DNA from: Cyanophora paradoxa CCMP329
Taxonomy: Eukaryota > Plantae > Glaucophyta
Reading direction: 5' to 3'
Length of the DNA stretch: 64,000 bases
Assembly: GCA_004431415.1 (NCBI GenBank)
Contig: QPMI01000194.1
Span: 62,001 to 126,000, forward strand
Under the pieces are notes generated by a model that worked only from the letters and a program-made list of their open reading frames with translations, did no database searches and was not told the DNA's origin. The position numbers and the translations under genes are program-made. This document shows, one piece after another, positions 1 through 64,000 of the stretch. How positions within the stretch are numbered: position 1 is the stretch's first letter; the number at the start of each line of letters is the position of its first letter.

Positions 1-33
1 TAGAGGTTTCCGGAGCTGGAATGGGTATGGCTT

Positions 34-877
34 TTAGATATTGGACCTCCACTTCTCATATTCGCCATCGCGCAACGCCTTCCGGTACAGGACAGCAGTC
101 ACAATGTTGATGATCTGCCCGGTGTTCGAACGCAGAAGAGGCGCAGCTCAGTAGGGGACGAGAAGAGGAATACCTGCAAGAGCACGAGGAAGAGGCCGAA
201 GCCACCGAGCAGCTTGAGGTTCTCCGATGCGAGGGCCTTCGCATAGCCCGGCGTGAGGCCAGGCCACACTTTGGCGAAGTCCTCGGGGCTCTTGTCGTAG
301 AGCCACTGAATGTCCTCCTCAATCTTCGACCGCAGCGCGAAGCACGCAATCGCTGTGGCGAATTCGAAGATGGTGATGATTCCGACGGAGATGGCGAACT
401 TCTCGTTAGTCAAGGCGGCACAGGCGGCACCAGGGCAATGGCGCGCGCGGACTGCAAGGTTCAAAAGGATACACAGCAGAGAACACCGCGATTCTTTGCG
501 ACAGCGGCCCAGAAACCTGCCGCGCGCGACGTCTGAAATCGTACGAGGAGCGCGGAAAGTTCCGCAGCGGCGCACCGAGGCACGAGAAGAGAAGAATGAA
601 AACGCCGATAGCCACGAGCGCGTGCGGAGTCCACGCGCCGCCGTAGCCCTTTGCCAGCGCCGCGCCAGCGAGGCCAAGAATGAGCAGACCGCCGACCTGT
701 GGAGCGAGCATTGGCGCTGCCCCAAGCAAGGAGATGGCCCGCGAGGAAATGCGCGGCATTTGGCAGCGGAAGCGGCACGCCCACCATGGTCAAGAAGGTC
801 AGAATTTTCAAAATGCTGCCCGAGGGAGAGCATAGCGCTCTCGCTTCCACGAGCTGGCCCCGAACGAGGTTGCGCAT
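34..877 (-). CDS. Tetraspanin-like four-TM protein (spliced, ~5 exons)
   Basis: Exons stitched across frames give ILKILTFLTMV / GGLLILGLAGAALAKGYGGAWTPHALVAIGVFILLFSCLG / FWAAVAKNRGVLCC / FAISVGIITIFEFATAIACF...LLGGFGLFLVLLQ / IINIVTAVLYRKALRDGEYEKWRSNI*. Four hydrophobic helices, with a tetraspanin-like TM2 (GC.GA-type) and a polar E in TM3. Confidence 0.65.
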
Positions 878-3652
878 TTTTCGCAGGAGGAAACCCGGGC
901 CTGGCGCTTCGTCTGCTGCTGCCCTCGAGAATTTTGTATACCCCTCAGAGGGGGAGGTGACCCGGAGGTCCCCGGAGGTGACTGGGGAGTTCCGGGAGGA
1001 ACCCGCGGCGGGGGAGGATCCACACTGCGCCTCAGCTCGGCGTTAATCGGCTCGCTCGAATCGACGCGCCTGTGCAGCTCCCGCGCAAGTGTCTAAGGCT
1101 CGGTCGGCGCGGCAGCTCGATCTCGGCGGTAGCTGTTTCGACTCCAGTGGGCACTCTGATCGTGCTTTGTTGGCGGCTCTGATGCGCGATCGCAAGACAC
1201 TCCATGCACGGACCACTTGCGCTAGCGCTTCGCATCGGTACCTGCGCGCTGAGAGCCTCAGAGCTGCTTGGCGCGTACTGGCACTGGCGCGGCGGAAGTT
1301 TCGAAATCCCTTCAAGACTCGAAGGTCGCCCGCCACGAGTAGACCAGTTGACGCTGATCTGACCTATCTGAGCGAGCGTCACTGAGTTCGTGGCTGCCAA
1401 GATGTTCTCTATCGTGCAAGGGCTGAAATCATCGCGCAGTGTCAGCTCAGAGGGAGTGCACCGTAGCACGTGAGCACTCGAATTGCCAATTGCATCTGCC
1501 GGCTAGCGCTCATCGTCTGTGTCGCGATCGCTCTTTCTCCCGCCCAGGTTCCCCAGCCCAGGATGTACTAATTTAAAGCCTGTCGTGCGCTCGAAGGTGC
1601 GCTCTTCGAGCGCTCAGCCTTGACGGGCACCCGCAAACGTATCCGAGACTCGGTTCCGAGTGCGGCAGATGCTCAGCGGCTCCTCAGCGGCTCGAACGCA
1701 CGCGTCGGATCTGGTCCAGCCGGCGCAAGATCACCGACGCGTGCGAGCGGGACTGTTGCATCTCCCAGCGGGACTGTTGCATCTCCCGGGTATCTAAACG
1801 GCGCCCACGCCCGCCCCGCACAGGTGCTAGACCTAGGGAATGCCCACGCAACCTGTGAATCCTGTCAGAGCCATGAGTAGCCTGCAACAGCCCCATGCAT
1901 AGCCCATAACGACCCCTTCTCGCAGGCCAGAACGCCGATTGCCCGCTGGAGTACAGTGGATGGAGAGCAGCACTACAAACTCAAGAGACCCACGACACCA
2001 ACAAGGTTCTCCCCTGGATCTAGATATCGGTACCCCCCGACTAACTAGGTAGCCCCCCCGGGGCGGGGGGAGGGGGGGGGAGGGGGGAGGAGGGGGGGCG
2101 GAGCGGCGCTTCACTGGGAGGAGGCCCTTGCCTCTCATTTCTACCTCGTTTCTAGAGGCCCCGGGCTGTGACCTTGTGCCCGCAGCAGCCCCACCTCTGT
2201 TGGCTTCTATTCCCCGTGCCACTTTGGTGTCCTCTATTGCACACACCCTATTCTCATCATTTCGGCTGCCTTCGCCAGTCCCCATTCCTCTCCCCCGCCT
2301 GCCAGACACACACAGCCTTCTCTCGCACTTTTCTCCTGACCGCCGCACTCACGTCGATTCAGGGAAGGGAGATTGGTTGCGTCCCCCGGCTCCCACGGCC
2401 ATCGCGCTAGGCCGCGGAAGAACAGTCCTCGGTGGTGGAGGCTTGTTCTTGCCCACGGTTGTGGCCGACCAGTGCTGCAAGTCCTGTGGCATCGCCACCT
2501 GAGCTTCCCTCCTCGACAATGGCCCTCCAAACTGGTCTCGCTCCTCGCCTTCCATCAGTACTCCCACCATCCGCACCCCGGCCTCCCTCCTCCACGGTAG
2601 CCTCTCCCCCCCGGCCCTTGTTCACCCGTTTTCCCTTGGCCAATCGCATTTCTTTCCATGCACTCCGCAATGTGGTGCCTCCCATGCCGGTGACGCAGCA
2701 GGCCTTCTGTTTTCGCTTGCAGTCTAGCGTTGTATGACCTAGTTCTTATTATAGAATGCCTTCCCGGGGACCTACCCAGGCAGTAGCTTCACACCACCTT
2801 TTTCCTGATCCCTTATTAGCCCATGAGTGGGGCCGGGTATCGTGACCCTTCACAGTCTTGTAGACCAGTTAAGACGGCTTAGTCCTTTGGGGTTAGTTTA
2901 TTCCAGAATGAGATATCGCCACTGGCTAGCTGAGCTCCACCCAATCCGATGTCCCATGGAGTCCGAACGACTTATATAATTAGCCCTGCAAGTTCGAATT
3001 CATCTCTCGACTCAGCGATTTGATATTCTAACAGACGCTTCAGTTGCCAAGTTATATTATATCAATTGCAACATCCGCCGGGCCGTACTGTCTTCCGAAG
3101 TTCGTGTGCACGACCGCATTTAGTGCTGCAATTCAATGATTGCAACTGCCGCAGTGCTGGCTATAGCGCTTAGTGTCACAGTGTCTAGATCTCGAATTCT
3201 CCCGGGTCCCTCCCATGGCCAGCCAGGGATGCCATGATGTATTGAAGGCTGTTGCGTGCTCCTCTAGATCTCAGAGTCTAGCACGCGAATAGAGCAACTG
3301 CCTTTGGTGCGGCCGCCCCACTGGGCCCTCCGAGGCTTCCTGACGACTTTGAATATCTTGCCCCACCCAACCTTATCCTAGATTTTTTTCTCTCGGCTTC
3401 TCACTGTCCAGGTTTTGAGGATCGAGGAATCAACTTCAAACAACGCCTTTCCTGTCTCTCTCCCCAGCTATGTTCTAGCCCTGGCCAAGTCGGGGTAGGT
3501 GCCTTGGGCAAGCTAGTGTATTCGGCTCCCTAGGGAGGTAACGGAGACTGTACCGTGGTGTTACTGAATATACGAGGGATTACGTTAAAAAGGCAAGCAA
3601 AAAGTGCCACTGATGCCACTGACTTGCGAACGAAATTGATTTTGAACAAAGT

Positions 3653-4410
3653 CTAGTGACTCAGTTGCTGGAATTGCTGCAGCGTGAGGCCCAGGAACTG
3701 ACGCATGGTGTTCAGCTCCATTGAAGATATCTCGTTGATCTATTTGCAGTTAGGTTCATGCCCAAAATATGAAGAGGGTTCTCACTCACTTTGAGTGCTA
3801 CAGTGCCCTCGTCAATGGAATGCAAAAGCAATCGCCTTATCTTCTCACCTCTTACCTCTTCTATGTCTTTTAGGAGTCCTCGAACGGCCTCCGACTCGCT
3901 TACGTCGTCCGCAGCGCTGGCGAACTTCAGTGCTTGCAACAAAAGAGTCGCGCCAGAATACGACGCACTTGGCAAGAATGAGGATGCCGATCTCGAGGTA
4001 GTTGAAGTCTATGTTGCAAAGCATCCCTTCTACCTGTTTCTCGCTCTCCAGCATTCGCGATAGCGCATCTGGGAAGTACATCAGCGCTCGGACGGGAACG
4101 AGTTTCGGCCGGCAGCTCACCTCTGGTGAGCCAGGGCGGCGGGATTAACTTGCACTTGCTCCGCTTTTTCAAGTGAATCGCGAGCCAGAGCGGCACTTTC
4201 ACTGGCACCTGTGGCTTGAAAGGTCGGAAAGTCCTCTGGGCGGCAACGCGTTAGTTCGAATTCGCCTACGCATTGCTGAGAGCGCCAGCTGACCGCAACG
4301 AGTTCAAGATAGTTCAAACTGAAGCTCGGGATGATTTCGACTGGCTCGTCCCCAGCCAGGAACTCGAGGACATCGTTCCCGTCGGCTTGCGGAACGCGGG
4401 CCGCCGACAT
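3653..4410 (-). CDS. PSF2: GINS complex subunit Psf2 (spliced)
   Basis: Motifs [58 protein letters not shown] and [15 protein letters not shown], separated by short GT-AG introns. Confidence 0.93.
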
Positions 4411-5127
4411 CACGCAGCAGAATACACGCCGACGAACTCAGCGCGTTCAGCGCCGTTCGGAACGCTCGTTGTAAACGAGCTGCAAATTGGGACGTCGACC
4501 GCGTTTGCCGCTCAGCTGCAGTCGCCCGTTGCCAGTGTGTCAGATAGCGGCGCGCTTTGCTAAAGGTGCTGCTTTCCACGCGCCTAGCGGGGCCAGCCGC
4601 CCGGTCAACTACGCGGGTGTCAAAAGTGGAGTACACTGGACACGAGTTTTCCGGATACACGTGTGCTTTCTTTTAATGCGTGCAGTGCGCATTCACGCAT
4701 TCGCCAGCGGCTCTCTATTGTTCACGCGTGCGCCAGCGGCTATCTATTAGTGTCAGCTCCTTGTTATGTACGGGCTGTCCTGCCGCCGGACCAGATCTGA
4801 AGATTCTGTACACGGCACCTACTTCGTTTCGGCAACCACACGTATGTGCAGGCTCGATCAACTATCGCCCTCGATGAAACACACACTTGCTTCTCGCCCA
4901 CGAAGCACGGAACTTTAGGGCCTAGCACCGAAGCGGACGAGATTCGGGAAAGCGATCGTATGTAACTATCCGCCAGCGCGATGTGCCTGCGCGCTGCCCC
5001 CCGCTCCCGACCCGAGCCACAAGCCAGCCGTAGGAAGACGTTTCAAAAAACCTACATTGACCTCAAAACCCCGGGACAAAAAAGCTATTGTTACGTGGTA
5101 CAACAATGGGGGAGACACGGCAGGAGT

Positions 5128-5684
5128 TTACCAGCCGTTGCCAGCCTGTGTCGAGCATTGGAGTAATCAGTGAAGGCCCGCAGCAGCGCGAGCGCAAGAG
5201 AACAGACCTGGGAGTAAACGTACTCCGCAACCGCAGCGATCTCATCCTCGGCGAGACGGCCACCGAACGCGGGCATGGCGTTCTTGCCGCCGGTGACCTG
5301 CTTCTTGATGGCGTCGACGTTGTAGCCGCCGTCGAGGTACTGCTCGAGCGCCGCCTTCTTCAGGGTCTTCTCGGCAGCGATGACGTTGTTGCCGCCAGCA
5401 TGGCACGCGGCGCAGTTGTTGGTGAAGATGGCAGCGCCGTCCGCGGCGAACACCGGGGAAGCAGCGAGCAGGGCCGCGGCGGTCGCCGCAGCGGTGAAGG
5501 TGGCCTTCTTCGACATGCGAACGCCGCCCTTGTTCGCTGCGAAAGCGGGCGGGTTAGCCCGGCTGGGGCGGGCCAGTGCGCGCACGCCTCCGGGCGCACC
5601 GGCAACCGGGGCCTTGGCGACCTCGGCCTTGCCGGCGATGAACGCCTTCGAGGGAACGATGGGGAGGGCAGCGACGAAGGCCAT
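5128..5684 (-). CDS. petJ: Nucleus-encoded cytochrome c6 precursor with bipartite plastid/thylakoid presequence
   Basis: MAFVAALP... transit peptide, thylakoid signal ending SPVFA, mature [18 protein letters not shown] (CxxCH) ...[12 protein letters not shown]. Intron 5146-5207 precedes the terminal AGNGW*, and a second intron is likely within the transit peptide. Confidence 0.97.
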
Positions 5685-5844
5685 GGTGCTAGCTGGGCGA
5701 CTGACGGCGACCGGCGAACAAGGATGACTTGGTGAATGAAAATCAGACGCCAATCACGGGACGGGGTACGGGTGCGACGCCAACGGGGGGTACGAGAACA
5801 TGCAAGCGCAGCGCCCGCTCGACCGCGCGAAGCAGGAGGAGTGG

Positions 5845-6680
5845 CACGGTGCACGGTGCACGGTGACGGCGCACGGTGACGGCGCTGGATTGATGCGTAC
5901 CAAAGCGCTAGCCGCTCAGCCTGTCAGATAGAGCCGCTGAGCCCGCCTGAACAACGGAGTGCCAGTGGACACGTACGACGAGGACGCGTGCATCTGTCCG
6001 CACCAGGGCATTTGAGGCGTCCATGTAGCAACTGAGGCGCCGTCCCGTAGCCTCGTGTGAAAGCACAGGTCCGCGCCACGTGCGCAAACGGATTCAAATG
6101 CTTGATTGAATCAGATTTTGTTGACGCTGAGCTGAGCTCGAGCTCAGCGCCGGTTCGATATCGGACTCAACTCTACACCCAGACGTACGCAATCTGATTT
6201 TCGCTTGTCTGACTCGCGATCGCTGAAGGTTGTGACAGGCATATACAGGCGCTTGCTCGTCACTGCTCCCCGTCAAACCACGCCAGCTCAGCCAATTGCA
6301 AGATCAAATTTGCTTATATCGCCACGAGTCGCCACGAAATGACGAAGCAGAGCAGAGACTCTGAGACGGCACAAGGCCAGCCACGTGGAGGCCGAACTGC
6401 ACGTGCGTCTGCAGAAAGCTAGAAGTGCGTTGTTGCAGGAGCCAAGCCAGTCTTTTCGAAAAAAAATTAGGTAGTAGTCGTAAGTAGTTCATAAGTAGTC
6501 AATCTTAGCAGGCGGAAAGCGAGAACTAGGACTACCACCCACATGTACAATCTTTAATCTCCCGTACTACGGTTTGCAAAGAATTGGAAGGCAACCGATC
6601 GCGAGGGACATGCCACGGTGGCACAAGGAAGGAGGCACATGCACATGTGCATACTTGCACCTGAGCCACGGTGCAGGTGA
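5845..6680. repeat. Interspersed repeat family A, copy 1 (diverged direct repeat of ~12935-13660)
   Basis: Collinear shared blocks: cacggtgacggcgctgg, acacgtacgacgaggacgcgtgcatc, ccacgtgcgcaa, gattgaatcag, gagacggcacaaggccagccacgtggagg, aggaaggaggcacatg. Confidence 0.85.
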
Positions 6681-6794
6681 GTATGCCCCCCCCCCCCCCC
6701 CCCCCCCCCCCCCGGAGCTGCCGCCTTGGCGCGCGCAATCGACTGCCTCATGGCAGCCATCCCGGAGTCCAGTCGGTGGTCCAGAACCTCCGGT

Positions 6795-6965
6795 GCACCC
6801 TCCCTGCCGGGCCCTCCCCCCCCCGCCGCTGCCACGGCCGCCACGCCGGTGCCTTCGACGGCCCCGCCCGCCGCCAGGCCGCCCCCATGGCCCCCCCGTC
6901 GATTGCCCCGGCACCAGGCTATGGGGGATCCAGGCTGTAGCGCTTTCGGCGCCCCGCGGGGCGAT
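6795..6965. repeat. Interspersed repeat family B (inverted copy at ~47810-47967)
   Basis: Near-identical reverse complement of ...gggggccatgggggcggc...gtcgaaggcaccggcgtggcggccgtggcagcggcg...gggagggtg. Confidence 0.85.
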
Positions 6966-7199
6966 TTCGGAAGAGGTAAACAAGTGTCCACTTTTGCCAA
7001 GAGTCTCTCCCATGTAAAGTAACTTAATAAACCTTTATTTAAGCCTACATAGAGCCTCTATAAGGCCTCACAGAGTCCTCGGCCCCCCGGCCCCACCCAC
7101 ATGCACAAGCTCAGTACCAGCCACTGATCAAATCAAGTTAGAACCCTGCCCTCCTTCGCACTGCCTACCTATAGCTACTACGTAGACCCTATGCCTACG

Positions 7200-9110
7200 C
7201 TCGGCGAGCCGCGCCGCCGCCCGCAACGCCTCCGCCTCGCCCGGCGAGCCGCGCCGCCGCCTGCTGCGCCTCCCCCGCCCGGCGAGCCGCGCCGCCGCCC
7301 AGCGAGCCGCGCCGCCGCCCGCCGCGCCTCCGCCCCGCCCGGCGAGCCGCGCCGCCGCCCGCCGCGCCTCCGCCCCGCCCGGCGAGCCGCGCCGCCGCCC
7401 GCCGCGCCTCCGCCCGCCCGGCGAGCCGCGCAGCCGCCCGCCGCGCCTCCGCCCGCCCGGCGAGCCGCGCCGCCGCCCGCCGCGCCTCCGCCCCGCCCGG
7501 CGAGCCGCGCCGCCGCCCGCCGCGCCTCCGCCCCGCCGGCGAGCCGCGCCGCCGCCCGCCGCGCCTCCGCCCCGCCCGGCGAGCCGCGCCGCCGCCCGCC
7601 GCGCCTCCGCCCCGCCCGGCGAGCCGCGCCGCCGCCCGCCGCGCCTCCGCCCGCCCGGCGAGCCGCGCCGCCACCTGCCGCGCCTCCGCCCCGCCCGGCG
7701 AGCCGCGCCGCCGCCCGCCGCGCCTCCGCCCCGCCCGGCGAGCCGCGCCGCCGCCCGCCGCGCCTCCGCCCCGCCCGGCGAGCCGCGCCGCCGCCCGCCG
7801 CGCCTCCGCCCCGCCCGGCGAGCCGCGCCGCCGCCCGCCGCGCCTCCGCCCCGCCCGGCGAGCCGCGCCGCCGCCCGCCGCGCCTCCGCCCCGCCCGGCG
7901 AGCCGCGCCGCCGCCCGCCGCGCCTCCGCCCCGCCCGGCGAGCCGCGCCGCCGCCCGCCGCGCCTCCGCCCCGCCCGGCGAGCCGCGCCGCCGCCCGCCG
8001 CGCCTCCGCCCCGCCCGGCGAGCCGCGCCGCCGCCCGCCGCGCCTCCGCCCCGCCCGGCGAGCCGCGCCGCCGCCCGCCGCGCCTCCGCCCCGCCCGGCG
8101 AGCCGCGCCGCCGCCCGCCGCGCCTCCGCCCCGCCCGGCGAGCCGCGCCGCCGCCCGCCGCGCCTCCGCCCCGCCCGGCGAGCCGCGCCGCCGCCCGCCG
8201 CGCCTCCGCCCGCCCGGCGAGCCGCGCCGCCGCCCGCCGCGCCTCCGCCCGCCCGGCGAGCCGCGCCGCCACCTGCCGCGCCTCCGCCCCGCCCGGCGAG
8301 CCGCGCCGCCGCCCGCCGCGCCTCCGCCCCGCCCGGCGAGCCGCGCCGCCGCCCGCCGCGCCTCCGCCCCGCCCGGCGAGCCGCGCCGCCGCCGCCGCGC
8401 CTCCGCCCCGCCCGGCGAGCCGCGCCGCCGCCCGCCGCGCCTCCGCCCCGCCCGGCGAGCCGCGCCGCCGCCGCGCCTCGCCGCCGCGAGCCGCGCCGCC
8501 GCCGCGCCTCCGCCCGCCCGGCGAGCCGCGCCGCCGCCCGCCGCGCCTCCGCCCCGCCCGGCGAGCCGCGCCGCCGCCCGCCGCGCCTCCGCCCCGCCCG
8601 GCGAGCCGCGCCGCCGCCCGCCGCGCCTCCGCCCCGCCCGGCGAGCCGCGCCGCCGCCCGCCGCGCCTCCGCCCCGCCCGGCGAGCCGCGCCGCCGCCCG
8701 CCGCGCCTCCGCCCCGCCGGCGAGCCGCGCCGCCGCCCGCCGCGCCTCCGCCCGCCCGGCGAGCCGCGCCGCCGCCCGCCGCGCCTCCGCCCCGCCCGGC
8801 GAGCCGCGCCGCCGCCCGCCGCGCCTCCGCCCCGCCCGGCGAGCCGCGCCGCCGCCCGCCGCGCCTCCGCCCCGCCCGGCGAGCCGCGCCGCCGCCCGCC
8901 GCGCCTCCGCCCCGCCCGGCGAGCCGCGCCGCCGCCCGCCGCGCCTCCGCCCCGCCCGGCGAGCCGCGCCGCCGCCCGCCGCGCCTCCGCCCCGCCCGGC
9001 GAGCCGCGCCGCCGCCCGCCGCGCCTCCGCCCCGCCCGGCGAGCCGCGCCGCCGCCCGCCGCGCCTCCGCCCCGCCCGGCGAGCCGCGCCGCCGCCCGCC
9101 GCGCCTCCCC
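7200..9110. repeat. GC-rich ~40-bp minisatellite (ccgcccggcgagccgcgccgccgcccgccgcgcctccgcc)n, ~1.9 kb
   Basis: Direct inspection: 120-bp (three-unit) periodicity is visible line to line, with occasional 39-bp and shorter variants. Confidence 0.97.
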
Positions 9111-9119
9111 AGCTGGCGC

Positions 9120-10035
9120 TGAGACGGTCCCGTCCTGCGGAGGTGCGGAGGGGGGCGGAGGGGCGCCGCCGCCGGAAAGCGGGAGGCGGGGCGGGGCGGG
9201 GCGGGGCGGGCGGGCGGAGCGGGGCGGGCGGGGCGGGCGGGGCGGGGCGGGGCGGGGCGGGCGGGACAGAGCGTGGCGGGGCAGAGCGGGGCGGGGCGGG
9301 GTGGGGCGGGGCGGGGCGGGGCGCGGACATCGTGAGCGATGGCGAGGTGCCGCCCGTCATTGGGGAGGGCCAGACAGAGCCTGACCGCCTCCCTTCGAGG
9401 CCCGGCTGGGGCGGGCGGGGCAGGGCGGGGCGGAGACGGGGAGGGAAGGGGCGCACGCGGCCGTCGGCGTCGGCGAAGGCAAGGACGGCGCCGGAGGCGG
9501 CAAGGGCGATGCGGGCGCCGGAGGCCGGCGGGCCGTGCCCCGCGCCCACGCCCTCGTCCGAGAGCGCGTCCGGGCGAGCGGGCGAGCGGGGCGGGGCTCG
9601 CGTTGGTGGCGGCGACGACGCGGGACGCGGAAGCGCACTCACGGGTCCCGCGTACTCCTGCCGGTAGTCCACCTTCTGCAGGCACCGCTGCGAGTCTGCC
9701 CGCCCGGCCCGCGGAGCTCCGCTCGCTGCGCACTCACGGGTCCCGCGTACTCCTGCCGGTAGTCCACCTTCTGCAGGCACCGCTGCGAGTCTGCCCGCCC
9801 GGCCCGCGGAGCTCCGCTCGCTGCGCACTCACGGGTCCCGCGTACTCCTGCCGGTAGTCCACCTTCTGCAGGCACCGCTGCGAGTCTGCCCGCCCGGCCC
9901 GCGGAGCTCCGCTCGCTGCGCACTCACGGGTCCCGCGTACTCCTGCCGGTAGTCCACCTTCTGCAGGCACCGCTGCGAGTCTGCCCGCCCGGCCCGCGGA
10001 GCTCCGCTCGCTGCGCACTCGCGTTGTCACACCAT
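9120..10035 (-). CDS. Possible spliced WD40/beta-propeller-like gene fragment
   Basis: Exon-like peptides IALAASGAVLAFADADGRV and LCLALPNDGRHLAIAHD lie between GT-AG introns. The 3' part runs into the satellite. Confidence 0.35.
9635..10020. repeat. 95-bp tandem repeat x4 (53-nt exon-like + 42-nt intron-like unit on the minus strand)
   Basis: Units start at 9635, 9730, 9825 and 9920. The minus strand reads cag|ACTCGCAG...GGACCC|gtgagt. Confidence 0.95.
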
Positions 10036-10884
10036 CGCAAGGTAGCTACGCAGCTAAGCAGCACAAGTTAGCAATTAAGGAACACCGATATGAAAAACAT
10101 CGGGAAGCAAAAGCACCGCCAACAACGGCCACTCCGTTTCATGAGTACACGCCTCCGCTCGCTCCGTTGAAGCAGAGAACATGCAGGACAAGCCGCCTAC
10201 AACGCTCAGCTGCCGCAGCGCCGCAGCCGCCGCCGGCCCGCTGACAGGCCGCTGACACCCGCTGTGTAGGGGGGGGTAGGGGCACTTCTGCAGCTCTGCC
10301 AGGGGACCGCAGGCTCTAGGGGCACGATTGTGATTCACGTAGCGAGTTGGTGCCTCTAGCAAGGCTTGCGCGCTGGCGCGGCCCGCGGGCTCGCTGTCTG
10401 TGAGGCGCGCGGACGGCACCCCTATCGGGAAGCCTGACGCGCCCTGCGCACGCACCAAGCACGATAGAACACTCATAGCTAACGTTCGGGAGCAATCGGG
10501 AAGCCGCCTGCGGTGGTCGACTCGTCGGCTGCATCCGAGCTCCGCGGCCGGCCCTTCGCCTGTGCTGCCAACGGTAGCTATGCCCGCTACCTAGCTGCCC
10601 TAGCTCGTTGCGAGTGCTCCACGGTCGCCCCGGGCCCCGCGCGGGCCGTCCGCGCTTGTCTGGTCGAACTCTGGATCTCTGCGAACTGTCTTGTCGAAGC
10701 GATGCGAACAGCTTTCCGGTCGAACTCTTTGGAACTCTCGTTCGCATCGTCTCGAACTCTTCAAAAAGCTCGCTATGCGAACACTATGCGGTTTGCACTA
10801 CTACCATTCTCTAAGGAATCCGCTATGCGAACAGTATCGAACTATAAGATTCGCATCGATACGAACCAGGGGGGTTTTTACTAG

Positions 10885-11420
10885 TGATACACGCAGACAC
10901 GGAAAGCAACCACAGACATCCCAATGCGGGCCTCTTCCTAATGCCGGCCTGGGAGAGTCCTGGTCACGAATCTCACGTGTGAAACCTTTATAATTAGCCA
11001 TCAGTCATGCCATCAGTCTCGTCATCAGTGATAAGGACCGTTGGGGAACCGGGGTCATCAGAAAGATCCAGAGGGGCAGCAGAGGAGAGAATTGCAGGAA
11101 GTAAGGGCCGCAAACGTTTGAAAGAAACCTGAGGTAGGACACCAGTAAAGTTATCACCATGCATATGATCAAGAGCACCAGGGTCTGGAGAGGACACTCG
11201 ACGACGCTTAGGTGGAACAATTGAAGGAGAAAGAGGATCAGTATCCATGGGCATCATAGGCGCAGTACAAGCTTAAGGCAGAGGGGCAGAAGAGGGAGGG
11301 GCTAGGGATCGGATGCAATGACCGCATGACTTGCGAAGTCGGGCTCAACATCAACAGCGTCGATTCGGACAGGAGAGATCCGATGATCAGCGGTAGATCA
11401 GGGGCAAGCTCAGTGTCGAG
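10885..11420 (-). repeat. Interspersed repeat family C, copy 1 (probable transposon remnant)
   Basis: Encodes MMPMDTDPLSPSIVPPKRRRVSSPDPGALDH...TDG, near-identical to 47130-47630 (+) including the non-coding tail. Confidence 0.85.
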
Positions 11421-12113
11421 TTGGGCCCTTGGAGTCCGGGGCGACCTAGGGTTGGGAAATAAATTCGACGGGGGATCGGCACTTGCGATTTTAGAAATCT
11501 TTATGCATGCTCTAACCCCCTGCGACGTGTTCATGCGGTGCCACTGGCCAGGAATCGTTTTAGAGGGTTTTCGCGGGGTCTCGGATCTGTATTGGACCCG
11601 GGAGCTGTGCAGCTGCAGCATGCCGATGATCATGGTGCCACGCGCGCGCGCAGCGGGGCCTCAGATGATGAAGTCGAGGCTCAGTGACTTATAATTAGTG
11701 ACTCCGTGACACTCATGATCAGTGACTGTGACATTGGGGGGGTGCGGGGGGGCGAAGTCCCCCTGCCTGTGCCACAGTAAAAAGACGAAAGAGACGAAAG
11801 ACACTCAGCTCCCAGTAAGGACGGTTGGATAGGCGAAAAACAAGCTACCCTCATGAAATTATACCTCATGAAACGAGCAGAAGAGAAAGCGCTAGCTCGC
11901 TAGAACTGCATGTCCTGTCTTGAGCTGATATGTACAAAATGCAATTATGTGCTGGGGGAGGTACGGGGAAGCCGGCGGCAATGGGGCCGCGTGCGGTCAG
12001 GAAGGTCCGGGCAGGAAGGTCGGGCGGTGAATGGCGAGGCGGGGCGTGCGTGGCGAGGGACTGGGCCGCGCCGGGCTGCGCGAGCATGGCGGGCCCGGAG
12101 GGCCAGCGCTAGC

Positions 12114-12733
12114 TTACTGCGGCCCCTCCCCTCCTGCGCCAGCCTTCCGCCTGGACGCGGATATGTCAACAGGGATCAGGTACCAAGCAAACAGCACGCA
12201 CGGGATCGAGATTGAGACGAGTCCCGACTGCACGGAGAACAGAGCCGAGAGAAGCGTGATGCCGAAAGCGAGAATCTGCGTTGATTAGAGCGCCATCCGC
12301 GACCGATCGCTAGCTGTAGAGGACCAACCTGCCAGAGCGTGACAGCAATCCCGATCTTGGACTTCACGGCCTCAACCTCGACCTTCACGGCCTCAACCTC
12401 GACCTTTAGGGCGCCGATCTTGTTGTCCAGGGCGCCGATCTTGTTGTCCAGGGCGCCGATCTTGTTGTCCAGGCCCCCGATCTCCGTCTTGCTGGCCATG
12501 TTGTTCATGCTGGTCTCCAGCCGACGGACCGCATCCAAGACCTCGCGAGTCGTGTACTGCGCCCCGGGTGCGGCGCGAATGCGCTCCGAACCTTCGTCGG
12601 GCGAATGGTTGCGTGGGGCGCTGGTGAAGATAGCCCGCGTGCTGACGAGCTTGCAGAATGGTCCGTGGCGAGCAGCAGCGGCCGCCGGTCTCAGGACAAG
12701 CGTGCGGGTGGAGAAAGCGCCGAAGAACGACAT
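12114..12733 (-). CDS. Putative mitochondrial coiled-coil/C-terminal TM protein (CCDC90/DUF1640-like architecture)
   Basis: Arg/Ser/Ala-rich presequence MSFFGAFSTRTLVLRP, then MASKTEI, heptads (LDNKIGA)x3 and (KVEVEAV)x2 from 21-bp repeats, then a hydrophobic tail IGIAVTLWQ|ILAFGITLLSALF. Confidence 0.6.
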
Positions 12734-12934
12734 CGTCGGCGCTGGGGAAGCCTCGGGAAGCTTCTGCTGTATGTAGGAGGCTCGGAAGGAGGCGGAGCTA
12801 GGCGAGGGGAGGCCGGAAAAGGGCGGTTCAACCGCGGTTGAACGAGCGGCGGTTCTCCCTGCGGGGTCCGCTGACTTCGCTGGCTGCACGATTTGAGCGC
12901 GCCGTCGATTGCGTCCTCGCGCTTGTCTTGTGTC

Positions 12935-13660
12935 GGTGCACGGTGACGGCGCTGGGTTGCTGGACCGCAGCGCTAGCTGCTCAGCCTGCCAGACAGAGCC
13001 CGCCTGCACACACGTACGACGAGGACGCGTGCATCCGTCTGCACCAGGGCATGCCTGTTGAGGCGTCGATGATGCACTTCGCCGTGCCGTAGCCTCGGGT
13101 GAAAGCGCAGGTCCGTGCCACGTGCGCAACCGGATTCACATTCTAGCTATATAGATTGAATCAGCTTTGTCGACGGACGCTCTTACGTCCAACTCTTGAG
13201 CTCGAGCCTCTCAGAGTCTCTGAGCTCGAGCTCATCGGGCGGTTCATCGGGCTCAACTCTACTTCCAGACGCATGCAATCTGACTGTCGCTTGTCCGAAG
13301 ATTGTCTCAGGCATCCATACAGGTGCTGGCTCGCCACTGCCCCCGTCAAACCACGCGAGCTCCGCCACTTGCAAGATCAACTTTGCTAATATCGCCCAAA
13401 TTGACGAAGCAGAGCGGAGACGGCACAAGGCCAGCCACGTGGAGGCAGATGACCGCACGTGCATCTGCAGGAGGCTAGATAATTTGTCTTTGGTTGCATC
13501 AGATTGCAGGAGATTGTCAGATTGCAGGAGCCAAACCAGTCTTTTCATATGATAATTAAAGCTGCAGGTGAGATCTTAGCAGGCGGAGAGCCAGGGCTAG
13601 CACTAGCACCAGGAAGGAGGCACATGTGCATGCGTGCACGTGTGCATATGCATGTGTATA
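12935..13660. repeat. Interspersed repeat family A, copy 2
   Basis: Collinear with 5845-6680. Both copies end next to poly-C tracts. Confidence 0.85.
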
Positions 13661-14702
13661 CGCCTTCCCACCCCCACCCCCCCCCCCCCCGGCCCCCCGC
13701 CCCCCCCCCCCCCCCCCCCCTGCGTGCACACGTGCACGCATGCACGTGTTCATGTGCTTGAGCGTATAATGTAATTAAAAACAGGTGTGATGAAATTGAT
13801 AGACATGTTTGATTTATAACTTTTTTAGTAATTACTAAGTTAGGCTCAAGTCTACGAGTCTACGCCCCCTCCACCCCCCTCCCCCGGGGGCCCCCTCTCC
13901 CCTCCGATCATCGGATCCCATTAGTGAGGCGTAGCCTAGTAGAGGGCCCGGGAGTGCAACCCACAATGAGTCCCGGAGTCCTGAAATAACGCCATACTAT
14001 GCCATGATGTCTTCCTACATAGTATATCATATATAGTATGATACTATGCCATGATGTCTTCCTACATAGATACTATGATACTAGTATGATACATAGTATG
14101 ATAGTATGTGTCTTCCTCATGCTCAGCGACTAGTCACTGAGTACTTGCACTCAGTACTAGTGGCCGCACTGCCGCCGGCTCACCTGGTCCAGCAAGCGCA
14201 CTGAAAGGCTGCATATGCATTTATGGCCGTGGTCCCGGTCCACTTGGCCAGCATCATCATGGCATGCCTACCGCAGTGCAAAGCCTTTGAAGGCCATGGC
14301 CCCATGGCCAGCCCTGCCAGGCTGCCCAGGAGCAATTCTAAGGAGCCTCGGAGGGCAGCGACGAAGGCTATGGTGCCACGGTGCTAGCACTAGCTGGGCG
14401 ACTGACTCAGTGATGGTGCGAGAAATCGAATGCAGCTGCGGACCCTCAGGGCCTGCTCGACCACGCGAAGCAGGAGCTGGCTGAGCTCCGATGATCATGA
14501 TGGCCTTCTCACCAACCAGCAAACCGGATGGAGTTCTGGATAACACACATCGGCTTTCAGTTCCTTGCAGAGAATCGCAAGACATGCCGCCAGCAGAGCT
14601 GAAAACTCGATGGAAAGAAGGTAAAGGAGGAATGAATTGCCAGCTAGCACATTACTCACGGCTAGAAGCTCCACTAGCAACCTGAGCTACATTACTAGCG
14701 AG

Positions 14703-17700
14703 CTACAATTGCTCCACTAGCAACCTGAGCCTTGCTACATCAACGAAGCCTTCATCCGCAATCCTATTGAGCAATGAGGCCATCCGCGGCTGAGGAACCT
14801 CACAAGCTGCAAACTCTCTACAAAGTTCAGAAATGCAGAACGAGCTGTTCTCTGACACACTCCCCTCCGGATGACGGGCAAGATGAGCAAGAACCTGAGA
14901 AGTGTTTAAGCCATGCCATCCTGCCATGTCATGACACGAGAAGTGAACCTGTAGGCACGCAAGTACATGTTTATGCTCTTCTCGAACTGCTGCATCTTCT
15001 TGGCATCCTCGTGCACACCTCAACATGCTGCACGGTCTGTCAAGATTGGGCCAATGCTTAAAACTAGACGTCCCCGATTTACCTGGCCAAGAGCTCAAGA
15101 AGTGGATCAAAGAACGAGTCTACTGCATTGTCGAATGCGTAGGCAATTACCGAAGCTACCTTCTGGCCCAGGCCTTTTTCGAAAATTTTAGATGCAGAGT
15201 CGATAGCAAACAATTCAAATTCGCACCTAAAGAGTAAAGTTGCTTGAGTGGGACATCAGGGCTTTGGACAAGCTTCAGAACGATCTTGATGTTGTGAATG
15301 TTGTTGTTGGAATGCTCAAGCTGGAGAAATTCTAGGAATTTACCAGTGAGCTGCAATCTAATGGAAGTGTGAGTATGGATTGAGCTCGGAATTGGGAAAA
15401 CGATGTGCACGCACTGCTGAAGATTTCTGACGAAAGCGGGGTTCCTGTCCAAGATTGCACTCAATGTCTTCAGTCCGTATAGAGGCAGAGGATCCTCGTC
15501 ACTCAAGATGAACTTGTACTTCGGCAGGACATAATTGCCGATGAGATCATCTATTTTTCGAGTTGCAGTGACCATGGAAGCTGAGGAGGGGAAGGTCAGA
15601 AGAAGTGGAACAGTCTTATCAAGGAGCGGAGACCTTCACGAGAAGATGGATCATACAAGTTGCTGTGATTGATGTACAGGACCAGAACATCACTGAGCAT
15701 CTTCAAACACAAAAACCGTGTGTCCCCATTCTCAGAGTCCAACAACGAGCAGAGCGTCGGCAACAGATGGGAAAGGACTGCATCTTGATGGGCAACCAAA
15801 ACAGCTGCGTGCTGCACAAAATTAAAGGCTGTCTGCCAACCTGAGATAGCGCCTCACTAAAACATGCAAACCTGAGATAGGGCCTCCACAATGAGTAGCA
15901 CAATCCGCTTGAAATCGGGGAGCACTACTGAAGCCACCACTTCAACGTGGGAAAGGCACAGTGAAAGATCTTGGAGTAGAGTGCTGTTGACAGCACGTGT
16001 GCGGAATGTTGGGGAAGTCATGACATGAAGGAGAATTGAAATGAAGCCGAGCTGCCCCTAAGTGTCGCATAAGTTGCATATTGCTGGAAGACGGGGGAAG
16101 CTACGTACTTTCTGTTTGGTGTTTGCCGACGCAACATACTTTTTGGACGACACCTTTTCTACCTCCAGGCAGATTTGTCGAGTTATCGAAGGAACAAGCT
16201 GACCAAATTTTAGAGCAAAGATACCAGAAATCTCATGGTTGCACTTCACCTCAGAAACCTGATGTAGAAGAGCGAGGGCGCACTGGTGAACATACGAATC
16301 CTTATCCTTCACAAGACGGTCGACAAGAGGAACAAGCTTCAAGTCACAGCACACAAGGAGCCACTTGGTGCTGAGGCGAACAAGAAGCAGCAATGAAAGC
16401 AATGCCTTTGCACGCAGCACTGGATGGGAGTGCTCCAACAGCTTCATTACTCTGCACGGTTTCTTAGCTAGATGCACGAAAGCGGACTAAGGAGGAGTCA
16501 GTCGAAGTGGCACTCACATCGGAAGGAGAGTCTTGTCTTCAGAAAGTGCTGCTTGTCCCCTGACATTCAGGTCCAGCAGTGAATAATTCAGAAGGTTGAC
16601 TGCTGCTTGCTGGACCTTGGGGTTTGAGTCTGCAAGACCAAACAGGAGAAACTGCGCGCCAAAAAACTCAGATGGGGAACTCGTGCTATGTTTCTTGCTT
16701 GCCTTGAAGCCAGCTTTGTCAAGAAGCAAGTTTATCAGTGCAGGAATCTGCCGAACTAGCCGTGCAAGAGCCGAGATGGCTGTTTGTTTAAGCTGGTCGT
16801 TCTTGCTCGTCATGAAAAGGTTCAGAAGGTGCCCCAGGGATTCAGGAGATGCAAATTTTTGTGAGTATTGGAGGCTCTGTGCGGCGATCTGTTGTGCCAG
16901 GTTAGCTGATGGCTGTTGGATGCGAGAAGGAAAAGAGAATGCAGACATTTTCTAATGTCTTGCATGCATAGTGCTGCACTGTCTCGTCCTCTCCAGCCTT
17001 CAAACATCGAACAACTAATGTAACTGTGGCTTGTGGGACAGCCCACTGCGATCCAGAAGGCTGATGTACTCTTGATGAGTTTCCGAGAAACAATTATGAA
17101 TCATTAGAACAGACTAACCGGTGTTGAATCTTGAGCTTGCTGTGTTGCGATGTAGAACAGGAGCTCGCCTAGAGTGGCCATTGCTCTTCGCTTGAGCTTG
17201 TCATTCTTATCTCGCAGGACATCAGTGATGACCTGGAAGAAACACAGTCAATTGCGTGTCGAATTCGTTGAGATGAGAAAAAACCTGTATAATGCCAGAA
17301 TCGTTGAGTGCTGGCTCGAGGAATGTCGCATGCCGAACCAAGAGCCCCATTATCTGCAACCGGTTGTTGAAGATTGATCATACGCCTAGCAGGTACGCTT
17401 ACCGAGCAAAGCCGAGACTTCAGCTGGATCGACTTGCACTTGCTGAGCATCTTGACAAAGAGTGTCATAAGTGCAGAGTTAACAAGCATATTCGCTGCTT
17501 GGGTGTCTTCACAGAGTGTCTCTAGATAAGCAAGGGTGTTCAACTGTTGTTCAGCTCGGATGTCAGATATGCGAAGAGTTTCGAAACAACAACCACACAC
17601 AGACCTTCTCTGCAACAGATGTCTGGCCTCCAATTGATTTGAACAAGAGCGTAAGGAAGTTTTCAAGGTCCTGCTGGCTCATCGACAGCATTTCTTGGAG

Positions 17701-19868
17701 AGAAACTGGTCTTAGCGGCAGTTGTCTGCTGTTGCATGAAATGGAACACTTACAAGAAAGCGAAAAAAGCGCACCGCTCGTCATACACCACGTCATTCAC
17801 ACTCTTCTCAATCCGACGATTTAAAACGATAGGCTGGAGAGAACGTCAGGGGGCTGCACTACAGATATGCTGCCAAACAATTATACCTTGACTATGTTAT
17901 CTGTGCAGGGTCATCAGTATGGAAGCCTCGGAATTCCAGACACGTGATTGAACATACCGGATTGATGGATGAGAAGTTGAAGAAGAGGTACAGGTGCGCC
18001 ACCAAGACATACGCTTTCGGAGAGAGCACGTGGAACAGCTGATGGAACAACAGCCTCGTGGGAATTCGATTCAGATTGCATGGGGCCAAGTGGCTGATCT
18101 GAACAAGAAGCACATAATCAGAAAAAAAGGTATTCAACAAGCTATGCTGCACAGACCATTTGCATGATCAGCCTCATCCGATTCCAGATCATCATTGTCC
18201 CCATCACCCTACGCAGCAGTCAGCACCGGATTCCCAGTACGGATAAGGTAGCATACCTCTTGCTGCCCGCGGGACTCACTCTCCTCGTCATCCTGTGAGC
18301 GATGCTCCTCAAACTCTAATTCGGCGTCGTGGTCTTTCAGTTCAATATCACCCTTGTCTGGAAACCTCTCAGTGCCGGCAAACAACGGAGAAAGCTCGCA
18401 GACCTTGATTAGTTTGACCACTGGACTGCTGCTGCCGGTACATATCACCATGCTCTTTGTCGAGGTTCTTCTTAACTGTCATGGACAGGCGCATCACATT
18501 CACTTGCTCACCCCCTGATTCCATGTCAGCACCCTGTGTAAATGCATCGACATTGAACCATACCAGGGTTGCCAACTCGTCCTTGAGGAGCAGGAGGAGA
18601 TACTGGCTCTCTAAGAACAGCATCTTCATCCCCGTTAATCTCTTCAGCTGGGGATCCGGAGGACAATGACGTAGGTTTGCCCCCTTTGTCAAGGGCAGAT
18701 TTTGCCGTAGGCTCCGGGAGCTGCCTCAGGTAGGCATCGAAAGCAGGTTGCTCAGGAATTGGAAGAGCAGCAAGCTTTTCTCTCCAAAATGCATGACTCC
18801 GAAGTTCCTGGGAACTCCTTCGGCGAATTGTCGGGCTCAAAATACGCAAAATCCAAACGAACCGTCCAATTGAACCGGCGAGCAGGGTGTTTTTGAAGCA
18901 GGCCCGCAATGAGATCGCCGAGTTCAGGAGACGCCCCCTCAATGGGCTGAAACTGTCCATACAGAATCTGATTCATAAGATCGGTGAAGCTATTGGAGAC
19001 GAATGGCGGCCTCCCAGTGGCCAACTCATATCTGCAGGTGTGATGAGGATGAAGTGCAACACTGCTGTGGGAAAAACACGCACAGGACACATCCTAGGGC
19101 CCAAAAATCTGAGCTGAAGTTGTGAACACCGTCGTCTTGGAAAAGCTCCGGTGCCATATAGCAGGGGGTGCCACGCTTGGGTTGTACTCCCTGCAGGTCC
19201 TCATCATTGAAACTTGAAGAACATTCGTAAAATATAGCCAAAACTAGGCACCTGAGAAGCTCCCGATCGAACTTCTGAGATGCTTTGTGCAAGGCCAAAG
19301 TCGCAAAGCTTAAGACAGCCATTTTCATCAATGAGCACATTGGATGGCTTCAGGTCACAGTAGATGATTCCACGGGAATGTATGAACCTGCCTCAATCTC
19401 AGTCACCTCTGAGAGCTTTTTTAGAAAAGTAAGAAACGCACTGGAGTCCGCAGAGCAAGTCCATTCCGAATGCATGCACTGTAGACTCCGGCAGGCGCTT
19501 GTCTTGCATAACGAGGTTCAGCAGGTCACCGCCGGTGCAGTACTCAACGATGAGCCAGATGTGGTTACTCGTCTCATACCAATTAAAGAATCGAAGTATA
19601 TTGGGGTGCACAAGGTTGTGGAGAATCCTCACCTGGGGTCCGATCAAGAATTCGCAATTAGTGAGCAGCAAACACTCGCCTCGTTCATAACTTTTTGCTT
19701 GTAGCTCTTCTCAACGCTCTTGATTGCAACATACTCGATGGTCTTCTTCTTCCGACCCTTGTACACGACGCTGTGCTTTCCGCGACCGATCTCTGCCGGG
19801 GCGCTCGCTCAGCCTCTGGCTTGGTGACCAGCGCTCAGCTAACCTTCATAGATGTTGTACTGGTTCAT
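14703..19868 (-). CDS. ULK4: ULK4/RUNKEL-family Ser/Thr kinase with C-terminal HEAT/ARM region (many exons)
   Basis: MNQYNIYE|[78 protein letters not shown] part includes LRAKALL and [13 protein letters not shown]. The 3' end is approximate. Confidence 0.93.
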
Positions 19869-20265
19869 AACGACTTGTGTGACGCCTAGGCCGGCCGCCC
19901 ACTGGCCGCTCGCTTGAAAGTTGATGGCGCCAGCCCCGCCGGCGTTGCCAAGTAGCTACAACGGAACCGCGCGAAGTTACGTAATCGAACACCAGCGCTC
20001 TACGCCGATGCAATCTCAGCTGCACCCGCTGCCCCCGTGGTTCCCGGCTCACCACGACACCGCTACCGCCCGCCTCAACAGCTCGTCGACCGCAACCCCC
20101 CGCGTATGGCTGGAGGGCGCACTGCGAGCAGAGCGCGAGGCGCCGAAGTTTGAGCTGCGAGAATTCCTCTACCCGGCTGAACAAGTCCCGCCACTGCGTC
20201 GACCGGGAAGAGTGCCTCGGCCGGAAGCAGCCCACGCTAATCAAACTGTCACACGATCAGAACCG

Positions 20266-20825
20266 ATGAGCCACACGATCTTGTTGATACAGGTGCGCCT
20301 GCACGACCCCATCGCTCCCTAACTAATCCGCATGCCACAGCCCACGAGCAAGGCGACGCGGACGTGGTGCGCGTGCTTACGCCCGCACACGCGCCCTGTC
20401 TGAGACGGCTGCAGGTCCGACCACGAGACAGTCAACCAGGTGTTTCCGGCCGGTGCGCGTCACCTCTCTGGCGTCTGATGTTTCTGCACAGGCGATGGAC
20501 AGCATTTGTCAGATGTTTGAGGGGCAGCTCAAGCGCGCAAATCCATCTGTGCGGAATATCACTTACGTACGCCGCGCTTTCGGCTGCCGTCGGCGCGCCA
20601 AAGCGCTCAGGCCCGCGCAGGACATCAGCGAGCTGTTCCAGTACATCGACTCGCTCGCTGATCTGAGCGTTCTCGTGTGCGTCTCTGTCGAAATTCCAGC
20701 TTGCCAAGTGCCTTTGTTGACCCCAAGACAGGTTCAACCCTCAGCTTTCTGCATATCAACCGCACAACAAGGACTGGATCAAGAAGAGAGTTTTCCAGCA
20801 CCTTCAATCGGCAGCATCTGCTTGA
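20266..20825 (+). CDS. ERH: Enhancer of rudimentary homolog (spliced)
   Basis: MSHTILLIQ|PTSKATRT|..DHETVNQ|AMDSICQMFEGQLKRANPSVRNITY|DISELFQYIDSLADLSVLV|..AYQPHNKDWIKKRVFQHL. Confidence 0.95.
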
Positions 20826-21652
20826 CCTCGAAACGTCAATGGTGTTTGTGAATTGGTTTACAGGAAAACGATGGGGAACGTCTGGCATCCAGAGCAGACG
20901 TCTTAAGGTTAGGGAGGACAGTGAAACGTGCATGTCATGATCATGGTCAGAATTGTGTGTAGTCGCACTCTGACACCCAACAAAATGGAAGATTCAAGCA
21001 TTAACGATCAGATTTCGTGCTCCCTTGCCCTCTCGTGAAGGACCGGAGATGCCCTTCAGCTGAGAACTGAGCTCCAGTACGTCGGATGCGCTATTAATTG
21101 CTAAACGAGCTATGACATGATGTGCTTAATTACGTCTAGCTATTTGCAGCTGTAGAGCCCTATAGCTACTATGGTGGTGCATCTGCCTTCAGCATTGATC
21201 ATGATCAAGGCTAGCTAGCGCTTCTTTAAATTGGACTCCCCGGATATTGCCGAGTCGATGCATGTGTGTCGACGTCACATATATATATATATATATAGTG
21301 GGGATAGTGGGGATCCGGAGCACGTGCACTGCTGCAGTGCAGCATGCACAACTCAGTGTTCATGCATATGACTGCTTGACATTGAAAAAATTATAAAACT
21401 AGCCTAGCTATATATATATAGCTATAGCTATAGCTAATTATAAACTTGAAAACTGTATATTGTAAGCACGTACGTATACACGGAAAGCGTTTGTAATACC
21501 GTAGTACGTATACGTACATGTCGATCGCGACGTCACCCCGTGGCACACTCGCAGGCGAGCCTCATGTAGAGAGCTCGAGCCACTGAGCCGCGGAGCTATC
21601 ATAGAACTCATAGGGGGGTACTCCAGTTCTTGCACGAAGCATCTTCGCAGCC

Positions 21653-22174
21653 ATGGCCGCCCTCCCCGTCGTTGGCCAGATTCCCCCTATCTTCAAGGCA
21701 GAGCTGGTTCCGCTGGATGTGAGTTCCAGGCCCCTTGCCCAACCGGCTCCGCGCGCAACATCTGCGCGCAACTTTTCGGCGCTGACTGCCGACGCCGCGA
21801 CGCAGTACGGCGCGATCCGCCTCGGCAGCCTCGGCAACGCGCCGTACCAGCGCGCATGGCCCGCTCGTTCTGTGCCGCGGATGCCGAAGAAGATCGGCAA
21901 GGGTGTCGTTGCGGCTGTGAAGTCTTCGCTGCCCCCGGCTGTCGGCGCATCTGTGGTGCGACGGATATCTTTCGTCAAGAGGCACAGCTGAACGTGCTTT
22001 ACCGCGCAGGCCCCGGGCGCCGCCCCCGCCTCGGCTGCCCCCGCCGCCGCTAGCAGCGGCAGCGCATCGTCTACCTGGCGTCCGAAGATCTACGGCAACT
22101 CGCCTTTCCTTGTGTTCAACGGGATTAAGCCCGGCCAGCTGCCCGCCGGCGGCCCCAAGCCGTACAAGCCCTAA
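21653..22174 (+). CDS. Small hypothetical protein (spliced)
   Basis: ATG in gccATGG context, GC3-biased codons, exons MAALPVVGQIPPIFKAELVPLD ... WRPKIYGNSPFLVFNGIKPGQLPAGGPKPYKP*. Confidence 0.55.
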
Positions 22175-22348
22175 GCTCGAAAGTGCGGTTGCACTTGCCT
22201 TTTTCGTGTGGATCACAATTTGAATAGTTCAAAGACTCGCAAAGCAACCATATTTCAAAGACTCGCAAAGCAACCCGCACGTGTAGTGCGTAGTCCACTA
22301 TGGGCGAACGCCAGGGTATAGTCGGCTGCTATGATCCCCTGTCGGCCG

Positions 22349-24139
22349 CTATGATGCCACTCGATACTTCTCTCGTGCCTCCAGGGAACCGTGTTTCGGC
22401 CGAGTCGTTGCGAGTTTCCTGATTGCGGTCTCAACGTAGGCATAAACGTTCGTCGGCAGATCCTTGAAATCTTGAGCACGAGACAGACAAGCGCGGGGAG
22501 GAGAGGAAGACACGATCGGAGGAGACGGAAGGAAAATGGAAGGGAACGCCACAACGGAAGCAGCTCCGCGTTTAGATGGTTGCGTCCTGTGCGGTGATGT
22601 AAGAAAGATCGCGGCATGGAGCCACAGCTTAAACCCGCCTGCAACTCCTCATGACGCTGGTATGAGAAAGCCTGACTTGAACCTGCTGCTTCACGGGCTA
22701 CGGCTGCGGGTGCACGGTTTTCCACGAGCTTCGGCTTGGCAGGCTCTTCGGCCTTCTTGAACCTGACCACTGTGTCACGGAAAACGACTGCTACCGAGAG
22801 AGAAGAGCGAGATACCAGATTTGATACAAGAGAGCTGTGATGCAGGCACCAAGGCACGGACCAACCCAGTAGACCCACTGCAGACACAAATGAAAAGGAA
22901 AGAAGCACGCCCCCATATCCCAACGCACATGATCCTCCCAAATGCCAGTCACAACTGGTGGGAAAACATTAGAAAACAAAATTTCAATCATGTGAGAAAG
23001 CGACGGGTACCTGCTGGGCCGAACGACCTCTGAACGCGCAACATTGAGCGGAAACAGAAACAGGAAGAAAGGAAGAAAGGCGAAAAAGGCAGACCGAGGG
23101 GTTGATGGATGATCCCGTGAAGGGCACACCGATGAGATGGCAGACGAAAACAGCCATTCCAACTACAAGAAAGGTGGGACACTGAGGCAAGTAAAATGAG
23201 AAAGATATGCTTTCGTACTTGCAAGCGGAGCAAGGGCATGGTGCATCTCGCCAACACGAGAAGAATCGATGGCAGAGAACACAGTGAAAAGAAGCACAGA
23301 TGTCAAAATGGCCTCCAACACGATGGCAGCGCCGAGATTCATATCAGAGGCTACAGTGGTGACGCCAAGAGTACCCTGCAGGGACTTCGGGAGGATGCCC
23401 TTGAGCACACCAGCGCCGACAACCGAGCCTGTGAGCTGAGCCAGAATGTACGCCGCTCCGCGTTGAAGAGTGACTTTCTTCGTGAACATGAAGCTGATGG
23501 TCACTGCAGAATTGATGTGCCCTCCAGACAGGTGGCCAATCGCAAAGACCTGCGCTTGAAGCTAGCTAAAAGAGGCACAAACAGTGGAGCAGGGCGCGCG
23601 CGCCAGAACCTGAAGACCGCAAGTCACTCCCACTGAATAGCAGGTTGGCGGGCACGCGCGTACTGTGATGCACATCCCGAAGGATAGCGAGATGACCAAC
23701 AGACGCGCATCACCGCCGGCGACGCGGGAGGCGGCAGTTAGATCCGCCTCGGAGACGACACTGTTGCTCGCGACAGCCGCGCCACAAGCGAGGAAGACTG
23801 CAGTCCCGCAACGATTACGCCGATACATCGAGTCGCAAGCGCACACGCAGCGCACCGAAGAGGGCAGAAGCGACGAATTCAGCTGTGACTGCTCGATAGA
23901 GAGACACGCTCTTGAACGCCGGCTGGTCATTCTCATCCTTCTCCACGACCTCGAACTACGAACTCATTCAGAACAGGGCGGAGAAAACCGCGGCTTGGCG
24001 CTGAGATTCTCACACCTTCAGAATGTTCTTCAGCTGCTCGTTCACTGCGTCGGGAAGGAAAGCGACTGCGAAAGGGTTTCGACTCGTACGGCCGCCGCGG
24101 CGCGAGGTCCGCGGGGCGCACGAATCTTTGGGCCGCCAT
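22349..24139 (-). CDS. Aquaporin / major intrinsic protein (spliced), with NSA and NPS boxes
   Basis: AEF helix 1, SGGHINSAVT, YILAQLTGSVVGAG, EAILT, HLIGVPFTGSSINPS|RSFGPA, WEDH|WVYWVGP. Confidence 0.93.
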
Positions 24140-24499
24140 CTTGGGCGGCGTTAAGCTCGTCCCGCTGAGCCATCTTCCCACAGCTGGCGTTCTCCCGAGT
24201 CCCGCCAACCCAGGGTACAAGTATACAAGCACAACCGTTTCGGTCTCGGATTGCATATTTTCCGTGTACTAGTACTCTCGAGCTCTAGATCTGGCCTATC
24301 ATCATGGCATATGCAGGGCGTTCTGATCATGGAGCTGCTGGTACGTATACGTATACATGCACGGAAGACAGTAATATTATTAATATTAATATTAAGAGCA
24401 CGAAGAAAGATAAGACAAAGAGCCAAAATCGACAATAAAAAAGAAAAGACACAGAGCTCGAGACAGATCGATATCGAGAAGAGACGATAAATCGAGCAG

Positions 24500-25245
24500 A
24501 TCTAGGGACAGAGGATGACTGACACGAAGAAGAGATGTCATCAGCCTCATCGTTGTTTTCATGATCAGTAAGCACGATTGGGGATCCTGGGTAAGCATGA
24601 TTGGGGATCCTGGGATATGGGTGGCAGAGAAGAGCCAGAAACGTTTTACAGAGACCTGAGGCAGGACAACCGTCACACGGCGTGACGTTGTCATCATGAT
24701 CAGCTTCAGGAGAGGATACATGGCCCCGCTTAGAAGAGGCAGCAGGAGGGATAATAGGATCAGTATCCATGCTAGGCCATAGGCATCAGGGACACAGCAG
24801 AAGCCTTGAAAGAGGAAGGGGCCAGGGGTGCAGCGAAGCCAGAGCTTGCGAAGTCATGCAGCTGCAGCCTGGCAGGTTGAACAGTAATCGCATCAGAAAA
24901 GAGCCGCAACAAATCAGGGTCAAGCTCAGCTTCATCCACATCAATGATGACCTGAGGAGAGGGAGAGAGAGAGATGAAGCAGAAGACACGCCCGTGGACC
25001 GGGTTGACAGGGTATAGCAGAGCCGCAGAGGCCCCTAGTGGGACATGCAAGGCACGCCAGGGATGCAAGGTGCGTACGCACCGCTTGGGACAGGGGCTAG
25101 CGCTGAAGGGCAGAGGCAAACTTGCATCATCAATATCAGCATGAAGAACGATGTGGTTTGCAATTGAAGCAGCAACCTCTAAATTACCAACACGGCGGCA
25201 TTGAAGAGGTGGCTCATCCTCGGAATCAAAATCCGGCGGCGGATG
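24500..25245 (-). repeat. Interspersed repeat family C, diverged copy
   Basis: PSPQVIIDVDEAELDP...MDTDP..PP...VSSP..LPQVSVKR matches the peptides at 47100-47530 and 11000-11420. Confidence 0.65.
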
Positions 25246-25249
25246 AGGT

Positions 25250-25524
<275 letters not shown>

Positions 25525-25875
25525 GCAAGCTCTACGGACGCACGCGGCTTTGGAGCTCACTTTTGTCGATGGAAGCAAGACAGCCTGGTCGCTGGATTGC
25601 TCAAGAAACAGGTTTGACAGGTTGGGCGTTTCAAACTGAACGGAGTTTGCGTCACGCCCCGCCCATTGTTAACTTCTTCCGCCAATGAAATTAGCCCAGC
25701 GCAAACTTGAGCTCGAACTTGGCCTCGTACACAGTGGCGTACACACGCGGCCACAACGGTCACAGTAACGGTCAGCAGGCCGGCTTGCTAGTCAGCTTCC
25801 CTCGGCTAGGCCGGACTAGCTAGCTTCCCGCCATCGCGCACGCCCGAGCGCGAGCATTCCTGCACGCCGCCGTGC

Positions 25876-27464
25876 ATGAAGCAGTCAAAGCGAAAGGAAC
25901 CCAGCCTCTGGGATGACGGCTTCGACGAGGCCCGACGTCGGCACCGCTGGCACGGCAAGCGACCCGACAGCAGCAGCTCGTGGGCCGGCAAGGGCAACAT
26001 GAAGCGTGTCAACAAGATCACTCAGCAGGCGCGCAAGGCGAAGGAGCCCAAGCTCCCTGACCTCGACATCCTCAAGGGCGAGCACCCCGCGGCAACGGTC
26101 CGCTGCCTGGACACCAGCGGCCGCGCCTACCACGTTCGCCTTGGCGACTTCGTCATCTGTTCAGTTAGCTCAGACACCCAGCTGTGTCCAGAACTCAGCG
26201 TCGTTCGCCCGAAGCCCTTCCATTTCCCGCGCCCAGGTGAAACGATTTTGGCGCGAGTCGAGGGCGAGTTCCCAACACAGACGAAGGCGAAGCGCGGCGA
26301 CTTCAACTACTCCGTCAACGGCGTCATCCTTCGGCGCTTCGTGCGCCCGGAGGACTCCGATGTGAAGGACTGCGGGCTCGGCAGCGTGATCATCAAGGCA
26401 GACGGGGAGCAGGCAGCCGTGGCCATCGCAAACCACCTCATCTACTACTCGAACGTGACGGTCCGCCCGCCGCGCCCGCGCCCCGTTCCAGCGTCCGATG
26501 CCCGTGCGCGCAGGTTCACGCACCCGCGAAGGTGGTGGCCGCGGACGAGTACAAAGCCCTCAACCACGCCGATCCCCACATCTACGTCTGTAAGCAAATC
26601 ATGACGTTCCCGGGCGACGGCTCCTTCCAGTTCGACGTCGCCCTCGCCTTCAACGCGAGGCTCAAGCGAGTGGCGAAGAAGAAGATGGCGTGCTTCCTCC
26701 GGCCGCTGTCGAGGCCGGAGGAGCGCGTGGAGGCGATTGGCTACCTTCAGGACGCCGCCGCGAACGCCCTCAAGCGCCGGAAGACCGGGACGCAGCTTGT
26801 CAACGTCAAGATCCCGGTGGCCGGGCCGGCAATGTTGGTCTGCGGCTCTTATGACTCGTTCGAAGTTCTTTTTCCTATCCTCTAACGGTGCGCATCGCAG
26901 GAGAACATCGTGGCGCAGGTCGCGCACGTCGCCACGCCCATCGACCCGAAGACGGGCCAGCCGATCCCGGTTGACAAGCTGCCGGCGGCGAATCGCTTCG
27001 TTATCGAGCTTCCGGACCGCGAGACCGCTGCTGGTGGAAGCCGCTTCCTTTTTCCCGCTCGCTGTTCTTTTTCCGACCTCTTTGCAGCTGTTCTCGGTCC
27101 CTCCGGCGTGGCGCAAGCGTCCAAGCGCGTCTGCAAGCGGGACGCGGACGGGAAGGCGATCCGGAAGCACAGCGAGATGCAGACCGTCACCGTCGAGAAG
27201 GCGTACGGCGGCTTAATCGTGCCGCGCCACACGGGCTCCCATGACGTCGTCCAGTTCGACGAGCGTGCGCCCGGCCCGCCCTCGCCGCGCCGCTCGCTTA
27301 CGAAGCTCTGCTCCTTGGGCGCGGCAGGTCCCGGTCGGATCGTGGCCACGAAGCGCTCGGGCAGGAAAGGTGGGCACGTCACGCTCGAGCTTCCGAGCTA
27401 CGAGTACGGCCCCGACGGCGAGCGCATCGCCAGCCTCGCGGGCCCCTCGCGGCTGTCCCCGTGA
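25876..27464 (+). CDS. BAH-domain-like protein (spliced), convergent partner of the transposase; may extend into an Ala/Pro-rich tail to ~27900
   Basis: YHVRLGDFVIC ... TILARVEG ... ILRRFVRPED ... LIYYSN ... AKVVAADEY ... DPHIYVCKQ follows the BAH consensus order (Y.vGD.V; iarI; wfyRPee; elf.s; c.V...ey; d.f.C). Confidence 0.65.
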
Positions 27465-27919
27465 AGCGCCCGCGCCGGTGCCGCGCCGGCGCCAACACCG
27501 TCGCCAAGGCGCCGCCTGTCCCCGAAGCAGCCCCTTCAGAACCTGCCGCCGCCGCCCTGCCGGCCCCCGCCGCCGCCGCCCTGCCGGCCCCCGCCGTCGC
27601 CGCCCCGCCGGCCCCCGCCGCCGCCGCCCTGCCGGCCGCCGCCGCCGCCGCCCCGCCCGCCCCCGCCCCGCCGGTCGCCGCCCTGTCGGCCCCTGCTGCT
27701 GCTGCCCCACCGGCCGCTGCCGCCCTACCTGCCCCCGCCGCATCCGCCTCGGTCCCCAAGTGCGCCCCCTCCCCCTCGCCCCCCGCTCGGCTACTTGCTC
27801 GCCTAATCCTGCAGCAGGAAGGATCGCGCGGCACAGCTCGCGGCCGCGGTGGCGGCGCGCAAGAGGGCAAAGTCGTGAAGCTGCTACTGAGAATCGCACT
27901 ATCTAGGTTACAAGGTGCG

Positions 27920-30900
27920 CTATGTCTGGTCCAAATCCATTTCGTCTATTTCCCCCTCCGCTAGATCGTCTGCTAGAACCTCTGCTAGGGCCCTATCATC
28001 GAAATCGAGCATGTTGGCGCCCTCATCCTCCGCCTCCATCTCCTCCTCCGCCTCCTCCTCTGCCTCGGCGTCGTACTCGGCGGTCTCCTCCTCCTCCTCC
28101 TCCTCGTCCCCGCTCTCCTCGGGCACCTCGTCCTCCGGCACCGGATCCCCCTCCTGCAGCTCAATATCCTCGTCGATCTCCTCCTCGTCCGCAGGCAGGG
28201 GCACCGCTGCCACCTCCTCGCCCCCGGCGGCGCCGCCGCCGCCCCTTCGCCCTGCATAGCCGCTGACCGGTGGGGACGGGCCGCAGGTCGGGGGATGAAG
28301 GGCCCATCTGGCCAGGCCTTGGCGGCGACGGGCGCGTCGTACTCGGCGTGGGCAGCGTCCTTCCCGCCGGCGCTCGCCTCCGTCATGTTCCGCATCCACA
28401 GCGCCAGGCGCCGCCGCTGGTGCGTCATGATCTGCTTGAGCATGTCGAGGTCCTTGTTCCACCCGCCACCGAGAGACGTGACGGTGTGTCGCAGGCGCCG
28501 AAGGAGGCCCATGTAGGACTCGATGACCTCGCAGCTCCAACGGCCGGGCGCGTTCGTGTTGTCGACGCGCGCCCAGAACGCGAGGTGCGCAAGCGTCGAG
28601 TGCATGTAGCGTGTGAAGATCTTCCATAACGGGAAGTGTGTCTCCATCAGGCCCTGGAGCTCGGCGACGGCCTCGATAACTTGCTGCCGCGCCTCCTCGT
28701 CGGGCTTCATGTTCCGCTCGTACTGGTAGATGATCTGGCGGAGCTGCCAAATCTCGTGCATGCCCCTCGTCTTCTCGCTCCAGCTCTCCTTACTGTCGCC
28801 GAAGCAGATGCTGAAGAGGGTGTCGGGCGCCTCGGGGTCCTCCAGGATCTTCTTGGCGGTGTTGGCGGAGATCTTCTGGAAGAACTTGTAGGTGGCCCCG
28901 TTCTCGGTCTTCTCGAACTTGATGTTCCGCGCGTATTTATCGCGAAGATGACGCTGCAGGTCTTCGATGCGCTTCTGCTGGTCCTCGGAGGCACCACAGG
29001 CGAGGGCGAGGAAGAAGTAGACGAAGAACCCGGCCACCCAGCTCTTGATGCCGTGCAGGGCGTCGTCGAGCCGGACCTGAGGTGCGCGTTGGCGTCCGCT
29101 GAGGCGAGGTGTCGCGGGCTTCTCACCTCGACGGCAGCGACGGGCAGCATGCTGTTCGGGAGCGGCTGCAGGAGGGCGTTGGCGTCGTGCTCGGGGTGCG
29201 GATTCTCTGTTCGCTGGCTGGAGGGAGGCCGTCCCGATCCCGCGGCCCTGCTGCGCGCACGACTTCGACCGCCGAGCACTCGGACCTGCAGTAACGTGAG
29301 CCCCATGCCGAATCTCAGCGCGTGTGACTCGGCGAACTGACCCGCGTCGGTGGACAGAATCGCAGTGCGGGCACAGGTCGAAGCCGAGGAGGACGCGGAG
29401 GAACTTGTAGTCGCCCGTCACCAAGAATTCGACCTCGACGGGCTTGTCGTGCTCGTACCCGGGGATCAGGGTGAGCGGGTTCTCGTTCAGGTACTCGACC
29501 ATGTCGGCGAGGGGCTTGATGCGTGGGCGCAGGTTCTCCTCGCTGTCGCTACCGCCGAAGAGCATTAGGGGCAGGAGGGCGTAGCAGCTCTGAACGCCCT
29601 TCAGCGGGTGGTACGCCTGCGTCCCGTCCTCCTCGATGACGTAGTAGCCGTCGACGATTGCCACGATGCAGGTCATGCCGTCGGTCGTGGAGACGCTCTT
29701 CCCGCGGAACGCGATCGTCCCGTCGCCCGCCAGGCGGACTCGAGGTCTGATCTTCTTCCCCCTGTGCTTGTGCAGCGGGACGAAAGCGCTGATGAGGGCC
29801 GACAGGGCGGGCGTCGGCGTGACAGCTCTGCGGGGCGGCGGCGCTGCCGCCTCTCCGCCCGCCGCCGGCGCTGCCGCCTCTCCGCCCGCCGCCGGCGCTG
29901 CGCTCGACGGAGGCACAAAGAGCTCGAGCATGACGCCCGGCTTGCCCTTGTTCTCCTCGTCGCCGACGCCCGCCGCTGTTTCGACGATCTGCACGATCTG
30001 CACCGCTCGGTGAGCCTCGTCCCTCACCCCCGCCCCGCGCGCGCGCGCCGCGCCTTCTCGAGGTCATCGTTGACCTTGCCCCGTAGCTTCGTGATGCAGT
30101 GCTTCGACGGGAGGAAGGCTCGCAGCCCCACGAAGTGCTTCTTCAGGGCCTTCTTGAGGAGCTTCGTGAACTCAAAGTACGTCGCCTGCCCCGGGTCGGT
30201 TTAGAACGGGATGGGGGGTTAAAACATTCGAGAAAGGGCGCACGTCCGAGATGCAGTGGCGGTCCTTCCACTCTAGAATCTCGCAGTCGGGGAAGGTGTC
30301 CCGCAGCTTCCTGCAGGCGATGCTCATCGCCTTCTTCACTTGCAGCTGACCCGATTTGCTCGTTTCCAGGGCTCGTTGGGCCTGCGGACGGTGGTTCAGA
30401 AAGGTGCTCTTCTCCAACGATTTTGTAGCCTATTAAAGTACGATTCTCGGTAGCTCTTTTTATGTATAATAACGCGCACTGCGTGTGGCCCGATGATGCT
30501 CACGAGGCGGCGTGCCTCCGCCTCCAGCGCCTCCCTCCTCTTCTGATAGGCGCCCTCCTCCTCTCCTTTGTTCCTGGGGCGCCCTGGATAAGCATGCATA
30601 TGCCTGCGCGCGCGCCGCCCCGCCTTGTACCTCGCGAAGTTCTTTTTAAACATGGGGAGGCGGATCTGGATGTCCGGACTCGCAGCGTTTAGAATCGTCG
30701 AGAGCAGCATGCGGAGGAACCGCGTGCGCCGCTGCCTGGACGTATCCGAGCATCCCTTCCCAGGGACCTGCCTAGCTATGCGCGAGATGGTCGCTGCACG
30801 CTGTGCCGAAGTCCGCGGGACCTTGGCGCGCTTCGACTGGTGCTCCTCCCTAAGCTTCTTGTTCTCCGCCTCAAGCACTGCGATGCGCTCGTCGCGCGCT

Positions 30901-31500
30901 TTGAGCGTCGCCTTGCGGACGATCCGCTCCTCAGGCGGCACATCTTCCTTGCCGCGAGCGCGTTTCGGGGCGGTGCCGGGGCCGGGGGCCGGCCGCGGCG
31001 CCGGGCTCGGCGCCTCATTAAGAACTGCATTCGTCTGCTCGCGGCCGGGCAGAGAGCATACACTCGTAAGCGCGGGCAAGTCAAGTCATGACATCGAATT
31101 TGAATGAGCGGCATACCACGTCGGCGCCGAACGCGCGACGACCGCGCTGCTGCTGCTGCTCTGGGCTAATCTGAGGCGATTGCGGGCTCGCTGGAGCCGA
31201 TGGCGACCCGGGTGGCGAAGCTGGAGGGCTCTGCAGGATGCACTGGAGGAACACAGCCACTGCGGTGGCCTCTTGAAGCGCCGCCGTGCAAGCTAAGCTA
31301 TGCGGATACAATGGAGACGCAATGCCGCGCGCCTCCAGTTCCAGGTGGGCGTTTCGGCTGTGGGTGAGCACTGCGATGATCCGCATAAGCGCCTGGTACG
31401 CGACCGACGCGTCCGCCATCTCTAAAACGACTGCTGCGGGCGCTGGAAACGTTTGGGGCGCGGGCTGGGCCGCGGGACGGGGCGCGATGGGTCGCTGCAT
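27920..31500 (-). CDS. RAG1/Transib-like DDE transposase (spliced; acidic C-terminal tail in a shifted frame)
   Basis: Ordered motifs ISD|ATYFEF..LPSKHCI, LAGDG (D ~29723), LLPLMLFGGSDSEENL, VTGDYKFL (D ~29411), CPHC, DDALHG, SANTAKKIL, TRYMHSTLAH, GRWSCEVIES (E ~28520), DMLKQ. Confidence 0.85.
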
Positions 31501-31902
31501 CGCGCGGGCGGGTTCAAAACTCGGAAAAAAAGATCGCGTGTACCTCCCCTGCCATCTGCGGAAGCGGCAGCTCCGAGCGCCGCGAGCAAGCATACACATC
31601 CGCGACAGTTAGGCGCCGAAGAGCAGCAGGCGAGCCCAGCATGCGCGATAATGCGCAATTGCGATGCATAGCTACCTTAGGCGAAGCGGCTGGTCCACCC
31701 GCGCGGTCCTTGCCGGCCGCGATGCTCGCTCGTCGATATGGGTATGACGCGCTAAGCAAGGGGAGCATGCCCAGACTGGGTACGCAAACTGCTGAACGTC
31801 CAACTCCAGCTGAACGCCCTGCAGCTGGTGGGCCTGAAGCAGCCTCAAGCGTTAGCTATGTCGCATCGACAGTGTAGCTATGTTAGCTGTGGAGCGAAGC
31901 AT

Positions 31903-32633
31903 ATGCCCGCTGACTACGTGTCCGAGGAGGAGGACCAGGAGGAGACCATCAACGCGCCGTGCAATCGCCCAATGACTTCGTCTGTCATCGAGATCAACAG
32001 CAGCGACTCGGAGAGCGATGGACCAGCGGCAGCGCGCCGAGCGCAGGGCGCGCATGAAGGCGGACGAGGAGCGCGCGCTCGAGGAGGAGGATGAGATCAG
32101 GCGGCGCCACCAGGCAGCTTTGGAGGTCAACCTCGCAATAGAGCGCGACTCGGTGAGGCCATACAAGCTGGCCGAGCTCAAGCAGTTGCTGGAGTACGCG
32201 CGCGCGTGGATGCGCGAGCACGAGCAGCTGTACGAGCAGTTCGAGGTCGCGCTGGCGCACAACAACCTCCTCGAGGCCATTAACCTGCGGTCGGAGATCC
32301 GCAAGCACCGCAGCACGGCGCGCTTCTGCGGGCAGGACCCCCTCGGGCTCTACGAGGAGGCGGCCTTCAAGCCTCTCTATGACAACGTGACGGCCTTGCA
32401 GCGGCGGGCGGGCAGATGGAGCATTTCGGCGACAATCTCTTCAAGTGCGCGGAGCACTTCCAGCGGGTGCGCATCCGGCAGCAGCAGGCGGCGGCGGCGG
32501 CGGCGGCGGAGGCGGCGGAGGCGGCGGCGGAGGCGGACGGGGCTGCTGCTGCTGCTCGGTGCAAGCGCCGCCGCCTGCGTCGCGGCGACGGCGTGCTCGT
32601 CTCGCGGCCGGACGATGCCGACGACGAAGCGTA
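31903..32633 (+). CDS. Orphan helical protein inside the element, divergent from the transposase (frameshifted or spliced)
   Basis: Protein-like, GC3-rich segments RMKADEERALEEEDEIRRRHQ...PLYDNV and QMEHFGDNLFKCAEHFQR, joined across frames. Confidence 0.45.
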
Positions 32634-32639
32634 GCGCCG

Positions 32640-32925
32640 TTAGCCGCCCCCGCCCCGCCGTTAGCCGCCCCCGCCCCGCCGGCCCCCGCCCCCGCCCCGC
32701 CGGCCCCCGCCCCGCCCCGCCGGCCCCCGCCCCCGCCCCGCCCCGCCCCCGCCCCGCCCCGCCCCGCCCCGCCCCCGCCCCGCCCCCGCCCCGCCCCGCC
32801 CCGCCCCGCCCCCGCCCCGCCGCCCCGCCCCGCCCCGCCCGCCCCCGCCCCGCCCCGCCCCGCCCCGCCGGCCCCCGCCCCCGCCCCGCCGGCCCCCGCC
32901 CCCGCCCCGCCGGTCGCCGCCCTGC
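32640..32925. repeat. (CCCCG)-type low-complexity tract flanked by a ~34-bp direct duplication
   Basis: ggcgacggcgt(g/c)ctcgtctcgcggccggacgatg at ~32584 and ~32927. Confidence 0.85.
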
Positions 32926-34455
32926 CGGCGACGGCGTCCTCGTCTCGCGGCCGGACGATGTCTGCAGCTAGAGTCACCAGCTGCAGTCTGCACCTGGCTT
33001 GAATACGACAGATTTACTAGTTATTCTGCTATCGTGCGCGCACCGTGGCACCGTGGCACCGTGGCACTCAGTGACTACCGAGAGTGGCGGGCGGGCTGGC
33101 GGGGCGGGCTGACAGGGCGGGCGCCTGGCGGGACAGTCGGGGGCCTCCGGGACACTCTGGCAGTCCGGGGCCTCGGGAGCCTATTTTCGCGCCATACAAG
33201 GCCTCCCCCGACCCTGCAGCTGCATAGGAGGCCTTATATAGTGCTTTAAAAAGGTTCTCTAAGCTTTTTTCGATGTCTCCCAGCTCCTGGGGCGATGGGC
33301 CCAATTTGGAAGGGCCAAAAGTCAGCAGAAGACTAGCTGTAACGTAGTGTATAGGCGTATGATGAGTCATATGGTATGACGGGTTAAATGGGCCCATCGC
33401 GGGGGCTTTGTGCAGGGCACTAAATAACGCCGTGTGACGCCTCTACATCTTGAATAAAAAGTTCTAATCAAGATACGAGGCTGCCGTGCTTCAATCGCAA
33501 GCCTCGGAGTGCAGATTCCCTGGCAGATCAAAAATTGCGAACGCGATACCGGGGGTCGCCGCGCGCTCGCAGCCTTGCGAAACCTTGAGAGCGGATAAGA
33601 TTGCCGCCGACAGCGAGCCCAGCTCCCCGCTCGCAGTGCAGCCGCGCGCTTAAGGCGCCGGCCAGCCACTTGGCCCCGGCTGCAGCTGCTCCGGCACGGG
33701 CGGCCTCAGCCAGCCGGCACCATGCTATCGCAGCTTCAGCCATGAGCCTCGGAGAGGGCGGAAGTCTCCGAGGCTCGGTCCGCGATCCAGGGCAGGCGTG
33801 CGTATGTTCCAAGTTCGCGGGCGAGGGCGTGCGCCTCGCCGAATCGTTGTCGCGGCGTGCGCCTCGCCAGGTGTACTACAGTGCCACAGTGCCACGTTGT
33901 CGAAAGCGCGAGCCGCTCAGTCAGCCGAGTTTCCTCCGCTGGCCAACCGGGTACGCATACGCCCGGCCCGGCCCGGCATGCCACGAGAGCGCCCGCGGCG
34001 CTTCACGCGGTCTTCCTTCATCTCCGTGACCCGCTTCTGCGAGACGAGGTCGGTGGGGCAGCGGCTGCTTGCCGCAGTGCATGGATTGCCAGCCCCAGGT
34101 GCGAGGCCTTGACTCATCCCGAGCTTCCCGAGCAGATTACCAGGCGCGCCGGCGTAGCTCAGCGCCGATTGGGTCTGGCACGGTCCGCCTTTGCGGCCGA
34201 CCCCGGTTCCGTGCCCAAGCCGTTCCGACCTTCCCGAGCAGATTACCAGGCGCGCCGGGCGCACCTAGCTCAGCGTCGCCGAGCTTATAGGCTAGGCTTG
34301 CTCGGAGGCTCCGGATGCACGCACAGTTAGCCAACCCAGCCGCGCCCCGCGTCCCCGCCCGGCTGTCGTGTGGGCGACGCATGCGCAAAAGGAACACAAA
34401 TTTTTCTCATCCGATGAGAGCTCTAGCTATGCAGGACGAAGCGAGCGGGCCGGGG

Positions 34456-36208
34456 CTAGCGCCCGATGGCGGGCGCCTCGAAAGGCGACGTCTCCGGCGG
34501 CACAGCAGCGTGTAGCTGCTGGACCGCGGCGACCCACCCTGCGACCCTAGGCCCCCGGGGTTCCCGCATGAGCACGTCCCTCATGTAGAGATACTCGATA
34601 ACGGCCTCCAGCTCCTCCACCTCCTTTATGTACATGCGCTCCTCCTTCCGCCACACCTTCGCCTCACGCTCCAACTCCAAGTCCCAATTCCTCTTCATCC
34701 TTGAGACCTGCGCCGCGCCGCGTTACGCGCCAGCGGGCGCACGCACGCGTGTGGGCAATCGCGGACCTTGTTTTCCAAGTCATCCACCTTCGTCTGCAGC
34801 GCAGCGTTCTGGTTCTGCAGCTCCTCGCACTCCTCTTCGAGGTTTTTGACCCGAGTCGCTCTCTGCGGGCGCCGGAGGGACCGCCGTCAGCAGCGCATTG
34901 CGGGCGCCGGCGGCGCGGGCGGCGCGGCGGCCGGCGGGCTCACCAGACTGGCGTTGAGCTGCATCATCTCCTTCTCCAGCTGAGCGATCTTCTCCTCCCG
35001 TTGAGCGATCTGCCGCTGCTTCTCCCTGTTGGCCCACCGCAGATCAGGGAGCTCCCGCTCCAGGGAGCTGCACTTCTGTTGGAGCTCCTCACGCTGCGCC
35101 GGTGCACGGAGGAACACGTCGACTTTCGCCTTCAGTTGATTGGCGAGCTCCGCGCCAGTTAGACCCTTGTCTAGGACATCCTGCGGCCCGAATCAGCGAG
35201 GCAAGCTGCGGGCGAAGCGCACGGCGGCGTGAAACGGCGCGCGCACACGCTGCTGAAGGTACTCGATCGCTTCAAGGAGCTTGGACGCCATGCGAACCGC
35301 ATCGGAAACCCGCTTGCAGCCGGTGAGCCTCCGATAGAGTGCGGCGTCCTCCTCCTCGATGCGAAAGCGGTGCCGCCCGGGCTTGTCCCAGGGGGTGAAT
35401 CGATCTTCCTCCTCGCCCGTCATCTCGACATCGCACTTGCGCCGCTTGCACTGCTGCTTGGTGGACGTGGCGGGCTTCTTCGGGCTGGCTTCTTCGCGGC
35501 TGAGCTGGCAGGCGACGGCGCGACAGAGGGATCGTCCATATACCGCTCCATGGCAACGAAGGGATCCTCATATTGCTCGCTCGGTGCCGCCGCGGGCGAA
35601 GGCTGGGAGGTCGCCGCCGCTGCCCGCTTGCGACTCACGCGCTTAGGCATGTCCACGGGGGTCGCTGGCGAGGCCGCTGCCGCCGGCGGCTGCGTGCGTG
35701 GAGGCGTGGCCGGCTGATCATGCGAAGGCTGCGATTGCGAGGGCGCAGCTACTACCCGCTTGCGACGCGGGCGATCAGGCGTGTACACGGGGTCGCTGAT
35801 GAGGCAGCTGCGACAGGCGGCGTACACGGCTGTACAGGCGTACCCCCCCCAAAGGCGTCCCTGGCGTCTCACAGCAGCCGCTGCCGGGCTCTGCTCGAGC
35901 TCTGAGCGTACTGGCGAGACTTGTGGGGAGTCGCTCCCGCCCGCCGGCTCCGCCGCGGGAGGCGCCAGCGCGACCGCGGCCGTCGCATGCGCAGCTGGCG
36001 CTGCATGCGCAGGCTGAACGACTTGCTCGCTCAAAGCTGCGTCGCCAAAGTCGTCTGGATTCACGTCCTCGCCGAGGTCGTCCTGGCTGCCGCAGGTGCT
36101 GCCGCCAATCTGGCCGTGCCGCGGCCTGCCATCGCTGGCGCCGCCCAGCCACGCTCTAATGGAACCGAACGCTGAGCCGACCTTGGCAGACAGCACAGAG
36201 AGCGGCAT
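34456..36208 (-). CDS. Orphan coiled-coil protein inside the element (spliced)
   Basis: Disordered N-terminus, then heptad exons QREELQQKCSSLERELPDL..AQLEKEMMQLN, KNLEEECEELQNQNAALQTKVDDLENK, DLELEREAK..EVEELEAVIEYL. Confidence 0.55.
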
Positions 36209-36523
36209 CTCGATCGCCGAACGCTAAGCTATAAGCGCTTTTGCTTTTCCCGCGCAAGTCCGTGGCTGGCCGCAATCTAGCTGCAGCTGGCCGTGGCTTG
36301 GAAGGGGGGGAGATGGCTTGGGGGGATATAGAATTTGGTCTAGCCAGCTCGAACTCGAACTCAGCCGGCTGATAGCCGCCGTGACACGGCCGTGTTCAAA
36401 ATTCAAATTCCATCCATTGTTAAAGCTCGCGAACTAGCGGGATGTCCAAAAGGTCGCGCCGTTTTCGGCCCGTCGAGGTCCGTCCGGGGCCGTCTGCGAC
36501 ATGCGAAACAGCTCCTTACGGGG

Positions 36524-39500
36524 TCTCGGGTTCGAATCCAACACCCCAAAATTTAGGGGGGGAATGAACCACCACCACAGACGTGACTCAGTGAATATAG
36601 AAGACTTGGGTCCTTAGTTGCAAGCAACTAAGGTACCCAAGTCTGATAACTATTCCTGCCCCCGGGGGGCAGTACAGACTTGGGTTTCAGAGAGCACGGT
36701 TAAGTGAGTGCGCACTGTGCACATTAGCTCTGTTTGCAAGCTTTTCGGAACGGCTTGATCGAGCCGATTCTGGGGTACGCGTTTGTCGGTGACGGCTACG
36801 GCCAGCTCCAAGAATGGCTAGCACCTCAACGCTTTGCTGCTGAGCGTGCCATCGTGCCCGCTTCGATGCACCCTGTAACTGGCTTGAAAACCGGAACAGC
36901 GCGCGCGCTCCCTGAGGAGCAGGAGACGATTGCATGTTTGTATGGGAACTTTGCGATCTTTGCAACCAGGCTACCTGCCGTCACGCTCGCTTCTAAAATG
37001 GATGCGCGTAGCTGCATAACGGACTTTCTTCTCAGGAAGCAAGCCCGCGCGGTCGCTGGATTGCCGGAAAAACACGATTGCATGTTTGTATGGGAGCTTC
37101 AAAGGCTTCTCGATCTCGGCAACCAGGCAACCTGTCGTCGCGTTTGCAAGCCCACCGGATGCGCGCGGCTTTGGATCTCACTTTTGTTCATGGAAGCAAG
37201 AGAGCGCGGTTGCTGGATTGCTCAGGAAACAGGTTTGACAGTTTGGGTAACGGGTTCGGGGTAACTTAGGGGGGGAATGAACCACCACCATAGACGTGAA
37301 TATCGGCCTTGGGGAAAGGAGAGGCCCTTAGGTCTGTGCCTATCTTGTGGCAAACTTCAACTTGATTTTATAGACAAACTTTTTGACCTAGGTACCCATT
37401 TTCGACCCTAGGGAGCACGATGGCGGCGCTACTTTTCAAATGTGACACCTCTAACAAGCACTAACAGCACGTACGAACGAAATTGTTCGCGTTAAGCCCG
37501 ATCGCCATTGGCACAAAAAGTCAATTCACCCATTCACGGACAAGCACGATTGTCATTGGTTCCAGCTTGCTTCCCCTTCGCCGATGGAAATTGCAAAGAG
37601 CCTCTGTACCCGGCTGGAAGGCTGGAGTCACTAGGCGCTTCGCCGGCAGAATCGCCGCGCGTCGCTTTGCAAATAAACGATCGCGATCAACGATCGATCA
37701 AGCGCTAGCGCTATCGCTCCGGCGCCGACGTGATCGTGATCGATCGCCGCGACCGTCGGAAGCCGGCGCGCGCCGGCCGCGCCAGGCCTAGGCGCGCCGC
37801 CGGCGCCAGCAGGCGCCGCTACTACATAGCTATCGCTGGCGCTAGCTAGACCAAGCTAGAAGATTCTAGCTATAGGCGGCATAGTCCTCTCAACAGTAAC
37901 CGCGCGCGGTTGCGGGACCTCGTTTTAAAACAAAGAGCGGCCACCCTCACGTCTTGAAACCCCAAGACCCAAGGCCACTCCTGCTCCGCAGGGACTCGCT
38001 TGTAGAAGACTTGGGTCCTTAGTAAACTAAGGAACCCAAGTCTGATATAGAAGACTTGGGTCCTTAGTTGCAAGCAACTAAGGTACCCAAGTCGACGTCT
38101 GATAACTATTCCTGCCCCCGGGGGGCAGTACAGACTTGGGTTTCAGAGAGCACGGTTAAGTGAGTGCGCACTGTGCACATTAGCTCTGCAGCTGTTTGCA
38201 AGCTTTTCGGAACGGCTTGATCGAGCCGATTCTGGGGTACGCGTTTCTCGGTGACGGCTACGGCCAGCTCCAAGAATGGCTAGCACCTCAACGCTTTGCT
38301 GCTGAGCGTGCCATCGTGCCCGCTTCGATGCACCCTGTAACTGGCTTGAAAACCGGAACAGCGCGCGCGCTCCCTGAGGAGCAGGAGACGATTGCATGTT
38401 TGTATGGGAACTTTGCGATCTTTGCAACCAGGCTACCTGCCGTCACGCTCGCTTCTAAAATGGATGCGCGTAGCTGCATAACGGACTTTCTTCTCAGGAA
38501 GCAAGCCCGCGCGGTCGCTGGATTGCCGGAAAAACACGATTGCATGTTTGTATGGGAGCTTCAAAGGCTTCTCGATCTCGGCAACCAGGCAACCTGTCGT
38601 CGCGTTTGCAAGCCCACCGGATGCGCGCGGCTTTGGATCTCACTTTTGTTCATGGAAGCAAGAGAGCGCGGTTGCTGGATTGCTCAGGAAACAGGTTTGA
38701 CAGTTTGGGTAACGGGTTCGGGGTAACTTAGGGGGGGAATGAACCACCACCATAGACGTGAATATCGGCCTTGGGAAAGGAGAGGCCCTTAGGTCTGTGC
38801 CTATCTTGTGGCAAACTTCAACTTGATTTTATAGACAAACTTTTTGACCTAGGTACCCATTTTCGACCCTAGGGAGCACGATGGCGGCGCTACTTTTCAA
38901 ATGTGACACCTCTAACAAGCACTAACAGCACGTACGAACGAAATTGTTCGCGTTAAGCCCGATCGCCATTGGCACAAAAAGTCAATTCACCCATTCACGG
39001 ACAAGCACGATTGTCATTGGTTCCAGCTTGCTTCCCCTTCGCCGATGGAAATTGCAAAGAGCCTCTGTACCCGGCTGGAAGGCTGGAGTCACTAGGCGCT
39101 TCGCCGGCAGAATCGCCGCGCGTCGCTTTGCAAATAAACGATCGCGATCAACGATCGATCAAGCGCTAGCGCTATCGCTCCGGCGCCGACGTGATCGTGA
39201 TCGATCGCCGCGACCGTCGGAAGCCGGCGCGCGCCGGCCGCGCCAGGCCTAGGCGCGCCGCCGGCGCCAGCAGGCGCCGCTACTACATAGCTATCGCTGG
39301 CGCTAGCTAGACCAAGCTAGAAGATTCTAGCTATAGGCGGCATAGTCCTCTCAACAGTAACCGCGCGCGGTTGCGGGACCTCGTTTTAAAACAAAGAGCG
39401 GCCACCCTCACGTCTTGAAACCCCAAGACCCAAGGCCACTCCTGCTCCGCAGGGACTCGCTTGTAGAAGACTTGGGTCCTTAGTAAACTAAGGAACCCAA

Positions 39501-40970
39501 GTCTGATATAGAAGACTTGGGTCCTTAGTTGCAAGCAACTAAGGTACCCAAGTCGACGTCTGATAACTATTCCTGCCCCCGGGGGGCAGTACAGACTTGG
39601 GTTTCAGAGAGCACGGTTAAGTGAGTGCGCACTGTGCACATTAGCTCTGCAGCTGTTTGCAAGCTTTTCGGAACGGCTTGATCGAGCCGATTCTGGGGTA
39701 CGCGTTTCTCGGTGACGGCTACGGCCAGCTCCAAGAATGGCTAGCACCTCAACGCTTTGCTGCTGAGCATGCCATCGTGCCCGCTTCGATGCACCCTGTA
39801 ACTGGCTTGAAAACCGGAACAGCGCGCGCGCTCCCTGAGGAGCAGGAGACGATTGCATGTTTGTATGGGAACTTTGCGATCTTGGCAACCAGGCTACCTG
39901 CCGTCACGCTCGCTTCTAAAATGGATGCGCGTAGCTGCATAACGGACTTTCTTCTCAGCAAGCAAGCCCGCGCGGTCGCTGGATTGCCGGGAAAACACGA
40001 TTGCATGTTTGTATGGGAGCTTCAAAGGCTTCTCGATCTCGGCAACCAGGCAACCTGTCGTCGCGTTTGCAAGCCCACCGGATGCGCGCGGCTTTGGATC
40101 TCACTTTTGTTCATGGAAGCAAGAGAGCGCGGTTGCTGGATTGCTCAGGAAACAGGTTTGACAGTTTGGGTAACGGGTTCGAATCCAACACCCCGAAACT
40201 TAGGGGGGGAATGAACCACCACCATAGATAACTATTCCTGCCCCCAGGGGGCAGTACAGACTTGGGTTTCAGAGAGCACGGTTGCGTGAGTGCGCACTGT
40301 GCGCCTATCTCTGTACATGTTTGCAAGCTTTTCGGAACAGCTTTATCGAGCCGACTTTGGGGTACATGTTTCCTGGTGACGGCTACGGCCAGCTCCAAGA
40401 ATGGCTCGCACCTTAACGCCATGCTGCTGAGCATGCCATCTTGCCCGCTTCGATGCACCCTGCAACTGGTTTGAAAACCGGAACCGCGCGCGCGCTCCCT
40501 GAGGAGCAGGAGACGATTGCATGTTTGTATGGGAACCTTGCGATCTTGGCAACCAGGCTACCTGCCGTCGCGCTAGCTTCTAAAACGGATGCGCTTTGCT
40601 GCATAGCGGACTTTCTTCTCAGGAATTCGAAGCAAGCCAGCGCGGTCGCCGGATTGCCCGGAAAACACGATTGTGCGTTTGTATGGGAGCTTTGAAGGCT
40701 TCTAGATCTCGATATCGATCGATATCTCGGCAACCAAGCTATCTGCCGTCGCGTTTGGAAGCTCAACGGACGCGCGCAGCTTTGGAGCTCACTTTTGTCG
40801 ATGGAAGCAAGAGAGCGCGGTTGCTGGATTGCTCAGGAAACAGGTTTGACAGGTTGGGTCACGGGTTCGAATCCAATACCCTGGAACTTAGGGGGGGAAT
40901 GAACCACCACCAAACTTGTGAACATAGAAGACTTGGGTCCTTTTTTAGTAAACTAAGGAACCCAAGTCTG
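36524..40970. repeat. ~1.46-kb head-to-tail tandem repeat (2 full near-identical units plus 2 partial/diverged) with hairpin motifs
   Basis: Identical spurious ORFs recur at offsets of 1461-1462 (36734/38196/39657). Palindrome agacttgggtccttagt..actaagg(a/t)acccaagtct at unit junctions. Confidence 0.95.
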
Positions 40971-41757
40971 GGCCGTTTCCCGCAGTCGCCGATTTGTATG
41001 CATATGGGAGCGGGCTTATGTAAGGCTTACGTAGCTAAAACGTTGGCTGGATTAACTCCCGCGGATGTAAGCTACGAGCTTAGGAGGGCCTTTCCTTCTA
41101 GTGAGGCAGCCAATGAGCTGCCAGTGTCGGTGCGTGCCGCTTCACTACGATATAGGGCTGGGTTCAGTGGAGCCCCCGGGTCCACTCAGTCAGTGGACAT
41201 TTTGCGTCGAACTCACTCATGATCAGTGACTACCAGTGAGTGGGGGGTACGTGCTCTTTTACACGAAAAAGGACCAAAAACGACCTAAATCTCGCTGAGC
41301 TTCAAGGCACTACGTGCCTAAACTGTTTCCACCGTAATTCCACGGGCTTTCGATATGTTTAGAGGTCATTTGCAACGCAGGCCATTGTCATAATTGCAGT
41401 GCTTCTCGACGTTGCACACCCTTCGCGCCGCGGCCTGCGCGCGGCACTCCGACGTTAAGTACCCACACCGACGTTAAATAGCTAGGTGGCGGATGGGTCC
41501 TAATTTTTTGGCGCCGGATACCCCCCCACGCAGCGCTGGCTGAGGTCCGGCTCACTGGCCTCAAACATTTTTCTTTGTGCGAGTGGGCCAAAATCTCCAC
41601 CCTCGACCCTCCACTGGTTTCACTGGACCCAGCCCTACTACGATATCGGACCGGAGTGAGCGGCACCCACATGTACACGACACATCATACTTTGGCCATC
41701 ATAGTTTTTTCCACCAGCTAATTTTCACTACGTAGCTGGCGACTGCGGGAAACGGCC
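40971..41757. mobile_element. Non-autonomous MITE, PIF/Harbinger-like (20-bp TIR, 3-bp CTG TSD)
   Basis: TIRs ggccgtttcccgcagtcgcc (40971-40990) and ggcgactgcgggaaacggcc (41738-41757). ctg on both sides; the empty site aagtctga is present in sister repeats. Confidence 0.9.
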
Positions 41758-41989
41758 CTGACGTGAACATAGAAGACTTGGGTCCTTAGTAAACTAAGGA
41801 ACCCAAGTCTGACTTGCCCTCTCTCTCTCTCCAGCGTTCCAGCCAGGCTGAGCCAGCGCGTTCCACGCAACACAAAGCCGCTTCTCGCTGATCAGAGGTT
41901 CGTCCATCCTGCTGCCCTCCGTGGCGCTGGTCGTCATAAACTCTCATGCAGTCCGGGGCCGTCGGAGCGCGCGTTCCGAGGCAGTCACG

Positions 41990-43013
41990 ATGGCAGCCAC
42001 CGATATGCTCTCAAAAGCAGCCGCCGCTGAGCTTTTGAACAGCGTTCCGGTGCGTATGACGCCGAGGGTCGGGGTTGCTTTGTCGCTCAAGACCGAATTC
42101 TCGGCGCAGGAAGGGCAGAGGCCAGTTCTCCTGCAACTCATCGACGTGCGTAGTTTCTGCCCGAGCGCTCGTTCCTTGAGTCGTGCGCTCACGCGCGCCC
42201 GGCTCCGCGTTCATTCGATAGCGTTTGGAGCGGCGGGCGCACGACGCCGAGGTGCGCAGTCTTCCCTTCCTGCGCTTCCTCGAATGACGCGTCCGTGCAT
42301 GGACAGGCGGAGAAGGCGGAGGAAAAGAAGCGCCTGGAGGTGCGCTTCTTCCATCTTAAGCTTCGCTTCCTCGAATGACGCGTCCGTGCATGGACAGGCG
42401 GAGAAGGCGGAGGAAAAGAAGCGCGCGGACGCAGCTGAGGTGCGCTTCTCCCATCTTAAGCTTCGCTTCCTCGAATGACGCGTCCATGCATGGACAGGCG
42501 GGGAAGGCGGAGGAAAAGAAGCGCGCGGACGCAGCTGAGGTGCGCTTCTTCCATCTTAAGCTTCGCTTCCTCGAATGACGCGTCCGTGCATGGACAGGCG
42601 GAGAAGGCGGAGGAAAAGAAGCGCGCGGACGCAGCTGAGGTGCGCGCTTGAATCCGGCTGCATCTCTTGCGCTTGTCATAACGTTCACGCAGGCTAGCTT
42701 GCTCTACAAGCTTGCAAAGCGATTTTTCGCGTATAACCCGCTCATGTAGGCACACCCCGTGTCTTTTGCTGCTGCAGTCAGCGCTGGCACTGCCGCCTCC
42801 TTGTTCTTCTTCTCGTATTTGGGCCGAGCCTTCAACCACAGCCGTCAGGACTATCACGATTCGCAGTCCTACCGCTCGGCAATAGCCAATGATGGTCTCT
42901 CCGCCCGCGGCTATTTCGTATGGCCAAGCCAGCACTGTGGCAATTTCTCCCACTTTCTTTCTTTATCTTTAGAGAAATTTCGAATTCTCGAACCCTTGCA
43001 ATTGGCCTACTGA
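41990..43013 (+). CDS. Hypothetical spliced gene with tandemly duplicated 14-codon exons
   Basis: MAATDMLSKAAAAELLNSVP...LLQLID|, then 96-bp units cag|AEKAEEKKRADAAE|gtgcgc. The 3' structure is uncertain. Confidence 0.45.
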
Positions 43014-43759
43014 TCATGATCATGATTCATTCGCTTTATATTATTTCTTAAGCTTTGGCTTCCATGGCCACTGGCAAATGGTTTAGCATACTATGATATC
43101 TGCCTTCTCGTTAACGTTTTGCCAGTTGGAGGCAAATTGCCATGTTGCCCTCAGGGCCTGTTCCGAAGTTCCAGCTGCTCGAGCTCAGGGGTCCAAGGCC
43201 CGGCCTATAGCTAGCTATAGGGAGGGAGCTGGACATATGCATGTACCGTAGTACCATTTCCATGGGGATCCTGTTTTCTTTTTCTTGGGCTCTACTATTC
43301 TTGACTCAGCAGTGAGGAGATTATTATAAGCTGCACAACTAGTACTCACTGAGTCATGCAGTGACTTGGCAAGGGCTCTGCCAGAGCCGCACCGTGGTGC
43401 CCCCATGCAAAAACAAAGCCCTAACTTCCCCAAACAGGCCACACAGGGTGTCATGGGGGGAACTCCCCCTCACGGGCCTCTGTGGTGCTGCCACGCCCTG
43501 TCACCCAGTCCGCGGGCATGTCTTTTGCTTCGTTTCTCTCTCAAAGAAGGGGATTAGCTCAAACACAAAGAAGGGGATTAGCTCAAACAGAAATTTCAAG
43601 AGAGGGGGTCCGCCCCTTTTTAATCAACACTACAAAACTTACACAGAGTCTGGGTTCGGGCTGAAGGGTGGTTCGGGTAGACACGTGAGCAGTGACAGGT
43701 ACAAAGAAGGGGGTAAGCTTGAACAGAAATTCCAAGAGAAGTGTGGCGGCATCAGCCCG

Positions 43760-45952
43760 GGTTGTTGCACTTGGAGCCCATGCTGAAGTCGACGTGGGAC
43801 CAGGCGACGGCGACAAGGCCACCGAGCGCCGCCAGCCCCGCAAAGTAGAAAAGGTCTGTGGTGGGTCAGGCGGGCCGCGGCACGAGGGCGGCGCCGCACT
43901 GCCGGGGGGCCCGAGGGAGGCGGCCGCCGCATAGGAGGCCATGAGGGCGAGGTTGACGCCGGCGGAGGCTGCGGCACGTCAGGAGGGCGGGGGGGGGGGG
44001 GGGGGGGGAGGGGGCAGGCGTGCCGATGCCAAAGGCGGAGCCGACGTGCTCAGGGGGCACTAGGATTGGCAGCGAGGGCCAGAGCGCCGCCGGCACGAGG
44101 GCGAAGCAGGCGCCGATGAGGCAGTAGAAGGGCAACGGGCTGCAGCGCGCAGCGTAAATCGCCAGGAAGGCTGGCACGAGTGCCAGCGTCCCCGCCGCCA
44201 CTGCCACGTGTCAGGAGGGTACAGGCAGCACGGGGCGGGCGGACCGAGGTCGGCGCGGCGGCCAATGCGATCGACGAGCATCCCGAGCGGGGGCGAGAGG
44301 AGCAGCGAGGAGAGGGCCACGACGCTCGTCAGCTCGTCCGCGTGCTCCAGGTCCAGCCCGTACCGCAGCTGCAGCAGCTTCCTGTGTGGAGTCAGCGGGG
44401 AGCGGCGGGCGGGGCGCGGGCCGATGTGCACCCTGAAAAGGCCTGGAAGGGGAAGACCGTCCCCTGCGGCGGTGTCAGGGCAATTGAAGGGCGCGGGGCG
44501 GGCGGGGCACATAGTAGGCGGCGGCGGCGGCAGTGACGAGCCAGAAGCCAAGTGGGAGGCTGCGGACGGCGGCGAGGGGGCCCGCGTGGCCGCCAGCGGG
44601 GTTCGGCACGGTCTGGGCGGCGAAGTCGGAGGGGGCAGGGTCGGGCCGCCAGAGGTGCTTGTCGACGAGCACGTAGCCGACGGCTGAGACAAGGGAGAGG
44701 GCGCACATGCCGGCCGCTGCGGGCGGTCGGCGGCGGCGACAGGGCGGGCGGGGCGCGGACCAAGCCAGAGGCTGGCGACGTAGGTCTTAAAGCGGTGCAG
44801 CAGGTACGCCGTCGCCCGGTACGCCAGGAACGTCCCCTGCACGGGGGTTCAGAACGACGGGGGGCGGCACTGCGGAAGTGGGCACACGCACGAGGCGGCC
44901 GGCGCTCGTGCCGAGGCCCTGCACGGAGTCAGCGGGGCGGCAGGGCGGGGCGAGGCGGGGCGGGGCGGGGCGGGGCGGGGCGGGGCAGGCCATGGCGAGG
45001 CCCATCTCGGAGCGGTGCGCCGCGAACCAGCTCGCGATGATGCTGTTCTGCGCCACTGCGCTGGCGTCACGCGCGCGCGGCGCGGCGGGCGTCGGGCGCA
45101 CCGAAGAGCGACTCGGCGCCGGTGCCTGCGGGGCATTGGCCTCAAGCGAGAAGGGGGCCCGGGGCGCGGGCCGCACCGAAGACGAAGCGGCCGAGGAGCA
45201 TAAGCGGGTAGGAGCGGGCGTGCGTCGCAAGCACGACCAGGCCCTACCGTTCGTGAGCCGCGCGGCGCCGGTGGGCGGGCGGGCGACGCACGGAGCCGAG
45301 AGCGACAAGGGCGGCGAAGAGGAGCGTGCCGGCCCGCACGCCGATGGCGTCGAGGAGGAGGCCGCCCGCAAAGACGAGCGGCACGTTCGGCAGCGAGTAG
45401 ACCGAGAAGAGGTATGAAAACTGCACGTCCGACACGCCCAGATCCCGCTGCAGGTCCGTCTGCACCGATCCCACGCTGCCCCGCGTCAGAGCGGAGGGAT
45501 TCGGCTCCTTCGCGCCGCGGCAGACCTGTCGTACGCGTTGTAGGGGCCCATGACAAGAATGCACGAGAGCAGCAGCTGCGTCCGGCGTGAGCGCGTGCCG
45601 CAGCGCTCGCGGGCATGCAGCGCACGATCGCATCTGCGAGCGGCATGCGCGGGGTCGGTGATCGGTGCCGTGCGGAGTGCGGGCGACGCACATCGCTTGA
45701 TCGGAGCCGTCGCCGCGAACCGTTTCGCGAGGCCTGCTGGAGCGTGACTATGGCGCAACGGCTCGTTGGGAGCGGCGTACACGGGAGGGAGTTGCGAGCG
45801 CTCTGCAGCCACGCGGTGACGCTGCCGAGCGGGCCGAGCCCTGCGGACAGGCCGACGTGTGAAAGGCGGCGGAGAGAGGCGAGGGCGGGCGACGCGCCAG
45901 GACGAGGCGTCCACGAGTCGCCCTCCGGCAGCGGCGGGGGGCTGGCCATCAT
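43760..45952 (-). CDS. MFSD1-like major facilitator transporter (spliced; ends approximate)
   Basis: AYD|SVGSVQTDLQRDLGVSDVQFSYLFSVYSLPNVPLVFAGGLLLDAIGVR, GAGAESL, AQNSIIASWF, SPPLGMLVDRIGRR, PAALWPSLPILVPPEHVGSAFG. Confidence 0.88.
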
Positions 45953-46899
45953 CCTAGGCTGCAACGCGCCGAATTTGACGTCGAACGCCGCCGGACAGAG
46001 CGCCTGACGCGCGCCTCCGAACCAGCAGCGGCGCAGGACGGGCCGAGACCGCGGCTGGCAGAGCGCGCGCAGTGCGAGCTCGGCCTCGCGGCGGCGTTCG
46101 GCCCATCTACACCGGGCTAATGCTATACGGGATTCGCCGGCGGGGCTGCAGTGCTGGCGAAGTTCATACGCCAGCGCCGGGACCGCGGGGGCGAAGGCGA
46201 ATGCTGCGAGCTCAACTAGCATCTCACCTGTCTCTGATCAGTGCGACGATGTCTTTCGGCGCCTGGACCGGTATGGGTCAGGCTGTACCCCCCTCCTGGC
46301 TGTACGGCTGCGGCTGGCCGCCGGCTCGGGACCCCCCCCTCCTGACTGGGCGCGGGACTAGTACTCGGGGCCGATGGCCGGGGCTCGTGGTTGTCGTCGT
46401 CGTGAAACCTAGAGTGGGGTTTCGGGGCAGCCGGGAGGCGTGCAGGTGGCCCTAATTATATAATTATATATATATTTTAAAGATCCCCGGCTTGCCAGGC
46501 TGGGCCCCAGCTGCAGGGGAGCCTCGGAGGGTACATGTTCACTGAGTCACAAGAAGGCATGCATGCGCAGCTGATCGACATATCGCCGAGTCGAGTGTGT
46601 AAAAGCTGGCTGCGAAGATGCTGTGCACGTGACCCTAGTGCTCACGAGATGCTTTATACCGATCATGATCATCAGATGGTCCGCATCCATGATGCCAGGC
46701 CAGGCCCATTCATCCATGATGGCATATGCATTGGCACTGTACATGTAAGACTGCAGCTGGACAGACAAGCTAGAAGTAAAACGAGGACAGTGCCCACGGG
46801 AGGCCTATTTATGCAGAGATCACACTAAGAGATGCCCTGATCCTTCCAAAACTCTAGGCCTGTCCACTTCCATGCCGCAATGATGCAAAGGCCTTCTGT

Positions 46900-47630
46900 G
46901 CAAACGCTCCTTCGTTCAACGGTTTGCGTGACCTGTATCTTTTTCGAATTCAAGGGCTGGGCTGAGGAGGCCCTCAGACTAGAAAGTCTCATTGGTAGGA
47001 CCCGCCGACAGCCTTTCGAGTTCAGGCAGCAGGGCCAGCTGGTCCCAGCTGGTTCCAGCTGTCCAGTCTCGTCTGATACAGGTTCACCTCCGCCCTCTCC
47101 TCAAGTTATCATCTATGTGGATGACACTGAGCTTGCCCCTGTTATGCTGCCGATCTCTCCTATCCGAATCGACGCTGTTGATGTTGAGCCCGACTTTGCG
47201 AGTCATGCTGTCATTGCTTCCCTAGCTCCTCCCTCTTCTGCCCCTCTGCCTTCTTCTGCGCCTATGATGCCCATGCATACTGATCCTCTTTCTCCTTCTA
47301 GATGATCTATTGTCCCGCCTAAGCGTCGTCGCGTGTCTTCTCCAGACCCTGGTGCTCTTGATCATGGTGATAACTTTACTGGTGTCCTACCTCAGGTTTC
47401 TTTCAAACGTTTGCGGCCCTTACTTCCTGCAATTCTCTCCTCTGCTGCCCCTATGGATCTCGCTGATGACCCAGGTTCCCCAATGGTGCTTATCTCTGAC
47501 GAAGAGACTGATGACATGACTGATGGCTGAAGGTTTCACACGTGAGATCGTGACCAGGACTCCCCCAGGCCGGCATTAGGAAGAGGCCCGCATTGGGATG
47601 TCTGTGGTTGCTTTCCGTGTCTGCGTGTAT
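46900..47630 (+). repeat. Interspersed repeat family C, longest copy
   Basis: Matches 10885-11420 in reverse complement. Confidence 0.85.
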
Positions 47631-49108
47631 GAGCGCCGGACCGCCGGGGCATACACGGTAGACCGTAAGGCGTTTGCGCCGCCACTACCCTTGTCTGGTT
47701 GGTTCACTGTCGATTGTGCTTCGGGCCTTCGGGTCCTTCGCCTTTCGTCAAAACCGCACAACCGGCTTGGGCGTGTCTTATACATACTCTTCTTCTTCCA
47801 ACTCGATCGATCGCCCCGCGGGGCGCCGACAGCGCTACAACCTAAAACCTGGTGCCGGGGCAATCGACGGGGGGGCCATGGGGGCGGCATGGCGGCGGGC
47901 GGGGCCGTCGAAGGCACCGGCGTGGCGGCCGTGGCAGCGGCGGGGGGGGAGGGCCCGGCAGGGAGGGTGTTGCCAGCATAGTTTAGCTGGGGACTGGTAT
48001 CATTGGGGTACAGGTACAGACTGGGGGTACAGGTCTACAGGGACTTGGAATAATGGCAGTATATGCTCACTGCAATATGATACGACTTCACAAGCGCACG
48101 TCCTCGTGCGCTCAAGAGAGAGAAAAATATGTATAGTGAAGGGGGGGATTGGATCGTCACAACTACGTGGACTCAAGCCGGGGTCCATGATACGACTTCA
48201 CAGGATGCGAGTCCGGTGGGGTCGAGTGAACGAAAAATCCTCCCGGGACGCAAGCCGGGGGTCCATGATACGACTTCACAAGACGATAGGCTAGTGGAGT
48301 CGAGGGAAAGTGAGGTCCCAACCTCAAGTCAGAGCGCTTATCTAGCCTACGCGCTCACCGACCGGGCGGCCTCCGAGATAAATGGGCATACCAACTAGTA
48401 GATACACACTAAAATCAGCCAACAAGCCCGAGCTGCCCAAGCCGGGTTCCAAAAGACGAATCCATGAAAAGGGAAGACGTGCGGACTGCCGCCTGCGAGT
48501 GTACGTGGGAAGGCCGCCCGGGGGCCTGACGTGTACTCGCAGGGGTCGCTAGCGGCTCGAGGAAAAACCGGGCGAAAAAACCTCGGCCGCGCCGCCATAA
48601 TAGCCTGCCCTGAGGGCTCTCCGGTCCACGCTCGCAGCGTCGCCCCGATGGCGCGCCGCCGTGCCCGGAGGGCCCTCCGCGTGCGCCCGCCACGTACGCC
48701 CGTCCGCCGTACTCGCCGAGGGTCTGACGCGCGTCGCGTGTGAGTGCGCTGCACGCGTGCGCGAAAGGGGCGTCCCCCTGAAAGAAAACGGAAAGAGTTG
48801 CGGCAGCACGCATTGCGCGTTCTAAGGAAACGGTAGCGGCGCTATCGCAGCGGAGCTTCGCGCGTCGCAACGACCTAATCCTATGCCGTTCGATCGCTAG
48901 CGAGCCTTTCGAGGCGGTGCCGCTGCGTGGGACTTCGGCCCTCTTCTCGGATATCGTCCGAAACGCGTGGGCCACGTGGCACGACACGGTCGGGAAGCCC
49001 GAGATTGGAGGGGCCTTAGGCGCGCCGTTCCCAAGGGCTATCGATTGCGAGGGTCGCGTACCCATCTCGACAATAATCCTCATGTGCCGTAGGGAGCGCC
49101 TCACGCGC

Positions 49109-52100
49109 TTAAGCGTCCGGCGCCACCTCCGGGGGCGCCCCCGGAGGTGCCGGCGGTTGCTCTGGCCGCGGCGGACGTCCCTGCCGTCGTTTCCGTGCAA
49201 CGTTTGCCGGTCTGTCACGGTAAGGGATCATCAAGTCGATGTGGACGATCAGCTCTTTCGTCCTTCTGTGCCGCTCTGACTCCGTCGTCGCCTTTACGGC
49301 ATACAGGTGCCCGTCTGAGAGCTCCCGTAAGACAACGAAGGGGCCGGTCCATCCGTTGTGGATGCCGCGTTTGAGGCCCTCGAACCAGCAGAGAACCTTC
49401 TCCCCCTTCCTGAACGAGCGCCGCAGCGGTTTGCCGCCATGGGCGCGCAGCAGCCGCTTGTTGTAGCGCTTGCGGTGCTCGGCTACTGCTGCCGCTCGAC
49501 TCTCAGCCGCCCGTGCGAGCCCCGCCAAGCGGTCGTTTAGTAACGTCGGGTCCGTTGGCCGTTGCCGTTCGTCGGGGTCGAAGCGCAGGTCGCCGGGGAG
49601 CGTGAGGTCGCGTCCAAAGTGAAGCACCGCGGGCGGGAAGCCCGTGGCTGCGTGGATGCCCGTGCGCATCGCGAGGAGAGCCTGGTGTACAAACTCCGTC
49701 CAGTGCCGGTTCGACTTGCCAGCCGCTTTGCAGAGCCCGTACACCAGTCGCTTGAACGTCTGTCCCAGGCGCTCGGCGCCGCCATTCGTGGACTGATGGA
49801 ACGCCGCTGCGCGAATGATGCGCGTGCCCTTGCTCTTCCAGAAGTTGTACCACTCCGACTGGATCAGCTGTGAGCCGTTGTCGATGAGGTAGCGCTGGAC
49901 GACGCCGTGGTCGGCGAGCGCCTGTTCCGCGCAGCGACGCAGCGTCGACGCCTTCATGTCCGGGATCGGCTTCCCGTCGGGGTACTTGGAGTAAGCGTCG
50001 ACGCTGACGAAGGCGCCGACCATACCGTCCACCGACAGGTCCAAGTACATGATGTCGGCTTGGTGCAGGTCGCCTGGGAAGTACGCCTCGAAGATCTTGC
50101 AGAGAACCTTTGGCCGCCGCCGCGCCTTCGCTCGTTGGCAGTGAGGGCACGACCGCACGTAGCGGTGTACCGACGACGTCATGCCATCCCACCAGAAGCG
50201 GCTGAAGATGCGCCTCGCGACGATGTCCGCACCGCGGTGGGCCCAGTCGTCGTGGTACGCGGAGAGGATCATCTCCCGCAGCGTTTCCGGCACCACAACC
50301 AGGGAGCGCATGTCAGCCAGAGGCGGGAGGCGTCGAACGACCCCGTCCGCAATCTCGTAGCTGTCCATCATGTCGGCGTACGCCTCCTTAGCGCGCAGGC
50401 ACCACTTGCACGTGATCTGGTCCTCGGGGATTTCCAACTTGCGGTGATCGCGACAGCGGGCCGTGTTAACGCCGTTGTTGATGAACTCCCGGACCTGCTT
50501 GCACCACGGGTCGTTGTGCTGCTCCAGGACCATCGCCGTCGCGTCGGACATGAACCGCTTGAGCTTGTCAGGAGGGGGGGGATCAACGATCCTGCGGTGG
50601 CCCTCCGCCCAGACGTCCCGCACTTCGCCCTCGACGATAACGTCCAGCGGTCTGACCCGGTCGCCTGCGGGTCCCTGCAGAGGTGCTACGAAGCCGCTTG
50701 GTACCCGCTCGACCGTCTCGTCGTCATCGCTGCGTTCGCCTCCGTTGTCCGACTTCGGCTCCTCGCGCTGCTGCCCTCCTCCCCTCTGTGATGCCCCTGA
50801 CGAGCCGGCGTCCCCGGCGGCATCCCCTACTCCGTTGGCGTTCTCCTCTCCGGCGGCGTCGGGAATGGACGGAGGCGCGACCGAATACCGTCCCTGACGG
50901 GATTTCCAACCCCGCAGCTGGCGGCGGCGGAGCTGCGCCTCGTTGTACAGGCGACGGTGCTCCTCCATCGCCGGCTCCCCCTCGAAATCCTTGAGGCCCG
51001 CAAGGAACTTCTTGAGGAACCGGCGCTGGCGGCGCTTGTAGTGCTTCGAGCGGGGCCTCCCGTCCGGTCGAAAGACTTGCGGCGTCAGGTTCGGGTGCGC
51101 AGCGTTGAACTGGAGCGGCGCGTGGGGCGGCCCGTCCGCGAGATGTTCCTGGTCGGCGCCTGACAGAGGCGCAGGGTCCGCGAGGCGGCGTGCAGCCTCC
51201 TCGCTGACCCGTTCCGCCTGCTCCGCCAGTGCGTTGAGGCCCGTCTCCGCGGACGATGGCGGGTGCTGAGCCCGTCGCGGATACCGTGCACGGCCGCTGG
51301 TCGCGGCGGCATTGTCGGGGTGCTGCCATGCGGGGCCGAGGTCGGATTCCAGGTTCTGAAGGGCGCGCCGCCGCCGTCCAGGTGGTTGGGCCATCGGCGC
51401 CGGGTCCGCCTCATCTACGCCGGGCGAGGCGGCGCGCAGCTCCGAGGGTGGTGCTGCTGTCGCCGGCGGTGCCTCCACCGGCACCGGCGGTCCCCCATCC
51501 TCCGCCACGGCCGTCGTCGGCGCCGAGGTGGCTGGCTTGTCACCAGGCGGGCCGTCGGGGAACGTCCGGGCCAACCATTCGTCGACGTCCACTGCACTCG
51601 GAGCTGCTGTCGAGGTCGCTTGAGAGGATCGCGTGCGGTACATGCCCGAGCTGATCATCCGGTCGGCAATCTCGAAGCTACGGTCGAGCGCTGTCTGCGG
51701 CCGCCTCGGCGCCGGGGCCGCCGGGGCTTCTTGCGGGTCCCGTCGGCCCCCTTGCGCTGCGCTCCGCCAGGCTGGCCCGAGGGCGGAGTCGAGGTTGCGC
51801 AGCTCCCGCGGCGCTCTCCCCGTGCGTGCCTCCTTCTGCTGAACCCGCCGGATGCGGCGGCGCTCCTTCTCGGCCCGCAGCACGCGCGCCGCCTCGATCG
51901 CCGTTCTTGCGACGCTCGCCATCTCCCGCGCCGGGTCTTCGCGGGGGAGCTGGACGAAGTACATCCGAGGGCTCGTCCGGGTCCCCAGGGACCGGCACCG
52001 CGAAGCCCGGGCGCCGGGCGCGGCGCCTGGCGCGTCTTCGGAGCCGTCGGCCGCGCCGTTGTAGACGGGGTGGTTCAGCGGGGCGCGCGACATTGCATCT

Positions 52101-54451
52101 GCCGCGCCGTTGGTCGTGCCCTTGCAGTGTTTGATGATGTAGTTGTAACCCTGCAGGTACATGGCCACCTTGGCGAGGTAACGGTTGGGCGGCTGGCTCG
52201 TCGACGTGTTGCGGAGCGAGAGGAGCGGCTCGTGATCCGTGTGGATCTCGAACGGCTGGTTGCACTCGAAGTAGTGCGTCCACTGCTTCAGAGCCCACAG
52301 CAACGTCATCGCCTCCCCCTCCACAGCGCCGTAGTTGCGCTCCGAGTCGCCGTTCGTGCGGCTGGAGAACATGAGCGGCCGGACGTTGCCGGCGTCGTCG
52401 GCCTGGTGCAAGATCGCGCCCATCGCCTGCTTGCTCCAGTCCGTTGTCACGATGAACGGCCGCGCGGCGTCGTTGAAGTGAGGGAAGGGGAGGGCGACGT
52501 CGTCGATGAGGGCGGTCTGGAGGGTGCGGAACGCCTCCCTGCAGCGATCGTCCCAGAGCGTCACGAAGGACTGCGGGGCCCCGCCTGGTTCCCGAGGCTT
52601 GTCGCGGTGCTTGAGCACATCGTACAGCGGTTGTGCGATGCGGGCGTAGTTGCGGACGAAGCGTCGGTAGTAACCCGTGAGGCCGACGAAAGAGTGGAGG
52701 TTCTCCGGGGTCGACGGTTCGGGCCACTTGGCGATCATGTCCATCTTCTTCTTGTCCTTCCGTACGCCTTCTCCGGAGACGCGGTGTCCCAGGAGCTCGA
52801 TTTCGCGGACCATGAAGCGGCACTTGCTCGGCTTCAGTTTGAGGTTCCCGCGTTCCACGGCGGCGAAGAAGGCCTCCAGGTCGATGAGGTGCTGGTCGAC
52901 CGTGGAGGAGAAGATGGTCAGGTCATCGACGTACGCGACCACGCAGGTCGAGAGAAGCGGGCCCATGATCGACGAGATAGCCCTGCAGAACGCCGACGGC
53001 CCGTTCGTGATCCCGAATGGAGTGACTTTCCACTGGTACATGCCCCAAGGGACGATGAACGTCGTGTACTTGCGCGACTCCTCCGAGAGCGGAAGCTGCC
53101 AGAATCCTGACGTCGCATCACAGGTTGAAAAGACGCGCGCCTTGCGCAGCCGTTCGAGCTGGTCGTCGATGCGGGGGAGCGGGAAGACGTCGCGCTCCGT
53201 CAGCAGATTCAGTTTGCGATAGTCGATGCAGAACCGTAGCGTGCCGTCCTTCTTCGGCGCCAGCACCACCGGGGAGCCATAGCCAGCCTGGGAGGGCTCG
53301 ATCAAGTCGTCGCGCAGCAACTTCTCGATCTCCTTCCGTGTAGCCTCTTCCGCTGTCGGTGACATCCGACGCGGGTGAGTGTACAGCGGCAGGTTGACCT
53401 TGTCGACTCCAGGCTGGAGCTGTAGCGAGTGCTCGAATTTGAGCAGATCCCGGGGGTCCAGGCGGTTGGTGAAGGAACGCTTGTTGCGGCTGAGCAAGGC
53501 CGTCAGCCGCTCCGCCTGGAACGAGGTCGTCTCCGGTAACGCATCTGCCCGCGAGGCGGCTCGCAGCGCCTCGAGCGCCTCCTTCCAGGCCTCCTCGGGT
53601 GACTTCTCGTCTGGAGGCTTGTCGGAGGTCGGCGGATCCATCGCGTTCGTACTCATCGTCGCTTGCCGTACTGCTGCTGGAGGCGACTGCGGCCCCCCGG
53701 GGTCCAGGTTGTCCCTTCGCCATCGGAGTACAAGACAGCGCAAGTCGGCGATGTGAGCGCGGGCTTCAACTGCCCCGTCGCCCGTCTGTCGCTCGAGTCG
53801 CGTGGACCATTTGTCGAGGGCGGCGTCGAGTTCCTGGACCTCGTCGGCCGTAAGCGGTGTTTGCTCCTGTTCACCGCTGTTGGTGTCCGGGCGCTTGAAA
53901 CATTCTGGCCACCGTTGCCGGGCGACTCGGCGGAAGTGCTTCGGGCCGACGCGCCGACGGACCACCACAGGTCGCGCCGCCTGCAGGATTCGCCGTGCAG
54001 CCGCCCGTCGCTGATCGTCGGTCCACGTGGAGGACGGGCCCGAGGGGAAGGGCGTGGAGTCTGGCGTGAACTCGCCCTCTTCCCAGTGCCCGAATTCAGC
54101 GTAGCCGATGATCGTACCCTCCGAAAGGTGGAGCGGTTTGCGTGTAGGGTTACAGATATGAACGTGGAGGTGGCGGGGGGTTCGGGAGGCGTGTGACCAG
54201 AGTTGGGTGGGGACAGTGAAGGAAGGAGGGAGTAGGGGCGTCTCGTCGCCCCGAGGTACTACAGCTGAGTCACGCGGGTCTGCGTCAGGCGAGCCGAACG
54301 CTGTGATGCGGACTTCGTCTTGCTGAACCGGAAGCTGGCCCCGCAGGTCCGGCACATGGCACCGTACGAAGGCTTCGCCTCTTGGTACGTAGAGGGGACG
54401 GAGAAGGCGGACCGGAACGGCCCCTCCGGTTCGGTCCGAGGACGAAAAGGG
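49109..54451 (-). CDS. pol: Gypsy pol: RT, RNase H, integrase (with GPY/F); entered by -1 frameshift
   Basis: KKDGTLRFCIDYRKLN, PFGITNGP, YVDD, TTDWSK, IHTDHEPL, HDDWAH..CPHC, QADI..IDNGSQ..NGGAER, WTGPF. Confidence 0.96.
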   Translation of the reverse strand, partial: PFSSSDRTGGAVPVRLLRPLYVPRGEAFVRCHVPDLRGQLPVQQDEVRITAFGSPDADPRDSAVVPRGDETPLLPPSFTVPTQLWSHASRTPRHLHVHICNPTRKPLHLSEGTIIGYAEFGHWEEGEFTPDSTPFPSGPSSTWTDDQRRAAARRILQAARPVVVRRRVGPKHFRRVARQRWPECFKRPDTNSGEQEQTPLTADEVQELDAALDKWSTRLERQTGDGAVEARAHIADLRCLVLRWRRDNLDPGGPQSPPAAVRQATMSTNAMDPPTSDKPPDEKSPEEAWKEALEALRAASRADALPETTSFQAERLTALLSRNKRSFTNRLDPRDLLKFEHSLQLQPGVDKVNLPLYTHPRRMSPTAEEATRKEIEKLLRDDLIEPSQAGYGSPVVLAPKKDGTLRFCIDYRKLNLLTERDVFPLPRIDDQLERLRKARVFSTCDATSGFWQLPLSEESRKYTTFIVPWGMYQWKVTPFGITNGPSAFCRAISSIMGPLLSTCVVAYVDDLTIFSSTVDQHLIDLEAFFAAVERGNLKLKPSKCRFMVREIELLGHRVSGEGVRKDKKKMDMIAKWPEPSTPENLHSFVGLTGYYRRFVRNYARIAQPLYDVLKHRDKPREPGGAPQSFVTLWDDRCREAFRTLQTALIDDVALPFPHFNDAARPFIVTTDWSKQAMGAILHQADDAGNVRPLMFSSRTNGDSERNYGAVEGEAMTLLWALKQWTHYFECNQPFEIHTDHEPLLSLRNTSTSQPPNRYLAKVAMYLQGYNYIIKHCKGTTNGAADAMSRAPLNHPVYNGAADGSEDAPGAAPGARASRCRSLGTRTSPRMYFVQLPREDPAREMASVARTAIEAARVLRAEKERRRIRRVQQKEARTGRAPRELRNLDSALGPAWRSAAQGGRRDPQEAPAAPAPRRPQTALDRSFEIADRMISSGMYRTRSSQATSTAAPSAVDVDEWLARTFPDGPPGDKPATSAPTTAVAEDGGPPVPVEAPPATAAPPSELRAASPGVDEADPAPMAQPPGRRRRALQNLESDLGPAWQHPDNAAATSGRARYPRRAQHPPSSAETGLNALAEQAERVSEEAARRLADPAPLSGADQEHLADGPPHAPLQFNAAHPNLTPQVFRPDGRPRSKHYKRRQRRFLKKFLAGLKDFEGEPAMEEHRRLYNEAQLRRRQLRGWKSRQGRYSVAPPSIPDAAGEENANGVGDAAGDAGSSGASQRGGGQQREEPKSDNGGERSDDDETVERVPSGFVAPLQGPAGDRVRPLDVIVEGEVRDVWAEGHRRIVDPPPPDKLKRFMSDATAMVLEQHNDPWCKQVREFINNGVNTARCRDHRKLEIPEDQITCKWCLRAKEAYADMMDSYEIADGVVRRLPPLADMRSLVVVPETLREMILSAYHDDWAHRGADIVARRIFSRFWWDGMTSSVHRYVRSCPHCQRAKARRRPKVLCKIFEAYFPGDLHQADIMYLDLSVDGMVGAFVSVDAYSKYPDGKPIPDMKASTLRRCAEQALADHGVVQRYLIDNGSQLIQSEWYNFWKSKGTRIIRAAAFHQSTNGGAERLGQTFKRLVYGLCKAAGKSNRHWTEFVHQALLAMRTGIHAATGFPPAVLHFGRDLTLPGDLRFDPDERQRPTDPTLLNDRLAGLARAAESRAAAVAEHRKRYNKRLLRAHGGKPLRRSFRKGEKVLCWFEGLKRGIHNGWTGPFVVLRELSDGHLYAVKATTESERHRRTKELIVHIDLMIPYRDRPANVARKRRQGRPPRPEQPPAPPGAPPEVAPDA

Positions 54452-57400
54452 ACGAAGTGGTTCTCCTGGTCGTCCGGCGAGGTGATGTGCATGCCCCACA
54501 TCTCCGGTGCGCAGCTGATCTGAGCGCGGAGCGCGATGAGGGTCGACAAGCCGAGCAGCATCTTGACATCGCCCATGGAGTTCGGCGACGTGACGACGAC
54601 TGTCCGCGCGAGGCGGACCGGGCCCAACGTCAGAACCACGTGTGCCGTGCGGCCATACGTCGTGATGTTCGACTGGAAGCCGACGAGGGGCACGCGCTCG
54701 TTGAGGTAGGTGAGGCCGGGGATCATCTCAGCCACACTGCCTTCCAAGACATCCACCTCCGCCCCGGAGTCCACGATGACCTTGATCAGGATGCTCTCCT
54801 TGGCCCACCCGTTCGCCCCCAACGCCGCGATTCCACACTCCACCAGCAGTCGTGTCGCCTGGAGGCGGTCCATCCAGGCGTTCTGATCGCGCTTCACGGC
54901 GCTCGCGACGAGCCTCTCCGCCAGCAGCTTGCCCACCTCTCCTCCGACTGTGCGCGAGATGCCCTCCGCGAGCTCCTTGGCCAACGCCTCCACCACCGGC
55001 GATACGGTGGTCATCGGTGTGCCCGCGTCGTCCGTGTGCACCGCCAGCACCCGTGTGAGGAGAGGGAGGCTCGCAGGGTGGAAGACAAACTCGGGGTCCG
55101 CGCTCGTCGTGATCGAATTGGGATGTAGGAGCTGCATCTGGCGGGCTGCGGGGTTTGCTGCCGCCAGCCGAAGGACTCGTCGATGTGCACGCGTGCTTCG
55201 CCATGGCGTTGCTGGCGGAGCGGGCCGATCGTCCTCACTACTGTCTCCTGCCTGCGCGGAATCCGAAGAGGCGCGTTTCCCGAAGAAGCCGACGCCCGCG
55301 CGTTGCGAGAGTGTTGGTTGACGCTGGGGCCCTTCTCCGAAACGCAGCTGGCGGAAAGGGTGCTCGAATGCGGACACGATCACGCATTCCTTGACCGCGA
55401 GTTCCAGCGCCAAATCGCTGTTGCGTGCGGGGCGGCCGAGCTCCTTCTGGATTCGCTGCGTCGTCTCGTAGAGTCCTTGCAGCACCGTGAGGTCACTCTG
55501 CACCTCGTGGATCAGGTCCGGGATCCGCCTCAGCTCTGCCTCCGGTGTACGCCCTTCATACATTCGTGCCACGAGTCTGCGATCCACTGTCGCCACGCAC
55601 ACGGGGTTCTGGACGTCGCAGGGCAGGGCGCAGCTTGCATCTGTGCAAGCGTTGATGAACGTGCACAGCTGGCTCACGATTCCGTCGAACTCGAGTGGCG
55701 TCACCGACAGGATTCGCTTCGTGTACCACGTGACCGTGTCCGGCGCCGTCAGCGCCGCCTCCTTTGGCAGATCAATGCAGACCGCGGCGGGGACGAGCCG
55801 GGGTACGCGTTTGGCCAGGAGAGTTTCCCGCGTCGTTCGCCCGCACGCGTTGCTCACTACCGTCACGTAGAAGACCGCCTGCCTGTGCACCTCCAGTTTC
55901 CGCGCCGCCGAGCGAGAATCTGTGCCATCCACGGCCCATCGCGCCGTCCTCCGTGCGATGTACGCCGCCAAGTGAATCATGCGCGTGTAGACGAGGCTAT
56001 GAGAGAGCCGTAGACTCGTCCAGTCGATCGCGTCGACTTGCGTTACGAAGTCCCGGTCGTACCAGGCGCCGCCTTCCCCGGTCGTTGACGCCCCTGCTCC
56101 TGCCAAGAGGAGGAGTTGCCCCGAGCCGTGGTACTTCGTCCATCGCGTTGCTGTCTGGAGAAACGTGACGAACTGCAGGTCCGTGTAGTCTATCGAGAGC
56201 ATGTACTTCGCGATGGCGCGGAGTGATGTAGGAATGAGCGCTCGTGCAACTCGCCGTGGTGCTGTTGTTGCCGCCTCCGACTCGGACGGTGCCGTCACGT
56301 ACACCGACGACGCTGTGTCCCCAGTCTCCGAGCTGTAGACCGACGCCGATGACGACATCGTCGTCGCCGCTGACGACGCTGTTGTCGTAGATGTCGAGCC
56401 CCCGTACGTCGAATCTGTCGTTGATGACGCTGTCGGCGCTCCGCCTGTTGTGCCCACCGTCGCCTTGGCGCTGGCCGCGAGGCGTCTCTGCAGCTTGCGC
56501 CCCATCCGAGTGCGCGCCCGCTTCGACCCTTCCGACGTTGCCGAGGTGGGCGCCTGTGAGCTTGTCTCGTCCGTCGAGGGCGGCGGACGTTGAGTCCGGC
56601 TTGCCCGTCGGCGTCGCGGCCCCCGCCCAGAGCCACCCTGACCTCCGTCGCCTCCGTCCGCCCCCTCGTCGTCGTCGTCCCCAGTTCCGCCTTCCTCCGG
56701 TCCGGGCGGTAGAGCGATCCACACCGTGTAGTCCGCCAGCTCCCGGGCCCCGCTTCCTACTAGGCTGCAGTCGATGAACGCGTCGCCACGCCGCTTGGGC
56801 GCAGCGTGCAGGTAGTACGGGAGCGGGTTGGTCGCCCCCAGGCGCAAGCTGGTGTCTTCTGCCACGCCCTCCGGGTGCCCCTCCGGTCCCGGCTGCGCCC
56901 CGTGGTACACCAGCGGGCCCGCGTGGGTGATGTGCAGGGCCTCGTCCCCGTACGCGTCACGGAGCCACGTGGTGAACTCTGTCCACAAGGCGCTGTTCTC
57001 CCCTTGTAGCATCTCATCGAGGAGAACCGGGAACAGTGACGTGTGGAGCGGATCCAACGCTGCCCCCTCGAGCGCTTCGCCCATGCTCCACCAGCGGTCG
57101 AAGATCAGCGCGAACCGATCGGCCACCTCCTCCAGTTGCGACGCGTCGACGTGTGTCTGCTGGTTGCCGTCGCCGTCCGCGGTAATCGTGAACGCCCGCA
57201 TCACCGGTACCGCGATCATGTTGTCCAGCGTGCATGGATCTACGGGCCGACGAGGCTTGTAGAAGCGGAAGCCGCGGAAGAAAGTCGCCGCCTGCATGAT
57301 GCCCAGCCGGATGCTCTCCGCAAAGACTGATGGTTCCGGGCAGGTGAAACCATGTCTCGTGAGGAAGTTCATCAGTGCCGGCTGCACGTGGTACGTGCCG

Positions 57401-59340
57401 TCGCACATGTCGCTCTCAGTGGCTTCGGGCACGGCCTCGACATACGCCGGGTAGCCCGTCATGTAACAGCAGCGCTGCTGGATGTGATCCGCCACCTCCG
57501 CTGGCATCGGTGTCGAAAGCCGCGGGTTGCTCGCGTGCAGCTGCATGACCGCAGCCAGGATGAACCCCGAGCTGATCTGTGCGCGTACCACTTCGCGTCG
57601 GAATCCGAGGACCGCAAAGACCTCCGGGTGTCGCGGGCAACGACGGGCTTGCCGCTCGGTCACTCCCCCTTGTTCGTACAACTCGTCACGTGTTTGTGAA
57701 TTCACGCAACTACCCACGCTCACGATAACGCCGTGCGCCCCGACGAAGTGCCCGAACGAGGTCAGAGCTGCTGGAAATTCCGAGCGCTCTTCCCGGAGCC
57801 CGAGAAGTCGCTGTGTGAACGCATTTTGCTGGACGGCGTACTGCTGGAATCTCTGTTGGCCCTCGCGCGTCTTTGAGCTCAACGTAACACGCGCCGGCGG
57901 CATGACCTCATTCTGCAGGTCGATTGGGAACATCTCCCGCCCGACGTCGGGCTCGAGCGGTGTCCGTTGGGGGTTAGTCGGGCTGTAGTGTTCGAAGTGC
58001 TCGCTGGGCACCGGGTGCACGCAGACGTCGCCCAGGAAGCAGGGGTAGATTTGCGGGGCGACGTGGACCTGTCGCGGATCCGCCGTCTGGAATTCCAACT
58101 CTGTCGAGCAGGGCCAGTCGTGGCGGTTGAGCACGCCGGGCTTGTTGAAGTCCTGCAGGAATGCGACGACTCTGCTCAGCATGGTCCCGACGTTGTACCA
58201 GACAGCGATCTCGCGCATCATGACCGCACGGAGCGTGTCGCTGGCGCAGACGTACTGCCGCAGCTTCGTCTCGCGAACCATCAGGATGTCGAACGCCCCC
58301 AATCCCGTCGGCAGGTTGCAACTGTGAGCTGCCGCCTCCACGCTCGTTGGTAGCCCCGTCAGTGCGTTCAATAGCCAGGCTACCAAGGGGAATGCCAAGT
58401 GGACGCGCAAGGCTGTCGTGGCAAAGCAGGAAGCCAGGTGGGCGACCGCTGTCAGTTCCCGATGCGGGTCGGGGACATGCGAGAACCCGAGAAGAAGGTC
58501 GTGGCCCGTCCCGTCGTCCGTCCCGAGCCAGTGTCGCTCCGTTGTCGTTGGCAACTGCACCTCGAACACCATCGTTGCATGAATGTCGTCGTCGCGGGCC
58601 GGGTCGAACACGGAACCGTGGTCCGTCGTCAGCTCTTCGGCGGAGGTGGGATGACTCGGATGCTGCCAGGCCAGCGCCGTCCGCGTCGGAGCCCTGTACT
58701 CGAACCGGCTCTGCAGCGCCGTTGTCCCCGCCTTGACGTCCGTGAAGAGCGTGAGCTCGTCCCCGTTGATGCACACCCGTCCCAGTGCATCGTAACGCTC
58801 CCAGGGCTGGTCCTCCGGTTGTGGCTGCTGGCGCCTCCGCCGGCGTTGCGGGGCCTCGGCCAGGGGCCGGGCGCTTGGCGCTCCAGCGCGCTCCTCCCCC
58901 GGTCTGGCCCGCGGGCCTGTTGGCTGTCCGAGCAGCTGGCCCATCGCCTGCTGGAAGAGCCGCCCTTGGATGCGAGGTGTCCGTGCCCGTTGCGACTCGA
59001 ACGCCGCGGCGATGGCACCGTCAACCGGTTCGGCCCGCTCGTGCAGGCGTCTCCACGTGGTGTAGTGGAAGTAGCCGCTCGCCGGCTGATCCCGAAGGAG
59101 CAAGGGATCCGTGTCGACGTCGTGGCGTGGGAGAGGTGTCGGGACGAACAGGTCCTGCTGGATTGCTCTGTCGTCTGCCGTCAACGCGCCGTCCCCGTGC
59201 TGCAGTTGCTTGCCGACGGCCTGTGCCAGTGGCCCTCCATGGAGTAGCATGTCGACGGCCGTCACCTCGTGGGGCTTCGCAGGTCGCCGGCTCGTGTTAA
59301 TCCGGGCCGGGTCGCCGCTCGCCACGAGGGCGACTGCCGC
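54259..59340 (-). CDS. Retrotransposon ORF2: large unknown region plus C-terminal aspartic protease
   Basis: VIVDSGAEVDVL ... MLLGLSTL retropepsin motifs near the C-terminus. The true start is uncertain because the ORF is open from 60066. Confidence 0.8.
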   Translation of the reverse strand, partial: AAVALVASGDPARINTSRRPAKPHEVTAVDMLLHGGPLAQAVGKQLQHGDGALTADDRAIQQDLFVPTPLPRHDVDTDPLLLRDQPASGYFHYTTWRRLHERAEPVDGAIAAAFESQRARTPRIQGRLFQQAMGQLLGQPTGPRARPGEERAGAPSARPLAEAPQRRRRRQQPQPEDQPWERYDALGRVCINGDELTLFTDVKAGTTALQSRFEYRAPTRTALAWQHPSHPTSAEELTTDHGSVFDPARDDDIHATMVFEVQLPTTTERHWLGTDDGTGHDLLLGFSHVPDPHRELTAVAHLASCFATTALRVHLAFPLVAWLLNALTGLPTSVEAAAHSCNLPTGLGAFDILMVRETKLRQYVCASDTLRAVMMREIAVWYNVGTMLSRVVAFLQDFNKPGVLNRHDWPCSTELEFQTADPRQVHVAPQIYPCFLGDVCVHPVPSEHFEHYSPTNPQRTPLEPDVGREMFPIDLQNEVMPPARVTLSSKTREGQQRFQQYAVQQNAFTQRLLGLREERSEFPAALTSFGHFVGAHGVIVSVGSCVNSQTRDELYEQGGVTERQARRCPRHPEVFAVLGFRREVVRAQISSGFILAAVMQLHASNPRLSTPMPAEVADHIQQRCCYMTGYPAYVEAVPEATESDMCDGTYHVQPALMNFLTRHGFTCPEPSVFAESIRLGIMQAATFFRGFRFYKPRRPVDPCTLDNMIAVPVMRAFTITADGDGNQQTHVDASQLEEVADRFALIFDRWWSMGEALEGAALDPLHTSLFPVLLDEMLQGENSALWTEFTTWLRDAYGDEALHITHAGPLVYHGAQPGPEGHPEGVAEDTSLRLGATNPLPYYLHAAPKRRGDAFIDCSLVGSGARELADYTVWIALPPGPEEGGTGDDDDEGADGGDGGQGGSGRGPRRRRASRTQRPPPSTDETSSQAPTSATSEGSKRARTRMGRKLQRRLAASAKATVGTTGGAPTASSTTDSTYGGSTSTTTASSAATTMSSSASVYSSETGDTASSVYVTAPSESEAATTAPRRVARALIPTSLRAIAKYMLSIDYTDLQFVTFLQTATRWTKYHGSGQLLLLAGAGASTTGEGGAWYDRDFVTQVDAIDWTSLRLSHSLVYTRMIHLAAYIARRTARWAVDGTDSRSAARKLEVHRQAVFYVTVVSNACGRTTRETLLAKRVPRLVPAAVCIDLPKEAALTAPDTVTWYTKRILSVTPLEFDGIVSQLCTFINACTDASCALPCDVQNPVCVATVDRRLVARMYEGRTPEAELRRIPDLIHEVQSDLTVLQGLYETTQRIQKELGRPARNSDLALELAVKECVIVSAFEHPFRQLRFGEGPQRQPTLSQRAGVGFFGKRASSDSAQAGDSSEDDRPAPPATPWRSTRAHRRVLRLAAANPAARQMQLLHPNSITTSADPEFVFHPASLPLLTRVLAVHTDDAGTPMTTVSPVVEALAKELAEGISRTVGGEVGKLLAERLVASAVKRDQNAWMDRLQATRLLVECGIAALGANGWAKESILIKVIVDSGAEVDVLEGSVAEMIPGLTYLNERVPLVGFQSNITTYGRTAHVVLTLGPVRLARTVVVTSPNSMGDVKMLLGLSTLIALRAQISCAPEMWGMHITSPDDQENHFVPFRPRTEPEGPFRSAFSVPSTYQEAKPSYGAMCRTCGASFRFSKTKSASQRSARLTQTRVTQL

Positions 59341-62300
59341 GCTCTCAGGCTGAGCGTCCTGAGGGGCGATAGCGTCGCCACCGTTGTCGCAGAGCCGCCG
59401 CTTGGTCCTGCAACGTTCGGGGCCGGACGTAGCGCAAAGTGCACGATAACTCGGCGTTCCGTCTCGTTCATCTCCCCCTCCATCACCGTTGGGAGGCCGA
59501 AAGCGTTGGCGCCCGCGTAGTACGGCCAGGCGCCGGGTTTTGCCGAGCGTACGGGCAAGTGGTGTAGCGGGATGTTCCGTTCCCAGTCCTGCCGCCGCCC
59601 TTGCATGACGACGGGGAGTTGCCGGTTCGGAGTCAGCGGGTAACGCTGCAGTCCCTCGTTGCCGTGCTGCAGCTGCTCGCGATGGAGCGTGCGAAGGAGA
59701 GTGAAGAATTGCATTGGGTGGCCCACAATCATTGCGACCGTGTACGCCTTGAAAGGCGACGCCGCCATCTCCATGATCCAGGAAGTCAGTACTCGTACAG
59801 CCTGCTGCGCCTTCGCGCTGTGCGGGTCCGACTCGCCCGTCGCTGTCGCGATCGCCGTTGTCATGGACTCGCGCAGCCGCTCCGTGACCGTTCTGAGCAA
59901 GAGGGTCCTGAGCGACGTCATCGCCACTGCGATGGGAACTAGCCGGAGATTCTCCCCCCGCCGGCCAAGGATGAACGGTGTCGACTGAAAAGGCGCCGCG
60001 TACCACGTGACATCGGGATCGTGAATTGCCAGGTGCATGGGGGCCTGGGGCGGCTGCGGAGCCCAACTGAACGCTGCGTTCGGCTTGTTCCCCTCCTCAC
60101 GGTCGTTGTGCAGTTCGATGGCGAGCATAGCAATGCTGTCACGGATGACGTTGTGATCCCGACGCAGCCGTGCCAGCCCCGCCGAGTACGTGAGGTGCAC
60201 AATCGCGCGCGTCTTGCTCTCGCGAGACACGAATCTGTAGTGTACGGGGATCACCCGCCGTTGGTGCAGGTAGGTGGCAATCGCCTCCCGTCGTGCTCCG
60301 TCCCGCAAGTCGCCGTCGACCAATCTGAACGGTACATCCACCGCCATCGCATTCACGTAGAGCAACTCCTCCATGAGGTCGCAGAACAGGTGCGCTTTGC
60401 CCGTGAAGCCGAGTGCCGTACGGAAGGCAGTGCTCCAGGAGAGTGCCTCGAGGTTCACGTTTGTGCGGCCCGTGCGCAAGCTAGGCCTGGTGCGCGTGAA
60501 GAGGGCCCTGCTCTCGTTGTCCTCCGCTGCAGCCACCGTAGCGATCGTCGGTGTACGCCCGTCGATTGTGCGTGCATACCGCGCCACCGTTAAGAAGCTC
60601 TCGCAGATCTCCACGAGGAACGTCACCAGGAACCCGTCCGGGAGGTCGTAGTCGAACGCTCGGTTCGTGTTGAGCACATCCACCCACTCGACCTCGCTGC
60701 CCTTCGAGTCCCACAGTGTGCGAGGGCACTGGAGACCTCCTTCCGCCCTCGGGTCCCGCGCCGCGAGGAAGAGTGACAGTCCGCACGTTATCGCGTGCGT
60801 ACGGAGTCGCAAAGCGACCTCGGCGTCGGGGCACTCCTCCAGTGCTGGCGGCGTCTCCATCGTGGCTGCCGCTAGCATGACGTAACGGGTAGCCTCCTCG
60901 ACTGCCTCATCCATTGCTTGGGACGTTAGCGCCTTTTCGAGAAGCCCCGTGTCGAACTGGATGGGGGCGCCTCGCCCGCGTCGCTGACGCTCGCCATTCA
61001 GCCGTCTGCCAAGCTCGATACCCAACGCGACGAGCGTGGGCATGATGCTGTCGACCGCGTTGGTGAAGTGTCCGATCTCGCGCATCTCGACGCCGAACAG
61101 TGCGAGAAGGCTATCGTGTCCGAGGCACGAAAGGCCCTGCCTGGCCGAGTCGCGCCATGCCGCGTCGCTGATCTCCCCGCTGCAACGCCGCTCCGGCGCT
61201 TCGACAAAGGGGTCGACGAAGCCCGAGAACCCCGTCATGATCAGTGCTGCCATTGCCCGCCTGAACTGCGGAAGCTTGGCGTGTAGTAGTGCTGCCTGCA
61301 CTTCCACTTGCGTCGTGACCACGAGACTCTCCTTGTCTGTGCCGTACGCGCCCTCTCCCCAGTGTCGGCTCAGCGGTGGCGAGGGAAGGCTCTTCCCGTC
61401 ACGTACATAACGCGATTGGCGCGCCATCCAGATGCTGAAGTCACGCCTGGGGAGTTCGGTATCCATCCGGAATGGCTCGGTCAGGTCCCTGTCGATGTAC
61501 GGCCTCTCCCCCGTTCGCGTCTTGTTCAGGTCGCGCGACGTGTAGACCGTTGAGAATTCTGCCGACGCCGTTGCGTGCGGCAGCCGGTACTGCCAGCCGT
61601 CCCAGCCGTTTTCCCCGCGGTACATCTTCAGTAGCGTCTCCGTCTCAGCACGTCCTGTGACGGAGTCCCGTAGGGTTGCGAGTTGCTCGTACAGCTCTCG
61701 CGCCCGCCTCCCCTTCCCGTAACCCGCTTCTTCGGCCGCCAGCGCTCGGAACACCTTGAACCAGGGTAGGCCCGGGTGGTGCCGGTCCCGCTCGTGGTCC
61801 AGGCGGCCGAGAAGGTCGAGTGTCTGGACGAAAATGTCGGCCACCGCGACGTGCTGGTGCCTGGGGTTATCCGCGCCCGTTGCGACGCGCTCCCACCGCA
61901 AGTAGCCTGCTTGCCGCGCGAGGTCGCAGAGCTGTCCCCACTCCTCAATCAGTATGTCCGGCAGCTGTTCCACCGAGACACGTCGCTTGTCAGCCTCCGC
62001 AGCGAGTGCTCCGAAGCGGGCTGTATCCGTGAGTCCAACCCACGGCTTGACGACCTCCATCAGCGGCGCCAGGTGTTGCCAGATCTGCCGCTCGCGAACG
62101 CCCTCCTCTTGCGATGGGTTCGTGAACTCGTAGTCCATCATCGACCGCTCCTTTGGTCTCATGGATCGTGGTAAGTGGGGCGGCGGGGGGCCCCCCGGGC
62201 GTCCTCCCGTGATCCACTGCGGGTTCCAGACCGTGTTGGTTCCGAGCATCGTGAAGACCGCCCGACTGACGACCCTGTAGTAGCCGGCCTCACGAGAGCT

Positions 62301-63950
62301 CAGCGACCTCAGGGCTTCTTCCACGTTGCCGTCGCCGATCCCGGCGGTAGACATCTCCTTGTCGATGCCCCGGTGGACCGCGTAAGCCCGCGCGACGTCC
62401 GCCGCCACGGTTGTCTCCCACGCGCGTGGCTCCTCGCCCCGCTCGACTTCCTGCATCCGCCGGCCCCCGCCCGCCGCCTGGATCTCAGCGAACTTCGCCG
62501 CTCGTTCTCGGTGTTCTTGCGCGGCCAGCGTAGCCGTGTCGACGTTGCGTTCCATTGCCGTCCACTGGAGGAGTCGCCAACGTCCGTCTGATGTCAACCT
62601 CCCCCACAGCCCAAGCCACCGCTCGTCAATCGGGCCTGCATGGGCGTTGAGCAGTTCGCCCGCGTCCGCCCGTGTGAGTTCCGCAATCAGTTCCGCGTTG
62701 CCCGGGTGTAGGGCCTGGTGGGCTGGTGCCGTTCGGGGTGGGGGGCCCATGTTGCGCGTCAATCCGTCAGCCACCTGGCGTCTCACGTTTGACGACCGCG
62801 GGACTCCGAACTTGTCCATCGTGTACTCTGCGAGTGCACGGTATCGAGTGTCGTTGTTAATCGTCTGGCCCGTCTTCAGCCGTCGTCGATAATTCGCCTC
62901 CCACGTGTGCTCCGCTTCGTCATGCGTGTGCTCTGACGGCGAGTCGATCTCCATCCTCGTGATGTTCATGGGGTGATCCGGATGGGAAGGCGAGTTCGGA
63001 GAGTACGTGTGCTCCTGTGGGGCGTCCGGTGGTGGTGTTGTTACGACGTCGCCGCCTGGCTCCGCTGCCGTCGCCTCCGTCGTCACGGCCTGCACGCTTT
63101 GGGCGAGCCCGAGCGTGGGGTCCGTTGCAGGTGGCGTTTCTGCGCCCTCCGCGCGCTGCGTCTCCGCGGCCTCTGCCGCCGTCGGGCACCGCTCGCCAAC
63201 GGGTGCCAACGCCTTCGCGTCCTCCTCCGTTGCTGACGCCGCCGTCACGGCCTGCACGCTTTGGGCGAGCCCGAGCGTGGGGTCCGTTGCAGGTGGCGTT
63301 TCCGCGCCCTCCGCGCGCTGCGTCTCCGCGGCCTCTGCCGCCGTCGGGCACCGCTCGCCAGCGGGTGCCAACGCCTTCGCGTCCTCCTCCATTGCTGACG
63401 CCGCCGTCACGGCCTGCACGCTTTGGGCGAGCCCGAGCGTGGGGTCCGTTGCAGGTGGCGTTTCCGCGCCCTCCGCGCGCTGCGTCTCCGCGGCCTCTGC
63501 CGCCGTCGGGCACCGCTCGCCAGCGGGTGCCAACGCCTTCGCGTCCTCCTCCGTTGCTGACGCCGCCGTCACGGCCTGCACGCTTTGGGCGAGCCCGAGC
63601 GTGGGGTCCGTTGCAGGTGGCGTTTCCGCGCCCTCCGCGCGCTGCGTCTCCGCGGCCTCTGCCGCCGTCGGGCACCGCTCGCCAGCGGGTGCCAACGCCT
63701 TCGCGTCCTCCTCCATTGCTGACGCCGCCGTCACGGCCTGCACGCTTTGGGCGAGCCCGAGCGTGGGGTCCGTTGCAGGTGGCGTTTCCGCGCCCTCCGC
63801 GCGCTGCGTCTCCGCGGCCTCCGCCGCCATCAGGCATCGTTCGCCAGCGGGTGCCAACTTCTCCACGCGCTGCAACTCTGCGGCCTCTGCTGACGCCGTC
63901 GTCATCACGGCCTGCGCGCTTTGGGCGAGCCCGAGCGCGGGGTCTGTCAC
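59262..63950 (-). CDS. Retrotransposon ORF1 (>1500 aa, gag position, unrecognised) with 54-aa repeats
   Basis: Long protein-like ORF on the same strand as pol, apparently open to the window edge. Confidence 0.7.
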   Translation of the reverse strand: MTDPALGLAQSAQAVMTTASAEAAELQRVEKLAPAGERCLMAAEAAETQRAEGAETPPATDPTLGLAQSVQAVTAASAMEEDAKALAPAGERCPTAAEAAETQRAEGAETPPATDPTLGLAQSVQAVTAASATEEDAKALAPAGERCPTAAEAAETQRAEGAETPPATDPTLGLAQSVQAVTAASAMEEDAKALAPAGERCPTAAEAAETQRAEGAETPPATDPTLGLAQSVQAVTAASATEEDAKALAPVGERCPTAAEAAETQRAEGAETPPATDPTLGLAQSVQAVTTEATAAEPGGDVVTTPPPDAPQEHTYSPNSPSHPDHPMNITRMEIDSPSEHTHDEAEHTWEANYRRRLKTGQTINNDTRYRALAEYTMDKFGVPRSSNVRRQVADGLTRNMGPPPRTAPAHQALHPGNAELIAELTRADAGELLNAHAGPIDERWLGLWGRLTSDGRWRLLQWTAMERNVDTATLAAQEHRERAAKFAEIQAAGGGRRMQEVERGEEPRAWETTVAADVARAYAVHRGIDKEMSTAGIGDGNVEEALRSLSSREAGYYRVVSRAVFTMLGTNTVWNPQWITGGRPGGPPPPHLPRSMRPKERSMMDYEFTNPSQEEGVRERQIWQHLAPLMEVVKPWVGLTDTARFGALAAEADKRRVSVEQLPDILIEEWGQLCDLARQAGYLRWERVATGADNPRHQHVAVADIFVQTLDLLGRLDHERDRHHPGLPWFKVFRALAAEEAGYGKGRRARELYEQLATLRDSVTGRAETETLLKMYRGENGWDGWQYRLPHATASAEFSTVYTSRDLNKTRTGERPYIDRDLTEPFRMDTELPRRDFSIWMARQSRYVRDGKSLPSPPLSRHWGEGAYGTDKESLVVTTQVEVQAALLHAKLPQFRRAMAALIMTGFSGFVDPFVEAPERRCSGEISDAAWRDSARQGLSCLGHDSLLALFGVEMREIGHFTNAVDSIMPTLVALGIELGRRLNGERQRRGRGAPIQFDTGLLEKALTSQAMDEAVEEATRYVMLAAATMETPPALEECPDAEVALRLRTHAITCGLSLFLAARDPRAEGGLQCPRTLWDSKGSEVEWVDVLNTNRAFDYDLPDGFLVTFLVEICESFLTVARYARTIDGRTPTIATVAAAEDNESRALFTRTRPSLRTGRTNVNLEALSWSTAFRTALGFTGKAHLFCDLMEELLYVNAMAVDVPFRLVDGDLRDGARREAIATYLHQRRVIPVHYRFVSRESKTRAIVHLTYSAGLARLRRDHNVIRDSIAMLAIELHNDREEGNKPNAAFSWAPQPPQAPMHLAIHDPDVTWYAAPFQSTPFILGRRGENLRLVPIAVAMTSLRTLLLRTVTERLRESMTTAIATATGESDPHSAKAQQAVRVLTSWIMEMAASPFKAYTVAMIVGHPMQFFTLLRTLHREQLQHGNEGLQRYPLTPNRQLPVVMQGRRQDWERNIPLHHLPVRSAKPGAWPYYAGANAFGLPTVMEGEMNETERRVIVHFALRPAPNVAGPSGGSATTVATLSPLRTLSLRARQSPSWRAATRPGLTRAGDLRSPTR
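63080..63950. repeat. 162-bp tandem repeat (~5 copies), in frame in ORF1
   Basis: tccgttgcaggtggcgttt recurs at 63121, 63283 and 63445, and onward at the same period. Confidence 0.95.
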
Positions 63951-64000
63951 GGCTGGCGTCGCTGGGCGGTTTGGGCGCTGCAGTGGCGGGTCGTCCTCGC

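Follow-up and report, generated by a model that had tools for sequence, protein, structure and literature searches.

A young Cyanophora paradoxa transposon with a RAG1-type transposase layout, a convergent orphan partner gene and antisense RNA over the transposase

Where a transposase of RAG1 type lies tail-to-tail with a second gene, the question raised is whether the product of that gene works with the transposase, as RAG2 does for RAG1, or whether the two genes are related in some other way. Such a pair is present in the window, i.e. the whole 64,000-nucleotide stretch of Cyanophora paradoxa DNA that was analysed, and a sequence-only reading had proposed it to be a RAG-like two-gene module in which the transposase had recruited a BAH chromatin reader. 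According to PMC9435367, RAG1/Transib relatives occur in animals, plants, fungi and bacteria and in a single pelagophyte alga, and a literature search found no paper linking Cyanophora with Transib. The account preferred here, with a probability of roughly 0.7, is that 25627-36520 is one copy of a young DDE transposon of RAG1/CMCT layout, with a mobile convergent orphan partner and antisense RNA over the transposase.

The insertion, its ends and its copies

Both genes are, as had been proposed, inside one insertion, and this splits a short repeat unit of which intact copies are present in the window at 40759, 40069, 37146 and 38608. The flanks, 25527-25626 on the left and from 36521 on the right, are the two halves of one such unit. 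At the left edge, RNA contigs of two runs differ in sequence before 25626, and one piece of a DNA contig begins at 25628.

25627..36520, no strand assigned: whole mobile element, 10,894 bp
25624..25626, no strand assigned: left copy of the putative target duplication GGG, as obtained by aligning the two flanks with the intact unit ..GGTTGGGTCACGGG..
36521..36523, no strand assigned: right copy of the putative target duplication GGG, from the same alignment

The termini, CGTTTCAAAC.. on the left and ..CTCCTTACG on the right, read CG..CG in the one copy whose ends were taken, and are neither CACTA nor CA..TG. Comparison of 24300-25900 with 35900-37400 gave no terminal inverted repeat beyond CGT/ACG, and RSS-like bipartite terminal inverted repeats starting with CAC are absent from the element ends. 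With the flanks set against the intact repeat unit, i.e. with one paralogous empty site as the source, a target duplication of 0-3 bp is possible at the window copy and one of 5 bp is excluded.

The element is a young DNA transposon of C. paradoxa, present on at least 20 contigs in roughly 20 copies, and these are so nearly identical to one another that selection on the partner ORF is not readable from them. Partner gene models are found on at least 21 contigs, and on nine (tig00000137, 21244, 829, 21168, 21374, 21137, 663, 20531 and 331) transposase and partner models have adjacent gene numbers, the partner being linked to the transposase in every copy that could be checked. The partner gene belongs to the mobile unit and is no host gene, and the objections raised along with the original proposal, namely that other transposase copies might lack it or that it might be a single-copy host locus, fail.

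The transposase core and its relatives

The transposase gene and the landmarks of its core, all on the - strand, are as follows.

27920..31419, - strand: transposase gene, about 890-970 aa in paralogue models, with ~8 predicted exons (P0003, P0021 and P0005 placed by tblastn; ORFs)
29719..29736, - strand: RLAGDG, first catalytic Asp, counterpart of RAG1 D600
29401..29421, - strand: VTGDYKF, second catalytic Asp, counterpart of RAG1 D708
29362..29373, - strand: CPHC, CxxC zinc ligands, counterpart of RAG1 C727/C730
28585..28602, - strand: HSTLAH, HxxxxH zinc ligands, counterpart of RAG1 H937/H942, a register that agrees with the structure alignment to 6cg0_A
28516..28533, - strand: CEVIES, catalytic Glu, counterpart of RAG1 E962

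Sense splicing of this gene is predicted, rather than observed in RNA, from the paralogue gene models, which map by tblastn to 31419-27923 in the window in ~8 exons; an acidic C-terminal tail precedes the stop at 27920-27922. The DDE, CxxC and HxxxxH motifs are contained in a single ORF (27985-30027, - strand) with the spacing D-104-D-13-CxxC-219-HxxxxH-22-E, the corresponding spacing in mouse RAG1 being D600-108-D708-19-C727xxC730-207-H937xxxxH942-20-E962.

That the transposase is RAG1-like, as first proposed, is supported by this layout, by its nearest neighbours in ESM features, where vertebrate RAG1 clusters are the nearest named (score 0.94, 185/256 features shared), and by structure alignment. 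The top Foldseek match in the PDB is RAG1 (6cg0_A, E 0.13, prob 0.87), and RAG1 chains fill the top three VIA-align rows (Z 9.1, 7.8 and 7.5; 149 residues; identity up to 24%) in a register that places the transposase HxxxxH on H937/H942, the AlphaFold2 model being poor (pLDDT 37), so that the structural matches rest on ~150 mostly helical residues, and Z under about 13 may, with helical models, reflect a common arrangement. HMMER gave no similarity to RAG1/Transib, either with Pfam families or with PDB RAG1 chains, and the RAG1-like core is seen at the level of layout only.

ProtoRAG and other RAGL elements have RSS-like bipartite inverted ends and a 5-bp target duplication (Tao et al. 2022, PMC9435367). 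The Cyanophora element has in common with them a DDE transposase with the D..D..CxxC..HxxxxH..E layout, with ProtoRAG a second and convergent gene inside the element, and with AanRAGL of Aureococcus anophagefferens (PMC9435367) a unicellular alga as host. It differs, however, in a partner that is not a Kelch/PHD RAG2L, in ends that are not RSS-like, in a duplication of at most 3 bp rather than 5 bp, in a transposase whose similarity to RAG1 is below HMMER detection, and in its 10.9 kb with at least four genes. Transib elements, for which (with RAG1) a long D-to-E distance is a hallmark, are of 3-4 kb and have a transposase only, RSS-like inverted ends and 5-bp duplications (Kapitonov and Jurka 2005, PMC1131882). 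Here the catalytic layout is the likeness, with 262 aa from second Asp to Glu against 206-214 in Transib and 253 in RAG1, and length, gene number, the short duplication and the absence of TIRs are the differences. Given a duplication of at most 3 bp and no RSS-like ends, the element is neither ProtoRAG/RAGL nor a canonical Transib.

A possible but doubtful classification is that the transposase is EnSpm/CACTA- or Chapaev-like (CMC) and not RAG1/Transib, with the second gene reflecting the CMC habit of carrying a further protein, either TnpA-like or, for instance, TET/JBP cargo. Within the CMCT clade (EnSpm/CACTA, Mirage, Chapaev, Plavaka, ESTA and Lanisha), C(2)C and H(3-4)H motifs are common, duplications are of 2-5 bp, termini are in most cases 5'-CA..TG-3', and elements are large and often have extra genes (TET/JBP in fungi), accessory genes being present in several lineages (Kojima 2025, PMC12730594). 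RAG1-type motifs are thus common to the wider CACTA-Mirage-Chapaev-Transib clade, and in the Cyanophora transposase CPHC and HSTLAH likewise follow the VTGDYKF Asp and precede the CEVIES Glu; a duplication of up to 3 bp also fits, and is as in EnSpm. The termini do not fit, and neither do the opposite strand and convergent orientation of the partner or the absence, from the element's genes, of similarity to known accessory genes. In maize En/Spm, TnpA is found beside TnpD. We know of no CMC transposase in the PDB, so RAG1 would top the PDB matches for any member of the clade, and the ESTA lineage, too, matched RAG1 by HHpred, i.e. by profile methods only (PMC12730594). However, the nearest named ESM clusters are RAG1 and not CACTA families, Pfam gave no match of the transposase to plant CACTA transposase families, and no transposase homologue outside Cyanophora was retrieved for a phylogeny.

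The partner gene and its product

The spliced + strand gene that had been read from 25876 as converging on the - strand DDE transposase has five exons in RNA contigs of three studies (X15, X17 and X18).

25627..26460, + strand: partner exon 1, with 5' UTR and CDS from ATG 25876 (aa 1-195)
26514..26837, + strand: partner exon 2 (aa 196-303)
26901..27033, + strand: partner exon 3
27088..27264, + strand: partner exon 4
27328..27964, + strand: partner exon 5, with Ala/Pro-rich tail; a donor at 27914 is also used

The gene is strongly transcribed and correctly spliced, its introns (53, 63, 54 and 63 nt) are all GT..AG on the + strand, and the exon 1 translation has an exact match within gene model P0014, the correctly joined partner model. 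In the window as given the ORF stops at 27462. With an extra G after 27439, which is present in all four runs and missing from the window, it continues to a stop at 27962-27964, giving 618 aa open across four introns with matching phases, or, with the splice 27914>28287 in addition, to 28514, giving 653 aa; an unspliced form reading through 27914 is also found. Convergence of the two genes is therefore upheld, but not the meeting of their 3' ends within 27460-27920, since the coding ends overlap slightly. The partner, an orphan protein of 618-653 aa, is basic and NLS-like at its N-terminus, strand-rich in the region with BAH-like motif order and Ala/Pro-rich in its tail. Exon 1 encodes the N-terminus and the beginning of the BAH-like region.

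In histone-reading BAH domains, the Trp of the usual WFYRPE motif is a residue of the aromatic cage for methyl-lysine. Exons 1-2 of the partner have the order GDFV .. RFVRPEDS .. YYSN .. YVC, which resembles what we take to be BAH hallmarks in the order and spacing of four short motifs over a ~170-aa strand-rich region, recognised by eye only and with Arg at the position of the cage Trp. While the motif order pointed out in the sequence-only reading stands in that sense, profile and sequence searches gave no match to the family (PF01426). Pfam gave no BAH at E<=10 on single exons, P0014, P0012 or P0014:60-260, HMMER filters hiding matches weaker than about E 0.1-0.3; phmmer matched the partner to no BAH chain in the PDB and, among 1.84 billion representatives, to Cyanophora copies only; an ESM feature search had no usable match; and the AlphaFold2 model of P0014:60-300 (pLDDT 36) is unusable, its Foldseek rows being meaningless and none of them BAH. 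Nor was there any Pfam match to Kelch, PHD or RAG2 families at E<=10 on P0014 and P0012, and a six-bladed propeller would need a longer structured N-terminal region than the one present.

The reading of the pair as an independent RAG-like system, in which a BAH reader would bind the transposase and direct or license its cutting in the manner of RAG2 with RAG1, has in its favour the convergent tail-to-tail layout as in ProtoRAG, the strict linkage across copies, the expression of the partner, its motif order and its basic N-terminus, but in view of these results it is improbable. Should the partner prove to read chromatin and to act jointly with the transposase, a culturable alga would offer a way of testing how RAG2-type licensing arose, and a BAH-like partner working as RAG2 would mean that a two-protein RAG-type machine had originated a second time, independently; if it is not such a reader, the element is one more multi-gene CMCT member.

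RNA across the convergent pair

Pertinent to the alternative is a spliced RNA, found in three RNA runs, that runs antisense to the transposase core.

28287..30529, + strand: spliced antisense RNA over the transposase core, 11 exons
28287-28419, 28495-28584, 28651-28891, 28960-29081, 29138-29295 and 29358-29470, + strand: antisense exons 1-6 (RNA contigs)
29533-29610, 29672-29744, 29806-30009, 30087-30176 and 30370 to about 30529, + strand: antisense exons 7-11 (RNA contigs)

All its splice joints are GT..AG on the + strand, the joint 27914>28287 connects the partner's last exon to it, and 28287-30529 is not one ORF. In the RNA evidence, which consists of assembled contigs without strand-specific depth and is interrupted at the repeats 27545-27780 and 28018-28118, depth is similar across the partner and antisense parts, and there is hardly any sense RNA from the 5' third of the transposase gene. 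The antisense RNA appears to continue from the partner gene and may be one molecule with the partner mRNA, and the RNA data point to a gene relationship different from the one proposed, namely a partner transcription unit running antisense through the transposase gene.

In the preferred account of a young transposon with a mobile orphan partner, the - strand transposase would move the element and is the sole recognisable enzyme encoded there (no second one was found). The partner's last exon is spliced onward into the 11 + strand exons antisense to the transposase core, and at least one function of the convergent layout may be to blanket the transposase gene in antisense RNA, which would keep transposase output low. 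A role of the partner protein in targeting or cutting is hypothetical, and it is hard to credit the combined version, in which a RAG1-like transposase independently gained a BAH-like chromatin-binding partner working as RAG2 does and the convergent layout doubles as an antisense brake. For a cut-and-paste element of the CMCT clade, the lack of inverted repeats and of a CA..TG start is odd and counts against the preferred account.

The splicing of the last partner exon to antisense exons, the comparable depth over both parts and the presence of at least nine introns after the stop codon, which an ordinary mRNA would rarely have, would also suit a partner 'gene' that is chiefly the 5' portion of a long regulatory RNA, with an incidental ORF and with the driving of antisense transcription over the transposase as its sole function. 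A 618-aa ORF with phases matching across four introns, annotated as a gene on 21 or more contigs, and the unspliced form through 27914 make this improbable. That a host gene and a transposon are neighbours by chance is refuted by the adjacent gene numbers on nine contigs, the multi-copy partner and the shared 10.9-kb insertion.

In the Cyanophora lineage a RAG1-type core is found together with unusual ends, a short target duplication and an orphan partner that is expressed and strictly linked. This makes the lineage a natural test case for how transposases of the clade acquire second proteins, the step that created RAG1-RAG2, as well as for self-regulation of a convergent gene pair via antisense RNA.

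Further genes of the element are on the far side of the transposase gene.

31828..32971, + strand: third ORF set, oriented divergently to the transposase gene; an acidic, Ser-rich part is followed by a coiled-coil-like and then a Pro-rich one
34456..36208, - strand: fourth gene, ORF pieces for a coiled-coil-like protein

No known domain was found in the third ORF set. The N-terminus of the fourth gene (35420-36208) is fused to the transposase in P0002, the gene model of another copy.

The convergent pair and its copies

The obligate linkage of a convergent partner gene to a RAG1-like transposase is real, and the element that carries them holds further ORFs of its own.

Genes of the element, in window coordinates
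25627-26460, 26514-26837, 26901-27033, 27088-27264 and 27328 onward, + strand: partner exons, from contigs of three RNA-type runs (three studies)
31419 to a stop at 27920-27922, - strand: transposase gene, from mapped paralogue gene models and ORFs
31828-32971, + strand: set of ORFs, no Pfam domain
36208 to about 34456, - strand: coiled-coil-like gene, no Pfam domain

The DNA is GC-rich and nuclear, from the glaucophyte alga Cyanophora paradoxa. The spliced + strand gene proposed in the sequence-only reading exists as such, its exons appearing in RNA contigs together with four introns (53, 63, 54 and 63 nt), every one of them GT..AG on the + strand. Its ORF starts at ATG 25876 and, in the window as it stands, stops at 27462. 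Three single letters present in all four runs considered (a DNA run and the three RNA-type runs) are absent from the window, a G after 27439, a C after 28220 and a G after 29192, and two of the three shift the partner and transposase ORFs; they probably reflect indel errors left in a long-read assembly, or else mutations private to the copy in the window. Restoring the G at 27439 carries the partner ORF past 27462 into a tail rich in Ala and Pro; it then ends at 27962-27964 (618 aa), or at 28514 (653 aa) with splicing from the donor at 27914. Set against the transposase stop at 27920-27922, this means that the coding regions converge, overlapping by a few dozen bases, so that of the earlier proposal of 3' ends meeting within about 27460-27920 the convergence stands and the meeting without overlap does not. 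Partner exons 1-3 are contained exactly in two database gene models, P0014 and P0012. The former (tig00000663_g3004) holds exact translations of the window's partner exons, including the premature end caused by the window sequence, and was probably made on the window's own contig.

All protein relatives retrieved are EukProt EP00741 Cyanophora gene models. Those of the partner occur on at least 21 contigs, and on nine contigs transposase and partner models have adjacent gene numbers, which bears out the linkage across genome copies that the sequence-only reading had put forward as a check.

Transposase and partner gene models with adjacent numbers
tig00000137: g8141/g8140
tig00021244: g19564/5
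tig00000829: g4677/6
tig00021168: g19134/5
tig00021374: g21139/8
tig00021137: g19027/8
tig00000663: g3003/4 (the window's own pair)
tig00020531: g10065-6/g10064
tig00000331: g24160/59

Copies of the element are nearly identical, with partner exon 1 the same in the gene models P0012, P0014 and P0016. Adjacent numbering on nine contigs among such copies therefore places the partner in the mobile unit, without showing selection over the long term. Outside Cyanophora, homologue search, including phmmer against 1.84 billion representatives, turned up no relative of either protein, and a search of metagenome and viral contigs gave no related locus; for the proteins P0001 and P0008 and the partner exon-1 ORF, no encoding contig is on record. 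One supposed homologue, P0011, was rejected as a low-complexity match, and the metagenome contig L001, reached from the protein P0036, is unrelated, having no similarity to the window. On another contig the gene model P0009 joins a host protein resembling a ketoacyl synthase to a partner copy via the partner 5' UTR, which marks a further insertion lying just downstream of a host gene, with either read-in transcription or mis-annotation. Each of runs X1-X14, fourteen distinct DNA data sets from 2024 for this organism, contains about 94% of the window's words.

Affinities of the two proteins

Profile searches are silent on the transposase: Pfam gave nothing relevant for any ORF, exon or gene model of the element, and phmmer against PDB with P0001 and two transposase core exons returned chance rows only. 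Its layout is D(RLAGDG)-104-D(VTGDYKF)-13-CPHC-219-HSTLAH-22-E(CEVIES), the second Asp and the Glu being 262 aa apart, for comparison with D600-108-D708-19-C727/C730-207-H937/H942-20-E962 in mouse RAG1. Protein-language-model features rank vertebrate RAG1 clusters first among named clusters (0.94, 185/256 features), with unnamed clusters from plants, arthropods and cnidarians alongside. The AlphaFold2 model of the core is too poor (pLDDT 37), and Foldseek with it put mouse RAG1 at the top of 350,542 chains (E 0.13, probability 0.87, 23% identity). With VIA-align the top three matches were RAG1 chains (Z 9.1, 7.8 and 7.5; 149 residues; at most 24% identity), the matched part being helical and middling Z common for helical matches; model residues 334-502 aligned to RAG1 792-952, which brings HxxxxH onto H937/H942. 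CxxC and H(3-4)H motifs are common to the whole CACTA-Mirage-Chapaev-Transib (CMCT) clade, one lineage of which, ESTA, likewise matches RAG1 solely via profile methods (PMC12730594). These four lines, layout, language-model features, Foldseek and VIA-align, agree on a RAG1-type transposase core, as the sequence-only reading had supposed, with no similarity detected by HMMER.

For the partner, the BAH-like order of short motifs in exons 1-2 (GDFV, RFVRPEDS, YYSN, YVC) is visible by eye and was fairly reported as seen. The step from there to a BAH protein found no support, every test being negative or void. The joined protein was searched as the gene models P0014 and P0012, and the exons singly; Pfam at E<=10 gave no BAH match with any of these, phmmer gave chance rows only against PDB and Cyanophora copies only against the 1.84 billion representatives, a feature search of the ESM Atlas with exon 1 gave no usable match, and the AlphaFold2 model of residues 60-300 is too poor (pLDDT 36) for its Foldseek rows to have meaning. 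The BAH reading is unproven, neither confirmed nor excluded, and any RAG2-like cooperation between partner and transposase is likewise unproven. A RAG2-like partner is excluded, with no Kelch, PHD or RAG2 signal from Pfam on P0014 and P0012 at E<=10.

Boundaries of the element and its place among known transposons

That both genes lie inside one insertion holds, the element splitting a repeat unit of which four uninterrupted copies stand to its right in the window (37146, 38608, 40069 and 40759). One half of the split unit is the 100-nt stretch just before 25627, the other the DNA that resumes at 36521. Leftward of 25626 the RNA contigs of two runs disagree with each other, and one DNA contig piece begins at 25628, a repeat-boundary pattern that therefore gives an element of 10,894 bp at 25627-36520. 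Comparison of the left (..GGTTGGG/CGTTTC) and right (CTTACG/GGGTCTCGGG) junctions with the intact unit (..GGTTGGGTCACGGG..) limits the target duplication to GGG at most and thus excludes one of 5 bp. The two ends have only CGT/ACG in common; a search there for terminal inverted repeats yielded chance 8-14-mers only, and CCATTGTTAA, present near both ends, was dropped as within chance expectation. In the gene model P0002, from another copy, the N-terminus of the - strand coiled-coil-like gene is fused to the transposase.

Against the defining features of Transib and RAGL, the element, with its duplication of at most 3 bp, lack of RSS-like ends, 10.9 kb length and four genes, fails the definitions of both. 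The element is filed as a new lineage within the wider CMCT clade that has a RAG1-like core and is a member of neither group; the interpretation given in the sequence-only reading is, overall, partly supported.

A tandem array (36550-41000 and 25527-25626) repeats every 1461 bp, in three or more nearly identical units, and contains a unit of roughly 170 nt with a tRNA T-arm-like GGTTCGAATCC. The element is inserted in a solitary copy of this roughly 170-nt unit; in the flanking repeat ARAGORN detected no tRNA and Rfam no RNA family. A (GA)137 microsatellite (25252-25523) stands directly left of the split unit, and further left, in lower-GC DNA, ORF pieces at 22255-23504 (- strand) resemble by eye an intron-rich aquaporin/MIP-type host gene. 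Other features of the window are kinase-like ORF pieces at 18750-19340 (- strand) and, at 7275-9105, a 40-bp tandem repeat of about 46 copies and about 88% GC, with four perfect copies of a 95-bp repeat after it at 9633-10020.

Antisense RNA over the transposase

Contigs of the three RNA runs over 28287-30529 have ten internal joints, besides one from 27914 to 28287, all of them GT..AG on the + strand and falling inside conserved transposase coding sequence; since that sequence is on the - strand, this RNA is antisense to the transposase. It begins at the partner's last exon, at a depth in assembled contigs similar to the partner's, and no single ORF runs through it, while over 30530-31529, the 5' third of the transposase gene, there is almost no RNA. 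The simplest reading, from assembled contigs that neither give strand-specific levels nor prove partner mRNA and antisense RNA to be a single molecule, is that read-through from the convergent partner lays spliced antisense RNA over the core of the transposase gene. As a working model, the likeliest is a multi-gene cut-and-paste transposon to which the partner gene would contribute an accessory protein, its read-through supplying an antisense brake on the transposase. The ten introns removed from the 28287-30529 RNA are short and canonical (56-193 nt), and nine or more would fall downstream of the partner stop codon; introns in that position would ordinarily flag a transcript for nonsense-mediated decay.
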